A stretch of DNA of 60,187 bases from an uncultured bacterium. GTDB taxonomy: Bacteria; RBG-13-61-14; DATKZS01. The notes beneath the pieces were generated by a model. That model saw only the letters and a program-made list of their open reading frames with translations, had not been told where the DNA came from and made no database searches. Shown piece by piece: positions 1 to 60,187 of this stretch. The position numbers and the translations under genes are program-made. Numbering within the stretch: the stretch's first letter is position 1; the number at the start of each line of letters is the position of its first letter. The stretch spans positions 1 through 60,187 of the forward strand of contig CAYQTK010000001.1 of assembly GCA_964420375.1 (NCBI GenBank). The letters are read 5' to 3'.

Positions 1-1410
1 ACCGTGCTCCAGGAGGACGTGGTGGTGACGGGCGGGATTTATAATGTGTTGATCGGTTCAGGTACTATAACTCCTGGCACGGAGAGCACTCTGGCCGATA
101 TTTTCAAGAACCATAAGGATGTCTGGATGGGTATTGAAGTTAATTCAGACGGTGAGATGTTGCCGCGTTCCAGAATAAGCAGCGTGCCCTATGCCCTTAG
201 TGCTTTAAACATGGATAGCATTGTATTGGGAGAATTTGTAGGAACCCCTGACTGGGATGGAGATTCATATCTCAAATCAGGCAACACTGTTGATTGCAAT
301 GACGGAACTGCATCGATATATCCTGGCGCTCCGGAATTATGCGACGGGATCGACAACCAGTGCCCGGGAGATCCCGGCTACGGACAGATCGATGAGTATT
401 GCAATTGTGTGGATAATGACGGCGACGGTTACGGAGACGATTGTGCTCCGGGGCCGGACTGTAATGACGGTGATGTGGACAATTGGGTTTCATGCGCCAC
501 CTGCCTTGACGGGGACAGCGACGCCTACTTCGACAACTGCGATGCCTACACCACCAGAAACGGCCCGGATTGCGATGACGGGGACTCCACCATATATCCT
601 GGCGCGCCCGAGCTGTGCGACGGGGTGGACAACCAGTGCCCGGGGGATGATGCTGGCTACGGAATAATTGATGAAGATGCATGCTATCCAGGGACGGTTA
701 TGATCCCCGCGGGCTGTTTCGACATGGGCGACCATTTTGACGAGGGAGGAAGCAATGAGCTTCCGGTGCATGAAGTCTGCATCACCTCGGACTTCTACAT
801 GGACGTGCACGAAGTGACCAACGCCGAGTACGAGGCCTGCGTGGACGCGGGCGACTGCACCGCGCCGAAATATTCGTACAGTGAAACCCGAGATCCTTAT
901 TACGGTAACCCGGACTATGACAACTATCCGGTAATCTACGTGGACTTGAACCAGGCCACCGATTACTGCACCTGGGCGGGCAAGAGGCTCCCCACCGAGG
1001 CGGAGTGGGAGTACGCGGCCCGTGGCGGGCTGGCTGGTAAGAGATATCCACATGGAGACACTATATCCTGTTCCGATGCTTGTTATGAAAGGGGTGATTC
1101 AAACGATGATTGCTGGGACTACGGTGGACTTGATAACGATACCCACCAGGTTGGTAGTTATCCGGCCAATGGCTACGGCCTTTACGACATGTCCGGCAAC
1201 GTCTGGGAGTGGGTGAATGACTGGTATCAGGGCGATTACTACAGCGTGAGCCCGACCAACGACCCACCCGGCCCTGATACGGGAGCGACTCGCGTTGTGC
1301 GCGGCGGCGCTTGGCTCTTCCCTCCGGACTCCCTGCGCGTAGCGGTCCGGAACGGCTACGGTTCGACTAATCGGCTCAGCTACCTCGGCTTTCGTTGCGC
1401 TCGGGACTGA
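1..1410 (+). CDS. Partial protein, open at the left window edge. Cys/Asp-rich MopE-like putative metal-binding modules are fused to a C-terminal formylglycine-generating-enzyme (FGE/SUMF1)-type domain.
   Basis: The frame is open to nt 1. Two near-identical modules C(N/D)DG..IYPGAPELCDG(I/V)DNQCPGD lie at about nt 290-400 and 570-680. C-terminal motifs RLPTEAEWEYAARGG, GNVWEWV, RVVRGGAW and LGFRCA are typical of the FGE-sulfatase fold. Confidence 0.8.
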   Translation, partial: TVLQEDVVVTGGIYNVLIGSGTITPGTESTLADIFKNHKDVWMGIEVNSDGEMLPRSRISSVPYALSALNMDSIVLGEFVGTPDWDGDSYLKSGNTVDCNDGTASIYPGAPELCDGIDNQCPGDPGYGQIDEYCNCVDNDGDGYGDDCAPGPDCNDGDVDNWVSCATCLDGDSDAYFDNCDAYTTRNGPDCDDGDSTIYPGAPELCDGVDNQCPGDDAGYGIIDEDACYPGTVMIPAGCFDMGDHFDEGGSNELPVHEVCITSDFYMDVHEVTNAEYEACVDAGDCTAPKYSYSETRDPYYGNPDYDNYPVIYVDLNQATDYCTWAGKRLPTEAEWEYAARGGLAGKRYPHGDTISCSDACYERGDSNDDCWDYGGLDNDTHQVGSYPANGYGLYDMSGNVWEWVNDWYQGDYYSVSPTNDPPGPDTGATRVVRGGAWLFPPDSLRVAVRNGYGSTNRLSYLGFRCARD

Positions 1411-1453
1411 TTACGCTTTGATACTTTTTCCCTTTTACCCTTTGGGGGGGTAT

Positions 1454-1483
1454 GCCTGCCTGTGCGTGCCGCACGCAGACAGG
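1454..1483. repeat. GC-rich palindromic repeat (family C), compact copy: GCCTGCCTGTGCGTGCC + GCACGCAGACAGG, flanked by G-runs
   Basis: The same 17-mer and 13-mer recur at 2326-2342 and 2371-2383. TGCGTGC/GCACGCA form a perfect 7-bp palindrome core. Confidence 0.7.
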
Positions 1484-1588
1484 GGGGGGGTGCCCCCCAT
1501 TCGAAATTTTTTTGAAAAATGAAAAATAAGCTTCCTGCTGTCCGGAAGGCGTATGATGCATGAGATCAGTGGTTTCATCTTCTCCATC

Positions 1589-1617
1589 TTGACGGGACCC
1601 TTTTCATCCGTTAATCT
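1589..1617 (+). promoter_or_regulatory. Candidate sigma-70 promoter of hicBA (TTGACG-17 nt-TAATCT)
   Basis: -35 TTGACG at 1589-1594 and -10 TAATCT at 1612-1617. This lies about 20 nt upstream of the hicB ATG at 1638. Confidence 0.35.
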
Positions 1618-1637
1618 TTTTCTAAAAGGCTGGTATC

Positions 1638-1871
1638 ATGGAACCATATCGCTTTACCGTGGAACTTTACCCGGACAATGAAGAGGGAGGCTATACTGCG
1701 ATTGTGCCTTCCTTGCCCGGGTGCGTCACGCAGGGAGAGACTTTGGACCAAACCCTGGAGCGTGCCCGAGAGGCCATCGCCGGTCATATCGAATGCCTGA
1801 AAGAGGACGGCAAGGACATCCCGGTCGAAGAAGAGCCGGAAGGCCGGTTCAAAGTCATCATCGCCGCATGA
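1638..1871 (+). CDS. hicB: HicB-family antitoxin (UPF0150 / type II TA)
   Basis: 77 aa. The N-terminus (YTAIVPSLPGCVTQGETLDQTLERAREAI) is typical of the HicB RNase-H-like fold. Its stop overlaps the hicA start (ATGA at 1868-1871). Confidence 0.8.
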   Translation: MEPYRFTVELYPDNEEGGYTAIVPSLPGCVTQGETLDQTLERAREAIAGHIECLKEDGKDIPVEEEPEGRFKVIIAA

Positions 1872-2092
1872 GTCCGAAACTCGCCCGCATCACCGGCAAG
1901 GAGATGTGCTCTATCCTGGAGAAACACGGGTTTCTCCTGAAAAGAGTAAAGGGCAGTCACCACATCTACGCAAGACCCGGACTTGATGGATATGTGACCG
2001 TGCCAGTGCATGGCAATGAAATCCTCAAGCCCAAAACTCTCAAGTCCATCATCAAACAAGCCGAGTTGGACCCCGATGACCTCGTAAAATAA
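1868..2092 (+). CDS. hicA: HicA-family mRNA interferase toxin
   Basis: 74 aa. The sequence KEMCSILEKHGFLLKRVKGSHHIY ... VPVHGNEILKPKTLKSIIKQA matches the HicA (YcfA) dsRBD-like toxin pattern. The true start is ATG 1868, in the frame of track ORF 1721..2092. Confidence 0.85.
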   Translation: MSPKLARITGKEMCSILEKHGFLLKRVKGSHHIYARPGLDGYVTVPVHGNEILKPKTLKSIIKQAELDPDDLVK

Positions 2093-2181
2093 TCCCCGTG
2101 ATGTTCAAGCAGGGAGTGGGCCTCATCAGTCCCCGGCCTCATTACTGCACCGGTATTTTGAGCCGGGCCGAATATGAAAGC

Positions 2182-2237
2182 CCCCCTCGCGGCAAGTAGG
2201 CTTTTGGGCTGAACGCGGCGAGGGGGTTGTTTTTTTC
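2182..2237 (+). terminator. Probable rho-independent terminator downstream of hicA
   Basis: A 9-bp GC stem, CCCCCTCGC (2182-2190) / GCGAGGGGG (2218-2226), is followed by TTGTTTTTTT. The loop is long (27 nt), which lowers confidence. Confidence 0.45.
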
Positions 2238-2325
2238 GTTGCACTGTAAACCTCGATTGATTTATCTTGATCCGCAACCGGGCGAGAACTGGTACAGCTT
2301 TTGGGGCCGCTTTCCCGGTGAACCT

Positions 2326-2383
2326 GCCTGCCTGTGCGTGCCCGCCTGCCTGTGCCGACAAGACAGACAGGCACGCAGACAGG
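2326..2383. repeat. Family C palindromic repeat, expanded copy with internal duplication
   Basis: GCCTGCCTGTGCGTGCC (2326-2342) and GCACGCAGACAGG (2371-2383) are identical to the copy at 1454-1483. A 28-nt insert separates them and itself repeats GCCTGCCTGTGCC and CAGACAGG. Confidence 0.7.
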
Positions 2384-2430
2384 AAAGCTTGCTTTCGCTT
2401 TCCCCCCCCGGCAAGTTCGCTTGCCGGGCG
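2383..2430 (+). repeat. Family B intergenic repeat, copy 1 (GAAAGCTTGCTTTCGCTTTC + GGCAAGTTCGCTTGCC hairpin)
   Basis: An identical 20-mer occurs at 2680-2699 and, as the reverse complement, at 38392-38411. GGCAAG-TTCG-CTTGCC is a 6-bp stem with a 4-nt loop. Confidence 0.75.
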
Positions 2431-2637
2431 CAGCCTGCCGTCGAGGTTTACAGCGTCCCGTGAGGACGGCGGACACGGGGCTCCCCTTTCACCAGGGTTT
2501 GAAACCCCTGGCTAATCTACAGCGCTCCGTTGGAGCGCAGGGGGAGACATAAACTGTTTGCCTTCTTTGTTGCCATACTCCACCTTCCCCGAGAGCAAGC
2601 TCTCGGGAAGAAAAGCGGCGGCAAGCCACCGCACTCC

Positions 2638-2679
2638 AAATTCCGGATATCGGACTGCAAATTCCGGATATCGGACTGC
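2638..2679 (+). repeat. Perfect tandem duplication of a 21-nt unit (AAATTCCGGATATCGGACTGC x2)
   Basis: Units at 2638-2658 and 2659-2679 are identical. They directly abut family B copy 2. Confidence 0.9.
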
Positions 2680-2725
2680 GAAAGCTTGCTTTCGCTTTCT
2701 CTGCCGGCAAGCTCGCTTGGCGGGC
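2680..2725 (+). repeat. Family B intergenic repeat, copy 2
   Basis: GAAAGCTTGCTTTCGCTTTC followed by TCTGCCGGCAAGCTCGCTTGGCGGGC. Collinear with copy 1 at 2383-2430. Confidence 0.75.
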
Positions 2726-2816
2726 TCCTTCTCTCCGAAAAGTACGATAAACTTAATTGTAAAAATCTGACCCCTCACGCATTTTCAAGCTGGGAACGCG
2801 GTTGTCTCGGCCGCAG

Positions 2817-2839
2817 ATAAAAGCGGGCGGGACGCCCGC
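2817..2839 (-). terminator. Probable rho-independent terminator (minus strand) downstream of the kinase gene
   Basis: On the minus strand: GCGGGCG-TCC-CGCCCGC (7-bp GC stem) followed by TTTTAT. It lies about 155 nt after the kinase stop at 2994. Confidence 0.45.
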
Positions 2840-2993
2840 GCTCCCAGGGACGCCGTCGTTCCATCTGCCCCCCTTTCATGTCGCAGCCCCCCCCGTTGCA
2901 TCCGCTATTCATATGCAATATGCTCTCCGATTATGAGGGGCAGTTGGCCGGACGCTTACGATGGTTTTTAAAAGTTATGGGGTCTGCGATCCA

Positions 2994-5393
2994 TTATTTA
3001 ACTGCCACGCTCCGCAGTGCGTTGAACAGCTCCCTTGCGTTCTCGAAGCGGTCATTGGGGTCTTTTTGCATGCATTGGAGGATGATGCGGTTGAGCTCTT
3101 CGGGTACGTCGGGGTTTTTCTCTCTGGCCTCCGGTGGGGGCGTATGGACGTGGTGATAGGTTGCGTCTCCGTGCATGAAAGGCAGCTTGCCGGTGGTCAT
3201 CTCGAACATGGTCACTCCCAGCGAGTAGATATCGGTGCGATGGTCTATGTCCTTTCCGAGCACCTGTTCGGGGCTCATGTAGTAGGGAGTTCCCGATGCT
3301 ATTGTCTGGTATCCTTTGACCTCTTCGAGCACCTTGGCCAGCCCGAAGTCCATGATCTTTACCTGCTTCTCGGGGGTCCACATGATATTGGAACTTTTTA
3401 TGTCGCGATGGACCACCCTCCTGCCGTGGGCGTACTCGAGGGCCTTGCAGACCTGGCCGGCTATCATGAGTATGGCGCGAGGATTGATGCAGGCCTCCCG
3501 GTTTAAGATGTCCTTTACAGTGTCGCCTTCTATAAACTCCATGGCGATGTAGTAAGTGTCTCCCTCCACGCCCGCGTCATAGACCGTTACAATGTGGGGA
3601 TGGTTAAGCCGGGCCGCGCTCTTGGCTTCGCGAAAGAAGTTTCGAAGCGCCTGGGGATGGTCCCGGAGGTTGGTGGGCAGGACCTTGAAAGCCACCATCC
3701 GCTCCAGCGTGGTGTCCTCTGCCTTGTAGACTATGCCCATGCCTCCCCTGCCGACTTCTTCCCGGAGGTTATATCGGGAAGGACGCTGCAGACTCTCACC
3801 GGAGGGGGCAAGGCTTTCCCGCGATACGGTGGTTGCCTGGTCCGCGCCGCTGGGTGTGTCCACCGCTGTCCGGCCGGACTTTATGGCGTTAAGCCTCTCG
3901 GAAGCGTCGCGGAAATGGAAGTCCAGAACCAGTATCTGTTCATAAAGCCCGGCAGCCTCCTCTTGTTCGCCCAATTGCTCCGAGCAGAAAGCGTACTGGT
4001 AGTAGTAGTCGAGATTATTGCGGGAGACCTCTTCGTTCTCCACCGTACGGTGGAAGTACTGGCGGGCCAGGTCATACATCTGTTTGTCGCGGAAAACCTC
4101 GCCCAGAAGAAAACAGGCCTCCTTGTAGGAGGGATCGTCCCTTTCAACTTTCTGTAAAGCGCTGATAGCCTGGTCGGAAAGCTCCTCTTCGATATAAGTG
4201 CGGCCCGCTTCCAGGTACTCGCCGGCCTTGTCCAGGGCATCCGCACGAGCCCTTTTATTGCCGGCTTTGCCGTAATAATCAGCGGCGTCCTTGTAGTCGC
4301 CGGCCTGCTCCAGCAGGCGGGCGGCATTGTCACTATCGCCCGCGGCCCCGTACATGGCCCCTGCTTCACGGAAATCTTCGGCCTTCTCGAAGTTAAGGGC
4401 GGCCTTTTCCCATTCTGAAAACCTCTGGTAGATACTTGCCGCCTGTTGATAATCGCCCGCCTCCTCCAGGTAGGGCAAGGCCTCGCGATCCTTGCCAAGA
4501 CCCAGGTAATAATGCGCGCGGAGACGAGCAGCCTCGGAGAGCCTGCCCGACTTCTCGAAACACTCCGCCGCCTTCAGGTTCTCGCCCGCCTTGAGATACT
4601 CCTCGCCCGCCTGGTCGAAGCTCTCCCCGCTCTCCAGCGTACGGGCGGTCTGCAAGCTCCAGCCGCCGGCACGGTATGCCTCGACCGCGTCCTCGTACCG
4701 GCCCGCCTTGAAAAACAAGTCGCCGGCCCGGCGGGAAAGAAGCCGCTGCGGCATGCTGTCGGCCTCGGCTATGTCTTCGGGAAGACGGGCCCGCTCCTGG
4801 CTGTAACAACGCCACAGAGCGTCCGCGGCCCGGCTCCACTCGTGCTTTGACTCGTATATGCGGGCCGCCTTGCGGAACAGCCCCTGTTCGAGGTAGATTT
4901 CGGCAGCCTTGTCAAAGCTGCCCCCCCGCTCGTAAATCTGGGCGGCTTGAATAATATCGCCGGCCTCGAGGTTCGCCCGGGCAGCCCGGTCAAAAACCCC
5001 GGCTTCTAAAAACAGCTCTGCGGCCCGCTTGTAATTCCGGCTTTGCAGGTAAGCCTCGGCGGCTTCCGACTTTCTACCCGCGGCAAGGTAGCTCTCTGCG
5101 GCCCGCTTCAGGTTGCCCCCCTTCTGGTAAAGCTCGGCCGCTTCCTCGAACCGGTTCATGTGGCTTTGTAAGTCACCGGCCACCCGGAAGGCCTCGACCC
5201 GGATCAGCTCCTGGACCTTCTTCTCGATCCAGCGCTGGCTCTTGCCCTCCAGCCTGACCTTGCTGGACTGGGCGAGCTCTCTCTCTTCGCGGTAAAGGGC
5301 AAGAAAAAAAATGAAAAGAAGCCCTACAACCACGATTGTGACCGATAAAAGCACGGGAAAATCCGGCAGGGGCATCTGTGACAACATCTCCAT
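2994..5393 (-). CDS. Membrane-anchored Ser/Thr protein kinase. N-terminal TM helix, about 25 tandem 13-residue Ala-rich helical repeats, C-terminal Hanks-type kinase domain.
   Basis: Kinase motifs GRGGMGIVYKA, AFKVL, HRDIKSSN, DFGLAK and SGTPYYMSPE lie near the C-terminus. The track start at 5465 would overlap queH, so I place the start at ATG 5393 (MEMLSQMPLPDF...), preceded by GGGGGA. Confidence 0.85.
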   Translation of the reverse strand: MEMLSQMPLPDFPVLLSVTIVVVGLLFIFFLALYREERELAQSSKVRLEGKSQRWIEKKVQELIRVEAFRVAGDLQSHMNRFEEAAELYQKGGNLKRAAESYLAAGRKSEAAEAYLQSRNYKRAAELFLEAGVFDRAARANLEAGDIIQAAQIYERGGSFDKAAEIYLEQGLFRKAARIYESKHEWSRAADALWRCYSQERARLPEDIAEADSMPQRLLSRRAGDLFFKAGRYEDAVEAYRAGGWSLQTARTLESGESFDQAGEEYLKAGENLKAAECFEKSGRLSEAARLRAHYYLGLGKDREALPYLEEAGDYQQAASIYQRFSEWEKAALNFEKAEDFREAGAMYGAAGDSDNAARLLEQAGDYKDAADYYGKAGNKRARADALDKAGEYLEAGRTYIEEELSDQAISALQKVERDDPSYKEACFLLGEVFRDKQMYDLARQYFHRTVENEEVSRNNLDYYYQYAFCSEQLGEQEEAAGLYEQILVLDFHFRDASERLNAIKSGRTAVDTPSGADQATTVSRESLAPSGESLQRPSRYNLREEVGRGGMGIVYKAEDTTLERMVAFKVLPTNLRDHPQALRNFFREAKSAARLNHPHIVTVYDAGVEGDTYYIAMEFIEGDTVKDILNREACINPRAILMIAGQVCKALEYAHGRRVVHRDIKSSNIMWTPEKQVKIMDFGLAKVLEEVKGYQTIASGTPYYMSPEQVLGKDIDHRTDIYSLGVTMFEMTTGKLPFMHGDATYHHVHTPPPEAREKNPDVPEELNRIILQCMQKDPNDRFENARELFNALRSVAVK

Positions 5394-5395
5394 GA

Positions 5396-5956
5396 TTATC
5401 CTGATCCCCCGTCTTTGTATTTGGCCGGAGCGCCTAGAAAACGGTCCCGCTCGCTGTAGATGCAACCGCAGTACTGCTGGCGGAAAAGCTCCATTGCCTT
5501 ACTCTTCTCAATCCCCTCTTTCCATCCTCTCCGGAAGTCGCGATACAGAAAAGGAACGCCCCTCTCTTCGCCGGCGGCCTCCCCGATCTCGCGTGCCAGG
5601 TCGTGGTGCTGCATCTTGGAGTAGAGGATGGTGGTGGAAAAAGCGTCGAACTTGCCTTGAGCGGCCACCCGTGCCGCAGCATCCAGGCGGCAGTGGTAAC
5701 ACAGCCGGCAGCGGAAGGACTCGCGGAAAGCCATCCTCCGGAACCATTCCTCCGGATCGTAGTGCGGCTCCTCGATCATCTTCAAGCCCGACTTTCGGGC
5801 GAAAGTGCGGGCGGCCTCCAACCGCCGCTGGAACTCCTGGTAGGGCTGCACGTTGGGGTTAAAGAAATAAAGCATGACCTCCATTGCCTCCGCACGGAGC
5901 GCATCCGCGGGGTAGACGGCGCAGGGCCCGCAGCAGACGTGAAGCAAGACCCTCAT
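5396..5956 (-). CDS. queH: Epoxyqueuosine reductase QueH (DUF208 family)
   Basis: Conserved Cys motifs HVCCGPC, CRLCYHC and YCGCIYSE. Start ATG 5956 overlaps the upstream stop (ATGA). Only 2 nt separate its stop from the kinase start. Confidence 0.8.
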   Translation of the reverse strand: MRVLLHVCCGPCAVYPADALRAEAMEVMLYFFNPNVQPYQEFQRRLEAARTFARKSGLKMIEEPHYDPEEWFRRMAFRESFRCRLCYHCRLDAAARVAAQGKFDAFSTTILYSKMQHHDLAREIGEAAGEERGVPFLYRDFRRGWKEGIEKSKAMELFRQQYCGCIYSERDRFLGAPAKYKDGGSG

Positions 5957-7716
5957 GGCGTTGCTCCTGAAAGGGGGACCCCGATAATGTAAAATCCTAC
6001 CAGCAATGCCGCGAGCACGACCACGTTTAGGCATGAGAGGAAGGAGTTGGCCACGTATAGTCTTCGTTCGCGCCCCTCGCTTTTCCGGGAAGTCAGAAAG
6101 CCCGCCAGAAAAGCAAGTGCAGACAGTGCCACTCCAATGGTGAAGCCCGTCTCCAAGACCCAGCTCTCGAAGCTGCCCGCCTTGCTAAGCGATACCGCGA
6201 AAAGAGGGGTAAACACGAAGTTCAAAGGACCGGCCAGCAGGCTCAGGAACAGGGTGAAGTAAATAGGGCGGGACCTCCTTGCCAGGATGAGGGCCCCGAT
6301 TTCCTGCTGCTTACATGGTCGGCATATTCCTTCGCTGTCCAGGAAAGAGCCGCATACCGAGCAGCGCGGCCTGGTTTCTTCCCTGGTGATTCTCGCTCCC
6401 TCCAGCATGGCCCCTGAGAGGTCTGCTCCGGTCATCTCGACTGCGGCCAGCTCTGCATCACCCAGGTTGGCCCCGGTGAGCCGCGTTCTGCGCAGCTTGG
6501 CATTGCGCATTATGGCCCGGCTCAGGTTGGAGTTGCCGAGATCGGCCCGGTCCAGGTTGGCCCGGTCCAGTCGTCCCCCGGAGAGGTTGGATCCCCGAAG
6601 CGCCGACTTGGTCAGCTTGGTGCCGGTAAGGTTGGCCCCTGCCAGTCCCGCCCGGTTGAGGTTGGCAGCGTTCAGCTTGGCGAAGCTCAAGTCGGCTCCG
6701 GAAAGGTCTGCGGCTGACAGATCAACCCCCGCCATGTGGGCCTCTTTGAAGTTGGCCTGGGAAAGATGCCTGCCGGACAGATTGACCCCCGCGAGCTGGG
6801 CCCCCTCGAAGTCCGGGTGTACAAAGGTCGTCTCCTGGAAAGAAGCATTGGTAAGGTCTGCCCGGTAAAAGCCGCAGGCGATGAAGTCCGCGGAGTCGAA
6901 CACAGCGTTGCGTGCTTTGATGCTCTCGAACTGACACCCCGCAAAGCTGGCTTCGCGGGCTTGCACGTTCATTAAAAGCGCGCCCTCGAGGTTGGAGCTC
7001 TGCCACTGCGAGCCGTCGAGCACTGCATCGGTAAGGTCCGCCCCTGCAAGGGAGCACTCTCGCAACACCGCTTTCTCCAAGCTCGATCCCTGCAGGGAAA
7101 CTCTATCAGCATAGAGCTCCTTTATCCTGGTCTCCCGCAGGTCGGCAAGATCGAGGCGGGCGTTCTCTAAGGTCACCTTTTCCAGGCGGCAGCCTCGGAG
7201 TCTGGCTTTTCGAAGATCGGTACCGGAAAGGTCCAGGCCGGAGAGGTCGGACTTCTCCAGGTTTATGCCGGTAAGCACGGCTTTTGCAAAATTGCCGCCG
7301 CAAAGCTGCTCAGGCCCCAGAAATGCGTCAGTGAAATCCGCGTCTTCAAAGGAGGTCTCGGTGATGTTTGTCTTCAAAAGATCGGTGTTTACAAAGCGGC
7401 ATCCGGTAAACACCACCTTTTCGAAACGAACGTCTTCCAGTATGGCGGTCTCGAAGTTCGCTCCGGAAGCGTCCAGGTTCTTGAAAAGGGAATGGTTTAA
7501 CGTCGCTGCTTTGAATACCGCACCTTGAAGGCTGCACTCGATAAAGGATGCTCCCACCAGCACGGAGTAAGAAAGGTCCGCCCCGGTCAGGTCGCACTTT
7601 TCGAACACCGCGTTCTGGAGCCTTTTCCTGGAAAGGTCCCGGCCGGCAAGGTCGGCGCCGCTGATCGGCTCTCCCCTGCCGATAAGTTCCTCGATGTTTT
7701 TCGCCTCTTCCGCCAT
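5953..7716 (-). CDS. Very long pentapeptide-repeat protein with a C-terminal zinc ribbon and about 4 TM helices
   Basis: Roughly 420 residues of uninterrupted A(D/N)LxG-type pentapeptide repeats, for example ADLSGADLSFAKLNAANLNRAGLAGANLTG. These are followed by CSVCGSFLDSEGICRPC and a hydrophobic C-terminus. Confidence 0.85.
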   Translation of the reverse strand: MAEEAKNIEELIGRGEPISGADLAGRDLSRKRLQNAVFEKCDLTGADLSYSVLVGASFIECSLQGAVFKAATLNHSLFKNLDASGANFETAILEDVRFEKVVFTGCRFVNTDLLKTNITETSFEDADFTDAFLGPEQLCGGNFAKAVLTGINLEKSDLSGLDLSGTDLRKARLRGCRLEKVTLENARLDLADLRETRIKELYADRVSLQGSSLEKAVLRECSLAGADLTDAVLDGSQWQSSNLEGALLMNVQAREASFAGCQFESIKARNAVFDSADFIACGFYRADLTNASFQETTFVHPDFEGAQLAGVNLSGRHLSQANFKEAHMAGVDLSAADLSGADLSFAKLNAANLNRAGLAGANLTGTKLTKSALRGSNLSGGRLDRANLDRADLGNSNLSRAIMRNAKLRRTRLTGANLGDAELAAVEMTGADLSGAMLEGARITREETRPRCSVCGSFLDSEGICRPCKQQEIGALILARRSRPIYFTLFLSLLAGPLNFVFTPLFAVSLSKAGSFESWVLETGFTIGVALSALAFLAGFLTSRKSEGRERRLYVANSFLSCLNVVVLAALLVGFYIIGVPLSGATP

Positions 7717-7729
7717 CAGAGCTCCGGGT

Positions 7730-8767
7730 CTACTGTTCCATGTCGAAAAGCCCGGGCGCTGTCTCCGGCGGCGGCTTGATCCCCAAATGCCGGTACGCCC
7801 TGTGGGTAATACAGCGTCCTTTCCTGGTCCGGTTTACAAAACCGATCTTGAGCATGAACGGCTCGACCACGTCAACAAGTGTGTCAACCTCTTCGTTCAA
7901 GGTGGCCCCGATGGCCTCGATGCCCACCGGACCGCCGTTGTAATAGTCAATGATGATGCGCAAAAACTTCCGGTCCAGCTCGTCAAGTCCGTGCTCGTCC
8001 ACACCTTCGATGTCCAAGGATTGGCGGGCGACCTCTTCGGTTATCTTTCCTTCGGCCCGCACCTGGGCGTAGTCCCGGACGCGGCGGAGGATGCGGTTGG
8101 CGGTCCGCGGAGTTCCCCGCGACCGGCCGGCCAGTATCTCCAGGGCTTCTTCCCTTGCTTCTATGTCGAGCAGCTTTGCGGAGCGGACCAGTATCTTGAA
8201 CAGCTCCCCCGGGGGATAGAAATCGAGGTGGTAGAGGATACCGAACCTCTCCCGCAAGGGCGCGGTGACCAGTCCTGCGCGGGTGGTGGCCCCCACCAGT
8301 GTGAACGGTTGCAAAGGCACGTTGATGGTCTTGGCGTACATGCCCTTGTCCACCACAAAGTCGACCTTGAAGTCCTCCATGGCGGGGTAGATGAACTCCT
8401 CGACCGTGGAGCTCAGCCGGTGGATCTCGTCAATAAAGAGGACGTCTCCCCGCTCCAGGTTGGTAAGGACCCCCATAAGGTCTCCGGGCCTTTGCAGGGC
8501 CGGTCCGGAGCTGCACACCAGCTTGGAGCCCATCTCCTCGGCGATGATGTGGGCCAGGGTGGTCTTGCCCAGACCGGGCGGTCCGTGAAAGAGCACGTGT
8601 TCGAGCGGCTCCTGTCTCTGCCTGGTCGCCTGGATGGCTATCTCCAGCTTCTCCACCACCGAGCACTGCCCGATGTAATCGCAAAGCCGCTTGGGCCGGA
8701 GACTCCACCCGAATGACTCGTCCTCCGGCGAAAGGGCGCTTCCGCTTATGATCCGGTCTACAGTCAT
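7730..8767 (-). CDS. ruvB: Holliday junction branch-migration helicase RuvB
   Basis: GPPGLGKTTLA Walker A, DEIHRL and a typical RuvB N- and C-terminus. ATGA overlap with ruvA. Confidence 0.97.
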   Translation of the reverse strand: MTVDRIISGSALSPEDESFGWSLRPKRLCDYIGQCSVVEKLEIAIQATRQRQEPLEHVLFHGPPGLGKTTLAHIIAEEMGSKLVCSSGPALQRPGDLMGVLTNLERGDVLFIDEIHRLSSTVEEFIYPAMEDFKVDFVVDKGMYAKTINVPLQPFTLVGATTRAGLVTAPLRERFGILYHLDFYPPGELFKILVRSAKLLDIEAREEALEILAGRSRGTPRTANRILRRVRDYAQVRAEGKITEEVARQSLDIEGVDEHGLDELDRKFLRIIIDYYNGGPVGIEAIGATLNEEVDTLVDVVEPFMLKIGFVNRTRKGRCITHRAYRHLGIKPPPETAPGLFDMEQ

Positions 8768-9396
8768 CTTGTCGCTCCCGTTCCTGCTTGTTTGAAGACC
8801 GCTTGTACTATCTCGTCCGCGCTGGCATGTCCGGAGGAGTTCCGTGTCACTTGACGCACCATGGTCTCTGCTTCAACGCGCTTGTAGGAGAGCTGAAGAA
8901 GTACCTGGATGGCGTCCTCCTCCATGTCGTTCAGGGCGGGCGCCCGTGCCAGGTCCTCTTCGGAGGGTAACGCGTACTCCGAGAGCTTTCCTTTTAAAGC
9001 GGCGATCACCTTGTCCGCGGTCCGCTTGCCGAGGCCCGGGAGGGAGGAAAGCGCGGTCCGGTCCTCGCTCTCGATTGCCCTTGCCATCTTCGCGGGGGTG
9101 ATGGTCATGGCTTTGAGGATCATCCGCGACCCCATGCCGGGCACCTTCACCAACTGGGAGTAGAAGTCTTTCTCCGCCTCGCTTAAGAACCCTACCAGTC
9201 GGGGAGTGAGCCCTGCAGAGCTCTGCGCCCCCTCCAGGAAATGCTGGGTGAAGAGCTCGATCTCCTCACCCTTTCTGTTGACGAGGTCCGCGGCCAGGTA
9301 TGCCGGCACCATGATCTCGTAAAAGACCCCCTGGTTCTCGAGCTCGACGCGGAGCTCGGCAACCGAGGCCATTGTTCCCCTTAAGCGGGAGATCAA
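8764..9396 (-). CDS. ruvA: Holliday junction DNA-binding protein RuvA
   Basis: The MISRLRGT... N-terminus (TTG start) and the LSSLPGLGKRTADKV HhH motif. The start overlaps the ruvC stop. Confidence 0.93.
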   Translation of the reverse strand: MISRLRGTMASVAELRVELENQGVFYEIMVPAYLAADLVNRKGEEIELFTQHFLEGAQSSAGLTPRLVGFLSEAEKDFYSQLVKVPGMGSRMILKAMTITPAKMARAIESEDRTALSSLPGLGKRTADKVIAALKGKLSEYALPSEEDLARAPALNDMEEDAIQVLLQLSYKRVEAETMVRQVTRNSSGHASADEIVQAVFKQAGTGATR

Positions 9397-9911
9397 AGAC
9401 CTTTACCTCCTTTAGCAGCGACGCTTTTGATATTGCCGTGCCGGACCACGTTGGCGTGGCACAGTGCCACTGCCAGGGCGTCGGCAACGTCCGGGGGCTC
9501 GGGCAGCACATCCATCTTCAGCACTGCGGCCACGGTGCGCTGCATTTGCTCCTTGGTGGCCCGGCCGCCTCCGGTAAGCGACTTCTTGATCCGGGTCGCC
9601 GGATAGTTTACCACCGGTACGCCCAGGTGCGACGCTGCGAATATGATCACTCCCCGCGCGTGCCCCATCAGGATAGCGGTGCGGGGATGGTTGTAATGGG
9701 AGTAAAGAGACTCCACCACCATGACTTCCGGCCGGATGTTCTCCATCACCCGGGTAAGCCCTTCGAAAAGCTCGATGAGCCGCTCGCCCAGCTCGGCCTT
9801 GTCAGTGGTGCGGATCACCCCGGCCTCCATAACCTGCGGGGACGGACCCTGAAGATATATACCACCGTAGCCTGTTAATCGAAGACCAGGATCTACACCC
9901 AGTATGATCAT
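9393..9911 (-). CDS. ruvC: Crossover junction endodeoxyribonuclease RuvC
   Basis: MIILGVDPGLRLTGYG N-terminus with catalytic Asp. 172 aa. Confidence 0.95.
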   Translation of the reverse strand: MIILGVDPGLRLTGYGGIYLQGPSPQVMEAGVIRTTDKAELGERLIELFEGLTRVMENIRPEVMVVESLYSHYNHPRTAILMGHARGVIIFAASHLGVPVVNYPATRIKKSLTGGGRATKEQMQRTVAAVLKMDVLPEPPDVADALAVALCHANVVRHGNIKSVAAKGGKGL

Positions 9912-9920
9912 CTGAAAGCC

Positions 9921-10667
9921 TCAGGCGGAAAGCTTTTCCATCTCCTCGTCGGGTATGTCAAAGTTGGCCCATACATTCTGAACGTCGTCCAGGTCCTCCA
10001 GGGCGTCCATGAGCTTGAGCATCTGCTCCGCGCTCTTGCCGGAAAGCTCGACGGTGGTCTGGGGAAGCATGGCTATCTTGCCCTCATTGGGAATGTCCGC
10101 GTCAACAAAAGCCTGCTTTACGGTCTCGTACTCATCGGGCGAAGTGATCACTTCCCAGTAGTCGCCCTCGCCCCGGATGTCTTCGGCGCCCGCGTCAAGG
10201 GCTATGTCCATGACCGTGTCCTCGCCGGCGTCCGACTTGTCGATCATGATAAGACCGCGCTTGTCAAACATCCACGACACGCAGCCGGCCTCCCCCAGCT
10301 TGCCGTTATAGCGATCAAAGAAATGGCGGATCTCCGAAACCGTGCGGTTGCGGTTGTCTGTCTGAACTTCTACCAGCACGGCAACCCCAGCGGGACCGTA
10401 CCCTTCAAAGCTGACCTCTTCGTAGTCCGCGCCCTCTGCGCCGCCGGCGCCCTTCTTTATCGCCCGGTCAATGTTATCGTTGGGCATATTGGCTGACTTG
10501 GCCGCGTCAATGGCCTGGCGCAAGCGGGGGTTGCTCTCCGGGTCCGGGCCCCCGAGACGCGCTGCAATGGAAAGCTCCCGGATCAGCTTGGTAAAAATCT
10601 TGCCGCGCTTGGCGTCCTCCCGGCCCTTCTTGTGCCGAATACTATGCCACTTGCTATGTCCAGACAT
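9921..10667 (-). CDS. yebC: YebC/PmpR-family DNA-binding transcriptional regulator
   Basis: [28 protein letters not shown] is the family signature. I chose ATG 10667 rather than the TTG at 10703. Confidence 0.93.
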
Positions 10668-10954
10668 TCTACTCTTACCTCTCTTATCCGGTTTTTCCGG
10701 CAATGCCGGAGTCCTGCCGGAGGTTTTATGGCCCTGGCATAATAGATTGATAATATAAACAGAGCTTAAAAATAATCTCCGGCCGAATGGAAAGAACCGG
10801 CGCTAAGGCGCTTTTATACGATTCTAGCACCCCCGTATATCCATATCAAGCAAAAGCACCGGCTACATACGGTTTGCGGGACGTGCATGCACTGAAGAAG
10901 TATAGGGCGGTCCGCAGTGGGTTTGCTGTGCGGTCGCGAAAGTTTGCGGGAGGG

Positions 10955-11770
10955 TCACTCTCTGGCCTGCATCTCCTCCATGACGAGGTTGCGCGCCTCG
11001 TCGGGATCGGGAATGCGATAGAGTACGTAGATGGAGAGCTCGCGGGGCACGTTCTTGGCTTTTCCGCCCGCAGCAAAGATGCCGGCTCCCGCTCCCATCT
11101 TTCCGGCTCCCGCTCCCGCTCCTGCTATGGCCATGTCCTGTCCCATTCCCAGTCCGGTGCTCGTTACGGGTATGACCGTTCCGAAGTTGAACAGCCTGCC
11201 GAGCAGGGACACCTGGAGGATGAGGTCGTCAATCTTGGAGTAAAGCGTGCTCCGTTCCGAGGTCTTTAAGTTTCCGAATCGGGCCACGATCCGCTTGTTG
11301 GTGATATAGTAACGATGGCCCCTCCGAAAGATTTCCACCCCCAGTACGCCCAGGGCGCCCGCAGCGATAAGCAGATAGTTTTCCAGGTGGCTGTGCCGGC
11401 CTGCCTCAAGACCAAGCATGGGCTCGATCTTCCAGCGAAGCACTATGCTGATAATGATAAGAGCGAATAAGGTAAACACGTAACCGAAGTTGATCCGGAA
11501 TATCGCCATGACAACAAGAGGGACCAGGAGAGCTATTATCCACACCGCGTTGTAGGCGTGCTTTACAACAAAGTCCCGGCCGGGGAATTCGAAACCTATC
11601 GAGCCGGCAAGCTTATTGGAAATCCAGGGGTAGTAGATGATGAAGATCACGCCCAGTCCGAGAATGAAAAGCCAGAACAGCATGAGGCCGGTCATGGCCA
11701 GGGGATGCGGCCGGGCCTCCAGCAAAAGCTCTTCGTCTTCCATGAGCGGGAAAGGGCATTCACCGGCCAT
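10955..11770 (-). CDS. Membrane protein with bacterial PH (YdbS/DUF304-like) domain and a Gly/Ala-rich C-terminal segment
   Basis: TM helices are followed by RYYITNKRIVARFGNLKTSERSTLYSKIDDL (bPH_2-like). Start ATG 11770 has AAGGAG upstream. The track ORF begins at GTG 11800. Confidence 0.7.
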   Translation of the reverse strand: MAGECPFPLMEDEELLLEARPHPLAMTGLMLFWLFILGLGVIFIIYYPWISNKLAGSIGFEFPGRDFVVKHAYNAVWIIALLVPLVVMAIFRINFGYVFTLFALIIISIVLRWKIEPMLGLEAGRHSHLENYLLIAAGALGVLGVEIFRRGHRYYITNKRIVARFGNLKTSERSTLYSKIDDLILQVSLLGRLFNFGTVIPVTSTGLGMGQDMAIAGAGAGAGKMGAGAGIFAAGGKAKNVPRELSIYVLYRIPDPDEARNLVMEEMQARE

Positions 11771-11877
11771 GTCTGTAAACCGCTCCTTTAAAATCGGCAC
11801 CGCATTAGGTGATCAGCATTCGATGCACCGGCACAACGGACATATTTTATCAGCATGTCAGGGGAGGAACAAATGAA

Positions 11878-13299
11878 TTACTTTGTTCTTACCCCTCTTT
11901 TTTTCAACAGCGCGTAGAGCCTGGACCGGGACAGTCCGGATATCCGGCTTGCTTTCCTGACGTCTCCGCTGGTGAAAGACATGAGGTCTTCGAGGTACTT
12001 CTTTTCGATGTTGGCAAGTGCGGATTCCCTGACCTGGTTGAGTGTCGGGAAATTTTGCTTGTTCTGATTCTGTACGGCACTGAGGGGGTTCTCATTGGTT
12101 TCGTTTTTTTCGTTCAGTGAGTTTCTGGCCATCTTGACGCGGATGTATGTAGGCAGATGCTTGGGGTAGAGCACGGGTTCCAGCCTTGCTGCTGCGACCG
12201 CCCTTTCCAGCGCGTTAATCAACTCTCTTACGTTGCCGGGCCACTCGTATTCGCGGAGGTTACTGATAAACTCCGGCGAGTAATCCTTTTTCTCGATCGA
12301 GTACCTTTCACAGATTTCTTTTAAGTAATACTCGACCAGGACCTCGGTGTCTTCGGGGCGCTCGCGGAGGGGCGGCACGTCTATATTCAAAGACCGGAGC
12401 CTGAAAAGCAGGTCCTCCCGGAAGTGGCCCTGTTTCGCCGTTTCATCCAGGTCGCGGTTTGACGCGGCAATGATCCGGAAGTCGGATTTCACTTCATTCG
12501 CCCCTCCCACCGGGCGGAAGCTTCCTTCTTCGAGGACCCGGAGGAAGGACTTCTGCACAGCCAGTGACAGCTCGCCCACTTCGTCAAGGAACAGGGTCCC
12601 TCCGTCAGCCTGCTTGATAAGACCTGTCTGCGACTTGTCCGCGCCGGTGAAGGCCCCTTTTTCGTGGCCGAACAGGGTGCTTTCCACCAGTGTTTCCGGA
12701 AGTGCGGCGCAGTCGACGACCACGAAGTTCTTTTTCGACCTCATGCTGTTAAAATGGATGGCCCACGCCACCAACTCCTTGCCGGTGCCGGTCTCGCCTC
12801 CGATGAGCACGCTCACGTCCGACTCGGCGGCCCTCTGGACGAGCTCGAGCACCGACTTCATCTGGGGGCTTTTGCCCTTTAAGTCCTGCAGGGTCTCTTC
12901 TTTGAGCCCCGCCCGCTGGTTGTCAGGCGCTTTTTTAGAACGGTACTGGAGCGCACGGATAAGCGGCAGGATGATGGCCTGCTCGGACAAGGTCCTCTCG
13001 CAGTAGTCCCATGCGCCGCGCTTGATGGCCGACTCCGCATGGTTGGGGTCAGCCTCGTCGGAAATGATGATGACCTCCGGGCTTTGCGGCCGCTCCAGAA
13101 ACCGGGGAATGGCCTCGATGCCGCGGCCGTCCGGCATCTGGTCGTTTACAAAAACCACGTCGAAGTCTTCGGAGTCAAACCACTCTATGCCCTCGCTAAG
13201 GGTCTGCGACTTGGACACCTTGTGACCAAGCTCGGCAACCTTTACGCAAAGCAGGTTCGCGTAATCAGCGTTCTTGTCTATTATAAGCACGTTCGCCAT
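11878..13299 (-). CDS. Sigma-54-dependent response regulator (NtrC family: REC + AAA+ + Fis-type HTH)
   Basis: GETGTGKE Walker A, the GAFTGA motif (HEKGAFTGA) and a C-terminal HTH (ASRISGLSRSRLYALLKK). Confidence 0.93.
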   Translation of the reverse strand: MANVLIIDKNADYANLLCVKVAELGHKVSKSQTLSEGIEWFDSEDFDVVFVNDQMPDGRGIEAIPRFLERPQSPEVIIISDEADPNHAESAIKRGAWDYCERTLSEQAIILPLIRALQYRSKKAPDNQRAGLKEETLQDLKGKSPQMKSVLELVQRAAESDVSVLIGGETGTGKELVAWAIHFNSMRSKKNFVVVDCAALPETLVESTLFGHEKGAFTGADKSQTGLIKQADGGTLFLDEVGELSLAVQKSFLRVLEEGSFRPVGGANEVKSDFRIIAASNRDLDETAKQGHFREDLLFRLRSLNIDVPPLRERPEDTEVLVEYYLKEICERYSIEKKDYSPEFISNLREYEWPGNVRELINALERAVAAARLEPVLYPKHLPTYIRVKMARNSLNEKNETNENPLSAVQNQNKQNFPTLNQVRESALANIEKKYLEDLMSFTSGDVRKASRISGLSRSRLYALLKKRGVRTK

Positions 13300-13441
13300 G
13301 TATAACCTTTATATGTTACAGACCGTCTGAAAGGTGAAAGCTCCTCGACCGTACCTTTGCATTATAACCATTCTTAATGGCAAGTCCAGCGCTGGTATTC
13401 AAGGATTGCAACTCCGGTATTGAGGGGGTCTGCCGGTAATC

Positions 13442-14488
13442 TTACGGCCTGATGGGGGCGTGGAGAAGTCCCTGGTCCTCGGGCAGGCCCAGCATGATGT
13501 TCATGTTCTGGACTGCCGCACCTGAGGCCCCTTTGACAAGGTTGTCCACTGCCGTGCTTACTATGGCTTCTTTTCCGGAGGGCGCTGCAGTGATTGAAAT
13601 GTCTACAAAGTTGGTCCCCCGCACGCGGGAGACGCAGGGCATTTCGCCGTCGGGAAGCACACGGACAAAGGTCTCGTCGCGGTAGGCTTCTTCGAGAGCT
13701 TTTTGTAGGGTTTTTGCTGTTGTTTTCTTTTTCAGGGACAAGTAGATGGTTCCCAGTATTCCCCGGTTCATGGGGGCCAGGTGGGGACTGAAGGTTACGC
13801 GGACCTTTGTGCGGGCGGCTCTTGTGAGCTCCTGCTCCATCTCGGGGGTGTGGCGGTGGGCGTAGAGGTTATAGGGGCGCATGGCTTCGTTGACCTCGCA
13901 GTAGGCAAAGGGCAGGCTGGCTTTCCTTCCCGCTCCGGAGACGCCTGACTTCATGTCGGCGATCACATGGGCGGACTCGGCCAATCCTTCCCGGAGCAGG
14001 GGGACGACTCCGAGGATGACTCCGGTGGGGTAGCAGCCCGGGTTGGCCACCAGCGATGCTTTGCGGATTCGACTCCGGTAGAGCTCGGGCATGCCGTAGA
14101 CGGCTTTCCTGATGAGGTCCGGGCGGGAGTGCTTTCCGTACCACCTTTCGTAGTCGGCTTTTTTGCGGAGCCTGAAGTCCGCGGACAGGTCTATCACCTT
14201 TAGTCCCGCTTCCATTGCCCGGGCCACGGCTTCCTGGCTTTCGGAATGGGGAAGGCACATGAAGGCGAGCGCGGCTTTTTGGGCGATGTTTTTTGGGTCG
14301 AACTTTTCGATCTCGGGAAGGTCGTATTTACGGAGATGGGGAAAAAGCCCGGCATAGCCCTGGCCGTGGTTCTGCCGGGAGGTCAGGCTGCTTATTCGCA
14401 CGCCGGCATGGCCGGTAAGAAGCCTTACAAGCTCCTGTCCGGTGTAGCCGGTGGCCCCGATAACGGCGATGTTCTTTTGTGTTTCCAT
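13442..14488 (-). CDS. argC: N-acetyl-gamma-glutamyl-phosphate reductase
   Basis: VIGATGYTGQEL Rossmann motif and NPGCYPTG active-site Cys. The start is either ATG 14488 or GTG 14512; neither has a clear RBS. Confidence 0.9.
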   Translation of the reverse strand: METQKNIAVIGATGYTGQELVRLLTGHAGVRISSLTSRQNHGQGYAGLFPHLRKYDLPEIEKFDPKNIAQKAALAFMCLPHSESQEAVARAMEAGLKVIDLSADFRLRKKADYERWYGKHSRPDLIRKAVYGMPELYRSRIRKASLVANPGCYPTGVILGVVPLLREGLAESAHVIADMKSGVSGAGRKASLPFAYCEVNEAMRPYNLYAHRHTPEMEQELTRAARTKVRVTFSPHLAPMNRGILGTIYLSLKKKTTAKTLQKALEEAYRDETFVRVLPDGEMPCVSRVRGTNFVDISITAAPSGKEAIVSTAVDNLVKGASGAAVQNMNIMLGLPEDQGLLHAPIRP

Positions 14489-14568
14489 TTCGATAATAGA
14501 TTTATATTTCACGCAAAGACGAAAAGATCAAATATAATCTGATTTCGCCTGTGCGTAAAGAAGTCTGC

Positions 14569-15393
14569 TTATGCTTTTCCGCCAATTGCCGCCCTTACTA
14601 TAATCTCCATGCCGACCCTGGCGATCATCCAGAAGACGAGCATGCCGACGAGCAGGTAAAAGAGGTCTGCTCCAATGCTGACCACTCCGAACACCGCGGT
14701 AATGACCGCGGCTATGACGAGCATCACAAGCAGGATATTGAATCCGATTGCCAATGCATGTATGGCGGGATGCCTGCTGCTTTTCTTGCGGTTCATTCCC
14801 GTTATGAACATCTCCCGGACCGGCTTGTCCTGCCTGTCTATCCTGTACCCGCATTGGGGGCAAAGCCAATAAGAGCCGCCATATCCCACGTATGCCATAC
14901 CGGCCAGCACCGCGGCCAGTGCGGGCAGGAGCAGGAGATGAATAAATATTCCCGCCACCGCCAGCACCAGTCCGAGAACCATAAAGACCAGCGGATAGCT
15001 TGACCGGTAGGGATAATCTTTGCGGACCTGCATAAATGCGGTACATTGAATGCAGCTTACGCGGGCCTGGCTTCCTGTGCCGCCGGGGAAGTACCTGGCG
15101 AGGTCTCTCTTGCTTTTCTTTTCGGTGGACTCTCTTTCCGGCCCGCTGTGCCGTCTTTCCGCCGGTTCGTCAGGGGGCTGCCTTTCTTCGGGCTTTTCGG
15201 GTTGAGGAGTTTTCTCTTGCTTTGACTTGCCCGTCTTGCCCCTCTCAGGCGTCTTTATTCCAGACCTCTTATCAGCGGCCTCGAGGGGGGAAGACGCCCG
15301 CGGCATGGGCTCGCCGGTTTGCAGGTTTATCTCGCACCTTCTGCACACCTGGGTATGGGGAGCATGGACCAGCCCGCAGCGGGGACATTTCAT
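14569..15393 (-). CDS. Hypothetical membrane protein with N-terminal and internal zinc-ribbon motifs
   Basis: MKCPRCG...CRRC, CIQC and CPQCGYR motifs, Lys/Glu/Pro-rich linker, about 4 TM segments, GGAGG RBS. It starts 15 nt downstream of the PilZ gene. Confidence 0.6.
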   Translation of the reverse strand: MKCPRCGLVHAPHTQVCRRCEINLQTGEPMPRASSPLEAADKRSGIKTPERGKTGKSKQEKTPQPEKPEERQPPDEPAERRHSGPERESTEKKSKRDLARYFPGGTGSQARVSCIQCTAFMQVRKDYPYRSSYPLVFMVLGLVLAVAGIFIHLLLLPALAAVLAGMAYVGYGGSYWLCPQCGYRIDRQDKPVREMFITGMNRKKSSRHPAIHALAIGFNILLVMLVIAAVITAVFGVVSIGADLFYLLVGMLVFWMIARVGMEIIVRAAIGGKA

Positions 15394-15408
15394 GTGCCTG
15401 TCCTCCCC

Positions 15409-15762
15409 TCAAAGCCGGCCATGACCGGTGCTCTTCTCCCACAGCAGGTTGATAATGTCTTTATCATCATCAGTCAGTTGCTTAAACTCGATGCCCATGC
15501 CCGCTGGCTCAGGGAGATCGCTTTGGGGAAACACCACCCTTACCACTGTTCCTGTGGTGCAAAAACTTTTCGGCGAGCCAGGCACCTGGAACTCGATCTC
15601 GACCTCGCTTCCCCGCGCCAGGGGGTTTTCAGTCTTTATGAATATTCCGCCCATGCTTATATTCAGCGCATAGTCATAAAAAAAGGTGTCCAGCGTCCGG
15701 TAGCAGACCTGCATGGAGACCGGCTTCCTGACGTGTTTTCTTCTGTCCCCGACCTCGTTCAT
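15409..15762 (-). CDS. PilZ domain protein (putative c-di-GMP receptor)
   Basis: RRKHVRKPV ... DYALNISMGGIF matches the RxxxR / (D/N)xSxxG PilZ signature. ATG 15762 has AAGGGAG 7 nt upstream. The track start is GTG 15816. Confidence 0.8.
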   Translation of the reverse strand: MNEVGDRRKHVRKPVSMQVCYRTLDTFFYDYALNISMGGIFIKTENPLARGSEVEIEFQVPGSPKSFCTTGTVVRVVFPQSDLPEPAGMGIEFKQLTDDDKDIINLLWEKSTGHGRL

Positions 15763-15862
15763 AACCGGACTCCCTTGTTTGTCCGTTTCCGGAACTTCGC
15801 AATAAGCGCCCGCCACCCCGGCCCGGAAGGCAAAATGCAGAGGAAAACACCCACCTCATGTA

Positions 15863-17698
15863 TCAGGTAAAGCTTTTTTCATCTATGTCCAGTGCCGCGG
15901 TTTCGTCCGACTTTAGTATCTCGAGCTTGCCGGAAATCTTGGGAAGCTCCATGCCGATGAAGAAGCGGGCGGACTGGACCTTTCCGTCCAGGAAAGCTGC
16001 TTCGTCATTGTCGGCGATGACCTCGCTCTTGTCCTTGCCCCCGAGCAGCTCGGAAAGCTTTTCCTCCGCCGCCGTCGCCTGCCACAGAAGCATCCACCCG
16101 CAGAGCACGTCGCCCATGGCTTCAAGCAGGGGATACGCTTTCAAAAAGCCCAGCAAGTACTTCTCGCTTCCCGCTTCGCCTCCCACGTGCCGCACCGCGG
16201 CTACGAAGTCGTTTCTGGCCTTTTCGAGCTTCTCTGCATAGGGTTTCAAGAGCTCGCTCTTCTTGGCTTTTTCAATGGAAGGATCGATCTGCTGTATGAG
16301 TCCTTCAAAGACCTTGCCCTTTGCCATGGGGAGCTTTCTTCCCAACAGGTCCATGGCCTGTATTCCCGATGTCCCCTCATAGATGGAGGTTATCTTTACG
16401 TCCCGGACGCACTGCTCGACCCGGTACTCGGAGCAATAGCCGTATCCCCCCATTACCTGGACGGCGTACTCGGTGATGCGGAAGGCCATGTCCGACCCGT
16501 AGGCTTTTACAATGGGCGTGAGCAGCTCGACCATGCCCTGCCAGAACTTCTGCTCGTCTCCCTCGACCACCTGCGCCCTGTCGAGGCACATGCCGGTGTA
16601 GTAGTTGATCGCCCGGAGTCCTTCGGTCATGGATTTCATCCACATGAGCATGCGGCGGACATCGGGGTGCTGGATGATGGGAACCGCGGGCGCCTCCGGG
16701 TTTTTGCCCTGGCTCAAATGCCTTCCCTGGAGCCTCTCCCGGGCATAGGCCTGGCAGAGCTGGTAGGCGCTCGAGGCTATGCCCATGGCCTGGGCAGCCA
16801 CTAAAAGCCGCTCCTCGTTCATCATGATGAACATGATCTTGAGTCCCTCGCGGGCGTTGCCCAAAAGCTCGCCCACGCAGTTGCCCTCGTCTCCGAACGC
16901 CAACTGGCAGGTGGCCGAGCCTTTAAGTCCCATCTTGTGCTCGATGCCCAGGCATTTCACATCGTTGTTCTCGCCCGCGGACCCGTCTTCCTTGACCTTG
17001 TTCTTGGGAACGATGAAAAGCGATATTCCCTTGGGACCGGGCGGGTCTCCCTCGATGCGCGCGAGCAGAGGATGGACGATGTTCTCGCGGAGGTCGTTTT
17101 CCCCTGCGGTGATGAATATCTTCTGTCCCTCGATCTTGTAAGTCCCGTCGTCAAGAGGAGTGGCCTTGGTCTTCATGATGCCCAGGTCGGAGCCTGCGCC
17201 CGGCTCGGTAAGGCACATGGTCCCGGACCACTCTCCGGACCAGAGCTTGGAGAGGTACTTGTTCTTCTGCTCCTCGGTCCCGTAGCTGTGGATCAGGTTG
17301 CCCGAGCCGTGGGTCAGGTCGGGATAGTTTGCAAACGCGCTGTTCGATCCGTGGAAGCACTCGTGGCAGGCAGTCCCCAGCGAGTGAGGAAGCCCCTGTC
17401 CGCCCCAGGCCGGGTCGTCGGTTGCAGTGAGCCAGCCGCCGTCGATGTACTGCTGATAGGCGTCGGTAAATCCCTCGGGAGTGCTTACCTTGCCGTCATC
17501 CCACCGGCAGCCCTCTTCGTCCGCGGTCTGGTTCAAGTCCCACAGCACGTTCTCCGCGAACTTCTCCGCCTCGGAGAGCACCATGTCATAGGTCTCCCGG
17601 TCGAAGTCGCTGAACTTCTCGTGTTCGCTTAAATCCTGGATTTTGAGCTGATCAAAAAGGACAAACCTCCTGTCGCGGTAATCACCAAGCTTGGCCAT
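15863..17698 (-). CDS. Long-form acyl-CoA dehydrogenase (about 610 aa, with C-terminal extension domain)
   Basis: ACAD N/M/C domain pattern (GSDLG, YEGTSGIQAMDL) plus a C-terminal helical extension of about 150 aa. Confidence 0.88.
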   Translation of the reverse strand: MAKLGDYRDRRFVLFDQLKIQDLSEHEKFSDFDRETYDMVLSEAEKFAENVLWDLNQTADEEGCRWDDGKVSTPEGFTDAYQQYIDGGWLTATDDPAWGGQGLPHSLGTACHECFHGSNSAFANYPDLTHGSGNLIHSYGTEEQKNKYLSKLWSGEWSGTMCLTEPGAGSDLGIMKTKATPLDDGTYKIEGQKIFITAGENDLRENIVHPLLARIEGDPPGPKGISLFIVPKNKVKEDGSAGENNDVKCLGIEHKMGLKGSATCQLAFGDEGNCVGELLGNAREGLKIMFIMMNEERLLVAAQAMGIASSAYQLCQAYARERLQGRHLSQGKNPEAPAVPIIQHPDVRRMLMWMKSMTEGLRAINYYTGMCLDRAQVVEGDEQKFWQGMVELLTPIVKAYGSDMAFRITEYAVQVMGGYGYCSEYRVEQCVRDVKITSIYEGTSGIQAMDLLGRKLPMAKGKVFEGLIQQIDPSIEKAKKSELLKPYAEKLEKARNDFVAAVRHVGGEAGSEKYLLGFLKAYPLLEAMGDVLCGWMLLWQATAAEEKLSELLGGKDKSEVIADNDEAAFLDGKVQSARFFIGMELPKISGKLEILKSDETAALDIDEKSFT

Positions 17699-17806
17699 TC
17701 TTTACTCCTTTCGCCATGTAATTGCGTGGCCACAAACCACAACTGAATTCTAACACAATCCTCCTGCATTCCATAGGAGGAGACAGGCAAGCTTTTTTCG
17801 TTAAGT

Positions 17807-18799
17807 CTATCTCCAGGTGGTCCGGGGGCGCTGGCGGGGAACGGCGTTGTCTATTTCTCCCTTGGGCCATCCCACTGCTATGCTGGTTGCGATGCGCAGC
17901 GGCCAGTGAGCGCCGAGCTCGTCCATGATCCGCTTGTCGGGCATGGTGTTCAACGCGGTTATAAACCCCACGTAGCAGGTGCCCAGTCCCAGGCTGTGGG
18001 CGGCGAGCACCATGTTCTGGGCGCATATGCCGGCATCGAGCGCGGGCTGGCCTATGCCGCGCTTGTCGGAGAGGACAACGATCACCGCGGGAGCGCCAAA
18101 GTAGATGTTGTCGCGCAACACCGCGGTGTCCATGCCCGACATCACCCGCACGTCCATGTCGCCCGGCCGCCAGAAGCTCAAGAGGTTCCACAGCCAGCGG
18201 GCGGCGCGGCTTCCCGGCTTGAAGTAGTTCTCGCTCATGCGACGCAGCCCCTTCAGGCTGGCGACCTCGATGCGCCGGATAAGGTCACGGTCGCGAATGG
18301 CAACGAACTCCCATGACTGGCAGTTGCCACCGGTGGGAGCGTAACGGCCGGCCTCCATGACCCGGTGCAGAAGCTCATCGGGGACCTCCTGCTTCTTGAA
18401 AAGACGGTTGCTGCGCCTTTTATAGATCACCTTCTCCGTCTCGGTAAGCCGGTCCTCGATGTCCTCGAACCGGGGAGGCTCTTCGGAGCGGAACGGGTTG
18501 GGAAACTCGACCTTGCCCTGGTGAAGAGACTTGTACCTGCCCGCATGGACAACGTACCCGCCCTGCACGGAGACAGCGTCTTCCGGGCAGACCGCTTCAC
18601 AGTTGCGGCAGCCCAGGCAGGCGACCTCCAGGCCCTTGTACCCCTCGATGTGGGGAGGACCTTCATCAGGCATCACCAGGATGTGGGTGGGACAGGTGCG
18701 GACGCATCTGCCGCAGCGGTTACACTTGTCCGGGTCCACTTGGAAACGCGGGAAATCCACGGGCGGGTAATGTGCCTTGCCCATGTATTCAAGCTTCAT
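17807..18799 (-). CDS. 2x[4Fe-4S] ferredoxin-nitroreductase fusion protein
   Basis: CNRCGRCVRTCP and CLGCRNCEAVCP clusters are followed by a nitroreductase fold (RRSNR..., PTGGNCQSWEF). Confidence 0.85.
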   Translation of the reverse strand: MKLEYMGKAHYPPVDFPRFQVDPDKCNRCGRCVRTCPTHILVMPDEGPPHIEGYKGLEVACLGCRNCEAVCPEDAVSVQGGYVVHAGRYKSLHQGKVEFPNPFRSEEPPRFEDIEDRLTETEKVIYKRRSNRLFKKQEVPDELLHRVMEAGRYAPTGGNCQSWEFVAIRDRDLIRRIEVASLKGLRRMSENYFKPGSRAARWLWNLLSFWRPGDMDVRVMSGMDTAVLRDNIYFGAPAVIVVLSDKRGIGQPALDAGICAQNMVLAAHSLGLGTCYVGFITALNTMPDKRIMDELGAHWPLRIATSIAVGWPKGEIDNAVPRQRPRTTWR

Positions 18800-19038
18800 G
18801 GCTGCCCCCTTTATACTGTTGCAAGCTCCACCGCCTTTTCAAGAGTCCGACTGGAGGAAGTATATCTTAAATGCCCGCGGCCTTCAAAACTCCGCTGTCC
18901 CCCGGATTGCCTCCGGTCGAGTTATGCGAACCAGCCGACAGGGGCTTTACAAGTCCGTTCTAAAGCGGTAGAAATAACATGGCCGGTGATGATCGCCGGG
19001 AAAGATATTTACGGCCTTTTTACAGGAAGGATGGGTCC

Positions 19039-21177
19039 ATGTTTTACAGTGCCGGGCGCAGGGTCACGGTTTTTTTGCTGGTTCTTTTCATGGCGGGAGG
19101 ATTTGTTCCGCTTTCGGGGAAACGGCAGGTAAGCACTCCTCTTGATTACGAGGGCTACGGGGAGGCCCGCTTCGATGAGGTCGAAAAGATTTCCGAGTAC
19201 GTAACCATGTCGGACGGTGTCAATCTCGCCGCGGACATCTACCTGCCGTCGGGAGGTCCGGACCACGGCCCGTTTCCGGTCATCATGGAGTACACCCCCT
19301 ACACCCGTGCTTACATAGATATAAAGGACAACCCCATGAGGCGTCTCCTGCGCAAGTTCGCGGTGGGAAGCGCTGACCCGGTGATTGACGTCAGGGACGC
19401 TCCCGGCGGGTTCAACCCGGTGAAGATGCTCATCTCCCGCGGCTATGTTTTCGTGCGGGCCGACATGCGCGGTTCGGGAGCTTCTTTCGGCTGGAAGGCC
19501 GACTTCATGCCTCGGCTTGCTGAGGACGGCGGCGAGCTTGTAAACTGGATCGCAGAGCAAGAGTGGTGCGACGGCAACGTTGGCATGATAGGCGGGTCCT
19601 ATACCGGCTACTCGCAGATAGTGACTGCAGGCAAAGCAGGACCGGCTTTGAAAGCCATCGCTCCCATGATGGTCCCCTTGGACGGCTACAACGGCGAGGT
19701 CTACCCCGGCGGGGTCTACCTGCACGGGTTCATGACCGAGTACTCCGAAGGGCTTACCCGGCTGAACCTGAACTACTATCGGATGGACATACTGAAGATA
19801 TTGGCGGGGAAAGGCGACATGAGCCTTCCCGCGGCCCCGGTGGTTGACGAAGACGGCGACGGCGAACTCCACGACGAGATACCGTTGGACCTGAACAGAA
19901 ACGGCACGTTTCTCGACGACTACCTCTATCCCGCGGACCCCGGTGATGAGCCGCGCTACAAGGACGGCGAGAAGCGGGAGCACATCTATTACATGGCCAA
20001 CAACGACCATCGCCAGAACCTGGACTATCATAGCTGGGCCAGGTCCATGTACTACCTGGACGCCACGCCTCCCAAGCCCCTGGACAACCGGTCGGTGTAC
20101 GAGTTCTGCCCCAGCGCGCACGTGCCCGCGATCATGGAAAAGGACATTGCGGTATACAACGTGGGCGGCTGGTTCGACACGTTCGTGCGGGGGACCGCCG
20201 AGTATTACGCCACCATGAAAGAGACCAATCCCTCGAAGATGATCATTGTTCCCGGCTTCCACGGCGGCGGAGGCCCCTACTGGAAGTACCTCGGCGAGGA
20301 CGCGAACACCTTGAAGGAGAAAGGCCCGCAGGAGCTTTTGCGCTTTTTCGACCATTACCTCAAGGGCATTGAGAACGGGATCGACAAGGAGCCGCCGGTT
20401 TACATCTACGTGATGCACGGCGAAGGTTTCCGCTTCGAGGAGGAATGGCCGCTCGAGCGCCGGGTGATGACGGACTTTTACTTTGGCGATGATCACACGC
20501 TTTTGCGCGGGCAAGGCGCCTCCGGCGGGGACAGGTACGTGGCCGACTTCACGCATGACGCGCGGTTCGGCAAGAACCAGGGCAACCGCTGGCTGGCCAC
20601 CATGGGCCGGGCCCCGGAATCTCTGCCGGTGCGCACCCAAATGGACAAGAAGTGCCTGGTGTATGAGAGCGCCCCTCTCTCGGAGGACACCGAGGTCACC
20701 GGCCATCCTATAGTCGAGCTGTACGTATCCAGCTCCGCCGACCACGGCGATTTTTTCGTGTACCTGGAAGACGTAGACGAGAACGGCCGGGCGGTGCTGG
20801 TGACCGAGGGAGTTTTACGGGCGGGCTTTGCTTCCCTGGTTGACAACGACGAGGCCATCATGGGCGGCGGCTCGGGTGTGGACGTTCTTCCCGATCTTCC
20901 CTGGCACGGGTATGAAAAGTCGGATTACGAAGACCGCATTTTTGCCGGCGGCCGAGTGGCGGGTCTCGAGTTCGACCTTAAGCCGACCTCGTGGGTTTTC
21001 CAAAAGGGCCACCGCATCCGGGTGTCGATCGCGTGCGCGGACTGGCCGACCTTCCGGCTTCATCCAAGACTCGCGCCCGGCAACCGGCCGGACAACCCGG
21101 CCAATATTGTGCCGGTGATCACCATGCACCGCGGCAATGACCGCCCCTCCCGCATTACCTTGCCGGTGATTCCGTAG
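19039..21177 (+). CDS. Secreted CocE/NonD-family (S15 X-Pro dipeptidyl-peptidase-like) hydrolase
   Basis: EYTPYTR, RGYVFVRADMRGSGAS, the GGSYTG nucleophile elbow and a C-terminal jelly-roll. Start ATG 19039 (AGGAAGGA RBS) gives a signal peptide, MFYSAGRRVTVFLLVLFMAG. Confidence 0.85.
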   Translation: MFYSAGRRVTVFLLVLFMAGGFVPLSGKRQVSTPLDYEGYGEARFDEVEKISEYVTMSDGVNLAADIYLPSGGPDHGPFPVIMEYTPYTRAYIDIKDNPMRRLLRKFAVGSADPVIDVRDAPGGFNPVKMLISRGYVFVRADMRGSGASFGWKADFMPRLAEDGGELVNWIAEQEWCDGNVGMIGGSYTGYSQIVTAGKAGPALKAIAPMMVPLDGYNGEVYPGGVYLHGFMTEYSEGLTRLNLNYYRMDILKILAGKGDMSLPAAPVVDEDGDGELHDEIPLDLNRNGTFLDDYLYPADPGDEPRYKDGEKREHIYYMANNDHRQNLDYHSWARSMYYLDATPPKPLDNRSVYEFCPSAHVPAIMEKDIAVYNVGGWFDTFVRGTAEYYATMKETNPSKMIIVPGFHGGGGPYWKYLGEDANTLKEKGPQELLRFFDHYLKGIENGIDKEPPVYIYVMHGEGFRFEEEWPLERRVMTDFYFGDDHTLLRGQGASGGDRYVADFTHDARFGKNQGNRWLATMGRAPESLPVRTQMDKKCLVYESAPLSEDTEVTGHPIVELYVSSSADHGDFFVYLEDVDENGRAVLVTEGVLRAGFASLVDNDEAIMGGGSGVDVLPDLPWHGYEKSDYEDRIFAGGRVAGLEFDLKPTSWVFQKGHRIRVSIACADWPTFRLHPRLAPGNRPDNPANIVPVITMHRGNDRPSRITLPVIP

Positions 21178-21193
21178 ATGCAAGCGGAAGGCG

Positions 21194-24055
21194 CTAATCC
21201 AGTGAGCCGTGCTTTCTGAGCATGGCCTCTGTTTCCGGGTGTCCGTGTATGCAGGCAAGGTAGAGGGGGGTCAGTCCTTTCCGGTTTTGAATGTTAATGA
21301 CCGCGCCCGCATTAAGGAGCATCTTGACGATTTCTTTTTGGCCTTCGCGGGCGGACACGTGGAGCGGAGTATTGTGGTCCGCGGATTGCACGTCCGGCTT
21401 TGCGCCGTTTTTTAAAAGCAGCCGGGCCACCTCGCTGTTTTCCCATACCGGTGCCATGTGGAGAGGGGTCCGGCGGTCCTCGTCGCGGTGGTTTACGTAA
21501 GCGCCCGCCTCGATAAGAGACCCGGCCGCCTCCACCTTGTCGGAGCCTACTACAGCAATATCAAGGGGGGTCTTGTGCTGAAGGCCCTCGGCAACAGCCT
21601 CTACGTCTGCGCCCGCCCGGACAAGAAGCTCGACAGCCGCGGCATGGTTACCATAAGCGGCGCGGTGAAGCGGAGTGATACCTTCGGAAGTAGCCGCATT
21701 CCCGTCCGCTCCCTTTTCAATTAAAAATTCCATAAGCGAGACATGGCCCTCCTGCGCCGCCAGGTGGAGGGCGGTTATCCCCCGCTCCGACTTCCGGCCA
21801 ACCTCAATGCCCGCTTCTAAAAGGTATTGCACCGCATCTTTCCGCCCGTTAAAAGCGGCCACATGCAAGGCGGTGCCGTGGCTGACGTCCTCCATCATGG
21901 ATCGTAAAACCCGGCCCTCATCCGCTTTGCCTTCCTTTTCCGGGTCCGAGCCTTTCTCAACAAGGTAAGCCAGGTTCGCCGTATTGCCGAACATGGCTGC
22001 CCAGTGAACTGCAGTAAAGCCTTTGGGGTCTTCTTTTTTCAAAAGGCCGCGGTCTTCCATGATCATTTTCCCGAGTTCGGCCGTGCTTCCCATGGCTGCG
22101 GTAACAAACACGTCCCGTTCAGCACCGGCCTCGTACAAAAGCCGACAGACCGGCAAATGTCCCTTCCACGCCGCATGTTGGAAGACGGACACGTGATCGC
22201 CGTTTTTGGCGTCAACGTCCGAGCCATGGCTGATAAGCATTTTGACCATGTCCTCGTGCCCGTTCGCTGCAGCAAGGTGGAGGGGGGTTATGCCTTCGAT
22301 GTTCCGTTCCCGGAGCTTGGCCAGCAGGTACTCCATGGTTTGGTAGGACCCCGTATCAGTGTAGTTGAGGTGTATCCACGGGACCGGCGAGCTTGCCTTT
22401 GCGCCGGTTTTTGCACCGTTCCGGAGAAGTGTTTTTGCGGTCGCGGTGTTTCCTTGCTGGGCTGCCGCGTGCAGGGGGGTGACATTGTTTTCAGTGGACA
22501 CGCCTGCATCTGCGTCTTTTTTGAGGAGGAGCTTAAGTGTTTTGACGTCGCCGTTATAAGCTGCAAGGTGTAGTGGCGCAATGCCGGCACTGGCTTTGAC
22601 TTCGGGGGAGGCGCCTTGTTCGAGCAGTAAGGCGGCAGCTTCATGCCTGTTGTTGGCAACTGCAACGTGAAGGGGAGTTAGCCCGCGGTCCGCGGTTTGG
22701 CCCGCACTGCCTCCCCCGTCAAGCAGGACCCGCAAGCATTCCAGGTGATCAAGGGCAGCGGCAACGTGTATAGGCGCCCGGCCGCTGCCGTCGGTGGCTG
22801 CCGGGTCTGCGCCTTTTGTGAGAAGCAGCGAAACCGCCTTCGGCCGGCCTCCCGTGCAGGCGAAGTGGAGAGGCGTACCTGGCAAAGAGCCCTTTTCATC
22901 CGCCTCGCGAGCGTCGCCTGCGTCAATATTGGCGCCTTTTTCAATAAGCAGGCGCAGAGCCTTCACCCGGCCCTGCCGGGCTGCAAGGTGGAGCGGGACC
23001 ACTCCGTCACTGCGGGATGCGTTTATCAAAGCGCCTTTCTCTATAAGAAGATTAATTACGTCCTCGGAACCCGTTTGCGCGGCAAGGTGCAGCCCGGCCT
23101 GGCCGATGCCGTTAGCATGGCCCGGGTCTGCGCCCGCGGCAATGAGCGCCCCTGCTGCGGATGCATTGCCCTCGTACGAGGCGTGCAAAAGCAGGGAACC
23201 CAAAAGCGCATCTCTTTGTTTGAGGGCCTTTGACTTTTCCAGGAGAAGGTCAAGAATGTTCACGCAATCGTCGGCAACTGCGTAATTATAAGCGCTCCAG
23301 TCACGCCGGTCGGGAAGAAGCGGAGTTGCGCCGGTCTCCAGGAGCTTGTTGGCGTTTTTTAGATGGCATCCCTTGCAGACGGCATGGAGCGGTCTTGCGC
23401 CTTTTTTGCCTGCATAGTCGGGATCGGCGCCGAGATCGAGAAGAGCAGCCAATAGCGGTGCATTGCCCGTCCCGGCACAGAAAAGGAGAAGCTTGTTCAT
23501 GATCTCGTCTTGCTTGTCAGGGGCAACATTGTCCAGCATCAGCTTGACGAGCGGTATGTGGCCTGCTGCCGCGGCCTTTCTGAAGGGGGTCTCGCCTTTC
23601 GAGTCTCTAAGTACTGGAGAAGCTCCTTTATCGAGGAGGCACTTTGCCGACTCACGGTGACCGTTGCCCGCAGCCTCGTGAAGAGGGGTCGAACCTTGGG
23701 AGTCCTTCGTATCCACCGGCGCGCCGTTTTTAATAAGCCGGCATACCAGGTCCTCCAAGCCCATACTGCTTGCCAGGTGGAGCGCTGTCCTGCCTTCCGG
23801 ACCCTTGACTCCCACATCAGCGCCTCGCTCGAGAAATAACAATGCCGTTTGCTTCCGGCCGCGAAGCAAGGCGTGATGAAGGGGAGGTCTCCCCTCGGCA
23901 GACCGCGCATTAATCATGTCCGGTTTCTTGTCCAGCATATGCTCGATCTCCGGAATATCGCCTGCTTCGATGGCCTGGTGGAGGTCCTCCGGTGTAGGAC
24001 TCAAGCAGGACATGGTACCCGCGATCATGAAAAGAACACAAAATTTAAACTTCAT
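21194..24055 (-). CDS. Secreted ankyrin-repeat protein (953 aa, on the order of 25 ANK repeats)
   Basis: N-terminal signal sequence MKFKFCVLFMIAGTMSC. The motif TPLH.AA..G....V..LL..GA recurs at a 33-residue period through nearly the whole protein. Confidence 0.9.
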   Translation of the reverse strand: MKFKFCVLFMIAGTMSCLSPTPEDLHQAIEAGDIPEIEHMLDKKPDMINARSAEGRPPLHHALLRGRKQTALLFLERGADVGVKGPEGRTALHLASSMGLEDLVCRLIKNGAPVDTKDSQGSTPLHEAAGNGHRESAKCLLDKGASPVLRDSKGETPFRKAAAAGHIPLVKLMLDNVAPDKQDEIMNKLLLFCAGTGNAPLLAALLDLGADPDYAGKKGARPLHAVCKGCHLKNANKLLETGATPLLPDRRDWSAYNYAVADDCVNILDLLLEKSKALKQRDALLGSLLLHASYEGNASAAGALIAAGADPGHANGIGQAGLHLAAQTGSEDVINLLIEKGALINASRSDGVVPLHLAARQGRVKALRLLIEKGANIDAGDAREADEKGSLPGTPLHFACTGGRPKAVSLLLTKGADPAATDGSGRAPIHVAAALDHLECLRVLLDGGGSAGQTADRGLTPLHVAVANNRHEAAALLLEQGASPEVKASAGIAPLHLAAYNGDVKTLKLLLKKDADAGVSTENNVTPLHAAAQQGNTATAKTLLRNGAKTGAKASSPVPWIHLNYTDTGSYQTMEYLLAKLRERNIEGITPLHLAAANGHEDMVKMLISHGSDVDAKNGDHVSVFQHAAWKGHLPVCRLLYEAGAERDVFVTAAMGSTAELGKMIMEDRGLLKKEDPKGFTAVHWAAMFGNTANLAYLVEKGSDPEKEGKADEGRVLRSMMEDVSHGTALHVAAFNGRKDAVQYLLEAGIEVGRKSERGITALHLAAQEGHVSLMEFLIEKGADGNAATSEGITPLHRAAYGNHAAAVELLVRAGADVEAVAEGLQHKTPLDIAVVGSDKVEAAGSLIEAGAYVNHRDEDRRTPLHMAPVWENSEVARLLLKNGAKPDVQSADHNTPLHVSAREGQKEIVKMLLNAGAVINIQNRKGLTPLYLACIHGHPETEAMLRKHGSLD

Positions 24056-24287
24056 ATATAACTCCCGGAAGGCTGTGCGGAGGGCCCTCGTTAGCGAAAA
24101 ACATGCCGCAAAACGGTTTGAACCCCTGCTTGATTAATAAGCTCGATTAGATTTTTAAATTAACAACTGTTCATTTGGCTGTCAAAAACAGAAGAGGCAA
24201 GCGGCAGCACTCCATAAGTCCATGCAAAAGTAATCTACTATACATTGCGACTTGAACAAGTGCTTATACTAATAAGAAACGCTCTTT

Positions 24288-24324
24288 TCGCGGTTTCCGA
24301 AGCTCGCACGTACTACATTATGCT
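24288..24324 (-). repeat. REP-like family A repeat, single inverted copy
   Basis: The reverse complement reads GCATAATGTAGTACGTGCGAGCTTCGGAAACCGCGA. Compare GCATAATGTGCGAGCGACTGCTACCGCGA at 32282-32310. Confidence 0.6.
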
Positions 24325-24355
24325 TTATGCAAAACCGGAAAGGAACTCGAATCAA

Positions 24356-24725
24356 ATGTCAAAACCCGACGGTCCCGTCAGTATCGCGCTCTTGGGAGCG
24401 GGCGACCGGGGGGAGTTGAACCTGGGCACGCTTTTAAAGGAGCGTCCGATCTCTTGAGGTTCGCCGCAGTGGCGGACCCGCACGACGGGCGGCGCGAGCG
24501 GCTCGTAAAAGAGTACGGTATTCCCCGCGAAAACGCTTTCCGGGACTGGCGCGAGCTTCTGGAAAGACCGCAGCTTGCTGACGCCGTTATCAACGCTCTC
24601 TTCTGCCGCCTGCATTTCGACTCCGGCATGGCCGTTTTGCCGCGGAAAAGGCCCGCAATGAAAACAAGGTCGTTGCCATGGCGGAGTTGAGAACGCATGC
24701 GAAAGAAGAGGCGGAGATGATATAA
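24356..24725 (+). pseudogene. Decayed Gfo/Idh/MocA-family oxidoreductase remnant (frameshifted and truncated)
   Basis: MSKPDGPVSIALLGAGDRG... (Rossmann N-terminus) stops at TGA 24455. It continues in another frame as RFAAVADPHDGRRERLVKEYGIPRENAFRDWRELLERPQLADAVINA. A further shift follows and the sequence ends near 24725. Only about 120 codons remain of a family that is normally over 300. Confidence 0.65.
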
Positions 24726-24883
24726 TCTGAAAACCGGTAGAATCGGTGCCAACCCGTCGCTGTCCGTGTTTTTAAATTACAGGGAACGGCAATGACCTGG
24801 TTTGGATGCGATTTTTAATCTCTCCGTAAAATCATGTACAATTTACTTCAGGCATAAGACCCGTTTTAACTTGGGAGGACAAG

Positions 24884-26530
24884 ATGCCGAAAGAAGAGCT
24901 TGATTCCCGTGACCTGGTTCGGGGAGACATCTCCGATATAGCTCTGGTAGAGCTTCTGGGCAACGCCTATGCCAGAGGGTTCACCGGCAAGCTGGAGCTG
25001 GTCAACGGTTCGAGGAGAAAGCAGATATTTTTCCTCCATGGACTGCCCATCTTTGTAAGCTCGGAGGGCGGCGAGGGCCTTATTGAAGTTGCCCGCCAGG
25101 TCAAGGGTCTCTCCGCGGAAGACACCATGCAGCTTGTGACCATGCAAAAAGAGAAGGGACTTTCCGACGAACAAGTATTACACCTGGTGGGTCTTTTCGA
25201 CGACGCGGGACTTTACGCCCTTCAGATTGAACACTTCATGCAGCTTTTCCTGGAAGCCTGCGGCTGGCGGGAGGGACGCTATCGTTTCGTGGGCGGCGAT
25301 GACGTGGTCTCTGAGGTGGCCTTGTTCGACCTGAATCCCCTGGAGATGATCTACCAGGGCATCAAGACCTTCCACTCCCTGGACCTGGGCGCCCGGCTGG
25401 AAGCTGTCCAGTCCCAAAAGGCGCGCTTGAACCACGGCTGGGAGAAGAACTTCTCCCTGCCGCGCGCCTACTTCCACCATTCCCACCTCCTGGACATGTT
25501 CGAGCCCGGCATGCGGGTAAGCGACGGCATCGGCCGGCTGTTCGGCGAGCTTCAGGACATAAGCGAGTCCATGCTGTTTATATACATGCTCCTTGTTACC
25601 GGTGTCCTGGAGCTTGCGGAAGAGGCCGAGCCAGAAGAAGCCCCGGTCTTTCCGGAAATCGAGATACTCTCTGACGAGGATGTTGTTGAGCCCGGGTCCG
25701 CTGGCAAGGAGGTTGTACCCCAGGCTTCGGTTGAAGGCGTATCCGGGGAGGCGGGACCTTTCCGACACGAAGACCGGGAGGACGAGGACTCCCGTTTACT
25801 TCGGCAGATATGGTCCCGTTACCTCGAGGTCTCCCGCCGGCTGGACAGCTCCGCTGATTACTTCGAGTGGCTGGGGCTTAACATGGACAGCGATTTTGAC
25901 GCTATCCGCCAGGCCTTTTCCCGCATCAGGGACTCCATATCTCTTGCAGGTACGCCACTGTCGGTGCAGAAAGAGCTCGCTCCCTATCAGAAGAACTTAA
26001 AGGAGGAGTTGGACCGGGCATATCAAGCGATCACCGATCCTGACAAGCGTCTCGAGTACGAAATCCCGATCTATAACCGGATGCTTCGCGATTGCGCAGA
26101 CTCGGGAGCCAGGGAGGAGCTTGCCGCCCGGCAATGGCAGCGGGGAATGTGGTACTTGAACTCTGCCAACCGGCCTGACCTGGCGCGTTACTGTTTCCAG
26201 AAGGCGGAAGAGCTTGACAGGCAAAAGCCCCATTACCCGGCTTACATGGGATGGGCCATATATCTGAACAGCAAGAACGAAAGGGACCGCCAGGAGAGCC
26301 GCAACTACCTGGAGCGCGCCATTGCTCTCGACCCCTGCTACGACCAGGCCAACTACTTTTTGGGAGTCATCCACAAGCGCGAAGGAGGCCAGGAAAAAGC
26401 GCTCGAGTATTTCCAAAAGGCAATCGAATCAAACCCGGAAAACACCCAGGCCGAACGCGAGCTTCATCTCATCCGCTCTCAGGCCAGGCAGAGCGGCCTT
26501 TTTAAAAGACTCTTCGGAAAACCCGCCTGA
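24884..26530 (+). CDS. DUF4388 (PatA-like) domain protein with J-like domain lacking HPD and C-terminal TPR repeats
   Basis: N-terminus GDISDIALVELLGNAYARGFTGKLELV...IFFLHGLPIF (DUF4388). Middle DYFEWLGLNMDSDFDAIRQAF...AYQAITDPDKRLEYE (J-like, no HPD). C-terminal TPR-like YFQKAIESNPENTQA. GGGAGG RBS. Confidence 0.8.
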   Translation: MPKEELDSRDLVRGDISDIALVELLGNAYARGFTGKLELVNGSRRKQIFFLHGLPIFVSSEGGEGLIEVARQVKGLSAEDTMQLVTMQKEKGLSDEQVLHLVGLFDDAGLYALQIEHFMQLFLEACGWREGRYRFVGGDDVVSEVALFDLNPLEMIYQGIKTFHSLDLGARLEAVQSQKARLNHGWEKNFSLPRAYFHHSHLLDMFEPGMRVSDGIGRLFGELQDISESMLFIYMLLVTGVLELAEEAEPEEAPVFPEIEILSDEDVVEPGSAGKEVVPQASVEGVSGEAGPFRHEDREDEDSRLLRQIWSRYLEVSRRLDSSADYFEWLGLNMDSDFDAIRQAFSRIRDSISLAGTPLSVQKELAPYQKNLKEELDRAYQAITDPDKRLEYEIPIYNRMLRDCADSGAREELAARQWQRGMWYLNSANRPDLARYCFQKAEELDRQKPHYPAYMGWAIYLNSKNERDRQESRNYLERAIALDPCYDQANYFLGVIHKREGGQEKALEYFQKAIESNPENTQAERELHLIRSQARQSGLFKRLFGKPA

Positions 26531-26670
26531 TCTGCCGTTCACTGATCTGCGGCCCAGCCCGCTCTTTTAGCTTTAAGGGACCTCTCTGATACAATGAAGT
26601 GGCGGCCGCCAGTGCGGCGAGTTTACATGGATATGGAAGATGACGGTGTGTTGGCCGGAGGAAGGATAAA

Positions 26671-27270
26671 GTGAAGATTGTAGGCCTTACCGGCGGCATA
26701 GGTTCGGGCAAGTCGTCGGTTGCCGGGATGCTGGTCGAGCGGGGCGCGCGTCTTATAGATGCGGATTTTCTGGCCCGCGAGGTTGTCAAGCCGGGCAGGC
26801 GGGCATGGCATGATATAATCGCGGAGTTCGGCGACGAGGTCAAAGCACCGGACGGCTCCATTGACCGGGAGAGGCTGGGCGCCATTGTATTTAATGACGA
26901 GGCTAAACGCATGCGCTTGAACCAGCTTACCCACCCCCGCATCGGGGAGGAGATAGTCCGGCTGTTGAACAGGTACCGGGAAAAAGGAGCGCCGGTCGCG
27001 GTGATCGATGCCGCCCTGCTTCTGGAAAGCCCGGCCACCAGGTGGATCAAGCCGGTGATCGTGGTCACCGCACCTGACGAGCAGAAAGCGGAGCGGGTCG
27101 CCCGCCGGGACAACCTCGGCCGCGACGAGGTCCTCTCCCGTATCAAGGCGCAATGGTCCGATGAAGAGCGGGCAGCGCTTGCCGACTTCGTGATCGACAA
27201 CTCGAAAGACCTCGCTTTCCTCGAGTCCCAGGTGGACGAGGTATGGAGGAAGATCAGCGAGGACCCCTGA
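26671..27270 (+). CDS. coaE: Dephospho-CoA kinase
   Basis: VGLTGGIGSGKSSV P-loop and typical length (199 aa). GTG start with GGAGGAAGG upstream. Confidence 0.93.
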   Translation: MKIVGLTGGIGSGKSSVAGMLVERGARLIDADFLAREVVKPGRRAWHDIIAEFGDEVKAPDGSIDRERLGAIVFNDEAKRMRLNQLTHPRIGEEIVRLLNRYREKGAPVAVIDAALLLESPATRWIKPVIVVTAPDEQKAERVARRDNLGRDEVLSRIKAQWSDEERAALADFVIDNSKDLAFLESQVDEVWRKISEDP

Positions 27271-27291
27271 ATAAGGAGAGACGGTTTCAGG

Positions 27292-28512
27292 ATGAAGATA
27301 CTGGTCATTAACACGGGCAGTTCTTCCATTAAGTACCAGCTTTTTGACATGGACGGATCGGTAGTGGAGGCCCGCGGCATTGTCGAGCGGATCGGGGAGT
27401 CGGGAAGCAGCCAAAGCCATGAACTGTCTCCTTGCGGCGGCACTGCAGAGAGCCTTTGCAAGGAGAACGACATCACCGACCACGCCCAAGGCATGTCGCA
27501 TATTGCCGACGTGCTCACCCATCCCGGGAAAGGACCCATACGGGACCGTCACGAGCTGGGCGCAGTGGGCCATCGCGTGGTCCACGGGGGGGAGAGCTTT
27601 CTGGCGCCCGCGCTTATAAACGACGAAGTAATCGAGGCCATCCGCGATAATATTCCGCTGGCCCCCCTTCATAATCCCGCCAACCTGACCGGCATCGAGG
27701 TCGCCCGGAAGCTTTTCGCAGGCGTTCCCCAGGTGGCCGTGTTCGATACCGACTTCCACCATACCATGCCGCCTTACGCCTATCATTACGGCATCCCTTA
27801 CGGCTATTATAAAAAATACAAGCTCAGGAAGTACGGGTTTCACGGGACATCGCACCGGTTCGTGGCCCGAGAAGCAGCCGGGTGGATGGGAAAGCCCTTC
27901 CACACGTTGAACCTGGTGACCCTGCACCTGGGAAACGGCTCGTCAGTGGCAGCCATCAGGCAAGGCAAGAGCGTGGACACCTCCATGGGACTGACGCCAC
28001 TCGAAGGACTGGTCATGGGTACCCGCTCGGGGGACCTCGATCCCTCAATATACTTCTACCTCTCCGAGTACTGCGACATGAGCGTGCCCGAGATCGACAC
28101 CATGATGAACAAGGAGAGCGGGCTCAAGGGTTTTACGGGGACCAATGACGTAAGGGAAATACTTGCCCGCAGCAACAGGGGAGACCACATGGCCCGGCTT
28201 GCCCTCCAGGTGTTCTGCTACCGCATCCGCAAGTATATCGGGGCATATTACGCGGTCCTCGGCAGGGTCGACGCCATTGTCTTCACCGCGGGCGTGGGAG
28301 AGAACAACCCTTCCATCAGGGAAGAAGCGCTCTCCGGTCTCGAGAACCTGGGAATAGAAGTAGACCCTATAAAAAACCAGGAAAAATGTAACGGAAAGCC
28401 TCTGCGGATATGCTCGGACCAGAGCAAAGTGAAGCTCCTGGTAATACCGACAAATGAAGAGCTGGAGATAGCCAACCAGACCATGGAAACGGTAAGAAAA
28501 CGGCAAGCTTAG
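27292..28512 (+). CDS. ackA: Acetate kinase
   Basis: MKILVINTGSSSIKYQLF N-terminus, HRVVHGG, GFHGTSH and the NEELEIA C-terminal motif. Confidence 0.96.
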   Translation: MKILVINTGSSSIKYQLFDMDGSVVEARGIVERIGESGSSQSHELSPCGGTAESLCKENDITDHAQGMSHIADVLTHPGKGPIRDRHELGAVGHRVVHGGESFLAPALINDEVIEAIRDNIPLAPLHNPANLTGIEVARKLFAGVPQVAVFDTDFHHTMPPYAYHYGIPYGYYKKYKLRKYGFHGTSHRFVAREAAGWMGKPFHTLNLVTLHLGNGSSVAAIRQGKSVDTSMGLTPLEGLVMGTRSGDLDPSIYFYLSEYCDMSVPEIDTMMNKESGLKGFTGTNDVREILARSNRGDHMARLALQVFCYRIRKYIGAYYAVLGRVDAIVFTAGVGENNPSIREEALSGLENLGIEVDPIKNQEKCNGKPLRICSDQSKVKLLVIPTNEELEIANQTMETVRKRQA

Positions 28513-28545
28513 TTTATCGCCAGCAGCTTTTCCTTCCTGAAAGCC

Positions 28546-28573
28546 TTGACACCGAAGCGGAGGTGCATATAAT
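28546..28573 (+). promoter_or_regulatory. Near-consensus sigma-70 promoter (TTGACA-16 nt-TATAAT)
   Basis: TTGACA at 28546-28551 and TATAAT at 28568-28573. It sits in an AT-rich gap about 75 nt upstream of the ATG at 28648. Confidence 0.55.
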
Positions 28574-28647
28574 AACTATGTAAAATCAATAATTTACCTG
28601 ACAGCCGAGTATAGTTTTCAAAAGCAGGAAAAAAAGGGGAGGCTTTT

Positions 28648-29073
28648 ATGGACAACGAAGAGAGCTTCAGTTTCAGCGAATCTACTACGGAGACTTTAAA
28701 GAGCTTCATCTTGGCGGTGGTGCACGACTTTGTAAAAGAGGATGACAGGCCCGACCTGGACCACATCATAAACGAGCTTAATGTTTACTTCGGCCGGATG
28801 CCTTCACTCTACCGTTCGGGCATCATCTGGCTTTTGCGGGCATTGGAGGCATCTCCTCTGGTGATGGGCTATCGCCGTCAGTTTTCCAGCCTTTCCCGCG
28901 AGGACCAGGTCAAGGTTCTTACCGGCTTCGAAAGCAGCGGCAACTACATACAGCGGGCCAGCAGCCTTATGCTGAAGACGTCGGTGCTCATTGTCTACCT
29001 TTCCGAGCCGTCCGTTGAGCGGGCTTTGGGGTATGACGAGAATTGCCTCCTCTCCAGGGAAGAGGCGGGATGA
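28648..29073 (+). CDS. Hypothetical 141-aa protein, possible accessory subunit of the downstream GMC oxidoreductase
   Basis: GGGGAGG RBS and a consensus promoter upstream. It is followed 35 nt later by the GMC gene. I recognised no diagnostic motif. Confidence 0.55.
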   Translation: MDNEESFSFSESTTETLKSFILAVVHDFVKEDDRPDLDHIINELNVYFGRMPSLYRSGIIWLLRALEASPLVMGYRRQFSSLSREDQVKVLTGFESSGNYIQRASSLMLKTSVLIVYLSEPSVERALGYDENCLLSREEAG

Positions 29074-29108
29074 TCATTTCGTGCACGCATGGCGCAGGGA
29101 GGACGTGA

Positions 29109-30623
29109 ATGATAGTTTCTGGCAAGGACGTTCATGCCACGGTCCGGGAGGACGTGGACGTCTGTATAATCGGCAGCGGCGCGGGCGGCGCCCTGGTGGC
29201 CCTGGAACTCGCCCGCAAGGGGCTCTCGGTGGTGGTGCTGGAAGAAGGCGGGGCCTACTTCCGCCAGGACTTCACCGGCCGGGTAAAGGACGCCATGAAC
29301 AAGATGTACCGCAACCAGGGCGCGGACCTGACCACGGGCTGGCCCGCGGTCATGGTGCCCTCGGGCAGTTGCCTGGGCGGCACCACGGTAGTCAACATGG
29401 GCACCAGCTTCCGCGCGCCCGACGAGGTCCTGCAAAGCTGGGAAGACCAGGGCCTTGAAGGCTTCGGTCCTGCGGGCATGGCGCCTTACTATGACCGGGT
29501 GGAAGAGGAGATGAGCATCCAGGAGGTCAAGCCGGAGGTCATGGGCCGAGGCGGCGAGATCATCGCGGAGGGCGCGAAGAAGCTGGGTCTTCATCCCCAG
29601 CCCGTCCGGCGCAACGTGTCCGACGCCTGCCGCGGCTGCGGCAACTGTTCCTACGGCTGCACGGAAGACGCCAAGCAGTCCATGGTGGTCAAGGTCATTC
29701 CCGAGGCCGACTCGCTGGGGGCCAGGTTTTATTGCGACACCAGGGCGACCATGCTGGTACACGACAAGGAAAAAGTCTGCGGCGTCCACGGCAAGGTGCT
29801 TGACCGGGAGACCGGCGACTTCCGCCACAACGTCGACATCTCCGCCCGGGTGGTGGTCCTTTCCGGAGGGGCACTCAACACGCCCGCCTTTCTGCTTTAC
29901 AACGGCATCTGTAACCGTAGCGGCCAGGTCGGCAAGAACCTGAAGCTCCACCTTTGCGGCCGGACCACCGGGGTCTTCGACGAGGTCATAGACTCGCATC
30001 ACGGGGTATGCCAGAACCTCTACATTGACGATTACCTCGACCAGGGCATCATGTTGGAGGCCACCTTTACCAGCCCGGCCTCCCAGTTGGTCGGTATAAT
30101 CGGCAACGGCCGGGAGTTCTGGGAGCAGGTCCGGCAGTACCGGCACATGGCGAGCCTGGGGATAATGATAAGCGAGAAAGGCACCGGCAAGGTAAAGGCC
30201 GACTCCAATGGCCAGGCAGAGGTACATTTCAGCGTGGAACAGGAAGACGCGGACACTCTGCACGAGGCCATGATTGTAGCCAACCGTATCCTCTTTATGG
30301 CGGGGGCCAAAAAGGTCATCAACGCCAACTTCGCGGTGCCCGAAGTAAACTCGATGACCGAGCTCGACAAGCTGGCACGCGAGAAGGCCAAGCCTTCCGA
30401 CTTCATGATTATGGCCTTTCACCCGCAGGGGACCTGCCGAATGGGGACCAAGCCGAAAAAGAGCGTGGTCGGCCCCACCGGCGAGTGTCACGATTTGAAG
30501 AACTTTTACCTCGCGGACGCGAGCATTTTCCCGACCTCGCTGGGAGTGAACCCCCAGGAGACCATCTGGGCCATGTCCCTCAAAGTGGCTGAAGCACTGG
30601 CAAGGGACGCGTTCCAGAAATGA
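29109..30623 (+). CDS. GMC-family FAD-dependent oxidoreductase
   Basis: DVCIIGSGAGGALVALELARKG dinucleotide-binding motif and a C-terminal HPQGTCRMG...DASIFPTS GMC signature. Confidence 0.88.
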   Translation: MIVSGKDVHATVREDVDVCIIGSGAGGALVALELARKGLSVVVLEEGGAYFRQDFTGRVKDAMNKMYRNQGADLTTGWPAVMVPSGSCLGGTTVVNMGTSFRAPDEVLQSWEDQGLEGFGPAGMAPYYDRVEEEMSIQEVKPEVMGRGGEIIAEGAKKLGLHPQPVRRNVSDACRGCGNCSYGCTEDAKQSMVVKVIPEADSLGARFYCDTRATMLVHDKEKVCGVHGKVLDRETGDFRHNVDISARVVVLSGGALNTPAFLLYNGICNRSGQVGKNLKLHLCGRTTGVFDEVIDSHHGVCQNLYIDDYLDQGIMLEATFTSPASQLVGIIGNGREFWEQVRQYRHMASLGIMISEKGTGKVKADSNGQAEVHFSVEQEDADTLHEAMIVANRILFMAGAKKVINANFAVPEVNSMTELDKLAREKAKPSDFMIMAFHPQGTCRMGTKPKKSVVGPTGECHDLKNFYLADASIFPTSLGVNPQETIWAMSLKVAEALARDAFQK

Positions 30624-32206
30624 GCGGGGAAGTACGACAAACCGGCAGTATAACCGGGCCGTCCGGTGAGAATGCCGATAAAGACAACCCGGCCGGCGAA
30701 CTTGATGGAGAACAGAAAAAGCACGTCCGCGTCTACCAGCTACTTGTCGGCATTGCGCTTTTGTGCGCAGTGATCTTGTATGTTCCCACTTTGGGCGGCG
30801 GCTTTCTCTGCGACGATTACTGGTACCTGGAACAGGCCCGGACCATCACATTTACCGAGCATCCCGGTGAGGCTCTCCGGAAAGGCAACTTCTATTACTT
30901 CCGGCCCGTTCCCTCTTTGGCGTGGAGCTCCATGTATCACCTGTTCTCCCTGCACGCCCCTCTCTACCGGGCCGTAAGCCTGCTGCTTCATATGCTGGTG
31001 GTCCTGGCGGTGGCCGGTCTGGCAAGGCGGGTTTTGAAAAGCCGGGCCGGAGGGGGGGCGGCAGCGCTTTTGTTCGCCCTGTGTCCGCTCCACCCGGAAG
31101 CAGTGGCCTGGGTCTCCGCTAATGCCGGGCTCATGGCCGCGCTGTTCGCCACCCTGGCGCTTTCCGGATACCTGGACTGGCGTGATGACAAGGCGCGGTC
31201 CCTGGCGCCCGTGCTTTTACTGGCGCTCGCAGCCATGCTAAGCAAGGAGTCTGCTTACGTGCTTCCCCTGCTGGCGCTTGCCACAGAGCTCTTGCCGGGT
31301 GCAAGCAGAACGCGGCGCAGGCGGCTGCAAGGGGTGGCCGCCTTGTTCGGAGTTGCCGCAATAGTGCTTGCGCTTAAGTTCATAAGCTGCGGAGGACAGC
31401 TTCGACCTCCCACAGGGGCGACCCCCCTGTCGTGGTGGCCCGGCAACATGGCAATGGCCCTGCTCCGGCTGCTGTTTCCCGCGGCCCGATCAGGAGCCGC
31501 ACCTTATGCCAACTACCTCTTTGTCGCTGCAGCAGCCCTGGGCCTGGTTTCCTTCTTCTTTAAAAAAGGAAGCTGGAAGCTTCCCCTTTTCGGGATCCTG
31601 TTCGCAGGGATCGCGCTTTTGCCTCCCACGTCGGTGGCCAGGCTGGGACCGCACCTCCAGTTCTCGAGAGTCATGTACCTGCCTTCCATCGGCTTCGCCA
31701 TGTTCCTGGCGTATTTGTTTCACACCGGCAGGGAGACACGAACACTCTTGCAAGGTCCGCGAGTGTGGACGGCGATGTCCGCAATCTGTCTGGCAGCCGC
31801 GTGTGCCGCATGGTTCGCGGGCTCGGCCATGAACATTAAGCCATGGGTGGAAGCGGGCAAAGCCTCCAAGGCGGTGGAACAGGCATTCCTGGACCAGGCG
31901 GGCGACTTCCGGGCCGGCCAGTCAGTGCTGGTCAAGAACCTTCCCCTTACATATAAGGGCGTGCCTTTCCACTCCAACTCTTATACCCTTTCCCTGGCTT
32001 TTTCCATGGCCCGCTTTCCCGAGAGGTGGAAAGAACGGGGCTACAAGGATAAAAACCAGCTTCCCGTATACGCCGTACTGGACGAAGCACCTGCAATCGA
32101 GGCCCGGATGACGCCCGTAAAGCGGCTCCGCGAGCTCAAGCGCTCCGACGACGGGGCCTTTGATTATCACCTGGTCTGGGAGACAGGAGCAGCAGCCGGT
32201 AATTAA
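30620..32206 (+). CDS. Polytopic membrane protein, GT-C / PMT_2 (ArnT-like glycosyltransferase family 39)-like
   Basis: About 11 predicted hydrophobic segments and an N-terminal FLCDDYWYL acidic loop motif of the type seen in GT-C enzymes. ATGA overlap with the GMC gene. Confidence 0.6.
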   Translation: MSGEVRQTGSITGPSGENADKDNPAGELDGEQKKHVRVYQLLVGIALLCAVILYVPTLGGGFLCDDYWYLEQARTITFTEHPGEALRKGNFYYFRPVPSLAWSSMYHLFSLHAPLYRAVSLLLHMLVVLAVAGLARRVLKSRAGGGAAALLFALCPLHPEAVAWVSANAGLMAALFATLALSGYLDWRDDKARSLAPVLLLALAAMLSKESAYVLPLLALATELLPGASRTRRRRLQGVAALFGVAAIVLALKFISCGGQLRPPTGATPLSWWPGNMAMALLRLLFPAARSGAAPYANYLFVAAAALGLVSFFFKKGSWKLPLFGILFAGIALLPPTSVARLGPHLQFSRVMYLPSIGFAMFLAYLFHTGRETRTLLQGPRVWTAMSAICLAAACAAWFAGSAMNIKPWVEAGKASKAVEQAFLDQAGDFRAGQSVLVKNLPLTYKGVPFHSNSYTLSLAFSMARFPERWKERGYKDKNQLPVYAVLDEAPAIEARMTPVKRLRELKRSDDGAFDYHLVWETGAAAGN

Positions 32207-32262
32207 TGTTGGCAAGAGCACTGGTGCGACTTCCCGGTTGTGTTAAAATAATCTCTAGTGGG

Positions 32263-32367
32263 TTGTCAAGGCCACACTGACGCATAATGTGCGAGCGACT
32301 GCTACCGCGAGTAAACTCGCTCGCACAAAAAATATCTATCTTGTAAGCGACGAAAAACGCTTGACAG
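32263..32367 (+). repeat. REP/REPIN-like family A element, full copy (about 105 nt)
   Basis: TTGTCAAG...TGACGCATAATGTGCGAGCGACTGCTACCGCGAGTAAACTCGCTCGCAC...CGCTTGACAG. A perfect 10-bp stem pairs GTGCGAGCGA (32289-32298) with TCGCTCGCAC (32317-32326). Collinear with 50167-50271. Confidence 0.8.
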
Positions 32368-32385
32368 AGCAGTAGGAGGGCCAAC

Positions 32386-32700
32386 ATGCCGGTTTACGAG
32401 TACGAACACGTGGGAAAAGCGTGCGGGTTGGGCAAGGTCTTCGAGAGGGAGCAGTCCATTAAAGAGGATGCCCTTGAGGTCTGTCCGGAGTGCGGCGGAC
32501 CGGTCAAGCGTCTTATCAGCGCGCCTTCTCTGTCCTTTCCCAAGGGCAACTCCGATTTAAAGGACATGGGCTTTACCAAGCTGGTCCGGCGGGACCATGG
32601 CGTTTACGAGAACGTGACCGCCAAGGACGGCGAAAGCAAGGTCACCGATCTCCGTGACCAGAGCACCTACCCCGACTTCAAGTCCAGGATAGGCGATTGA
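32386..32700 (+). CDS. FmdB-family zinc-ribbon protein (CxxC_CxxC_SSSS)
   Basis: MPVYEYEHV...C....FE..Q......CPECGG..KRLIS is the family signature. GGAGGG RBS. Confidence 0.85.
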   Translation: MPVYEYEHVGKACGLGKVFEREQSIKEDALEVCPECGGPVKRLISAPSLSFPKGNSDLKDMGFTKLVRRDHGVYENVTAKDGESKVTDLRDQSTYPDFKSRIGD

Positions 32701-32714
32701 AGAAACTTCGCTGA

Positions 32715-33299
32715 CTAATATTCCCTGTCCGCGCCTCGGTAGAGGGGCGAGAGCTTGGTCCACACCTTTTTCTCCAGCTTGCGGAGTCGGTTCGAGTTGT
32801 CGGCCAGTTTGTCGCGGAGTTCGGGATGGTTGTCCAGGTACTCGGACCTTTTCTCCAGCTCTTCAGTGCCCCGCCAGGACCGGTAATACGCACGCGGGGC
32901 GGTCCCGTACTTTTTAAACAGGGCATCCAGCTTTTCCCTTTTTTCCTTTTCATGTTTCGCAAGGTCTTCGCGGGCCGCGGGCGGGTTAGCTTTATGGAAC
33001 TCGAGTATTTTAAGCATGTGCTTATAGCTGGATATCAAAAGCTCCTGCCTCTCGAGGGCCAGTTGATAGTACTTTTCCGGAGGAAGAGGATCGTCTTTTA
33101 TTTGTTCCTGCTTCTCTTCGGTGCCTTTCGGGTCTTCGTGGTTTTCAGCCACCAACGAGGGGTGGCGTGGAGAATGACATTCATCTCCTCCCCATGCGCA
33201 GTGCAAGGGGGTGTCTTCCGTACTTGCGTATGCGGGGTGTAAGGTTATGGCCCACATCAGGACCCCCACCATCAGCATTACGGGTAACTCAGCTTTCAT
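32715..33299 (-). CDS. Hypothetical secreted helical protein (paralog of 33384..34076)
   Basis: Signal peptide MKAELPVMLMVGVLMWAITLHPAYA. It shares LPPEKYY, FKKYGTAP and EYLDNHPEL motifs with its neighbour. Confidence 0.65.
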   Translation of the reverse strand: MKAELPVMLMVGVLMWAITLHPAYASTEDTPLHCAWGGDECHSPRHPSLVAENHEDPKGTEEKQEQIKDDPLPPEKYYQLALERQELLISSYKHMLKILEFHKANPPAAREDLAKHEKEKREKLDALFKKYGTAPRAYYRSWRGTEELEKRSEYLDNHPELRDKLADNSNRLRKLEKKVWTKLSPLYRGADREY

Positions 33300-33383
33300 T
33301 ATTTACTCCTGAAAACTTTCTGTTAAGCCCCCCCAACTTACAAGGCGGATGTCACTCCATATGCATTCTGTCCCGGTGGCGTT

Positions 33384-34076
33384 TCAAGGCCTGGAGGGGT
33401 TTCCGCCTTCTTCTGAGCCGGGGGCACGTTTCACTTTCGGCAACTCCCTTGTTTTATTTCCTGCACGCCGTCGGTGCCGCGGTTCCCCCCGATACTCCCG
33501 AATTTCGCTCATTATCTCGTTTTTCTCCTGGGAGAGGTCTTTTAATTGTTCAAATACTTGGGGGTTGTCTTTCAGATAAGTTTGTCGTTCCCGCTTGATT
33601 TGTTTAGCATTATCTCCGTGGGGAAATCTTTGGGCAGGTTTGATCCCCCGTTGCTTCCAGATATCATTCATTGCTCTCATCTGTTCCGTGCTGATCTCTT
33701 TGAGCTTCTCTTTAAGCTCATCCGGTTTATCGGAAAGGTCTTTATAGGCTTCTAGTCGTTTTTTCAGAAATTCAATGACCGTCTCCTGCAACTTTGCCTG
33801 TACATTCCAGTACTCTTCCGGGGAGAGCTCTTTATCCGCCTCTTGCGGGGACCCTTTTGTGGGCTCGGCAGGACGTTCCGCCCGGGAAGAGGCGGTGCCG
33901 GAATCTTTACGATCAGTATCTGTGCTTACGGCGTCCGTTCTTTCCCTTTTGTCCGCGGTGCCGGTTTTCCCTTCCCCTTCTTTCTCTTCAGGCGTCTTGC
34001 AGGCGAACATCCACAGCGACATGGTTAAAACCAAAAAGCTTGCCAGTATCAATTTGCTCGAGCCATGTTTTCTCAT
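33384..34076 (-). CDS. Hypothetical lipoprotein (paralog of 32715..33299)
   Basis: Start ATG 34076 has AAGGAGGAG upstream. MRKHGSSKLILASFLVLTMSLWMFAC is a lipobox-like signal. It shares LSPEEYW, WKQRGIKP and TYLKDNPQV motifs with its neighbour. Confidence 0.65.
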   Translation of the reverse strand: MRKHGSSKLILASFLVLTMSLWMFACKTPEEKEGEGKTGTADKRERTDAVSTDTDRKDSGTASSRAERPAEPTKGSPQEADKELSPEEYWNVQAKLQETVIEFLKKRLEAYKDLSDKPDELKEKLKEISTEQMRAMNDIWKQRGIKPAQRFPHGDNAKQIKRERQTYLKDNPQVFEQLKDLSQEKNEIMSEIREYRGEPRHRRRAGNKTRELPKVKRAPGSEEGGNPSRP

Positions 34077-34177
34077 CCTGTCTCCTCCTTGAAACCCGTT
34101 CGGGTTGTGAGTGTTCGGAATCATTAACTCTTTTTCATGGAGTATAGCCATCTACAGGCGACCGGTCAAATACCTTG

Positions 34178-35605
34178 TTACTCCTGTTCGGAAGGATCGG
34201 CGATCTTGTATTTTAGAGAAGGCCACCCCGCCATTTGTTCCTCGACCGGACCTTGGAACTCTCCCTTTAAAAACCTTTTTCTGATGACCTCGTACTGGGC
34301 CGGGCTTACTACGGGCGGCGACTTCCGGGCCCTGCCGTAGAGAATTCGGGTGGACAGAACAAGTCTTTGAAGCCGCTTTTCAGTCCATCCGAAAAGCGGG
34401 GTCGCGAGACGGTGGGCCTTACTCCACTGCTCGTTGGTGGTCGGGGGATCGAGTCCCATGTCAAGGCACATCTCCCACACCGGTGTGTCCGGATATGGTC
34501 TCAGTCCCTGGATGTCGTGATATACCCTGCCGCTCATCCGGTAGAGCTGGTCCATGAACTCGCGGGTCCGGGTCCTCTCTTCTTCCGTCTCTCCGGGGAC
34601 AAGCTGTATCCAGTTGCCGGAGGCGAAGATGCCTTCCCGGTCCAGGTTTTCGATCCCGGCCCTGATCTGCTCCGCGCTGAAGCCCTTGCGGAGTATCTTT
34701 AAGACCCGGTCCACACCCGACTCGAACCCGAAGGACAAAAACCGGCAGCCGCTGTGCCGGAGCCAGCCCGCGAACTCCCGGTCCACTATGTCTATCCTTG
34801 CAGTGGACACCCATGGCATGCCCACGCCTTCGATGACCTCTTTGCCCTGCTTAACCTTGCCGAAGGGGTTGTCGGATATCCACCTCACCATGTTGATCTT
34901 GAACCTCTTCTTAAGATAGCCCACCTGCTCGTTGAGGTAATCAGTGCTGTGGATGCGGAAGCGGCGGCGGTCGGGGTTTGACTGGTTGTAACAGAAGATA
35001 CACCGGTGGGGACAGCCCCTGGAAAGAGAGACCATCATCATCAGGTCGCCCTGCGCAGGGAAAAACTCCAGGTACTCGGAAAGGTTCAAAAGCTCCCACG
35101 CCGGCCGGAAGCGGTCCAGGGCGGAGTGGAAAGAGCCCACCGGGTTGATGACCGGCCCGTCCTCTTTGTATCCCGCTCCGGGGACCTCCCGCGGAAGGCT
35201 GCCTTCAGCAAGGACACGCGCAAAATCTATAACCGTAAGCTCGGCCTCCCCGGCGAGGATGTAATCAACGTAATCCGCGGACAAGGCAGTCTCCGGAACC
35301 ATGGAAGGATAGATGCCGCCCCAGACCACCGGCACGCCCGCAAAATGGACCGCTTGCGAGATATCAATGTCCTCGGCAAGCAAAGGGGTGGCAATAACGC
35401 TGAACCCCACGAACAAGGGCCTCTCCTCTGCAACAGCATCCAGTATCGCTTGCTTGCGTCCCTCCACCCGGTGGATGATCTTCACCCGGAAACCGGCCTG
35501 TAAAAGGGAATCCGCAAGATACAGGACACCGAAGGGAGGATACTTGCGATATACCCAGGGACGCTGCGCGGTAAGTATTATAAGCGGGGCTTCTCTCGAC
35601 ATCAT
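34178..35605 (-). CDS. B12-binding-domain radical SAM protein
   Basis: N-terminal Rossmann-like B12-binding region (FGVLYLADSL...) and LSRGCPHRCIFCYN (CX3CX2C). Confidence 0.85.
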   Translation of the reverse strand: MMSREAPLIILTAQRPWVYRKYPPFGVLYLADSLLQAGFRVKIIHRVEGRKQAILDAVAEERPLFVGFSVIATPLLAEDIDISQAVHFAGVPVVWGGIYPSMVPETALSADYVDYILAGEAELTVIDFARVLAEGSLPREVPGAGYKEDGPVINPVGSFHSALDRFRPAWELLNLSEYLEFFPAQGDLMMMVSLSRGCPHRCIFCYNQSNPDRRRFRIHSTDYLNEQVGYLKKRFKINMVRWISDNPFGKVKQGKEVIEGVGMPWVSTARIDIVDREFAGWLRHSGCRFLSFGFESGVDRVLKILRKGFSAEQIRAGIENLDREGIFASGNWIQLVPGETEEERTRTREFMDQLYRMSGRVYHDIQGLRPYPDTPVWEMCLDMGLDPPTTNEQWSKAHRLATPLFGWTEKRLQRLVLSTRILYGRARKSPPVVSPAQYEVIRKRFLKGEFQGPVEEQMAGWPSLKYKIADPSEQE

Positions 35606-35648
35606 CTTATTATAACCCTGCTGTCCCCTCCGGCGTAATTTATCGTAA

Positions 35649-36788
35649 TTACTTCCTGCGGAGCGCCTCCCTGGAGATGACCATCTTCTGGACCTCGCTG
35701 GTCCCCTCGTAGATAGTGGTCACCCGGGCGTCACGATAGAGCCGCTCGACCTGGAACTCGGTGGTGTACCCGTATCCGCCGTGCACCTGGAGCGCATCGT
35801 ATGCTGCTCGGTTCAAAGCCTCGGAGGCGAACAGCTTGGCCATGGAGGCCTCGCCGGTGAAGTTGTTTCCCTGCTCCTTCATGGAGGCTGCGGACAGGGT
35901 CATAAGCTTCGCCGCCTCGTAGGAGGTCGCCATGTCCGCGATCATCCACTGGATGGCCTGGTGGCCGGCGATCGGCTTGTTGAACTGGCGCCTCTCCTGC
36001 GCATAGCTTTTGGAAAGGTCCAGGCATGCGGCGAGCATGCCGGTGGCTTGCGCCGCGATTCCGATCCTGCCCGAATCCAGGGCCTGCGCAATGACCTTGA
36101 AACCTTCCCCCTCCCTGCCGATGCGGTTCTCTTCAGGCACTTCACAGTCTTCCAGGAGTATCTCCGCGGTGTCACTGGCGCGCAGTCCCATCTTCTCCAC
36201 CTTCCTGTTGACCGAAAGACCGGGGGTGTCCTTTTCCACTGCAAAGGCTGTAAGCCCCCGGCTTCCGCCCTCGCCGGTGCGGGCCAGCACGATGATGACG
36301 CCCGCGCGCGAGCCGTTGGTGATAAACAGCTTGGTCCCGTTCAACAGGTAGAGGTCCCCTCTCTTTTGGGCCTTGCAACTGACTTCGGAGAGGTTCGAGC
36401 CTGCTCCCGGCTCGGTGAGAGCAAATGCCCCCAGGACTTTGCCGGAGGCCATGGACGTGAGCAACCGTTCTTTCTGGCCGGGGCTGCCGTGGTTCAGAAG
36501 CGGCTCGCAGGAGAGGTTGGTCACGCTCATGGTGACCGCGGTGGATGAGCACGCATAGGCGATCTCCATGAGCGCGAGTACGTAAGCGACCGCGCCCACC
36601 TGGGAGCCGCCGTGCTCCTCAGGGACCATCATGCCTAAAAGGCCGAGCCGGGCCATCTCTTGAACGAGGTCTTCGGGAAACTCGCCGGTGCGGTCCGCGT
36701 TGTCCGCCCGCGGCGCCACTTCCTTGCGGGAGAACTGCTCGACCATGACCCGGATCATCTTCTGCTCTTCGGTTAAGGGAAAGTACAT
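35649..36788 (-). CDS. Acyl-CoA dehydrogenase (short/medium-chain, butyryl-CoA dehydrogenase-like)
   Basis: 379 aa. ALTEPGAGSN, the YEGTSEVQ catalytic-Glu motif and a typical ACAD N-terminus (LTEEQKMIR). Confidence 0.92.
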   Translation of the reverse strand: MYFPLTEEQKMIRVMVEQFSRKEVAPRADNADRTGEFPEDLVQEMARLGLLGMMVPEEHGGSQVGAVAYVLALMEIAYACSSTAVTMSVTNLSCEPLLNHGSPGQKERLLTSMASGKVLGAFALTEPGAGSNLSEVSCKAQKRGDLYLLNGTKLFITNGSRAGVIIVLARTGEGGSRGLTAFAVEKDTPGLSVNRKVEKMGLRASDTAEILLEDCEVPEENRIGREGEGFKVIAQALDSGRIGIAAQATGMLAACLDLSKSYAQERRQFNKPIAGHQAIQWMIADMATSYEAAKLMTLSAASMKEQGNNFTGEASMAKLFASEALNRAAYDALQVHGGYGYTTEFQVERLYRDARVTTIYEGTSEVQKMVISREALRRK

Positions 36789-36796
36789 TCCACACC

Positions 36797-37345
36797 TCAG
36801 GGAGTAAAAATAACGACCAGCAGCTCGGCGGGCTCCGCGCCCGGGTTCTTAAGCTGGTGCTTCTTGCCGGAGTCGAACCGGATGCTCTCGCCTGGCTGCA
36901 GGGTCCGGGTGTTCCTGCCCACCTTGATCCACAGCTTGCCGGACAAAACGTAGATGAACTCTTCGCCCTCGTGCTGATAGCCTACCTTGCGATGATCCGT
37001 CTTGGGGTCGATGGTCACCCGGAAGGCCATGAGGTGCTTTTCCGGGTCCTCGTCGGTAAGCGTCTCGTAAGCGTAATCCCGGGTCCTTGTTGCCATGGCT
37101 TTTTTCATCTTGCCCGGCGAGGTCTTCACCGGCTTGTCCGCGAGAAATGTCGAAGGGTCCACCGACAAGGTCCGCGACAGGGTGATGATCTCGGACACGT
37201 GGGGAAAAACCTTCTCCTCTTCCAGCTCTTCCAGGTAGGAAGGCTCCATGCCTACCTGCTCGCCGAGATCAGCCCGGGAAAGACCTTCCCCCTCCCGGAG
37301 CTTGCGAAGCCGGGCGCCGAAAGTATCTCCTTCTTTCTTTGCCAT
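36797..37345 (-). CDS. XRE-family HTH transcriptional regulator with C-terminal cupin domain
   Basis: FGARLRKLREGEGLSRADLGEQVGMEPSYLEELE (HTH_3) plus a cupin (HEGEEFIYVLSGKL...PGESIRFDS..H). ATG 37345 has GGAGGAACGG upstream. Confidence 0.85.
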   Translation of the reverse strand: MAKKEGDTFGARLRKLREGEGLSRADLGEQVGMEPSYLEELEEEKVFPHVSEIITLSRTLSVDPSTFLADKPVKTSPGKMKKAMATRTRDYAYETLTDEDPEKHLMAFRVTIDPKTDHRKVGYQHEGEEFIYVLSGKLWIKVGRNTRTLQPGESIRFDSGKKHQLKNPGAEPAELLVVIFTP

Positions 37346-37570
37346 CCGTTCCTCCGTTGAAAATGATTCGACAATATGGCTGTCATTGATATGCTGCGGC
37401 TCTCTCCCTATCTCAAAACGGGACCGCGACAGCCCTTCACCTCGTACTTTCACCATATCCCGGCATGTGCCGCCAAGTCAAAAACATTATTGTAACCGCG
37501 TCTTGTCTCTATCGTATCTCCTTGCAAACCCCGCTTCTGTGATTAAGGTTAGGTGGAAGGAGGGGAATAA

Positions 37571-38203
37571 ATGAAGAAGCTGCCGTCCGGCATCTACGCC
37601 ATCATCAATCCGGGCTCCCGGCAGGACATGGATGCTATCGCTCTTGCGCGCCGGTCGCTCGACGCGGGGGTGCACGTGCTTCAGCTCCGGGCGAAGAGCC
37701 TGGCTGCGGGCGAGATGTGCGATCTTGCAAAGGACATGGCCCGGCTGTGTCAAAGCTATGACTGCTTGTTCATAGTCAACGACCGGCTGGACGTGGCCCT
37801 GGCTTCCGGCGCCCACGGCGTGCATCTCGGGCAGGACGACCTTCCCCTGGAAGCGGCCCGCAGCATTGTTCCGCCGGGCTTTACGGTGGGGATATCCACC
37901 CACAGCCTGGAGGAAGCAAAAGAAGCCGAAAGCGCGGGAGCGGACTACATCGGGTTCGGGGCCATGTACGAGACCGTGACCAAGGAGGACGTGACTCCTC
38001 CCCGCGGAAAGAGGGGCCTGACCGAGGTTGCCGCAGCAGTTAACATCCCGGTTATAGCCATCGGCGGAATAACGAGAGAACACATCAACGAAATCAAACA
38101 AGCGGACGCGTCCGGTGCAGCGGTAATATCATCAATCATTGCAAGGCCCGATCCCGGCGCTGCCGCCCGCGAACTGGTCAGGGAGTGGGAGAGCAGGCGA
38201 TAG
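37571..38203 (+). CDS. thiE: Thiamine-phosphate synthase
   Basis: IYAIINP...VLQLRAK...FIVNDRLDVALASGAHGVHLGQDD...GISTHS...ADYIGFG...IGGI is the typical ThiE pattern. GGAAGGAGGGG RBS. Confidence 0.92.
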   Translation: MKKLPSGIYAIINPGSRQDMDAIALARRSLDAGVHVLQLRAKSLAAGEMCDLAKDMARLCQSYDCLFIVNDRLDVALASGAHGVHLGQDDLPLEAARSIVPPGFTVGISTHSLEEAKEAESAGADYIGFGAMYETVTKEDVTPPRGKRGLTEVAAAVNIPVIAIGGITREHINEIKQADASGAAVISSIIARPDPGAAARELVREWESRR

Positions 38204-38391
38204 TTTATCACATCAATATTTAGTGCCCGGTGCGAAATGGAGGATTTGCCTGCTTTGCGGCGCTGTTTTGGACTGCGGCAGCAAGCTGTCCGCTTTCTCC
38301 GCCGGGAAGCTTGCTTTCCGGAAATGCTCTCCCCAAGAGGCTCGCAGTTTACGAGGCGTCTTTTTGTAAGTTCCGGCAAGCCGGAACTTAT

Positions 38392-38411
38392 GAAAGCGAA
38401 AGCAAGCTTTC
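38392..38411 (-). repeat. Family B repeat, copy 3 (inverted)
   Basis: GAAAGCGAAAGCAAGCTTTC is the exact reverse complement of the 20-mer at 2383-2402 and 2680-2699. Rearranged partial pieces (CGCTTTCTCCGCCGG, GAAGCTTGCTTTCCGG) lie at 38291-38320. Confidence 0.8.
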
Positions 38412-38451
38412 GCAAAAAACGGAGTTTTGCAACGGGAACTAGATATTTTCC

Positions 38452-38543
38452 GTGCGAGTGACTGGTACCGCGTTTTCCGTGCGAGCGGCTTTAGCCGCGA
38501 TTCTTGTGCTAGCGACGGAAGTCGCGGTATCAGTCGCTCGCAC
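38452..38543. repeat. REP/REPIN-like family A cluster: two direct units plus one inverted unit
   Basis: GTGCGAGTGACTGGTACCGCG (38452-38472) and GTGCGAGCGGCTTTAGCCGCGA (38479-38500) are direct units. The inverted unit GTCGCGGTATCAGTCGCTCGCAC (38521-38543) is the reverse complement of GTGCGAGCGACTGATACCGCGAC. Confidence 0.8.
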
Positions 38544-38623
38544 GCAGCTTATAAATTTTAATGTGATCCGCTTATGATCGCCGGGGAAAGACTGAACCGG
38601 AGAAAAAAATCTCATGGCAGAGA

Positions 38624-39631
38624 TCAGGAGTCCCCCCCAAGGCGGAGCATGGACTTCATGATTTCCGGACTGGCCAGGATGCGGGCGGCTGCCGAGTAGG
38701 GGTCCATTTCACCGTTCTCCACCTGTCGGAAGACCTCGGAGACCTGCTCGTCATGCTCCCCCCGGATCCGTTCTCCAAGCTCGGCAAGGAGAAGCTCGAC
38801 CAGCCACCTCTTCAGGTAGTCCTGCCGGAAAGGCCCGATACGGGGCTTGTGCTTTAAAAACTCTTGGTGCTCCTCGATCTTGTCCGCCAGCTCCTTTACG
38901 CCGATGTTGTTCCTGGCCTGGGCCATGAGCACGGGGACCTCCCAGTTTTCGCCGCGCTCATGCATCTCCAGCATGGAGCGGACCTCGACGGAAAGCCGGT
39001 CCGCGCCGTCGCGGTCGGCCTTGTTGATCACGAAGAGGTCGCCGATCTCCATGAGGCCCGCCTTAAGTGTCTGCACCGTATCGCCGGCTTCGGGGACCAG
39101 CACCACCACGGTGGTGTCGGCAATGCCGATGATGTCAAGTTCGGTCTGACCCACTCCCACGGTCTCGATCATGATCCGATCCATGCCAAAGGCGTCCATC
39201 AAGCAGCCCATCTCCATGGTGGCCCGGGAAAGCCCGCCCTGCGAGCCGCGAGAGCCCAGCGAGCGGATGAAGACCCCCTGGTCCAGGGCGTGCTCCTGCA
39301 TCCTTACCCGGTCGCCGAGTACGGCCCCTCCGCTGAAGGGGCTGGAGGGGTCCACGGCGACCGCGCCCACTGTAAAGCCCCGGCTGCGCCACTCCCGGAT
39401 GAGCTGGTCTATCAGGGTCGACTTGCCCGCCCCCGGCGGACCGGTAATACCGAGACGCGGCACCCCCCTCATCCGGGAAGCCACCTGGGCCATGATCTTG
39501 TAAATCCCCGGCGGCCGGGACTCGATCATGGTCATCAGCCGGGCCAGGGCACGCCGGTCGCCTGCCAGCATCTTCTCCACCAGCTCTTTGCTTTCCGGGT
39601 CGGGTTCGGGGATATCGATTACTTCTTCCAA
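38624..39631 (-). CDS. meaB: MeaB/ArgK-type G3E-family GTPase (methylmalonyl-CoA-mutase-associated metallochaperone family)
   Basis: GITGPPGAGKSTL P-loop, the VETVGVGQ switch, NKAD and the N-terminal GDRRALARLMTMIE motif. TTG start at 39631. Confidence 0.9.
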   Translation of the reverse strand: MEEVIDIPEPDPESKELVEKMLAGDRRALARLMTMIESRPPGIYKIMAQVASRMRGVPRLGITGPPGAGKSTLIDQLIREWRSRGFTVGAVAVDPSSPFSGGAVLGDRVRMQEHALDQGVFIRSLGSRGSQGGLSRATMEMGCLMDAFGMDRIMIETVGVGQTELDIIGIADTTVVVLVPEAGDTVQTLKAGLMEIGDLFVINKADRDGADRLSVEVRSMLEMHERGENWEVPVLMAQARNNIGVKELADKIEEHQEFLKHKPRIGPFRQDYLKRWLVELLLAELGERIRGEHDEQVSEVFRQVENGEMDPYSAAARILASPEIMKSMLRLGGDS

Positions 39632-39782
39632 CTTACCGTCCTTTCCTGTCCCGGGAATAATGAATGTGAATTAACCGGGAAAGACTCTTTCAGGGGAATG
39701 GAATAAAAGCGCCCTTAACAACACGACTACTATATCACGAGGCGCGGATAAGGAAAAAGTCGAGCTTTACTGCAATTTTTTA

Positions 39783-39811
39783 TTGACATCCTTAATTGAT
39801 CCTGGTATAAG
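39783..39811 (+). promoter_or_regulatory. Sigma-70-type promoter of the TetR-headed operon (TTGACA-17 nt-TATAAG)
   Basis: TTGACA at 39783-39788 and TATAAG at 39806-39811. The predicted TSS near 39818 argues for the downstream start codon at 39854. Confidence 0.5.
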
Positions 39812-39824
39812 GAGAGGAGCATGG

Positions 39825-39840
39825 TTAGTCAAGCGACTAA
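39825..39840. promoter_or_regulatory. Perfect 6-4-6 palindrome TTAGTC-AAGC-GACTAA, candidate TetR operator
   Basis: It lies immediately downstream of the -10 element and upstream of the TetR start codon. This is the usual position for an autoregulatory operator. Confidence 0.4.
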
Positions 39841-39853
39841 ATCCGGGGGGAGA

Positions 39854-40513
39854 ATGGAAGGGTCGAACAAGAAAGAAGAGATATTAAAAGCGGCAAAGAA
39901 GCTGTTCGGCGAAGCTGGGTTTGACGCGGCCACCACCAGGGAGATATCCCGGGTGTCCGGCATCAACCAGGGGCTTCTCTATTATTACTTCGGCAACAAA
40001 GAGGCCCTGTTCGAGTCGGTTTTGGACCGTTACTTCGAGGAGCTGGAGGGCGAGCTGTTGGCAACGCTTTCCAGGGAGGGAGAGCTTACCGAGAGGCTCG
40101 CCGGAGTGATCGAGGCTTACATGGACTTTCTTCACCGGAATGAAGGGTTTTCGAAGATCATCCAGCGGGAGGCTGCAGGAGGCATTCACATGGAGGCCAT
40201 CCACAAAAGGCTGTCCCCCATATTCGAGCGGGGGCTTCAGATGATCCGGGAAGCATACCCCGGCGCCCGCAGAGGCGAGATGGCCGCGGACCAGGTGCTT
40301 TTAAGCTTCTACTCCATGATCGCGGGCTACTTCACGTGGAGGCCCATGATGGGAAAGCTCCTTGGCATTGATCCGGAGGAGAAGCCCCGGCTCGAGCTCC
40401 GCAAGCGGCACATGGCGAGGATGCTCGAGCTGGTTGCGGATGCAATCGGCAATGAGCGGACATCATTGTCCCTGAAAGAAGACATCACCCAACAGGAAAG
40501 GAGCGGACCATGA
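39854..40513 (+). CDS. TetR/AcrR-family transcriptional regulator
   Basis: KKEEILKAAKKLFGEAGFDAATTREISRVSGINQGLLYYYFGNKEALF is the TetR_N signature. GGGGGGAGA RBS. The track ORF starts at 39821. Confidence 0.9.
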   Translation: MEGSNKKEEILKAAKKLFGEAGFDAATTREISRVSGINQGLLYYYFGNKEALFESVLDRYFEELEGELLATLSREGELTERLAGVIEAYMDFLHRNEGFSKIIQREAAGGIHMEAIHKRLSPIFERGLQMIREAYPGARRGEMAADQVLLSFYSMIAGYFTWRPMMGKLLGIDPEEKPRLELRKRHMARMLELVADAIGNERTSLSLKEDITQQERSGP

Positions 40514-41547
40514 GAAAGATGAATCCACAGCTTGCCAAGACCCTTGGCCAGGCGGCCATGAAAGCCGTCCAGATCAGGAACAGCGGGGAGGGGAACCCCT
40601 TTCTGATCGGCCATTTCGTGACCAACCGCTGCCACAACAACTGCAAGAGCTGCTTGTGGAAGCACAACGACTGGGAGGACGTGCCGCTCGAAGACCTGAA
40701 GCGCTTTTACAGCGAGGCCGCGCAAGAAGGCTTTCTGGGCACCTTCCTCTCCGGCGGAGAGCCGTTTTTAAGAAAGGACATCGGCGAGCTGGCCCGCCAC
40801 GTAAAGGAGGAGTGCGGCATAGCCATTCTTTTCATCACTTCGGGCTGGTTTCTGGAAGAGAGGCTGGACGAGATCGCGCCTTATGCGGACATGATGATGT
40901 GGTCCATGGATTCCTCGGACCCGCAAAAGCACGATGAGATCAGGGGAACCGCCGGTCTTTTCGACAGGCTCATGAAAGGCGTAAAAAGGGTGAAGGCGGA
41001 GTACCCGGAGATGTCCTGCCAGACCAACGTTTGCGTTCAGAAAGGGATTGAGGACGAGATCGACGATCTTCTCAAGCTGCACGACGACCTGGGCATCCAG
41101 ATATCCTTTGACGTTATCTCCGAGTTCCGTCACGACGGGCAGGGCGGCCACTACACCGAGACCAACATGGCGCTCCCGCTTACCGAGCTTCGGGGGGTCT
41201 GCGAGTACATCCTGGAGAGGAAGAAACATGGCGCGCCGGTGTTGAACTCGGAGCGGTACTTCCAGTACTTCATAGACGGCAAGCCGGGTTACAATTGCCA
41301 TCTTCCCAAGCTGGCCATGTGCGTCGACGGCCGGGGCTACGTGGAGGACTGCCTGGACCTCGAACACCCCATCGCCAACATCCGGGAGACGCCTGTAAAG
41401 GAGATCCTTGCACTGCCCCGCTTAAAGAGCCTGCGGGAGATGGCGGAAGACTGCTGTACCTGTAACTCGCCCACCATGATCGACCTGTCCAACGTGTGGG
41501 AGGACCCGCAAATCCTGTTCGAGGACGGCGGCATCCAGGTGGGATAA
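40510..41547 (+). CDS. Radical SAM protein with Cys-rich (SPASM/twitch-like) C-terminal region
   Basis: NRCHNNCKSCLW (CX3CX2C), SGGEPFLRKD and C-terminal cysteines (CHLPKLAMCVDGRGYVEDC ... CCTCNSP). ATGA overlap with the TetR stop. Confidence 0.85.
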   Translation: MRKMNPQLAKTLGQAAMKAVQIRNSGEGNPFLIGHFVTNRCHNNCKSCLWKHNDWEDVPLEDLKRFYSEAAQEGFLGTFLSGGEPFLRKDIGELARHVKEECGIAILFITSGWFLEERLDEIAPYADMMMWSMDSSDPQKHDEIRGTAGLFDRLMKGVKRVKAEYPEMSCQTNVCVQKGIEDEIDDLLKLHDDLGIQISFDVISEFRHDGQGGHYTETNMALPLTELRGVCEYILERKKHGAPVLNSERYFQYFIDGKPGYNCHLPKLAMCVDGRGYVEDCLDLEHPIANIRETPVKEILALPRLKSLREMAEDCCTCNSPTMIDLSNVWEDPQILFEDGGIQVG

Positions 41548-42587
41548 TGCCCATTTTGAAGAACGCTCTACAGCCGATCATCCACCTGCTCGACCGCTCG
41601 AAAAAGGAGCAGGCGGAGAGACCGACTGCCCTCCAGGAAGGAACGCGCTTTCCGCGCTCTCCATGGGACCTGCGCACGGTGATCATCGTGTTTCCAAAAG
41701 ACAGCGGCTTTCGTTACCTGAACCTCAACACCACCCTGGGACTCACCGGCGTGCCCTTTGACCAGGTGAAAAATATCAGCGGACTCGAGCCGGCCGACTG
41801 CTTCGATCTCCAGTTCTGCCTCCAGGCTGAAGACGGCTATACATCTTATAAAAAGTATCATTCCGTCTGCCGGGACATAAGCTACACACCCGGCAAAGTC
41901 CACCTCGAGCTCGCGGGCAGGCTGTTCTACCAGGGGGAATGGCCCGCCTACTCCATTTTGTTCCATCATCCTGAAGAGGAGCTGTCCGTAAAAATGGAGC
42001 TCGACTCCTGGCAGGGATTCCAGTGGTGGTTTTACGCCCCCGCCCTCTACTGTCACAACACCACCTTTGCCTATGCGCGGCTGGAGGTTGAACAACACGG
42101 AGAACGTATTGCAATGACCACTCCTGCTCTCCACGACCACGGGTGGGGCAGGAACCTCCTTCCCCTGAGACCGGGGGTGGGGGTCTTCCGTTACGAGGTC
42201 ATGCGCTTCGGCGAGTCGGGTCACGCCATATCCTTGTGGTCGGAGGCCCCTTTGGGACTCCGGCTCAAGAACATTGGTCTGGTCCGGCCGGATGAGAAGA
42301 ACCTTTTCTATCCTGCCGGCTATAACTGCGACGTCCTGGAATGGGAAGAACACCAAAACTACGCGGGCTGCACTGTCCGCGTGCCCGCAAAGTGGCGCGG
42401 CTTTCAGGAGGGCAAGGCGCTTTCTTTTACTTATGAAGCTCTGCGCAGCACCGAGCCCCTGCCCCTGCTCGGCGAGGGCCTGATTTACGGGTTCGATTAC
42501 CAGGGAAGATTAACCGGCGCCATGGATAAACGGATCAAGGGCCGCGGCTACGTTGAGCAGCTCGGGTTATCAGGTCGCGGAAAGTAA
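41547..42587 (+). CDS. Hypothetical 346-aa protein of unknown function
   Basis: Start ATG 41547 overlaps the radical SAM stop (TAATG). It is Trp/aromatic-rich and looks like a soluble beta-type protein. I recognised no motif. The track ORF starts at 41496. Confidence 0.6.
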   Translation: MPILKNALQPIIHLLDRSKKEQAERPTALQEGTRFPRSPWDLRTVIIVFPKDSGFRYLNLNTTLGLTGVPFDQVKNISGLEPADCFDLQFCLQAEDGYTSYKKYHSVCRDISYTPGKVHLELAGRLFYQGEWPAYSILFHHPEEELSVKMELDSWQGFQWWFYAPALYCHNTTFAYARLEVEQHGERIAMTTPALHDHGWGRNLLPLRPGVGVFRYEVMRFGESGHAISLWSEAPLGLRLKNIGLVRPDEKNLFYPAGYNCDVLEWEEHQNYAGCTVRVPAKWRGFQEGKALSFTYEALRSTEPLPLLGEGLIYGFDYQGRLTGAMDKRIKGRGYVEQLGLSGRGK

Positions 42588-42699
42588 TAGAAAAAGCACG
42601 AGAGAAGATGAGGCCTGTTTTGTTAAAGCAACATAGAGCCAAGATTATTGCCGCTCGCACCTTGTATGACCGCACTCTATACATTGAAAGGAGAGTACC

Positions 42700-44844
42700 T
42701 TGAACGAGCGCAATCCGCGGATTCTCGCCATAGACGCGGGCGGGACCATGACCGACACCTTTATAGTGGACACTGCCGGCGACTTCGTTGTGGGCAAGGC
42801 GCGGTCCACGCCTGAAGACGAGTCGCTGGGGCTCGTCCGCAGTGCAGAGGACGCGCTTTCGCACTGGGGCATGAAAACGGGAGAGGCTTTTCCTTTGATG
42901 GTGGCGGGCATCTACTCGGGCACGGTCATGTTGAACCGCCTGCTTTCAAGAAACGGTCTCAGGCTGGGTGTGATCGTGAGCAAGGGACAAGAGGACTACT
43001 TCCTGCTCGAGCGCGGTGTGCAGACTTACCTGGGCTTTTCCTACTCCGACCGGCTGCACGTGGCCACTCACTATCATAACCGGCCCATAGTTCCCAAAAG
43101 CCGCGTGAGAGGGGTGTTCGGCAGGATCGACATCTTCGGCGAAGAGGTCCTGCCTCTACAGGAGGAAGACGTGGGGGGCGTGGTTGCCGAGCTTCTCGAC
43201 CAAGACATCGAGGGCCTTTGCGTTTGCCTGCTTAACTCCTATCGAAACCCCGTCCACGAGCAGGAGGTCGGCAGAATAGCCGCAGAGTTGATGCAGGAGA
43301 TCGGCAAGCATGTGCCCCTGTTCTTGTCGTCCGAGTACTATCCCCTGCGCAACGACCTGCCCCGCCTCAATACCACGGTGATCGAAGCTTATGCTGCCGA
43401 GCCTTCGCGGGGGCAGCTTAAAAAGGTCTCGGAAAGGATCAGGGACAGGGGCGGAAATTTCGACGTCCGGGTCATGGCCGCCCATGGCGGGATGATTGGT
43501 GCGGAGACCCGCGAGCTGGCCCGCACTCTCATATCCGGGCCTATCGGCGGAGTAGTGGGTGCGAAGTACCTTGCCCGGCATATGGGCCATGACAACGTCG
43601 TCTGCACCGATGTGGGCGGGACCAGCTTCGACCTCGCCCTGGTCACCGAGGGAGCCTGCACGGTCAAGGCATACCCGGACATGGCCAGGTTCCTGCTTTC
43701 CATACCCATGATCAAGATAGACTCGATGGGAGCGGGCACCGGAAGCTACGTGCGCGTAAACCCGAACTCGGCAAGGATCGAGATCGGGCCCGACTCCGCG
43801 GGAGCGAGTATAGGAGTGTGTTGGCCGGACGGAGGAGTGGAAACCGCCACCATCACCGACTGCTCGGTTGTGCTCGGCGTCATAAACCCCGATTACTTCC
43901 TGGGCGGAGAGATGCGGCTTGATCGGGACCGGGCTATAAAGGCCGTCCGGGAACAGGTGGCAAAGCCGCTTAACATCGGTGTTTATGAAGCGGCATCCGG
44001 AGTGGTCGAGCTGTTGGAGGAGAACCTCAAAGGCGACGTCCTGAGCACGGTGCTCGGCAAAGGGTACTCGCCCGCCAACTACGTGCTTTTGTCCTACGGC
44101 GGCGGAGGACCGGTGCACGTGGCCGGCTATACGCGGGGCCTTGGATTTGCAGACGTAATCGTGCCGGCATGGGCCGCGGGCTTTTCCGCGTTCGGTTGCG
44201 CCTGCGCCGACTTCGAGTACCGTTACGAGGCCACCACCGACATCCCCATTGCAGCGGGGCTTCCGCCCGAGTGGAAAAGCGCCATGACAGGCGTGCTGAA
44301 AAAGACGTGCGAAAAGCTGAAAACCAGGATAGAAGAGGAGTTCCATAAGACCGAGCACGGTGGCAAAACCATAACCTACAAGACCTACTTCCGCATCCAG
44401 TACATGGGACAGCTCGACGATCTCGAGATACTCTGTCCCCCAGAAAAGCTGGAGACAGCCGAAGACCTGGACGCATTGCTCGAGGCGTTCGAGGACACCT
44501 ATGGCCGGGTATACGCGCTCGCAGCCAAGTCTCCGGAACTCGGGTACGCAGTGACCCAGGCAGTTGTAACCGGCATGGTCGAGATTGAAAAGCCGGTCAT
44601 ACCGGAAGAGCCCGAAGGGGGAAAAGAGCCTGACCATGCTGCCTGGAAAGAAGAGCGGCCGGTCTTCTGGAGCAAGGAGTGGATAAAGACGGGAGTGTGG
44701 GACATGCCGGGCCTTCGAAACGGGAACGTCATCTCCGGGCCCGCAATCATCGAGTCGCCGGCAACCACATTTGCCGTACCGCCGGATGCGCAGGCACGCC
44801 TTGACGCGCACCGGCTGTTTCACCTTGAAAAGAAGAGGGATTAA
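42700..44844 (+). CDS. Hydantoinase A/oxoprolinase-family protein, acetone (ketone) carboxylase beta-subunit-like
   Basis: ILAIDAGGTMTDTFIVD ATPase N-terminus and DVGGTSFD. 714 aa. TTG start with AAAGGAGAG RBS. Confidence 0.85.
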   Translation: MNERNPRILAIDAGGTMTDTFIVDTAGDFVVGKARSTPEDESLGLVRSAEDALSHWGMKTGEAFPLMVAGIYSGTVMLNRLLSRNGLRLGVIVSKGQEDYFLLERGVQTYLGFSYSDRLHVATHYHNRPIVPKSRVRGVFGRIDIFGEEVLPLQEEDVGGVVAELLDQDIEGLCVCLLNSYRNPVHEQEVGRIAAELMQEIGKHVPLFLSSEYYPLRNDLPRLNTTVIEAYAAEPSRGQLKKVSERIRDRGGNFDVRVMAAHGGMIGAETRELARTLISGPIGGVVGAKYLARHMGHDNVVCTDVGGTSFDLALVTEGACTVKAYPDMARFLLSIPMIKIDSMGAGTGSYVRVNPNSARIEIGPDSAGASIGVCWPDGGVETATITDCSVVLGVINPDYFLGGEMRLDRDRAIKAVREQVAKPLNIGVYEAASGVVELLEENLKGDVLSTVLGKGYSPANYVLLSYGGGGPVHVAGYTRGLGFADVIVPAWAAGFSAFGCACADFEYRYEATTDIPIAAGLPPEWKSAMTGVLKKTCEKLKTRIEEEFHKTEHGGKTITYKTYFRIQYMGQLDDLEILCPPEKLETAEDLDALLEAFEDTYGRVYALAAKSPELGYAVTQAVVTGMVEIEKPVIPEEPEGGKEPDHAAWKEERPVFWSKEWIKTGVWDMPGLRNGNVISGPAIIESPATTFAVPPDAQARLDAHRLFHLEKKRD

Positions 44845-44855
44845 AGGAGAGAGAC

Positions 44856-47087
44856 ATGACAAGCCATTCGCGAAAAAGTCCCTTCTCAAAAGGACCGGTG
44901 GGATGGGAGGGACGGACGCTCATGGAGATGCTGGAGCGTTCCGAGAAGCTGTGGAGCGAGACCGGCCGCTACCAGGGGCTTGACAAGCTGGAGCTAAAAG
45001 AAGCCGATCCCATCCGTTACGAAAAGATATTCGCCAAGCTCCGGGGAGGCCTGGTCAACGCCCGCGAGACGGCAATGAACATCAGCGCGTCTCCCATAGT
45101 AAAGGAGATAGGCGAGCTGTGCTTCGCCTTTTACACCCCCGAGGGCGACAGCGTAGCGCTTTCCACCGGTATAATCGTTCACGTCCATACCATGAGCGAC
45201 GCCATCAAGTTCATGATAAGAAAGGGGTACGAGGACAACCCCGGCATAGCGGGCGGAGACATCTTTTCAAACAACGACCCGGTAATCGGGGACGTGCATA
45301 ACGCTGACGTGCAGACCCTTGTGCCCATATTCCGGGAAGGCGAGCTTCTGGGCTGGGCCGGAGGAGTGACCCACGTGATCGACATCGGGGCGTCAACCCC
45401 CGGGAGCGTGCCGGTAGGACCGACCTCCCGGTACGAAGACGGACTGGCACTGACCGCGCTCAAGGTGGGGGAGAAAGACACTCTGTTCCGGCACCACGAA
45501 ATAATGTGCGAGATGAGAGTGAGAACGCCCAAGTACTGGAAGCTGGATGAAAGGACCCGCATAGCCGGCTGCCACATGATCCGCGACGCAGTGGAGAGGA
45601 TAGTGCGCGAGGAAGGCATTGACGCGTTCAAGAGCTTCATGCGCGAGGTCATCGAGGAAGGCCGCCAGAGCTTTGTAAGCCGGATTAAAGAGCTTACCAT
45701 ACCCGGCAGCTATGACGCGACCACCTTTAACGCGGTGACCTTCAAGGACGAGCCGGGCCTGCCTCCGCGGGCGCGGACCGACTCGTTGATGCACGCGCCT
45801 CTCCGGGTGGACATCGGCGGATCGGGCGAGTTCGAGCTGTCCATGGACGGCGCAAGCCCGTGGGGATATCACAGCTTCAACTGCACGCCCAGCGCCATGC
45901 AGGGCGCCTTGTGGGTGCTCTTGAGCCAGACCGTGGTGCCCAACGACAAGGTCAACGACGGCGCTTACCTGGCAACCAGGAGCTTTTTCCCGCCCGGGTC
46001 GTGGTCCAATCCCCAGAACCCCGAGGTCAGCACGGGCGCGGCCTGGGGATTTCTTATCCCTTCGTTCACCGGACTTTTCCGGATGCTCGGCCGGGCATTT
46101 TACGCCCGGGGGTTCCACGAAGAGGTCATGGCTTCATACGGCATGACCATGAACGCACTGCAGGGCGGGGGCACGGACCACATGGGCAAGCCGTGCAGCA
46201 TCCTGAACTTCGAGATCAGCACCGTGGGCGGCGGAGCGGGTGCAGTCAAGGACGGGCTCGATTTTGCGGCAGCGATGTGGAACCCGGAAGGCGACATGGC
46301 AGACGTGGAGATATGGGAGATTCTCGAGCCGCTTCTCTACCTGGGCCGCAGGGTCAAGCCGAACACCGCGGGACCGGGCAGGTTCCGGGGAGGATCGGGG
46401 TTCGAGTCGCTGCGCATGGTGTGGAAGACAAACGATCTGGTCCTGCAGAACGCCGGGGAGGGCAACACCTTTTCCGCTCCCGGCATCTTCGGAGGATACC
46501 CTGCAGCCGCGGGCTATCGCCACAACGTGCACCAGGCCGACCTGTTGGAGAACGCCCGCGCGGGCAGGCCCTACCCGGTGCGCGAGCGGGACCCGGGCGA
46601 CTCGGACATCTCCCGGATGGTGGAAGGCGGACACGAGATGGACAAGAGGGCAATGACGTATCCCATGCCTTACGAGCAGGGAGACCTCTACCTGTCGTGG
46701 CTCCGGGGAGGAGGCGGCCTGGGAGACCCGCTGGAACGCGAGCCCTCCCGGGCGGCGGATGATGTAAACCAGGGGTTCCTGCTTCCGGACTATGCAGCCA
46801 AGGTCTACGGTGTAAAGATCGAGCAGGGACCGGCTGGCGATTACGCTGCGGACGAGGACGAAACCCGGAAACTGAGGCGGGAGATAAAGAGTAAGCGCGC
46901 CGAGCGGAGCATGCCCGTCCGGGACTTTTACGAGAGGGAGAAACAGCGCGTTATTAAAGGCGGGTTTAGAAAGCCGGTCCGGGAATGCTATAACTCGTGC
47001 ATGGCTCTGTCGGTGGAGTGGGGGAACAAGTTCCGGGAGTTCTGGGGCCTGCCGCCTGACTTTTCATTTTCACAAGGAGAGGACTGA
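44856..47087 (+). CDS. Hydantoinase B/oxoprolinase-family protein, acetone (ketone) carboxylase alpha-subunit-like
   Basis: 743 aa, hydantoinase_B-type sequence (DPIRYEKIFAKL...; GGGLGDPLER near the C-terminus). AAAGGAGAGAG RBS. Confidence 0.85.
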   Translation: MTSHSRKSPFSKGPVGWEGRTLMEMLERSEKLWSETGRYQGLDKLELKEADPIRYEKIFAKLRGGLVNARETAMNISASPIVKEIGELCFAFYTPEGDSVALSTGIIVHVHTMSDAIKFMIRKGYEDNPGIAGGDIFSNNDPVIGDVHNADVQTLVPIFREGELLGWAGGVTHVIDIGASTPGSVPVGPTSRYEDGLALTALKVGEKDTLFRHHEIMCEMRVRTPKYWKLDERTRIAGCHMIRDAVERIVREEGIDAFKSFMREVIEEGRQSFVSRIKELTIPGSYDATTFNAVTFKDEPGLPPRARTDSLMHAPLRVDIGGSGEFELSMDGASPWGYHSFNCTPSAMQGALWVLLSQTVVPNDKVNDGAYLATRSFFPPGSWSNPQNPEVSTGAAWGFLIPSFTGLFRMLGRAFYARGFHEEVMASYGMTMNALQGGGTDHMGKPCSILNFEISTVGGGAGAVKDGLDFAAAMWNPEGDMADVEIWEILEPLLYLGRRVKPNTAGPGRFRGGSGFESLRMVWKTNDLVLQNAGEGNTFSAPGIFGGYPAAAGYRHNVHQADLLENARAGRPYPVRERDPGDSDISRMVEGGHEMDKRAMTYPMPYEQGDLYLSWLRGGGGLGDPLEREPSRAADDVNQGFLLPDYAAKVYGVKIEQGPAGDYAADEDETRKLRREIKSKRAERSMPVRDFYEREKQRVIKGGFRKPVRECYNSCMALSVEWGNKFREFWGLPPDFSFSQGED

Positions 47088-47575
47088 TGCAGGTATATGA
47101 CGACAAGACCCTGGCCGACCTTTGGGAGGGGAATCTGGACCACGAAAAGCTCCGGCAGATACAGGCGCGTTTCAAAGACCGCGACAGGTTCGAGCGTTTC
47201 GTGGCTTATTGCCGGGAGCGCATAAGCTGGGACGACCGGATACTGCTGCCCCTCCAGCCGCATCTTTTTATAGTCGAGCGAGCTGACGGCATGCGGATCA
47301 TCAAGTGCGACTGCGGCCGGGAGTTCGGCGACCATCGCGAAAACTGGAAGTTCGAGGCCCGGATTTTCGTTCGCGACAGCGACGAGCTGATGCAGGAGGT
47401 CTATCCCCCGCTCATGCACTGCAACCCGGAGTGGATGGAACTCCGCGAGTACTACTGCCCGGGCTGCTATGCTCTTCTCGAGGTCGAGATGGTTCCCCCC
47501 GGCTATCCCATAATCCACGACTTCCGGCCGGACCTGGAAAGCTTCTACAGAGACTGGCTGGGAAAGGAGCTTTAG
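47087..47575 (+). CDS. Acetone carboxylase gamma-subunit-like zinc protein
   Basis: 162 aa. By my recollection of the Xanthobacter AcxC sequence it is collinear throughout: WDD.ILLPL.P.LFIV, CDCG, NWK..ARI.VRD, REYYCPGC and PVIHDF.PD...FY..WLG. TGATG overlap with the upstream gene. Confidence 0.85.
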   Translation: MQVYDDKTLADLWEGNLDHEKLRQIQARFKDRDRFERFVAYCRERISWDDRILLPLQPHLFIVERADGMRIIKCDCGREFGDHRENWKFEARIFVRDSDELMQEVYPPLMHCNPEWMELREYYCPGCYALLEVEMVPPGYPIIHDFRPDLESFYRDWLGKEL

Positions 47576-47579
47576 GGCG

Positions 47580-50117
47580 GTGGCTGTATTTAAAGACCGC
47601 GGCGAACTCGAGAAAGTTATGTCCGCCATGTTCGACCGGATCAAGCAGGACGAGTTCATGGTGAAAGAGCTTGTGGCCGCAAACCTGAAGCTGCGCTTCC
47701 GCTATAGCGATCCTGACACGGTCATGACCGTTGACCTTACTTGTGACCCCCCGGAGTACGGCTTCGACGAGCAGGGTGAGGCTGACGTGGAGATGTTCCA
47801 GTCTGCGGACACCGGCCACCGGTTCTGGCTGGGCAGGCTCAGCGTGGTCCGGGCCATGGCCACCGGCAAGATATCTGCGCGCGGCAATCCGGCCAAGGCC
47901 ATGAAGCTACTGCCCGCGATCAAGCCCGCGTTCGAGATGTATCCCCAGGTGTTGAAAGACCTGGGCATGGAGCATCTCATCCCGGAAGCCGATTCCGGGA
48001 CCCGGAAAAGAAAGCGGGGATCGCGGTGGAGAAGTATTTTAAAAAGACAGCGGCAGGCAGACAAGTCCCTGCTTCAGAAGGACACATGGGCAACGGTATC
48101 GTCTCCGTTGGAAGACAAGACGTTTCGGTGCCGGGATTACTCCTTGCCGGAGGATGAGGACGCGCTCCGTATCGAGCTTATGAACCGGATGTTGCTGGTC
48201 CGCGAGTTCGAACAGATGCTTTTCGAAAAGTGGAAAAGGGGAGTTGTTCCCACTACCGCCATACACCTTTCCACGGGGCAGGAAGCGGTTGCCGTGGGGA
48301 TATGCTCCGCACTGCTTGCCGACGACTGCATCGCCACCACCCACCGGGGCCACGGCCACATGATCGCCAAGGGCGCGGACGTTAACCGGATGATGGCCGA
48401 GATATTCGGCAAGGCTGATGGGCTTTGCAAGGGCAAGGGCGGGACCATGCACGTGACCGACCGGGAGGCCGGCGCGCTGGGGGCCAACGGTATTGTGGGG
48501 GCCTCCGCCCTGTTGGGAACGGGGGCTGCACTGGCTTTCAAGCTCAAGGCAGAAGACCGGGCGGCAGTGGCGTTCTTCGGTGACGGCGCAGCCAACCAGG
48601 GCATGGTGCACGAGGCCATGAACATGGCTGCCATATGGGACCTGCCCGTCCTGTTCGTGGTCGAGAACAACGGCTATGGAGAGTTCACGCCCCAGAAACG
48701 GCACATGAAGATAGAAAAGATATCCGAGCGCGCCCGGGGTTATGGGATAACCTCTCTCACCATTGACGGAAACGACGTTGAGCTGGTCCATGAAACCGCC
48801 CGGGCGCTTATGGAAGACATAAGAAACGGCGGCGGCCCGGCGCTCCTCGAGTGCGTGACCTACCGCTGGCACGGCCACATGCTGGGCGACAACGAACAGT
48901 ACCGCACGCGCGAAGAGGTCGAGACCTGGATGGAGAAGTGTCCCATAAAACGCCAGCGGGACAAGCTCGTCGGTGAAGGCAAACTGTCCCCGGAGGCTGA
49001 AGAGTCTCTCCTGGCGAGGGCGCGGGAGGTCGTGCTGGACGCGATGAGCTTTGCCCACGAGTCCCCCGAACCCGATGCCCGAGAACTGGCCACTGACGTG
49101 TACGTTTTCGAGCCTTTACCGCCTGAGCCGCAAGCGCCGGCTGAGGTCTCGCTCCTGACCGGGTCAGCGGCCATCAACCTGGCGCTGGCAGAGGAGATGC
49201 GCCGAGACCCGGCAGTGGTGCTGCTGGGCGAAGACGTGGGCCTGGGCGGTTACATGGCGGTGACCAACGGGCTTTTAGAGGAGTTCGGTGAAAAGCGCGT
49301 CCTGGACACTCCCATCAGCGAGTACGCCATAGTAGGCGCTTCAGTGGGAGCGGCCATGTCCGGCCTGCGGCCGGTGGCCGAGCTGTTGTTCAGCGACTTT
49401 ATCACCTGCGCCATGGACCCCATTGTGAACCAGGCAGCCAAGCTTAGATACATGTCCGGCGGACAGTACCGCGTTCCCCTGGTGGTAAGGCTTCCCGGAG
49501 GCGCGGGCCTGGCCCTGGCGGCGCAACACTCCCAGAGCCTCGAATCCATGCTCATGGGGGTCCCCGGACTTATCATCGCAGCGCCGAGCTCCCCCCGCGA
49601 CTGCCGGGCCATGCTGAAGACAGCCATCCGAAGCGATAACCCCGTTCTTTTTTTCGAGCACAAGCTCCTCTACCTGGCACAGGGGGAGGTCCCCCACGAG
49701 GAAGAGCTCCTGCCGTTCGGCAAAGCAAAAGTGGTGAGAAGCGGCCGGGACATTACCATCGTGTCCCTGCTCTATACGGTGGACCTGGCGCTGGAGGCCG
49801 CGGAAACATTGGCGAAGGAGGGGGTTGACGCCGAGGTTATAGACCTTCGCTGCCTGTCGCCTCTGGATACGGACACTGTATTGGAATCGGTCGCCGGGAC
49901 CGGCAGGCTCGTCACCGTGGAAGAGGGGCCTGCCCGCGGGGGATGGGGCGCGGAGATAGTGGCCCGGACGGCAACCTGCGCCCACGGCTTGTTGAAGGCC
50001 CCTCCCGTCAGGATCGGAGGAACCGACAATCCCCTGCCTTATAACAAGCTCATGGAGATGCTGTCCGTGCCCGGGGTCAAAGACGTGCTCGAGAGGATAG
50101 CCGGGATTATGGGCTGA
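47580..50117 (+). CDS. Triple fusion: SCP2 sterol-carrier-like domain + TPP-dependent 2-oxoacid/acetoin dehydrogenase E1 alpha + E1 beta
   Basis: N-terminus LRFRYSDP...GKISARGNPAKAMKLLPAIKP (SCP2). E1 alpha GDGAANQG...ENNGY TPP motif. E1 beta VVLLGEDVG...DTPISEYAIVGASVGAAMSGLRPV and a transketolase-C-like end. GTG start 4 nt after the gamma-subunit stop. Confidence 0.85.
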   Translation: MAVFKDRGELEKVMSAMFDRIKQDEFMVKELVAANLKLRFRYSDPDTVMTVDLTCDPPEYGFDEQGEADVEMFQSADTGHRFWLGRLSVVRAMATGKISARGNPAKAMKLLPAIKPAFEMYPQVLKDLGMEHLIPEADSGTRKRKRGSRWRSILKRQRQADKSLLQKDTWATVSSPLEDKTFRCRDYSLPEDEDALRIELMNRMLLVREFEQMLFEKWKRGVVPTTAIHLSTGQEAVAVGICSALLADDCIATTHRGHGHMIAKGADVNRMMAEIFGKADGLCKGKGGTMHVTDREAGALGANGIVGASALLGTGAALAFKLKAEDRAAVAFFGDGAANQGMVHEAMNMAAIWDLPVLFVVENNGYGEFTPQKRHMKIEKISERARGYGITSLTIDGNDVELVHETARALMEDIRNGGGPALLECVTYRWHGHMLGDNEQYRTREEVETWMEKCPIKRQRDKLVGEGKLSPEAEESLLARAREVVLDAMSFAHESPEPDARELATDVYVFEPLPPEPQAPAEVSLLTGSAAINLALAEEMRRDPAVVLLGEDVGLGGYMAVTNGLLEEFGEKRVLDTPISEYAIVGASVGAAMSGLRPVAELLFSDFITCAMDPIVNQAAKLRYMSGGQYRVPLVVRLPGGAGLALAAQHSQSLESMLMGVPGLIIAAPSSPRDCRAMLKTAIRSDNPVLFFEHKLLYLAQGEVPHEEELLPFGKAKVVRSGRDITIVSLLYTVDLALEAAETLAKEGVDAEVIDLRCLSPLDTDTVLESVAGTGRLVTVEEGPARGGWGAEIVARTATCAHGLLKAPPVRIGGTDNPLPYNKLMEMLSVPGVKDVLERIAGIMG

Positions 50118-50166
50118 GGTAAATCATGATTTGTCAGTGAAAGGCAGGTATGATACATCTAATGTC

Positions 50167-50340
50167 TTGTCAAGATTAAAATGACGCATACCGTGCGAGC
50201 CACTTTATTCGCGACTGAAGTCGCTCGCACTAAATTCATTCTTCTTGGAGGCAACAAAGAACGCTTGACAGCTTATGTTTTGTCAAATGCTTTTTGGGAA
50301 TAGAAGAGAAGCGTGCGAGCGGCTGATACCGCGATTTTCG
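50167..50340 (+). repeat. REP/REPIN-like family A: one full element (50167-50271) plus a second partial tandem element (50279-50340)
   Basis: TTGTCAAG...TGACGCATACCGTGCGAGCCACT...GCGACTGAAGTCGCTCGCAC...CGCTTGACAG, then TTGTCAAA...GCGTGCGAGCGGCTGATACCGCGA. Collinear with 32263-32367. Confidence 0.8.
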
Positions 50341-50446
50341 TTTGCCCTGTTCCCTTTTTTCGAGTGACAGAGCACTAGCGGATCAATCCTGCATTCGGCA
50401 TCGCCTGGACAAGGAAGAAAAAAGAAAGTTGCAGGCTGTATCCGGG

Positions 50447-52387
50447 ATGTATCAGACTCATGCCATGAACCGATATCTCTTATACTTCGCGGCCTTGATA
50501 TTAACGGCTGTTCTCCCGGAGGCTTTGCCCGGCCGCACGGGCGAGGTCAAGGTAATAACCCCCCAACAGGCCCACAAAAAGGTCATGGAGAACTGGAGCC
50601 GTTTCCGTTCGATTATGCTCTCGGACAAAGTCGAGCTCTCTTCCGCGCGCGATGCTTTCAATGATGTTGTGGACGCCAAGTGGGATGGCGACCTGGGCGA
50701 CTTTCCGGTTTTATCTTTGGCCATGATCGAGTGGGCGGTGGACATGGGGGAGACCGGCCACAGGGACGTGCAGGAGTGGCTTATCGGTTCCGCGCGCGAG
50801 CTTTCGCCCCTGTCCGCGGATGTAGAGTTTGCACTGGGACGCTACCACCTGGGCAGCGAGATAAACCCTTTAACAGCGTCCTCCCACTACTTTGCGGGCG
50901 TTAAAAAGCTCGAACAGGATTTCCCCGCGGCTTTCCGGTTGTACGCCCGACTTCTTGCAACGCCTTTTGTGTTTCTGCTGATATTCGGTATCGTCCTGGT
51001 AATCACCTCGGTCCTCCGTTACTCTCCCCTGCTTTTGCACGACTTCGGAGACATCTTTCCCCGCGAGAGACTGCCGGCATGGACCCGGACAATCCTGCTG
51101 CTGGTGGTGCTTCTCATCCCCCTCGCGGCCGGGCTCTTTGTATGGTGGATTCTCGCGTGGGTCCTCCTGATCTTTTCATTGTACATGACGGGCGGAGAAA
51201 GGACGCTGGTTTACCTGTGGCTCATATCGCTTCTGTCTTTCAACTTCCTGGTGGAAAATTACGGAGTCATGGCCGGCACCCGGATTGACGAGCCCCTCCA
51301 GGCTGCGATCCGTGCCAGGAACGGCGTTCCGGAGCCGGGGGATCACCAGGTGTTGAAAAACGCCATGACCTCGGGCCCCGACGGCGTACTCTTCTTCTTC
51401 CTGAACGCCCGGCTTACCATAAAGAAGGGCAGGATAACCAGCGCCTCTGAAGCGGAGGCCCTTTACAAGGATTCCCTGGAAGACGAAAGGTCCAGGCAGG
51501 CCGCGCTCAACAACCTGGCCCAGGTGTACTATGCCGCGGGAAACATGGACGCGGTGCTCGAGACCCTGGTACTGGCGGACAAGGCAGGGCCTACCCGGCC
51601 GGAGATATACTTCAACCTGGCCCAGTACTACCGGGTCTTAAACAAGGAGAGCGAAAGTAAGAGGTACAGAGACAGGGTGGCTTCCCTGCCGGATGGAGAC
51701 CTTTCCAGCCTCTCCAGGAGGGCGGGCGACAAGCTCCTGCTGAACTCCTGCTTCCTGCCATTGAAAGTACCGGAGTCACTGGTGTGGCAGCGCGCAACCA
51801 GGCTTACGCCCGAGGATGCCGCCATTATCAGCGCCACCTGGCAAAAATGGGCGGGAAGCATTCCTCCGCCGGGATTGCCGTTTTTGATGGTCTGCCTGGG
51901 AACGCTGGTGGCGATGAATGTGACCCGGATGATAAAGAACCGGGCGCGACTGGCAAAAAGGTGTTCCTCCTGCGGAAAGCCCATGTGCATGCGCTGTCAT
52001 CTTCCTTCCAAGGACCCCCTTATCTGTTCCCAGTGTTACAGCGTTTTCCGCACCCACAGCGGAGTAGACCTCCAGGTCAAGATGCAAAAGCGCTCCCAGG
52101 TGCAAAGGTACAAGGACCGCTGGCGCCGACTGGCAACGTTGTTCTCCATTGCCGCTCCCGGCGCCGGACACCTTCTCATGGGATCTACCGCTTCGGGCTT
52201 CTTTTTCTTAGTGTTCACTTGTCTTATCGCCGGAGGAATGTTGAGCGGCCTTCTGGTGTGGCCTCCCCCGCTCGACCTGTATAATTCCGGCTTCGCAGGG
52301 CCTGACATCCTGATGGTGCTTTGTTATATTATCTTCATATTGATATCAGTAAGCGTTCTTCGTTCTCAACTGGAAAAATGGAGGTAG
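50447..52387 (+). CDS. Polytopic membrane protein with periplasmic N-domain, TPR-like segment and a cytoplasmic Cys4 zinc-finger
   Basis: Signal/TM sequence NRYLLYFAALILTAVL, several TM blocks, TPR-like YYAAGNMDAVLE...YFNLAQYYRVLN and CSSCGKPMCMRCH...CSQC. The start is uncertain (ATG 50447 or 50465). The track start at 50342 lies inside the repeat element. Confidence 0.7.
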   Translation: MYQTHAMNRYLLYFAALILTAVLPEALPGRTGEVKVITPQQAHKKVMENWSRFRSIMLSDKVELSSARDAFNDVVDAKWDGDLGDFPVLSLAMIEWAVDMGETGHRDVQEWLIGSARELSPLSADVEFALGRYHLGSEINPLTASSHYFAGVKKLEQDFPAAFRLYARLLATPFVFLLIFGIVLVITSVLRYSPLLLHDFGDIFPRERLPAWTRTILLLVVLLIPLAAGLFVWWILAWVLLIFSLYMTGGERTLVYLWLISLLSFNFLVENYGVMAGTRIDEPLQAAIRARNGVPEPGDHQVLKNAMTSGPDGVLFFFLNARLTIKKGRITSASEAEALYKDSLEDERSRQAALNNLAQVYYAAGNMDAVLETLVLADKAGPTRPEIYFNLAQYYRVLNKESESKRYRDRVASLPDGDLSSLSRRAGDKLLLNSCFLPLKVPESLVWQRATRLTPEDAAIISATWQKWAGSIPPPGLPFLMVCLGTLVAMNVTRMIKNRARLAKRCSSCGKPMCMRCHLPSKDPLICSQCYSVFRTHSGVDLQVKMQKRSQVQRYKDRWRRLATLFSIAAPGAGHLLMGSTASGFFFLVFTCLIAGGMLSGLLVWPPPLDLYNSGFAGPDILMVLCYIIFILISVSVLRSQLEKWR

Positions 52388-52390
52388 ACC

Positions 52391-53503
52391 ATGGCCCTCA
52401 CCGGCAGCATGAGAGACTTCGGGATTTCGGAAATTCTCCAGCTCATCGGTCACCAAAAGAAAAGCGGAACACTGCGGGTGAAAGACCAGCACCGCAACGT
52501 CAGCATCCTCTTCGATAACGGAAATATTGTCGACGCCAGGCACGAGCCCTACGTGGAGGCCTTTGACCTGTCCAACATGCTGGTCCGTTCCGGCATGATC
52601 TCCGCGCGGGACATGAAAGAGGCCCGCCAGAAGCAGAAGGACACTTTGAAGTCACTGCCGAATCATCTTCTCGAGTCAAACCTTATCAGTCTGGAGGACC
52701 TCCGTTCCATGAACTCCCTGTGCAACCTGGAGATCATCTACAGCCTGTTTCTATGGAAGGACGGCGACTACTCCTTCGAGGCCGGACCGGTCAACTATCC
52801 TCACCAGTGGACCGAGACCATAAGCTCCGAGCAGGTGCTCATGGACGGCTACCGCATTAAAGACGAGTGGCCGCTCGTCAAAAAGGATATCCCCGATGAG
52901 AGACGCAAGCTCATAAAGGTCCCCGGCGAGTTCGGTCCCCGCGACAAGCTGGACGCGGAGCAAGAGAAGATTTACCAGATGGTGAACGGGGAGAGGACAA
53001 TCGACGACCTGGTTTATCTGTCCCGGATGGGAAGGTTCGAGGCCCTGAAGATAATAAGGGAGCTTATGGGGTCCGGCCGTGTCCAGCCGGCTGAAGGCGA
53101 GGTTGAAGAGTCGGGCCGGGACGTAAAAGGGTTTTTGGTCAAAGTCGCGGCTGTTATTGCGCTGGTTGTGGGGGTCTCGGCAATCGCCTGGGGCGGAGCC
53201 GACGTTTTTCAAAAACGCTTTGCGGAAAAAGACCCGGATGGCGATACGCTGACGCGCCAAGCTTCGTGGTCTCTTTACAAAAGGGACCGTGTTTCCGGAG
53301 CCCTGTCCGCATACGCAGCCATGGAAGGCAGGTACCCGGAAAACCTTGATGTACTGGTCAAACAAGGATTGATCTCGAAACGCCATCTTAAGACCCCCTG
53401 GGGGAACTTCTCTTACCGGGTGGATGAAGGGGGCAACACCTGTTCTATCTCACTTCCTGATGACGGAGCTGAAACAGGAGCGGGCACCGAGGATGGAGCA
53501 TGA
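52391..53503 (+). CDS. DUF4388 (PatA-like) domain protein with one TM helix
   Basis: LTGSMRDFGISEILQLIGHQKKSGTLRV...ILFDNGNIVDA (DUF4388) and the TM segment FLVKVAAVIALVVGVSAIAWG. It starts 4 nt after the upstream stop. Confidence 0.8.
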   Translation: MALTGSMRDFGISEILQLIGHQKKSGTLRVKDQHRNVSILFDNGNIVDARHEPYVEAFDLSNMLVRSGMISARDMKEARQKQKDTLKSLPNHLLESNLISLEDLRSMNSLCNLEIIYSLFLWKDGDYSFEAGPVNYPHQWTETISSEQVLMDGYRIKDEWPLVKKDIPDERRKLIKVPGEFGPRDKLDAEQEKIYQMVNGERTIDDLVYLSRMGRFEALKIIRELMGSGRVQPAEGEVEESGRDVKGFLVKVAAVIALVVGVSAIAWGGADVFQKRFAEKDPDGDTLTRQASWSLYKRDRVSGALSAYAAMEGRYPENLDVLVKQGLISKRHLKTPWGNFSYRVDEGGNTCSISLPDDGAETGAGTEDGA

Positions 53504-53608
53504 AGGTGCTGAAGGGTTTTTCAGATAACTTTTCTTTCCTCTGCCTCCCGGGATGACTTTTTTGCCCGCATCTATTAATATCAGGGGGAAAGTGGAAAAG
53601 GATATTTC

Positions 53609-54610
53609 GTGGAAACATCCCGGCAGATAACTCTGGAGAGCAACGACGTGGCCCGCAGTCTTTTCGGCGAACACCACCGCCACCTGCGCCGCATCGAGCA
53701 GCTTACCGACGTAGGACTCCGCGCCCGCGGCAACGTGGTGGACATACTGGGACCCGAGCCGGAGGTGGCCACGGTCGAGCGGCTCATAGGGGAGCTCTCC
53801 CGGCTCATCAAAAGGGGATACCTTGTCCAGGAAGCCGATATCGAGCCGGCCTTCCGGCTGGTGGAAAACGACCCCTCCACACGACTCGACAAAATCTATC
53901 AATCCGGCGTGATCAGGATTGGCAGCGGCAAGCCCATCACCCCCAAGAGCATCAACCAGAAGAACTACCTCGAGGCCATAAGCGCAAACGACATTGTGTT
54001 TGCCACCGGTCCCGCGGGAACCGGCAAGACTTATCTTGCCATGGCCCAGGCGGTGTATGCCCTGTCCCAGGGAGAGGTTATGAGGATAATCCTCACCCGG
54101 CCCGCAGTGGAGGCCGGCGAGAGGCTGGGGTTTCTTCCCGGCGACCTGGTGGAAAAGGTCTCGCCTTACCTCCGGCCATTGTACGACGCCCTTTACGACA
54201 TGATGGACCTGGAGAAGGCCAACCACCTCCTGGAGAGGGGAGTGATCGAAGTGGCCCCTCTGGCTTTCATGAGGGGGAGAAGCTTGAACAGCGCATTTGT
54301 AATCCTGGACGAGGCCCAGAACACCACCATCCCCCAGATGAAGATGCTGCTCACACGACTGGGATTTGATTCCCGGGCGGTGGTTACCGGAGACGTCACC
54401 CAGACCGACCTGCCCCCGGGAGAAGCCTCCGGCCTTTGTCATGCCTGCAATATCCTCCAGGAGATTCCGGGGATCGAGATCATCCGGTTCAACGAGCAGG
54501 ACGTGGTGCGCCATCCCCTGGTACAGAGGATCATCAGGGCCTATGAGCAATACGAAGCAAAGAGCCGGGGAGCCGGCAAGGAGGGCGGAGAACATGAACC
54601 GGAATCCTGA
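53609..54610 (+). CDS. phoH: PhoH-family ATPase (YbeZ-like)
   Basis: GPAGTGKTYLAMAQAV Walker A, ILDEAQN and GD.TQ.DLP. GTG start with AAAGGA RBS. Confidence 0.93.
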   Translation: METSRQITLESNDVARSLFGEHHRHLRRIEQLTDVGLRARGNVVDILGPEPEVATVERLIGELSRLIKRGYLVQEADIEPAFRLVENDPSTRLDKIYQSGVIRIGSGKPITPKSINQKNYLEAISANDIVFATGPAGTGKTYLAMAQAVYALSQGEVMRIILTRPAVEAGERLGFLPGDLVEKVSPYLRPLYDALYDMMDLEKANHLLERGVIEVAPLAFMRGRSLNSAFVILDEAQNTTIPQMKMLLTRLGFDSRAVVTGDVTQTDLPPGEASGLCHACNILQEIPGIEIIRFNEQDVVRHPLVQRIIRAYEQYEAKSRGAGKEGGEHEPES

Positions 54611-57182
54611 CAAGCCCGCCCGCTTTTCCAACCAGCACCCGCAAAAAAGGTGGAGAAACGCACTGGCGAGCCTTCAGGCAAGGCTGCGGCCCATCACCGT
54701 GTCCTGGCTCATCAATGTCCTTACCGGCCTGGCGATCCTCGTTATAATCACCTATCCCAGAGAGAAGCCGGTACAGAACGTGTACACCAGTCCGCCCGGC
54801 AAAAAAGGCATCATCATGGTCCGGGACCTCGAGCTTCCCCGCGACGTGGAAAATATTCCCAACTTCCGGGTCATGGAAAAGGAGAAGGATGAGGCCCGGC
54901 AGGAGACACTGGCCGTATATGACTGGGACCCCCGGGTAGACGAGAAGACCAGGATCAGGGTCAGTGAGTTCTTCGACAGCTTCAGGGAACTGTATCCGCC
55001 TCCGCCGCCGCCTCCGCCGCCGCCGGAGCCACAAGAAGGTTTGACCGCAGAAGCACGGGCAAACAACGGTGACGAAGAAGCGACGGAAGAAAAGCAAGCA
55101 GAAGAAACTTTCTCTGAAACCTTCCCCCAAGTAGACGAAGCGGAAGTGGCCCGCAAGAAAAGCGAGCTTTTGAATAAGTTCTCCATCTCCGTAAAACCGG
55201 AAAAACTGGAGCCGCTCGAAAAAAAACATTTTTCGCCCGACCTTAAAAAGGCCATGATCGAGCTTGTCAACACCATCTATTCCTCTGGTGAAGACGCCTT
55301 CCTGGTGGCCAACAAAGAGCTTATGCTCAAGGAAAGCCACCGCAAAGGAATCAACGCGGTCATGATAAACTCCTCCTCCAGAAAAACCTCCCGCATAATT
55401 GATGACGTCGAGTCCATAAAAGACCTGGAAGAGGCACGCCAAATAATCGCCGACAAGGCAAAGAAGAAGTTCTCCGACATGGAGCCCTCCCTGCGCGAGG
55501 TAATGGTCGAGCTGGCCGCGGATTTCCTGGAGCCCAACCTTCACTTCAACAAGGACAAGACCGAGGAGGCCAAAGCACAAGCCGTAGCCCAGGTCAAGAC
55601 CTCTTATAAGAAGTACTGGAAAGGCGAAGTCCCTTACAGGAAAGGCGAGCGGGTGGCGGACCCCTTCAAGATAAAAACCATTGACGCCATCCTCGACGAA
55701 CTCCAGGGCGAGCCGGGAATGATGGTCTACGAGTCCGCGGCATCGTTTATCATCATCATACTGTTTTTCGCGTCCCTTATCACCTTCGGCAGGATGAACA
55801 TCCGCAAGTTCCAGCTCTCTACCAAGGACATGCTTTTCCTCTCCCTGGTCCTGGTGGGGTCCCTGGCCGCTTTGAAAGGAGTAAACATCCTGGCTAAGAC
55901 CGCGTTCTTCGACCTGGAAGGCGTGCCCGAAGGTTTGAACTTTCATTACCTCATCGCCCTGGCTGGCGCTGCCATGCTGGTGCGGATGGTGATGAACTCC
56001 GAGATCGCCCTGTGTTTCGCTTTGGCCGCCGCTGCGCTGGGGGCGATGATTGTGGAAGACAGTCTCTTGTTTTTCTTCTACACCATGATCGGCTCGGTGA
56101 TAGCCGCGGGCGAGGTCAAGCAATGCCGGCAGCGCAGCACCATCCTGCGCGCCGGGGTGGTCCTGGGCCTTATCAACGTGCTTTTAGTCATCGTCATGAG
56201 CTTCATCAACTTCGACTTCCTCGACCAGAAGAGCCTGCTTATAAACAGCGTGTTCGGCCTGGCCGGCGGCATCTTCGCCTCCATTATAGTCACCGGCGTG
56301 GTGCCGGTGGCCGAGTCCGTTTTCGGCTATGCCACCGACATCAAGCTGCTCGAGCTTCTTAACCAGGACGAGCCGCTTTTGAAGAACCTGTCCATGCGTG
56401 CGCCCGGGACACACCAGCACTCGATGATGGTGGGCAACCTTGCCGAGGCCGCGGCTAAGGCAATCGGCGCGAATCCCCTCATGACCAGGGTCTGCGCCAT
56501 GTACCACGACGTGGGAAAGATGAACAAGCCCCACTACTTCGCGGAAAACCAGTGGGACGGAAGCAACGTTCACGACCGTCTCAGCCCTTCCATGTCCACC
56601 CTTATCATTCACAACCACGTCAAGGAAGGGGTTGAGATGGCCCAGAAACACAAGCTGCCGGGTGTGGTCATTGACGCCATCAAGCAGCACCACGGCACCA
56701 GCCTGGTACTGTTTTTCTACGAGAAGGCCAAGGAATTGAATGAAACCAACGTGCCGGTGGACGAGGTCGACTTCAGGTATCCCGGGCCCAAGCCGCAGAC
56801 AAGGGAGACGGCCATTATCATGCTGGCAGACGTGGTCGAGTCCGCGGCCAGGAGCCTGCGGGACCCCAGTCCTTCCCGCCTTAAAGGAATGGTTCAGAAA
56901 CTCATCAACCGGTTCTTTATAGACGGCCAGCTCGACGAGTGCGAGCTTACTTTGAAAGACCTCCACGTCATCGCCAGGAGCTTCAACAACTCCCTGGGCG
57001 CAATATATCATCACCGGCCCGACTACCCGGCCTCGGCCTTCAAGAAAGCCCACGGCGAAAAATCCAAAAAGACGGAGCAAAATGCAGATAAGCACAAGGA
57101 TAAAGAACCCGAGAAAAGCAAGGACCAACAAGACCAAGATAAAGAACAAAGTGAAAACTATCTTAAGCGACTTGGGATGTGA
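54594..57182 (+). CDS. 7TM receptor with intracellular HD hydrolase domain (PgpH/YqfF family)
   Basis: Large extracytoplasmic N-domain, 7 TM helices and an HD domain (HSMMVGNLAE, YHDVGK, HHG). Start ATG 54594 (GGAGGGCGGAG RBS) overlaps the phoH end by 17 nt. The track ORF starts at 54366. Confidence 0.88.
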   Translation: MNRNPDKPARFSNQHPQKRWRNALASLQARLRPITVSWLINVLTGLAILVIITYPREKPVQNVYTSPPGKKGIIMVRDLELPRDVENIPNFRVMEKEKDEARQETLAVYDWDPRVDEKTRIRVSEFFDSFRELYPPPPPPPPPPEPQEGLTAEARANNGDEEATEEKQAEETFSETFPQVDEAEVARKKSELLNKFSISVKPEKLEPLEKKHFSPDLKKAMIELVNTIYSSGEDAFLVANKELMLKESHRKGINAVMINSSSRKTSRIIDDVESIKDLEEARQIIADKAKKKFSDMEPSLREVMVELAADFLEPNLHFNKDKTEEAKAQAVAQVKTSYKKYWKGEVPYRKGERVADPFKIKTIDAILDELQGEPGMMVYESAASFIIIILFFASLITFGRMNIRKFQLSTKDMLFLSLVLVGSLAALKGVNILAKTAFFDLEGVPEGLNFHYLIALAGAAMLVRMVMNSEIALCFALAAAALGAMIVEDSLLFFFYTMIGSVIAAGEVKQCRQRSTILRAGVVLGLINVLLVIVMSFINFDFLDQKSLLINSVFGLAGGIFASIIVTGVVPVAESVFGYATDIKLLELLNQDEPLLKNLSMRAPGTHQHSMMVGNLAEAAAKAIGANPLMTRVCAMYHDVGKMNKPHYFAENQWDGSNVHDRLSPSMSTLIIHNHVKEGVEMAQKHKLPGVVIDAIKQHHGTSLVLFFYEKAKELNETNVPVDEVDFRYPGPKPQTRETAIIMLADVVESAARSLRDPSPSRLKGMVQKLINRFFIDGQLDECELTLKDLHVIARSFNNSLGAIYHHRPDYPASAFKKAHGEKSKKTEQNADKHKDKEPEKSKDQQDQDKEQSENYLKRLGM

Positions 57183-57531
57183 ACGCGCCGGCGTCTCTCT
57201 ATATCTGACAGATGACGCTGAAATGCAGGAACTCAACCGCAACTGGCTGGGACGCGACGAACCCACCGACGTCATGGCCTGGAGCCAGGTGGAAGGTGAT
57301 CCCTTTCCCACCGACTTTCTGGGCGACGTGGTCATCTCCGTGGACACCGCAATCAGGCAGGCAAGCCAAAGAGGCCACTCCATTGACCATGAGCTTACCC
57401 TGCTCATCTGCCACGGGGTCCTCCACCTTCTCGGGTACGACCACGTCCATGGAGGCAGGCAGGCCCGCAAGATGTTCGACATACAGAAGAGGCTGGTCGA
57501 GTCAATCGAGAAGCAGGAGAGAAAAACGTGA
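57082..57531 (+). CDS. ybeY: rRNA maturation endoribonuclease YbeY
   Basis: LNRNWLGRDEPTDVMAW and the zinc motif HGVLHLLGYDH. ATG 57082 has GGAG 4 nt upstream. This start overlaps the upstream gene by 101 nt. Confidence 0.85.
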   Translation: MQISTRIKNPRKARTNKTKIKNKVKTILSDLGCERAGVSLYLTDDAEMQELNRNWLGRDEPTDVMAWSQVEGDPFPTDFLGDVVISVDTAIRQASQRGHSIDHELTLLICHGVLHLLGYDHVHGGRQARKMFDIQKRLVESIEKQERKT

Positions 57532-59120
57532 AGTACGGGAAGTACGGCCTGGCCGCCCTGTCCGGCGCGGCCTTTTTCTTCGTCTTTGAGAACTTCCTGG
57601 GAATAAATCTCTGGCCGCTGGCGTGGGTCTGCCTGGTGCCCCTTCTTTACGCGCTCCACCGGTGTGAGAGCAAAAAGCAGGCGGCAAAGGTCAGCGCGGT
57701 TGCCGGCCTTGTCGGGTATCCGCTTTTCTACCACTGGCTGGTTTACACCATGAACACCTATGGCCAGATGAGCATTCCCATAAGCGTGCTGGTGCTGGTC
57801 GCACTGGTGCTTCTCCTTACACTGTTCGTGGCCGCCTTCGGGATCTTCTACCATTACGCCGTGGAAACCGGAGGCTACTCTCCTTTGTTGGCGGCTCCGC
57901 TGGGATGGACCGTGCTCGAGCTTGTCCGCACGCACTTCCCGTTTGGAGGGTTCCCCTGGGGATTTATGGCCAACTCCCAGTACAGATTCCTTGAGATGAT
58001 CCAAATCGGGGAAATCACCGGACCATACGGAATCACCTTTATCATCGTGCTTACCAACGCCTCCGTACTCTCCGTCATCATCAATCTGCAAAGAAAACGC
58101 AGTCAGCCAGACCTCTCCATGAAGAGAGCTCTGGCACCGGTGCTTATCGGGATAGGCGTGCCTTTGCTGGCGGTAATTTACGGGTCCCTCCGTATACCCA
58201 TGGTGGACCATGCTTTCGAGGACCAGCCGGAGGTTACAATAGGCATCATCCAGCCCAACGTGGACCAGGCGGTAAAGTGGGACAAATCCCATTTCTGGAA
58301 GATCATGAGGAAACAGATGCGGCTCACCGAAAAGGTGGAAAAGGAGGCCCCCCGCCTGGTGATCTGGCCGGAGGCCGCCGTTCCGGTAGGAAACTTCAAC
58401 CTTCAATTGGAGCAGGGAGGCAGCCTGGTGAAGTTCCTCTCCAAGCTCGATACATACCTGCTCCTCGGCGGCATCAGCATGGAAAAATGCGAACAGGGAC
58501 CACGCGGACTCTGCTCGTTCAACAGCGCATACCTGATACCGCCGGCCGGTGAGAAGCCGGCTGAGAGGTACGACAAGATAAGACTGGTGCCTTTCAGCGA
58601 GTACGTGCCGCTGGAAGACCTGTTCTTCTTTGCCGAAACTATCTCGCAAGGACACGTGGGCTCGACCACACCGGGCGACGAGGTCAGGATCATGTCCGTA
58701 CCCGGCCTGGAGGTCGGCTGTGTTATCTGCTACGAGCTGGTGTTTCCCCACCTGGTAAGGAAGTTCCCCGACAAAGGGGCCAACCTGATGACAACCATCA
58801 CCAATGACGCCTGGTTCGGAAGGACCGGAGCGCCATACCAGCATCACGCCAACGCAGTGCTCCGCGCGGTCGAGAACCGCGTCTACTTCGCAAGGTCGGC
58901 GAATACCGGCATATCATCCATTGTCGGGCCCGCTGGAAGAATAAAACAACAGACACCCATCTATGAAACCGCGGCATTCACCGGAATAGTGAAACCTTCA
59001 AACCTGAAAACCTTCTACTCCACCCACGGAGACGTATTCGCCTGGATCGCAACAGTAGCCCTCGTGGTGGTGCTCGCCGCTCCCGACTATAGAAAAAGAA
59101 TACATAAATCAAAGGCATAA
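57528..59120 (+). CDS. lnt: Apolipoprotein N-acyltransferase
   Basis: Multi-TM N-terminal half plus a CN-hydrolase domain (WPE, VICYELVFP catalytic Cys). GTGA overlap with ybeY. Confidence 0.92.
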   Translation: MKYGKYGLAALSGAAFFFVFENFLGINLWPLAWVCLVPLLYALHRCESKKQAAKVSAVAGLVGYPLFYHWLVYTMNTYGQMSIPISVLVLVALVLLLTLFVAAFGIFYHYAVETGGYSPLLAAPLGWTVLELVRTHFPFGGFPWGFMANSQYRFLEMIQIGEITGPYGITFIIVLTNASVLSVIINLQRKRSQPDLSMKRALAPVLIGIGVPLLAVIYGSLRIPMVDHAFEDQPEVTIGIIQPNVDQAVKWDKSHFWKIMRKQMRLTEKVEKEAPRLVIWPEAAVPVGNFNLQLEQGGSLVKFLSKLDTYLLLGGISMEKCEQGPRGLCSFNSAYLIPPAGEKPAERYDKIRLVPFSEYVPLEDLFFFAETISQGHVGSTTPGDEVRIMSVPGLEVGCVICYELVFPHLVRKFPDKGANLMTTITNDAWFGRTGAPYQHHANAVLRAVENRVYFARSANTGISSIVGPAGRIKQQTPIYETAAFTGIVKPSNLKTFYSTHGDVFAWIATVALVVVLAAPDYRKRIHKSKA

Positions 59121-59162
59121 AACCAACATCTCCCGGATTCCGCCTGTTGATTCCGGGGACAG

Positions 59163-59207
59163 GACTGAAGTCGCTCGCACATTATGCGTCAGTGTAAGCT
59201 TGACAAG
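59163..59207 (-). repeat. REP-like family A element, truncated inverted copy
   Basis: The reverse complement reads CTTGTCAAGCTTACACTGACGCATAATGTGCGAGCGACTTCAG. This matches the left half of the elements at 32263 and 50167. Confidence 0.75.
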
Positions 59208-59353
59208 ACACTACCAATGCAAAAAGCTCCGTTGCTTTTAAATCCTGTTGCATAATGCATCTGTTTATTCTGCCCCTTTTTCCCTCCCTGCACCGCTAAG
59301 AGAATTAAGCCAATGAGTTCAAATAGTTTAACGACCTGTTGTTTTGGGTGGTC

Positions 59354-59368
59354 TTGGCATTAAAAGTG
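59354..59368 (+). promoter_or_regulatory. Weak sigma-54-type -24/-12 candidate (TGGCAT-N5-GTGC); also part of a TGGCA-N7-TGCCA inverted repeat
   Basis: The GG and GC dinucleotides have canonical spacing. The site is in an AT-rich leader about 260 nt upstream of the ATG at 59629. The -12 element deviates from TTGC. Confidence 0.2.
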
Positions 59369-59628
59369 CCACAAAATTAAAGAACTCACAGGACAAGTTT
59401 GTACATACGGGAGAGGCTGCCCCTTTTTGCTGGTCAATATTGATGCCCCTGTAAAAAGTCCAATTGCAGCCCCAAGGGGGCTATAGAACGTCGCTCTTTC
59501 AGAACACTAATAGGCCTATTTTGACTTATGCGAGGGAATCATCTTTTGAAGCGATAAAAAAATCCTCGAAATACAGGGAATGGATGCTATAATAAGTCAA
59601 TAAACATTTTTTAGAAAAGGAGAGAAGT

Positions 59629-60187
59629 ATGACTAAAAGAAAAGTAGTTGTAAGCGTGTTGGCATTGATGTTGGCCGTGGGTTTTTCCGTGCGGGCTGAA
59701 GACAAGGACCCCGAGGCTCTGTGGGGAAAGCAGACCAGGGGTTGGGGACCCGGTCATAACGCCGAGATAGACGGCAACAAGGTGACGCTGGACAAGACGG
59801 CGGAGATCATCAAGGTTGAAGGCAATGCCAAGAAATACTGCATCTGGTCCGGCGGCGAGTCAGTGCTTTGCGGCTCCAACAAGAAGTCCATTACCGGCAA
59901 AACACTTCCCGCAGGCACTTACACGGTCCTTCCCGGGCTCTCCAAGGGACAGAAGTCCGCAAAGGTCAAAATACACATGGAGTACGTTGATTCCGACTCG
60001 GGATCGAACTCCGGGGCTGATGAAGAGTCCACCCTGTTGTGGGGAAAGCAGATCAAGGGTTGGGGACCTGGTCATAATGCGGAGAAAGACGGCAACAAGG
60101 TAACGCTCAAAAGCTCTGCAAAGATCGTCAAAGTGGAAGGCAACGCCAAACGCTACTGCATCTGGTCCGGCGGCAAATCAGTTCTTT
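59629..60187 (+). CDS. Partial (3'-truncated by window edge) secreted protein with tandemly duplicated 106-residue module. Not listed in the ORF track.
   Basis: ATG 59629 has AAAGGAGAG upstream. My hand translation found no stop codon to nt 60187. Signal peptide MTKRKVVVSVLALMLAVGFSVRA. The module LWGKQ.(R/K)GWGPGHNAE.DGNKVTL......I.KVEGNAK.YCIWSGG.SVL occurs twice, 318 nt apart. Confidence 0.75.
   Translation, partial: MTKRKVVVSVLALMLAVGFSVRAEDKDPEALWGKQTRGWGPGHNAEIDGNKVTLDKTAEIIKVEGNAKKYCIWSGGESVLCGSNKKSITGKTLPAGTYTVLPGLSKGQKSAKVKIHMEYVDSDSGSNSGADEESTLLWGKQIKGWGPGHNAEKDGNKVTLKSSAKIVKVEGNAKRYCIWSGGKSVL

What the first reader, a model, noticed from the sequence alone, without database searches (positions are those of the whole stretch)
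39783..50117. TetR-headed, translationally coupled seven-gene operon joining an AcxABC-type ketone carboxylase to a radical SAM enzyme, an unknown protein and an orphan fused E1
Seen: seven same-strand genes with almost no spacing. There is an ATGA overlap at 40510-40513, a TAATG overlap at 41545-41549, a 112-nt gap, an 11-nt gap, a TGATG overlap at 47085-47089 and a 4-nt gap. The 714-, 743- and 162-aa products match the beta (hydantoinase A), alpha (hydantoinase B) and gamma (Cys pairs CDCG / CPGC) subunits of ATP-dependent acetone/ketone carboxylases in order, size and motifs. Established knowledge: characterised acxABC loci are controlled by a sigma-54 activator, and their acetoacetate product is CoA-activated and thiolysed. 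E1 components normally deliver to a lipoyl-E2. In this window none of CoA transferase/ligase, thiolase, E2 or E3 accompanies the carboxylase. Instead the operon carries a TetR repressor, a radical SAM enzyme, a 346-aa protein I cannot assign, and a fused SCP2-E1alpha-E1beta. Inference: this may be an undescribed catabolic module for a hydrophobic or hydroxy-ketone that combines ATP-dependent carboxylation with TPP-dependent C-C chemistry. As far as I recall, acetone activation in the sulfate reducer Desulfococcus biacutus was linked to a TPP enzyme and a B12 mutase system rather than Acx. That makes the co-occurrence of Acx-like, TPP and MeaB-like genes here worth testing.
Basis: partly seen in the sequence, partly recalled or inferred. 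Interest (0 to 1): 0.78.

Follow-up and report, generated by a model that had tools for sequence, protein, structure and literature searches.

The report
Acetone carboxylase spliced into unknown cassette
A genuine acetone-carboxylase gene set sits inside a conserved but uncharacterised four-gene cassette (TetR regulator, radical SAM enzyme, hydratase-like barrel protein, lipid-carrier-fused thiamine enzyme), which suggests an unknown anaerobic route that makes or uses a ketone such as acetone.

Summary
The three carboxylase genes are true acetone-carboxylase-type AcxB/A/C. Their best solved relatives are the Xanthobacter and Aromatoleum enzymes (E 1e-254, 4e-212, 4e-48), and the Mn and Zn ligands are conserved. 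New here: the 346-aa unknown protein has an AttH/CrtC/kievitone-hydratase/25-phosphosteroid-lyase fold, and the N-terminus of the 845-aa protein is a real SCP2 fold. The operon is also composite. Across 21 lineages of the unknown protein, the radical SAM gene lies directly upstream in 18 of 20 evaluable cases. TetR-rSAM-unknown-(SCP2)E1 persists down to 38% identity. AcxBAC is inserted between the unknown gene and the SCP2-E1 gene in only three lineages. No E2 or E3 accompanies this E1 in any locus examined. Its closest annotated relatives are acetoin-dehydrogenase-type E1s, which are known to release acetone from methylacetoin. My best reading is that the cassette processes a hydrophobic substrate and yields or uses a ketone, and that Acx captures that ketone. 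This functional link is inferred, not shown. The proposed Desulfococcus biacutus connection is not supported. Interest is moderate to high: a new variant of a known kind, wrapped around an unknown module.

The parts
39783..39811 (+). Promoter-like hexamers TTGACA-17 nt-TATAAG. Doubtful, because the -10 box overlaps the TetR ribosome-binding site AAGGAG.
   Evidence: Read from the sequence. The consensus scan did not call it.
39821..40513 (+). TetR-family regulator, 230 aa.
   Evidence: TetR_N E 1.4e-17. Homologous TetR genes head the cassette in L014, L020, L022, L023 and L024.
40510..41547 (+). Radical SAM enzyme, 345 aa, with a CX3CX2C motif and a Cys-rich C-terminus (partial SPASM/twitch-like). 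It belongs to no characterised subfamily.
   Evidence: Radical_SAM E 1.5e-17; SPASM 19.2 bits, below the 21.5 cut-off. Best NCBIfam hit is far below its cut-off. Best PDB hits reach only 1e-8: viperin, BlsE, MoaA. It lies directly upstream of the unknown gene in 18 of 20 evaluable lineages.
41547..42587 (+). 346-aa protein of a small family absent from Pfam, with an AttH/CrtC/kievitone-hydratase/25-phosphosteroid-lyase double-barrel fold. Invariant motifs are LHDHGWG, FRYE and GY.E.
   Evidence: No Pfam or NCBIfam hit. 85 homologues, all hypothetical. AlphaFold pLDDT 90.5. Foldseek hits 2ich E 2e-11, 7a0t, 9fzn/9g4c and CghA/Fsa2/Phm7. Only 20 cluster representatives at E<=1e-30 among 1.84 billion.
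42588..42699 (+). 112-nt intergenic seam between the old cassette and the Acx insert. No terminator and no significant structure.
   Evidence: fold z-score -0.9. In L013/L108 a GxxExxY/PDDEXK_3 gene sits at this same seam.
42700..44844 (+). AcxB-type beta subunit (hydantoinase A, nucleotide-binding), 714 aa, TTG start.
   Evidence: Pfam. PDB 5m45_B and 5svb_B E 1e-254, against acetophenone carboxylase at 2e-108.
44856..47087 (+). AcxA-type alpha subunit (hydantoinase B, Mn site), 743 aa.
   Evidence: PDB 5m45_A and 5svb_A E 4e-212, against 7.5e-45 for acetophenone carboxylase. His, Asp and His align with H150, D153 and H175 of 5m45_A.
47087..47575 (+). AcxC-type gamma subunit, 162 aa, with Cys pairs CDCG and CPGC.
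   Evidence: Acetone_carb_G E 2.6e-43. PDB 5svb_C E 4e-48, with the Cys pairs aligned.
47580..47969 (+). SCP2 lipid-binding domain (residues 1-130 of the 845-aa protein), followed by a disordered basic linker at 47970-48164.
   Evidence: The domain is a separate 143-aa gene in L108 (28% identity, E 5e-18).
48165..50117 (+). Single-chain E1 alpha-beta thiamine-diphosphate enzyme with a GDG-X26-NN motif, of the PDH/acetoin-dehydrogenase E1 type, with no E2/E3 partner.
   Evidence: E1_dh 3.5e-78, Transket_pyr 3.7e-45, Transketolase_C 2.9e-33. PDB E1 alpha and beta hits. Closest annotated relatives sit in operons with an acetoin-dehydrogenase E2. No E2 in the window, nor in the six loci where called genes carry Pfam annotation: L006, L007, L008, L025, L026 and L027.
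50193..50230 (+). Hairpin followed by an A/T-rich tract; the likely end of the transcription unit.
   Evidence: -21 kcal/mol, z-score -2.2.
38624..39631 (-). Divergently transcribed MeaB-type GTPase. It is a neighbour and is not shown to belong to the system.
   Evidence: No mutase gene in the window. MeaB does not recur next to the cassette in other loci.

Best explanation
The locus is one TetR-headed transcription unit built from two layers. The old layer is a conserved, uncharacterised cassette with four parts: a TetR regulator; a radical SAM enzyme; a 346-aa AttH/CrtC-fold protein (a fold used by hydratases and lyases acting on isoprenoid-type tertiary carbinols and alkenes); and a single-chain SCP2-E1alpha-beta thiamine-diphosphate enzyme of the acetoin-dehydrogenase E1 type that works without E2 or E3. 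The young layer is a genuine ATP- and Mn-dependent acetone/ketone carboxylase (AcxB, AcxA, AcxC). It is inserted between the AttH-like gene and the SCP2-E1 gene and is translationally coupled to the latter.

Shown: the gene content, the folds, the conservation pattern and the insertion.

Inferred: the cassette processes a hydrophobic substrate held by the SCP2 domain. The AttH-like protein and the radical SAM enzyme prepare a tertiary alpha-hydroxy-ketone. The E1 cleaves it by TPP chemistry and releases acetone or another small ketone, as AcoAB does with methylacetoin. In the lineages that acquired it, Acx then carboxylates that ketone to a beta-keto acid for assimilation. TetR would de-repress the whole unit when the hydrophobic substrate is present.
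For: Structure and identity: genes and junctions; Acx identity and metal ligands; AttH/CrtC/25-PSL fold; SCP2.

Composite nature. Of 21 lineages of the unknown protein, rSAM is directly upstream in 18 of 20 evaluable cases, TetR is upstream in 6, and E1f is directly downstream in 6. Acx lies between them in only 3: the window, L007/L012 and L013/L108. The most divergent members (38-42% identity; L020, L023, L024) still keep TetR-rSAM-unknown-E1f. The window's E1f is closest (75%) to L006, where the unknown gene abuts E1f without Acx. The AcxA proteins of the module form a tight 72-78% subclade. The Acx-to-SCP2/E1 junction is tight (4-nt overlap to 8-nt gap) in all three lineages, whereas the upstream seam is loose and hosts a GxxExxY gene in L108.

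Chemistry link. The nearest annotated E1 relatives sit in acetoin-dehydrogenase operons. AcoAB cleaves methylacetoin to acetone plus TPP-bound acetaldehyde and, without E2/E3, condenses acetone with active acetaldehyde (PMC3744081).

Other ketone-related neighbours of the rSAM-unknown pair: an acetoacetate-decarboxylase-family gene (L008); an ALS-type TDP enzyme with a formyl-CoA-transferase-like gene, SCP2 and enoyl-CoA hydratase (L005); a pair of HGD-D subunits (L001); and a thiolase (L007). ALS-type TDP enzymes and HGD-D subunits are acetone-induced in sulfate reducers.

Transcription unit: no terminator or structure in the 112-nt gap, and a hairpin after E1f.
Against: No experiment and no characterised homologue exists for the rSAM, the unknown protein or the SCP2-E1 fusion, so the substrate and the direction of the E1 reaction are guesses. 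Twelve of 21 lineages have rSAM-unknown with no E1f in the available flank, and full-length E1f also occurs without rSAM or the unknown gene, for example L030 next to lipid A/BamA genes and L027. The parts are therefore not obligatorily linked. Neighbourhoods outside the core are heterogeneous, and the 'ketone theme' was assembled post hoc from a few loci. The acetoacetate-decarboxylase hit is below its NCBIfam cut-off. A radical-SAM step that produces an alpha-hydroxy-ketone has no close precedent. No gene that activates acetoacetate is present in the window. An internal promoter in the 112-nt gap cannot be excluded.
Confidence: 0.45

Rival explanations
1. Co-location without a shared pathway. 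The Acx cassette landed at a permissive intergenic seam of an unrelated TetR-controlled cassette. It simply carboxylates free acetone or butanone from the environment, and the rSAM/unknown/SCP2-E1 genes do something else, for example membrane-lipid or cofactor modification.
For: Acx is absent from 18 of 21 cassette lineages. The upstream seam is loose and carries a mobile-type GxxExxY/PDDEXK_3 gene in L108/L013. A member of the same AcxA subclade (P0212) is followed by an ABC transporter rather than E1. E1f occurs beside lipid A/BamA genes and a START-like lipid-binding protein in L030, and beside LPG-synthase and methyltransferase genes in L026.
Against: The same insertion point is kept in three lineages whose proteins are only 51-78% identical. 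The AcxC-to-SCP2/E1 junction is translationally coupled in all of them. A stand-alone SCP2 also follows acxC in an unrelated Acx locus, L109, which argues that SCP2 and Acx work together.
Confidence: 0.25
2. A carboxylase for long-chain or isoprenoid methyl ketones. SCP2 delivers a water-insoluble methyl ketone (2-alkanone, or an isoprenoid ketone) to an Acx with a widened substrate range. The rSAM, the AttH-like protein and E1 act before or after it on the same lipid.
For: SCP2 sits immediately after acxC in three settings: fused to E1 in the window and L007, free in L108, and free without any E1 in L109. The SCP2 fold matches lipid-binding SCP2 domains and alkylsulfatase domains. The module AcxA proteins form a separate subclade. 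A thiolase lies next to the cluster in L007 and L109. From my own knowledge: carboxylation of hexadecan-2-one and of 6,10,14-trimethylpentadecan-2-one has been proposed for anaerobic enrichments and for a denitrifier.
Against: Mn ligands and overall sequence are typical of acetone carboxylases (about 47-55% identity to characterised or annotated ones), and no pocket analysis was possible. TPP chemistry has no obvious role on a beta-keto acid. SCP2 is fused to E1, not to Acx.
Confidence: 0.2
3. The radical SAM enzyme is a protein maturase of the 346-aa protein (as anSME is for sulfatases) rather than a small-molecule enzyme. The real catalysts are then the modified AttH-like protein and the E1.
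For: There is near-obligate, translationally coupled pairing of rSAM with the unknown gene (18 of 20). The rSAM has a partial SPASM/twitch C-terminus and weak hits to maturase families. The unknown protein has a nearly invariant Cys91.
Against: There is no recognisable maturase target motif, no RRE domain and no precursor peptide gene. The family is equally distant from small-molecule rSAMs: viperin, BlsE, MoaA, HpnH.
Confidence: 0.15
4. One reading: a Desulfococcus biacutus-like TPP/B12 route of acetone activation co-operating with Acx.
For: MeaB is encoded divergently upstream. A TPP enzyme is in the operon.
Against: The sulfate-reducer pathway uses an acetolactate-synthase-type TDP enzyme, a two-subunit B12 mutase and a dehydrogenase. 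None of these is in the window. MeaB does not recur next to the cassette elsewhere.
Confidence: 0.03

Closest known systems
Acetone carboxylase AcxABC of Xanthobacter autotrophicus Py2 and Aromatoleum aromaticum (PDB 5svb, 5svc, 5m45)
   Same: It has three subunits in beta-alpha-gamma gene order and is by far the best structural-database match. The alpha-subunit His/Asp/His Mn ligands and the gamma-subunit Cys pairs are conserved.
   Different: There is no adjacent sigma-54 activator, which is present in the canonical loci L110 and L111. The genes are embedded in a TetR-headed operon and translationally coupled to an SCP2-E1 gene. They belong to a separate 72-78% subclade from uncultured Thermodesulfobacteriota and Abyssubacteria. 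Sulfate reducers are said not to be able to afford this ATP-expensive reaction (PMC7888143). Whether the host of this window reduces sulfate is unknown.
Acetoin/methylacetoin dehydrogenase E1 (AcoAB) and other heterotetrameric 2-oxoacid dehydrogenase E1s
   Same: It has the E1_dh, Transket_pyr and Transketolase_C domains and a GDG-X26-NN TPP motif. It is 50% identical to an E1 pair that precedes an annotated acetoin-dehydrogenase E2. AcoAB links E1 chemistry to acetone.
   Different: Alpha and beta are fused into one chain, with an N-terminal SCP2 domain and a basic disordered linker. No E2 or E3 is in the window or in six annotated related loci, whereas E2 follows directly in the cultured-organism relatives.
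AttH (NE1406), carotenoid 1,2-hydratase CrtC, kievitone hydratase and 25-phosphosteroid lyase fold family
   Same: The predicted fold matches: Foldseek probability 1.0, E 2e-11 to 6e-8, TM about 0.55-0.65. All characterised members act on hydrophobic, mostly isoprenoid, tertiary alcohol or alkene groups.
   Different: Sequence identity is only 9-14%. There is no Pfam hit for the protein or for its remote relatives. It is paired with a radical SAM enzyme, which is not known for any characterised member. Catalytic residues could not be compared.
TDP/B12-dependent acetone pathway of Desulfococcus biacutus, Desulfosarcina cetonica and Desulfotomaculum spp.
   Same: It is anaerobic ketone metabolism in sulfate-reducer-related bacteria involving a TPP enzyme and a MeaB-type GTPase. 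One relative locus (L005) has an ALS-type TDP enzyme next to the rSAM-unknown pair.
   Different: The TPP enzyme belongs to a different superfamily branch (ALS type versus E1 type). There is no B12 mutase and no dehydrogenase here. Those organisms lack Acx.

Membership tests
Acetone carboxylase (AcxABC) | Three subunits: hydantoinase A-type beta, hydantoinase B-type alpha, and a small gamma with PF08882. | tested here: met
   The gene order beta-alpha-gamma is the same as in L110 and L111.
Acetone carboxylase (AcxABC) | Closer to characterised acetone carboxylases than to acetophenone carboxylase, hydantoinase, oxoprolinase or caprolactamase. | tested here: met
   850, 709 and 167 bits to 5m45/5svb, against 367, 156 and 41 bits to 5l9w, and less to 6yra and 7hk5.
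Acetone carboxylase (AcxABC) | Mn-binding His/Asp/His of the alpha subunit and Zn-binding Cys pairs of the gamma subunit. | tested here: met
   Alignment columns H150, D153 and H175 of 5m45_A are conserved (that these residues are the Mn ligands is from my own knowledge). CDCG and CPGC align with CECG and CPEC of 5svb_C.
Acetone carboxylase (AcxABC) | Adjacent sigma-54-dependent activator (AcxR) and sigma-54 promoter. | tested here: not met
   There is no such gene next to the operon. The only sigma-54 regulator in the window is 27 kb away. No promoter-like site lies in the intergenic regions.
Acetone carboxylase (AcxABC) | ATP- and bicarbonate-dependent carboxylation of acetone to acetoacetate. 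| not testable with these tools
   Needs an enzyme assay.
2-oxoacid/acetoin dehydrogenase complex E1 | E1_dh, Transket_pyr and Transketolase_C domains with a GDG...NN TPP motif. | tested here: met
2-oxoacid/acetoin dehydrogenase complex E1 | Works with a lipoyl-E2 and an E3 encoded alongside. | tested here: not met
   No Biotin_lipoyl, 2-oxoacid_dh or E3 gene in the window or in L006, L007, L008, L025, L026 and L027. E2 is present in the cultured relatives. An E2 elsewhere in the genome cannot be excluded.
SCP2 sterol/lipid carrier domain | SCP2 alpha/beta fold with a hydrophobic tunnel. | tested here: met
   Model pLDDT is above 90 for residues 1-130. The top 40 or more Foldseek hits are all SCP2 domains, TM (target) 0.72-0.79.
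SCP2 sterol/lipid carrier domain | Match to Pfam PF02036. | tested here: inconclusive
   The window's own domain gives no hit at E<=0.01, but 17 of 19 aligned homologous N-termini do (best 4.8e-8).
Radical SAM / SPASM | CX3CX2C cluster motif and Radical_SAM core. | tested here: met
   The motif CHNNCKSC is at residues 41-48. PF04055 E 1.5e-17.
Radical SAM / SPASM | Full SPASM auxiliary-cluster domain, or membership of a named equivalog. | tested here: not met
   SPASM scores 19.2 bits, below the 21.5 cut-off. The best NCBIfam hit (PTO1314 family) scores 93 bits against a cut-off of 306.
AttH/CrtC/kievitone hydratase/25-PSL fold family | Double beta-barrel (lipocalin-like) fold. | tested here: met
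   on a model with pLDDT 90.5.
AttH/CrtC/kievitone hydratase/25-PSL fold family | Sequence-family membership (Pfam CrtC/Lipocalin_9) and shared catalytic residues. | tested here: not met
   No Pfam hit for the protein or for ten remote relatives. Catalytic residues were not compared because no residue-level structural alignment was available.
TDP/B12 acetone pathway of sulfate reducers | ALS-type TDP enzyme plus two-subunit B12 mutase plus 3-hydroxybutyryl-CoA dehydrogenase in one cluster. | tested here: not met
   None of the three is in the window. Only MeaB is present.

The most novel reading that the evidence does not exclude
The TetR-rSAM-AttH-like-SCP2/E1 cassette encodes a previously unknown, oxygen-independent way of cutting a dimethyl-carbinol or isopropylidene terminus off a lipid, such as an isoprenoid. 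The steps would be hydration or dehydration by the AttH-like protein, radical SAM oxidation, then E2-independent TPP-dependent acyloin cleavage by an E1 that holds its lipid substrate or acceptor through a fused SCP2 domain. The product is acetone, and some Thermodesulfobacteriota salvage it with an ATP-dependent acetone carboxylase. That enzyme is thought to be unaffordable for sulfate-reducer-type anaerobes.
Probability: 0.2. Interest if true: 0.85.

Novelty: new variant of a known kind. Interest (0 to 1): 0.6.

Why it matters
Three points would matter if this holds up.

- Acetone carboxylase has so far been described as a stand-alone, sigma-54-controlled three-gene unit of aerobes, denitrifiers and phototrophs. 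Here it is an accessory of another pathway in uncultured Thermodesulfobacteriota-type anaerobes. This bears on the published argument that such organisms cannot afford the enzyme.
- The host cassette joins three protein families with no characterised member: a radical SAM enzyme, a family absent from Pfam with a hydratase/lyase fold, and an abundant roughly 850-aa SCP2-E1 fusion that lacks E2/E3. The Acx insertion is the first functional clue to what they do, namely ketone chemistry.
- An E1 that works without a lipoyl-E2 and carries its own lipid-binding domain would be a new way of using 2-oxoacid-dehydrogenase machinery.

Tried and rejected
1. Acx-like kinase plus lyase, by analogy to 25-hydroxysteroid kinase and 25-phosphosteroid lyase. 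Rejected. The full text of the 25-hydroxysteroid kinase paper contains no mention of hydantoinase, acetone carboxylase or acetophenone carboxylase, so nothing ties that kinase to the Acx family, and no lyase gene lies near it (PMC8449060). The rSAM-unknown pair also mostly occurs without Acx.

2. Desulfococcus biacutus-type pathway. Rejected on gene content.

3. RiPP maturation system. No precursor-sized gene fits between the overlapping genes, there is no RRE domain, and SPASM is sub-threshold.

4. The metagenome scan with the E1 fusion returned mostly generic fused or unfused E1 genes. Only L028-L030 were full-length, and they have no rSAM, unknown or Acx homologue nearby.

5. The plasmid collection has no homologue of the unknown protein.

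6. Rfam found nothing in the window, including no TPP riboswitch near thiE.

7. All-versus-all clustering of flanking ORFs found no further family shared by independent lineages beyond the core.

8. TetR operator. Relatives have a TTAAC-N10-GTTAA palindrome upstream of TetR. The window has only TTAACCGG half-sites, and their significance is weak.

9. Literature searches linking acetone carboxylase with radical SAM, or SCP2 with E1 and radical SAM, found nothing relevant. Several searches failed for technical reasons.

Full report
**1. Observation**

| Gene | Coordinates |
|---|---|
| TetR | 39821-40513 |
| Radical SAM | 40510-41547 |
| Unknown, 346 aa | 41547-42587 |
| AcxB | 42700-44844 |
| AcxA | 44856-47087 |
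| AcxC | 47087-47575 |
| E1 fusion, 845 aa | 47580-50117 |

- The junctions are an ATGA overlap, a TAATG overlap, a 112-nt gap, an 11-nt gap, a TGATG overlap and a 4-nt gap.
- Pfam and NCBIfam confirm TetR_N, Radical_SAM (SPASM below threshold), Hydant_A_N/Hydantoinase_A/Hydant_A_C, Hydantoinase_B, Acetone_carb_G, and E1_dh + Transket_pyr + Transketolase_C. They give nothing for the 346-aa protein.
- The 112-nt gap has no terminator-like site and no significant fold.
- A -21 kcal/mol hairpin (z-score -2.2) followed by an A/T-rich tract lies 75 nt after the last stop codon.
This -10 box overlaps the TetR ribosome-binding site, so I treat that promoter as unproven.
- Pfam scans of 50 of the window's ORFs, including all but one (15319-15870 +) of the 150-aa-or-longer ORFs in the non-overlapping set, found no CoA transferase or ligase, thiolase, E2, E3 or B12 mutase.

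**2. The carboxylase genes**

- The best solved relatives are the acetone carboxylases of Aromatoleum aromaticum and Xanthobacter autotrophicus: beta E 1e-254, alpha E 4e-212, gamma E 4e-48.
- Acetophenone carboxylase, hydantoinase, oxoprolinase and N-methylhydantoinase score far lower.
- The residues aligned with His150, Asp153 and His175 of 5m45_A are conserved. That these are the Mn ligands is from my own knowledge. The gamma Cys pairs also align.
- Two canonical annotated loci, on plasmids of Cupriavidus pinatubonensis and Rhodovulum sp. P5 (45-47% identity), consist of a sigma-54 regulator plus acxBAC and nothing else.
- The window has no adjacent sigma-54 regulator and no sigma-54 promoter-like site in the relevant intergenic regions.

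**3.

The 346-aa protein:
- It has 85 homologues, all hypothetical.
- An AlphaFold model built from a 36-sequence alignment is confident: pLDDT 90.5, pTM 0.91.
- Its best PDB matches are AttH NE1406 (E 2e-11), kievitone hydratase, 25-phosphosteroid lyase and the fungal decalin-forming Diels-Alderases. This is the CrtC/AttH double-barrel fold, whose characterised members act on hydrophobic alkene or tertiary-alcohol groups.
- By sequence the family is isolated. A profile search of 1.84 billion cluster representatives finds only 20 at E<=1e-30 and 149 at E<=1e-3. Ten of the remote ones have no Pfam domain either.

The N-terminus of the 845-aa protein:
- The window's own sequence gives no Pfam hit, but 17 of 19 homologous N-termini hit SCP2.
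- The model of residues 1-130 (pLDDT above 90) matches only SCP2 domains.
- Residues 135-195 form a disordered, basic linker.
- The catalytic part carries a GDG-X26-NN TPP motif.

**4. Conservation: the key result**

I collected loci through homologues of the unknown protein, of the E1 fusion and of AcxA. I scored them with tblastn. After dereplication at 90% identity there are 21 lineages of the unknown protein.

| Feature | Lineages |
|---|---|
| rSAM gene directly upstream | 18 of 20 evaluable |
| Homologous TetR heading the unit | 6 |
| SCP2-E1 fusion directly downstream (9-78 nt) | 6 |
| AcxB-AcxA-AcxC between the unknown gene and the (SCP2)E1 gene | 3: the window, L007/L012, L013/L108 |

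- The most divergent unknown-protein homologues (38-42% identity; L020, L023, L024) still show TetR-rSAM-unknown-E1f. This four-gene cassette is therefore old and under selection.
- The window's E1 fusion is most similar (75%) to that of L006, where the unknown gene abuts E1f without Acx.
- The module-embedded AcxA proteins form a discrete 72-78% subclade, after which identities drop to 67% or less.
- The upstream seam is loose: 112 nt here, 64 nt in L007, and a GxxExxY/PDDEXK_3 gene in L013/L108.
- The AcxC-to-SCP2/E1 junction is always tight.
- In L108 the SCP2 domain is a separate 143-aa gene between acxC and E1alpha.
- In L109, a more distant Acx locus (65% AcxA identity), a free SCP2 gene follows acxC with no E1, rSAM or unknown gene, and a thiolase lies convergent.
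- All 16 loci from the species-representative genome collection are metagenome-assembled genomes, mostly labelled Thermodesulfobacteriota, 'Deltaproteobacteria' or Myxococcales. No cultured organism carries the cassette.

**5. The E1 is orphan everywhere I could look**

- No lipoyl-E2 or E3 gene occurs in the window or in the six related loci whose genes carry Pfam annotation.
- The closest annotated relatives of the catalytic part are different. One is an E1alpha + E1beta pair followed by an 'acetoin dehydrogenase' E2 in Pseudoroseomonas (50% identity). Another is a fused E1 followed by an E2 in Fuscovulum.
- The SCP2-E1 architecture itself is abundant. Thousands of fused E1 homologues pass E<1e-50, and the top 120 are all about 840-890 aa. 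Sources name them only 'SCP2 sterol-binding domain-containing protein' or generic E1.
- It also occurs with a different radical SAM gene (29-30% identity; L025, L026), or with no rSAM or unknown gene, for example L030 beside a START-like lipid-binding gene and lipid A/BamA genes.

**6. Mechanism**

Shown: the window holds a composite operon of a genuine Acx and a conserved cassette of three uncharacterised enzymes plus TetR.

Inferred:
- E1 enzymes of the acetoin type cleave methylacetoin into acetone and TPP-bound acetaldehyde. Without E2/E3 they condense acetone with active acetaldehyde (PMC3744081). A direct chemical link therefore exists between an E1 and the substrate of Acx.
- The AttH/CrtC fold family makes or removes dimethyl-carbinol groups on lipids.
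- SCP2 implies a hydrophobic ligand.
- I therefore favour the following pathway. The cassette converts a hydrophobic compound to a tertiary acyloin. The E1 splits this and releases acetone or another small ketone, and the inserted Acx captures it.
- Weak additional support comes from other ketone-related neighbours of the rSAM-unknown pair: an acetoacetate-decarboxylase-family gene (L008); an ALS-type TDP enzyme with a formyl-CoA-transferase-like gene, SCP2 and enoyl-CoA hydratase (L005); a pair of HGD-D subunits (L001); and a thiolase (L007). ALS-type TDP enzymes and HGD-D subunits are acetone-induced in sulfate reducers (PMC7888143).
- These associations were noticed post hoc, and the wider neighbourhoods are heterogeneous.

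Rivals:
- Co-location only.
- A long-chain methyl-ketone carboxylase served by SCP2.
- The rSAM as a maturase of the 346-aa protein.

All remain open. The Desulfococcus biacutus-type route is excluded by gene content.

**7. Comparison and novelty**

- The Acx genes are a new member of a known family in a new regulatory and operonic setting.
- The surrounding cassette has no described counterpart. Literature searches linking Acx with radical SAM, or SCP2 with E1 and radical SAM, found nothing relevant.
- Sulfate reducers are stated to be unable to afford ATP-dependent acetone carboxylation. A close relative locus (L006) carries dsrC and dsrMK-like genes, but the physiology of this window's organism is unknown.
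- I rate the finding as a new variant of a known kind, with about a 20% chance that it marks a categorically new lipid-terminus cleavage pathway.

**8. Verdict**

- Observation: confirmed.
- Interpretation: partly supported. The conserved, Acx-type and non-canonical control claims hold. 'One integrated seven-gene module' should be replaced by 'Acx inserted into an older cassette'. The D. biacutus analogy is dropped.
- Interest: 0.6.

Noticed in passing
window 39671-39678, 42510-42529, 48382-48389; L014, L020 and L022 upstream of TetR: Relatives carry a palindrome of the type TTAAC(C/T)GGGCGCC..GTTAA between the promoter-like TTGACA and the TetR start; it is a perfect 20-mer in L022. The window lacks the full palindrome. 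Its only three exact TTAACCGG copies all lie in the operon region. One (TTAACCGGCGCCATGGATAA) sits at the 3' end of the unknown gene, about 170 nt upstream of acxB, and could be an internal operator. Statistically this is weak.
   Followed up: partly
window 37571-38203 (+): A thiamine-phosphate synthase (ThiE, TMP-TENI E 2e-61) lies between an HTH-cupin regulator and the lone MeaB, next to an operon encoding a TPP enzyme. No TPP riboswitch was found by Rfam.
   Followed up: partly
window 38624-39631 (-): A MeaB-type GTPase scores above its equivalog cut-off, but no B12 mutase gene is anywhere in the 60-kb window. It is an orphan chaperone of unknown client.
   Followed up: partly
window 33384-37456 (-): A minus-strand block holds an HTH-cupin regulator, an acyl-CoA dehydrogenase (best match acryloyl-CoA reductase AcrC, below cut-off), a B12-binding radical SAM enzyme (475 aa), and one protein (33384-34151) without a Pfam domain; a second Pfam-less ORF (32715-33299) lies just upstream of the block. 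Its function is unknown. A B12-rSAM also lies near the cassette in L025.
   Followed up: no
L108 3080-3475 and L013 2739-3134: A GxxExxY/PDDEXK_3 gene occupies exactly the seam where the window has its 112-nt gap. These loci also carry two tandem paralogues of the radical SAM gene.
   Followed up: partly
L109 12829-13233: A stand-alone SCP2 gene directly follows acxC in an Acx locus that has no E1, rSAM or unknown gene, with a convergent thiolase. This suggests an Acx-SCP2 partnership independent of the cassette.
   Followed up: partly
L008 12577-13881 and L010 13645-15075: A conserved protein of 434-476 aa without any Pfam or NCBIfam hit follows the SCP2-E1 gene in two independent loci. In L008 it is followed by two FadL/Toluene_X outer-membrane channels and lies near an MMPL/RND transporter.
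   Followed up: no
L007 1073-2380 and L012 (same gene): An amine-oxidase/phytoene-desaturase-like flavoprotein and a DUF333 gene lie just upstream of the radical SAM gene in the second Acx-containing lineage, in place of TetR.
   Followed up: no
window 21194-24055 (-): A 953-aa protein consists almost entirely of ankyrin repeats (Ank_2 E 3e-141), which is unusual for a bacterium.
   Followed up: no
window 24884-26530 (+), 50342-53503 (+): Two DUF4388 proteins lie in the window: one carries its own TPR repeats (24884-26530) and the other (52391-53503) follows a separate TPR protein (50342-52387). The second pair begins 225 nt after the operon, downstream of the hairpin.
   Followed up: no
window 4-1410 (+), 2994-7716 (-): The left end of the window holds an FGE-sulfatase protein with MopE-type metal-binding repeats, a TPR Ser/Thr kinase (823 aa) and a 587-aa pentapeptide-repeat protein.
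   Followed up: no

Follow-up and report, generated by a model that had tools for sequence, protein, structure and literature searches.

A recurrent SCP2–E1 fusion enzyme in an acetone carboxylase operon and a possible, so far undescribed anaerobic pathway that cleaves or forms hydrophobic ketone compounds

Introduction

In textbooks, E1 components belong to lipoyl-dependent mega-complexes. We examined a stretch of DNA of 60,187 nucleotides from an uncultured bacterium (the window) in which the original prediction described a single polypeptide that joins an SCP2 domain to both E1 alpha and E1 beta, has no E2/E3 partner nearby, and appears functionally coupled to a carboxylase subunit gene just upstream. 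The gene lies in an operon with homologues of acetone carboxylase, which consists of the following genes.

39821..40513, + strand: TetR-family regulator, first gene of the operon; upstream of the fusion gene in 8 of 52 SCP2-type loci
40510..41547, + strand: radical SAM/SPASM enzyme; upstream in 13 of 52 SCP2-type loci and the most widely shared neighbor in the family
41547..42587, + strand: orphan 346-aa protein with DHGWGR and GYVEQLG motifs; start codon overlapping the stop of the radical SAM gene (TAATG)
42700..44844, + strand: acetone carboxylase beta subunit homologue (Hydantoinase_A); 69% identity to its counterpart in locus L196
44856..47087, + strand: acetone carboxylase alpha subunit homologue (Hydantoinase_B); 709 bits, full length, to 5M45_A / 5SVB_A
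47087..47575, + strand: acetone carboxylase gamma subunit homologue; PF08882 at 147 bits and 167 bits to 5SVB_C
47580..50117, + strand: SCP2 domain, linker and fused E1 alpha/beta ThDP enzyme, whole gene; 845 aa, GTG start, single open frame

An intact gene for a single-chain E1

The GTG start of the fusion gene lies 4 nt past the stop of the gamma subunit gene (Acetone_carb_G, 47087-47575) and is preceded by AGGAG 9 nt upstream. The start at 47580 is supported because homologues align from residue 1. An identical 845-aa protein is encoded on another contig that was assembled separately. The ORF is also covered by contigs from four samples of a single microbial-mat study, one of which may be the assembly source of the window, with no indels and one difference. 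This difference, A>G at 48698, is synonymous and falls in the third position of Lys373. The concern that resequencing might uncover stop codons splitting alpha from beta is not borne out, as the contigs from the four mat samples keep the frame intact. Both the translation and these contigs show one ORF encoding the two chains that form separate subunits in an alpha2beta2 E1. Within the gene we distinguish the following regions.

47580..47984, + strand: SCP2-fold domain, residues 1-135, assigned from the family profile, homologues and an AF2 model
47985..48164, + strand: flexible linker, residues 136-195; the first half is basic and aromatic and the end is acidic (LPEDEDA)
48165..49115, + strand: E1 alpha (PP) module, residues 196-512; PF00676 at 263 bits and 206 bits to human PDH E1 alpha
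48579..48671, + strand: ThDP-binding motif GDG...NN, G334-N364, from translation and conservation
49155..49679, + strand: E1 beta (PYR) module, residues 526-700, with E581 and H650; PF02779 at 154 bits and TM 0.94 to human PDH E1 beta
49719..50084, + strand: Transketolase_C-type C-terminal domain, residues 714-835; PF02780 at 115 bits

The E1 portion is complete in one chain, as had been proposed. PF00676, PF02779 and PF02780 each exceed the gathering score, with envelopes at residues 203-500 (E1_dh, 263 bits), 529-698 (Transket_pyr, 154 bits) and 714-835 (Transketolase_C, 115 bits). The features expected of an alpha/beta E1 are all present: the spacing GDG-X(26)-NN of the ThDP motif, the beta glutamate, and the alpha and beta histidines. 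G334, D335, G336, N364, the THRGHGH sequence, H433, E581 and H650 are kept in at least 97% of the 138 rows of an alignment of the family and its relatives. We take G334-N364 to be the ThDP motif of PDH, E581 the ThDP-activating glutamate of the beta chain, and H433 and H650 the catalytic histidines of alpha and beta; H650 is presumably the residue that protonates lipoamide in canonical E1. Fourteen residues are specific to the SCP2-bearing clade, and several of the clade-specific changes are toward more hydrophobic or aromatic side chains, including Phe369 directly after NNGY, Tyr558, Tyr630 and Met342.

Against human E1 alpha sequences the protein scores 206 bits for PDH versus 138 bits for BCKD. 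The TIGR03182 equivalog model for PDH E1 alpha gives 333.3 bits, below its cut-off of 393.85; the E1 alpha proteins from E2/E3 operons of Priestia and Streptococcus mitis also fall below it (375 and 362 bits, respectively). The transketolase and DXS family models require 488 and 466 bits, and the protein reaches 115 and 105 bits, respectively.

The SCP2 domain and linker

The N-terminus adopts the SCP2 fold that had been suggested from its sequence pattern. Taken alone, the window protein matches PF02036 below threshold (E=0.015, 16.1-17.3 bits versus a gathering score of 21.3). We nevertheless hold to the assignment because three lines of evidence agree. First, 20 of 20 aligned homologues match PF02036 at E<0.1, with a best E of 1.8e-8. 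Second, a profile of the SCP2–E1 family finds solved SCP2 domains at an E of about 6e-4. Third, when residues 1-135 are modelled with AF2 (pLDDT 93.6), the 47 best PDB matches in Foldseek are without exception SCP2 folds (TM 0.66/0.77). Residues invariant across the family include R39, D52, Q74, F82, W83, G102 and L110-A113. The SCP2 subtype of the window is also found fused to Fe-alcohol dehydrogenases.

The linker is disordered in the predicted structure, with pLDDT below 50 at residues 138-156, and the model fixes no orientation of the SCP2 cavity toward the ThDP site. Its pattern of R/K together with W/F/L is seen in most of 30 homologues, which have a median linker length of 62 and a median net charge of +3. 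The first half is possibly amphipathic.

Distribution and origin of the family

The architecture of SCP2, E1 alpha and E1 beta recurs in at least 115 full-length clusters and 243 metagenome stretches. The tally called for in the original prediction has therefore turned up a recurrent family, not a one-off. A search with the N-terminal region retrieved 7 proteins, a number limited by word-sharing sensitivity that does not count the architecture. The lineage spans several phyla and comes mostly from metagenomes of anoxic habitats. Some NCBI records of the family are already titled 'SCP2 sterol-binding domain-containing protein'.

In a tree built from the E1 columns only, the 60 SCP2 bearers form one clade (support 99) nested among E1s that have E2 neighbors. 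The fusion arose once, inside the AcoAB/PDH-type E1s. The nearest cultured relatives of the E1 core are from Priestia endophytica and Streptococcus mitis, with 44-45% identity. Their loci are operons of E1 alpha, E1 beta, E2 and E3, with a sigma-54 activator after the operon in Priestia, and we read them as having the aco layout. The ORF that follows the E1-E2-E3 operon in S. mitis is read as a lipoate ligase.

The SCP2–E1 protein is a real, recurrent and unstudied enzyme, a single-chain E1 of the acetoin/pyruvate dehydrogenase type. A search of the literature found no paper describing the fusion or a matching pathway. The lineage is monophyletic. Along it an E1 came to be a single chain, its E2/E3 neighbors were lost, and a lipid-binding domain was attached through a flexible linker.

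Absence of E2 and E3 partners

The absence of a nearby E2/E3 partner holds both in the window and across the well-flanked loci of the family. No E2 or E3 was found in the 60-kb window by tblastn with streptococcal E2 and E3 queries. Among 28 SCP2-type loci from many lineages with at least 3 kb on each side, none has E2 or E3 in flanks of up to 10 kb a side. In contrast, of 62 relatives that lack SCP2 and have 3 kb or more of downstream sequence, 41 carry E2. The genome-wide check proposed for an E2 partner gave the same result, as a six-frame search of the whole 96%-complete genome returned no match to PF00198.

Genomic context

Of the five members of the clade to which the window belongs, three have the acetone carboxylase genes (AcxABC) directly upstream of the fusion gene. 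The three are the window, P0004 (71%) and P0006 (67%), and in each the junction to the E1 gene is a 4-nt gap or a 4-nt overlap. Identities among the Acx proteins are 66-76% and track the divergence of the E1 proteins. In L196 a thiolase gene is convergent downstream. However, no carboxylase was detected by tblastn in 80 metagenome loci, and the closest relative of the window (75%) has no AcxABC between the orphan gene and the E1 gene. The functional coupling read from the 4-nt junction thus stands in part: it recurs in two other lineages (67-71%), but it is confined to a small sub-clade and most of the family lacks AcxABC. Because most of the family and the closest relative lack these genes, the link to ketones may represent a local recruitment.

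The radical SAM/SPASM gene, where present upstream, is often accompanied by the TetR gene and the gene for the orphan 346-aa protein. The orphan family comprises 85 clusters, all annotated 'hypothetical'. The protein has no Pfam match even at E=10, and profiles built from 4 or 23 sequences found no PDB match. The DHGWGR motif prompted a comparison with CrtC/AttH-like hydratases, which these Pfam and PDB searches do not support. Maturation of a RiPP by the SPASM enzyme was also considered and rejected, as the window has no precursor ORF between the TetR and radical SAM genes; the small ORFs that occur upstream in L002 and L003 show no conservation. A scan of the operon for promoters and terminators gave counts not above the shuffled expectation. 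Neither the orphan protein family nor the radical SAM partner, both brought to light by this locus, has an assigned function.

Elsewhere in the family, the neighbors include genes for an SRPBCC/START protein, a second SCP2 protein, FadL, MMPL and acyl-CoA dehydrogenase. In cluster C1, genes for a class-III aminotransferase and a double-SCP2 protein are convergent downstream in several loci. No PKS, FAS, glycosyltransferase or aldehyde dehydrogenase gene recurs beside the SCP2–E1 genes.

Proposed function and alternatives

From the architecture, the intact catalytic residues, the absence of E2, the single origin of the fusion and the recurrent coupling to Acx genes, we tentatively favor, with slightly less than even confidence, an E2-independent ThDP lyase/carboligase acting on a hydrophobic alpha-hydroxyketone, from which in this operon a ketone is probably released for the carboxylase. 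The following account of the substrate class, reaction direction and hand-over to the carboxylase is inferred. The enzyme would be a single-chain ThDP enzyme with the PP-PYR-TK_C order of transketolase and DXS, probably a homodimer, descended from an AcoAB/PDH-type E1 and functioning outside any E2/E3 complex. The SCP2 domain, on a flexible linker of ~60 residues with a basic and aromatic, possibly membrane-seeking segment, would bind a hydrophobic carbonyl substrate and present it to the ThDP site. There an alpha-hydroxyketone (acyloin), or a compound related to it, would be split non-oxidatively. A carbonyl fragment would be released, and the ThDP-bound acyl-anion might then be protonated off or transferred to another carbonyl acceptor. 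In this operon of TetR, radical SAM, orphan, AcxABC and E1 genes, the released fragment would most likely be acetone or a methyl ketone, and the acetone carboxylase homologue translated along with the E1 could then carboxylate it. A precedent is AcoAB without AcoC and AcoL, which converts methylacetoin to acetone and 'active acetaldehyde' and passes this unit to other carbonyls (PMC3744081). The proposal also draws on the aco-type relatives, on the hydrophobic leaning of neighboring genes elsewhere in the family, on the Fe-alcohol dehydrogenase fusions of this SCP2 subtype and on the more hydrophobic or aromatic residues specific to the clade. If hydrophobic acyloins are indeed cleaved or built, the reaction would be of a new type in anaerobic lipid, isoprenoid and ketone metabolism, and the acetone carboxylase genes in such operons of anaerobe-type organisms would be explained. 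The enzyme would then also be a natural, single-gene, E2-free ThDP carboligase for bulky ketones, the counterpart of what had to be engineered from AcoAB for methylacetoin synthesis.

A more specific version of this proposal, which we consider rather doubtful, is an 'acetone-clipping' anaerobic route for isoprenoid or gem-dimethyl lipids. A lipid terminus would be turned into a tertiary alpha-hydroxyketone by the orphan protein together with the SPASM radical SAM enzyme, the latter working as a dehydrogenase like BtrN or anSME. SCP2–E1 would cleave this compound, as AcoAB does methylacetoin, to acetone or a methyl ketone and an acyl-ThDP fragment, and AcxABC would carboxylate the ketone. Such a route would put E1 chemistry to a new catabolic use without E2 and would supply a step so far missing from the anoxic breakdown of isoprenoids in sediments and mats.

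The enzyme might instead work in the biosynthetic or assimilatory direction, an unlikely reading that nonetheless deserves weight. It would decarboxylate pyruvate or another 2-oxoacid, and SCP2 would supply a bound hydrophobic aldehyde or ketone to which the acyl-anion is added. The resulting lipid acyloin or tertiary alcohol could be a signal, a lipid precursor, or the product of an ATP-free ketone activation parallel to Acx. Without E2/E3, AcoAB forms methylacetoin from pyruvate or acetoin plus acetone (PMC3744081). In the same study, AcoAB by itself brought about no breakdown of acetoin or methylacetoin in vivo and was inclined toward condensation rather than release, which speaks for the carboligase direction. 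The aminotransferase and double-SCP2 genes of cluster C1 would fit acyloin-to-amino-alcohol chemistry. However, a TetR-headed operon with a catabolic acetone carboxylase, together with the thiolase in L196, looks degradative, and core biosynthetic genes (PKS, FAS, glycosyltransferase) do not recur beside the gene.

For the favored lyase/carboligase we infer that no lipoyl acceptor takes part; the genome does encode, elsewhere, LipA (347 bits), GcvH (156 bits) and the dihydrolipoyl dehydrogenase Lpd (485 bits). Since these genes are present and H650 is kept, along with H433, a lipoyl acceptor in trans is possible. A canonical oxidative E1 would reductively acylate a lipoyl protein encoded elsewhere, either GcvH or an E2 in assembly gaps of a genome that is ~96% complete, with Lpd re-oxidizing the carrier and SCP2 only widening the substrate range. 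We regard this as distinctly improbable, because the six-frame search gave no PF00198 match, E2/E3 accompany none of the well-flanked family loci while E2 accompanies most non-SCP2 relatives, and no acyltransferase is available to unload the carrier.

A plain decarboxylase that converts long-chain or isoprenoid 2-oxoacids to an aldehyde one carbon shorter, in an alpha-oxidation-like reaction mechanistically unlinked to the carboxylase, is very unlikely: E1 enzymes natively decarboxylate 2-oxoacids, and the SCP2 domain and acyl-CoA dehydrogenase neighbors fit fatty-acid-like substrates, but the nearest relatives are aco-type and not BCKD-type (as in the E1 alpha scores above), no aldehyde dehydrogenase recurs beside the gene, and this reading offers no account of the tight translational coupling to AcxC that recurs.

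Comparison with known systems

The acetone carboxylases of Xanthobacter and Aromatoleum (5SVB, 5M45) are matched over the full length by the window alpha (709 bits) and gamma (167 bits) homologues. We take the gene order and subunit sizes in the window to correspond to AcxA, AcxB and AcxC of the published operon. Unlike in that system, the window genes lie between the radical SAM/orphan pair and SCP2–E1, under a TetR regulator. The acetone-activating ThDP enzyme of Desulfococcus biacutus was considered as an analogue and set aside; it belongs to COG0028 (acetolactate-synthase type), and that genome lacks acetone carboxylase.

Acetoin dehydrogenase E1 (AcoA/AcoB of Bacillus, Pelobacter, Pseudomonas and streptococci) shares the THRGHGH, GKGGSMH, GDG...NN and HSQS motifs with SCP2–E1. 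However, SCP2–E1 has alpha and beta fused and carries an added N-terminal SCP2 domain and basic linker, and its locus lacks the AcoC, AcoL and lipoate ligase genes of acoABCL operons. The alpha2beta2 E1 of PDH (human and Geobacillus; 1NI4, 3EXE, 1W85) provides the best matches among solved structures (beta 262 bits, TM 0.94; alpha 206 bits) and has the ThDP site and both catalytic histidines in common with SCP2–E1. In contrast to PDH E1, SCP2–E1 is fused, has no E2 partner, has the phosphorylation-loop serine replaced (HGHM) and scores below the equivalog cut-off.

Transketolase and DXP synthase likewise have PP, PYR and TK_C in one chain and need no E2. The whole model aligns with human transketolase over about 720-740 columns (TMt 0.67-0.71). 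However, SCP2–E1 scores far below the cut-offs of both families and its phylogeny is that of an AcoAB/PDH-type E1.

Finally, the SCP2 fold is likewise appended to hydrophobic-substrate enzymes in the SCP-2L domain of MFE-2, SCPx thiolase, the alkyl sulfatases SdsA1 and Pisa1, and UbiJ, which are the top Foldseek matches of the window domain. Compared with these, the SCP2 domain of the window is N-terminal, is followed by a long, disordered, basic linker, and has a ThDP enzyme as its partner.

Gene organization and integrity

The SCP2-E1 gene spans a single open frame of 845 codons (47580-50117, forward strand) and stands last in this series of genes:

39821-40513, forward strand, TetR regulator at the head of the gene order
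40510-41547, forward strand, radical SAM/SPASM protein, overlapping the TetR gene by 4 nt
41547-42587, forward strand, orphan 346-aa protein, joined to the radical SAM gene by a TAATG overlap
42700-44844, forward strand, AcxA-like protein
44856-47087, forward strand, AcxB-like protein
47087-47575, forward strand, AcxC-like protein, followed by SCP2-E1

A 112-nt gap separates the orphan gene from the AcxA-like gene. The GTG start of SCP2-E1 lies 4 nt past the stop codon of the AcxC-like gene, with AGGAG 9 nt upstream, and its assignment is supported by 30 full-length homologues whose alignments begin at residue 1. Judged by sequence, the carboxylase genes are closely related to those of true acetone carboxylase: the alpha subunit scores 709 bits against 5M45 and 5SVB, and the gamma subunit 167 bits.

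A MeaB/ArgK-type GTPase gene (283 bits; 38624-39631, reverse strand) is divergent from the TetR operon, with no mutase seen adjoining. Farther upstream are genes for a B12-binding radical SAM protein (34178-35605), an acyl-CoA dehydrogenase (35649-36788) and an XRE-cupin regulator (36797-37345).

Pfam finds the E1 modules in the same chain:

residues 203-500, E1_dh
residues 529-698, Transket_pyr
residues 714-835, Transketolase_C

The top NCBIfam beta model is PDH E1 beta (353.6 bits, over the subfamily cut-off of 321), and the PDH E1 alpha model scores 333 bits, under its cut-off of 393.85. Contigs from four samples of one microbial-mat study, one of which could have supplied the window itself, cover the gene with zero indels and a single, synonymous variant (A>G at 48698). 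No stop codon divides alpha from beta in them, so the original prediction of E1 alpha and beta modules in a single unsplit polypeptide holds. In the intergenic region past the gene (50163-50200), contig depth climbs to 86-268 from some 5-9 and a large number of contigs end, which points to a multi-copy repeat.

The SCP2 domain and linker

Residues 1-204 alone match PF02036 at E=0.015 and 16.1 bits, below the gathering score of 21.3. Taken alone, this score counts against the predicted SCP2 identity of the N-terminus, but the family evidence opposes that reading. PF02036 matches 20 of 20 homologues (best E 1.8e-8), the domain is strongly conserved (18 invariant columns, n=20 sequences), and the family profile reaches SCP2 domains of known structure (MFE-2, yeast SCP2) at E of about 6e-4. 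The AF2 model of residues 1-135 has a pLDDT of 93.6, and its top 47 PDB matches are SCP2 folds throughout (TM 0.66/0.77), among them MFE-2 SCP-2L, SCP2, alkyl-sulfatase C-termini and UbiJ.

Modelled at full length, the protein has a pLDDT of 84.5, with confident SCP2 and E1 portions. Linker residues 138-156 fall below 50, so the model does not fix which way the SCP2 cavity points with respect to the ThDP site. In most of 30 homologues the linker begins with a basic/aromatic half (e.g. SRWRSILKRQR, WLARLRRALAF, WERRLRALW) that looks amphipathic and is possibly membrane-seeking.

Distribution and origin of the fusion

The fusion is real and recurrent, and its uniqueness had been overstated. A word-indexed search listed at least 120 clusters at 51-75% identity, nearly all with 98-100% query coverage and 832-890 aa. 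Several carry a precomputed PF02036, and some family records, from Polyangiaceae, Sandaracinaceae, Schekmanbacteria, Thermodesulfobacteriota, Anaerolineales and Planctomycetota, bear the NCBI name 'SCP2 sterol-binding domain-containing protein'. A metagenome scan seeded with N-terminal peptide patterns only yielded 243 stretches; in the 80 loci kept, SCP2 runs on into E1 alpha-beta wherever the contig permits. A literature search found no paper describing the fusion.

Against 1.84 billion representatives, the SCP2-domain profile gave 981 matches at E <=1e-3 and 469 at 1e-10. Stand-alone proteins of around 140 aa make up many of these; some others are iron-containing alcohol dehydrogenases with the domain at the C-terminus (P0131, which has two copies, P0164, P0151 and P0156), which marks the subtype as a module that can be attached to enzymes acting on hydrophobic alcohols and ketones. 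The window's genome holds one more copy of the subtype, stand-alone (G000:C47:24333-24758, reverse strand = L183:8331-8828; 96 bits to the family profile), adjoining a BcrAD/BadFG-type ATPase gene at a contig end.

In a tree computed from E1 columns only, the 60 SCP2 bearers group together as a single clade (support 99) among E1s mostly with E2 neighbours, indicating that the fusion arose once. Its distribution is patchy: same-genus and same-family genomes lack it, and one same-order genome has it (63% identity).

Genomic context in relatives

The window protein belongs to a well-supported clade of five nearest proteins, three of them Acx-linked. The proposed carboxylase coupling recurs in P0004 (71%; AcxB, AcxC, 4-nt gap, SCP2-E1) and P0006 (67%; radical SAM, orphan, AcxABC, then SCP2-E1 overlapping by 4 nt, plus a convergent thiolase gene). 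In P0003 (75%) the orphan gene is directly upstream of SCP2-E1, with no Acx genes intervening, and in P0005 (66%) the order is TetR, radical SAM, SCP2-E1. Acx identities (66-76%) parallel E1 identities (67-72%), as expected for co-inheritance.

A wider partnership with radical SAM genes had been missed. Among 52 family loci with enough upstream sequence, radical SAM occurs at 13, TetR at 8 and the orphan at 6; P0007, L084 and L089 have the order (TetR), radical SAM, orphan, SCP2-E1. An SRPBCC/START-like lipid-binding gene is upstream in the same-order genome and in L085/L086, L087/L088 being too short to show it. Other sub-clades neighbour a class-III aminotransferase and a double-SCP2 protein, a saccharopine-dehydrogenase-like reductase, FadL and MMPL, TRAP transporter genes (read from the sequences), or unrelated housekeeping genes. 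In one sub-clade (L099, L103, L115, L121, L123, L125, L129) the genes convergent downstream encode the aminotransferase (414 aa) and an SCP2-like protein of 273 aa.

L003 and L089, which have radical SAM, orphan and SCP2-E1 genes, also carry, upstream of radical SAM, genes for an acyl-CoA dehydrogenase, a 3beta-HSD/epimerase and an acetoacetate-decarboxylase-family protein (165 bits); this again ties a lineage without Acx to beta-ketoacid/ketone chemistry.

The orphan family comprises 85 clusters, every one named 'hypothetical', and matches nothing in Pfam or, by sequence, in the PDB. The protein is Trp-rich with invariant DHG.G and GY.EQLG motifs. Most often its gene comes after a SPASM radical SAM gene, at times with no E1 present (L177), and at times it stands alone (L179).

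Proposed function

As predicted, no E2/E3 partner is nearby. The E2 and E3 of a Streptococcus mitis alpha-beta-E2-E3 operon (L048) served as queries. Neither turned up at any of the 28 SCP2-type loci flanked by 3 kb or more on each side; the non-SCP2 relatives with 3 kb or more of downstream sequence have E2 in 41/62 cases and E3 in 36/62. An SCP2-less E1 alpha/beta clade (L021, L041, L035, L070, L071, L075; Pseudomonas, Neisseria, Enterovibrio, Cupriavidus, Inquilinus) likewise lacks a nearby E2.

A bond adjacent to a carbonyl is open to cleavage by ThDP enzymes only if what leaves is CO2, an acyl group or, from an alpha-hydroxyketone, a carbonyl compound. The carboxylase product, acetoacetate, presents none of these cases. 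The most direct link is therefore upstream of the carboxylase, through an AcoAB-type cleavage of a tertiary acyloin that frees acetone. AcoAB, the acetoin dehydrogenase E1, cleaves methylacetoin with release of acetone, and without its partners AcoC and AcoL passes the 'active aldehyde' to other carbonyls (PMC3744081). On this precedent, we tentatively read SCP2-E1 as a ThDP lyase/carboligase that works without E2 and, helped by SCP2, acts on a hydrophobic acyloin-type substrate, a reading with a little under an even chance in which both direction and substrate are inferred. Cleavage would deliver a ketone to AcxABC, perhaps by physical hand-over, and preparing the substrate may fall to the radical SAM enzyme and the orphan protein. 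Several of the 14 SCP2-clade-specific positions shift to larger hydrophobic or aromatic residues (Phe369, right after NNGY, Tyr558, Tyr630, Met342). Denitrifying Marinobacter strains reportedly carboxylate isoprenoid methyl ketones anaerobically and hydrate squalene, which makes isoprenoid termini an attractive candidate substrate.

A biosynthetic carboligase, for which the aldehyde transfer by AcoAB is also a precedent but against which the degradative look of an operon with acetone carboxylase counts, seems rather unlikely. It is improbable that SCP2-E1 works as a canonical E1 with a lipoyl protein encoded elsewhere. Its catalytic residues are intact, both reductive-acylation His residues included, and the window's genome encodes LipA, GcvH and a lipoamide dehydrogenase. 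However, these three are the set expected for the glycine cleavage system, and a six-frame search of this 96%-complete genome found no 2-oxoacid_dh domain and no true E1_dh gene other than SCP2-E1; a lipoyl acceptor supplied in trans is unlikely. A plain long-chain 2-oxoacid decarboxylase, which would leave the tight linkage to AcxC unexplained, is very improbable.

The original interpretation was largely right in spirit, apart from the uniqueness claimed for the fusion and the overlooked radical SAM partner. Compared with known E1 enzymes, SCP2-E1 varies an established enzyme type rather than founding a separate one.
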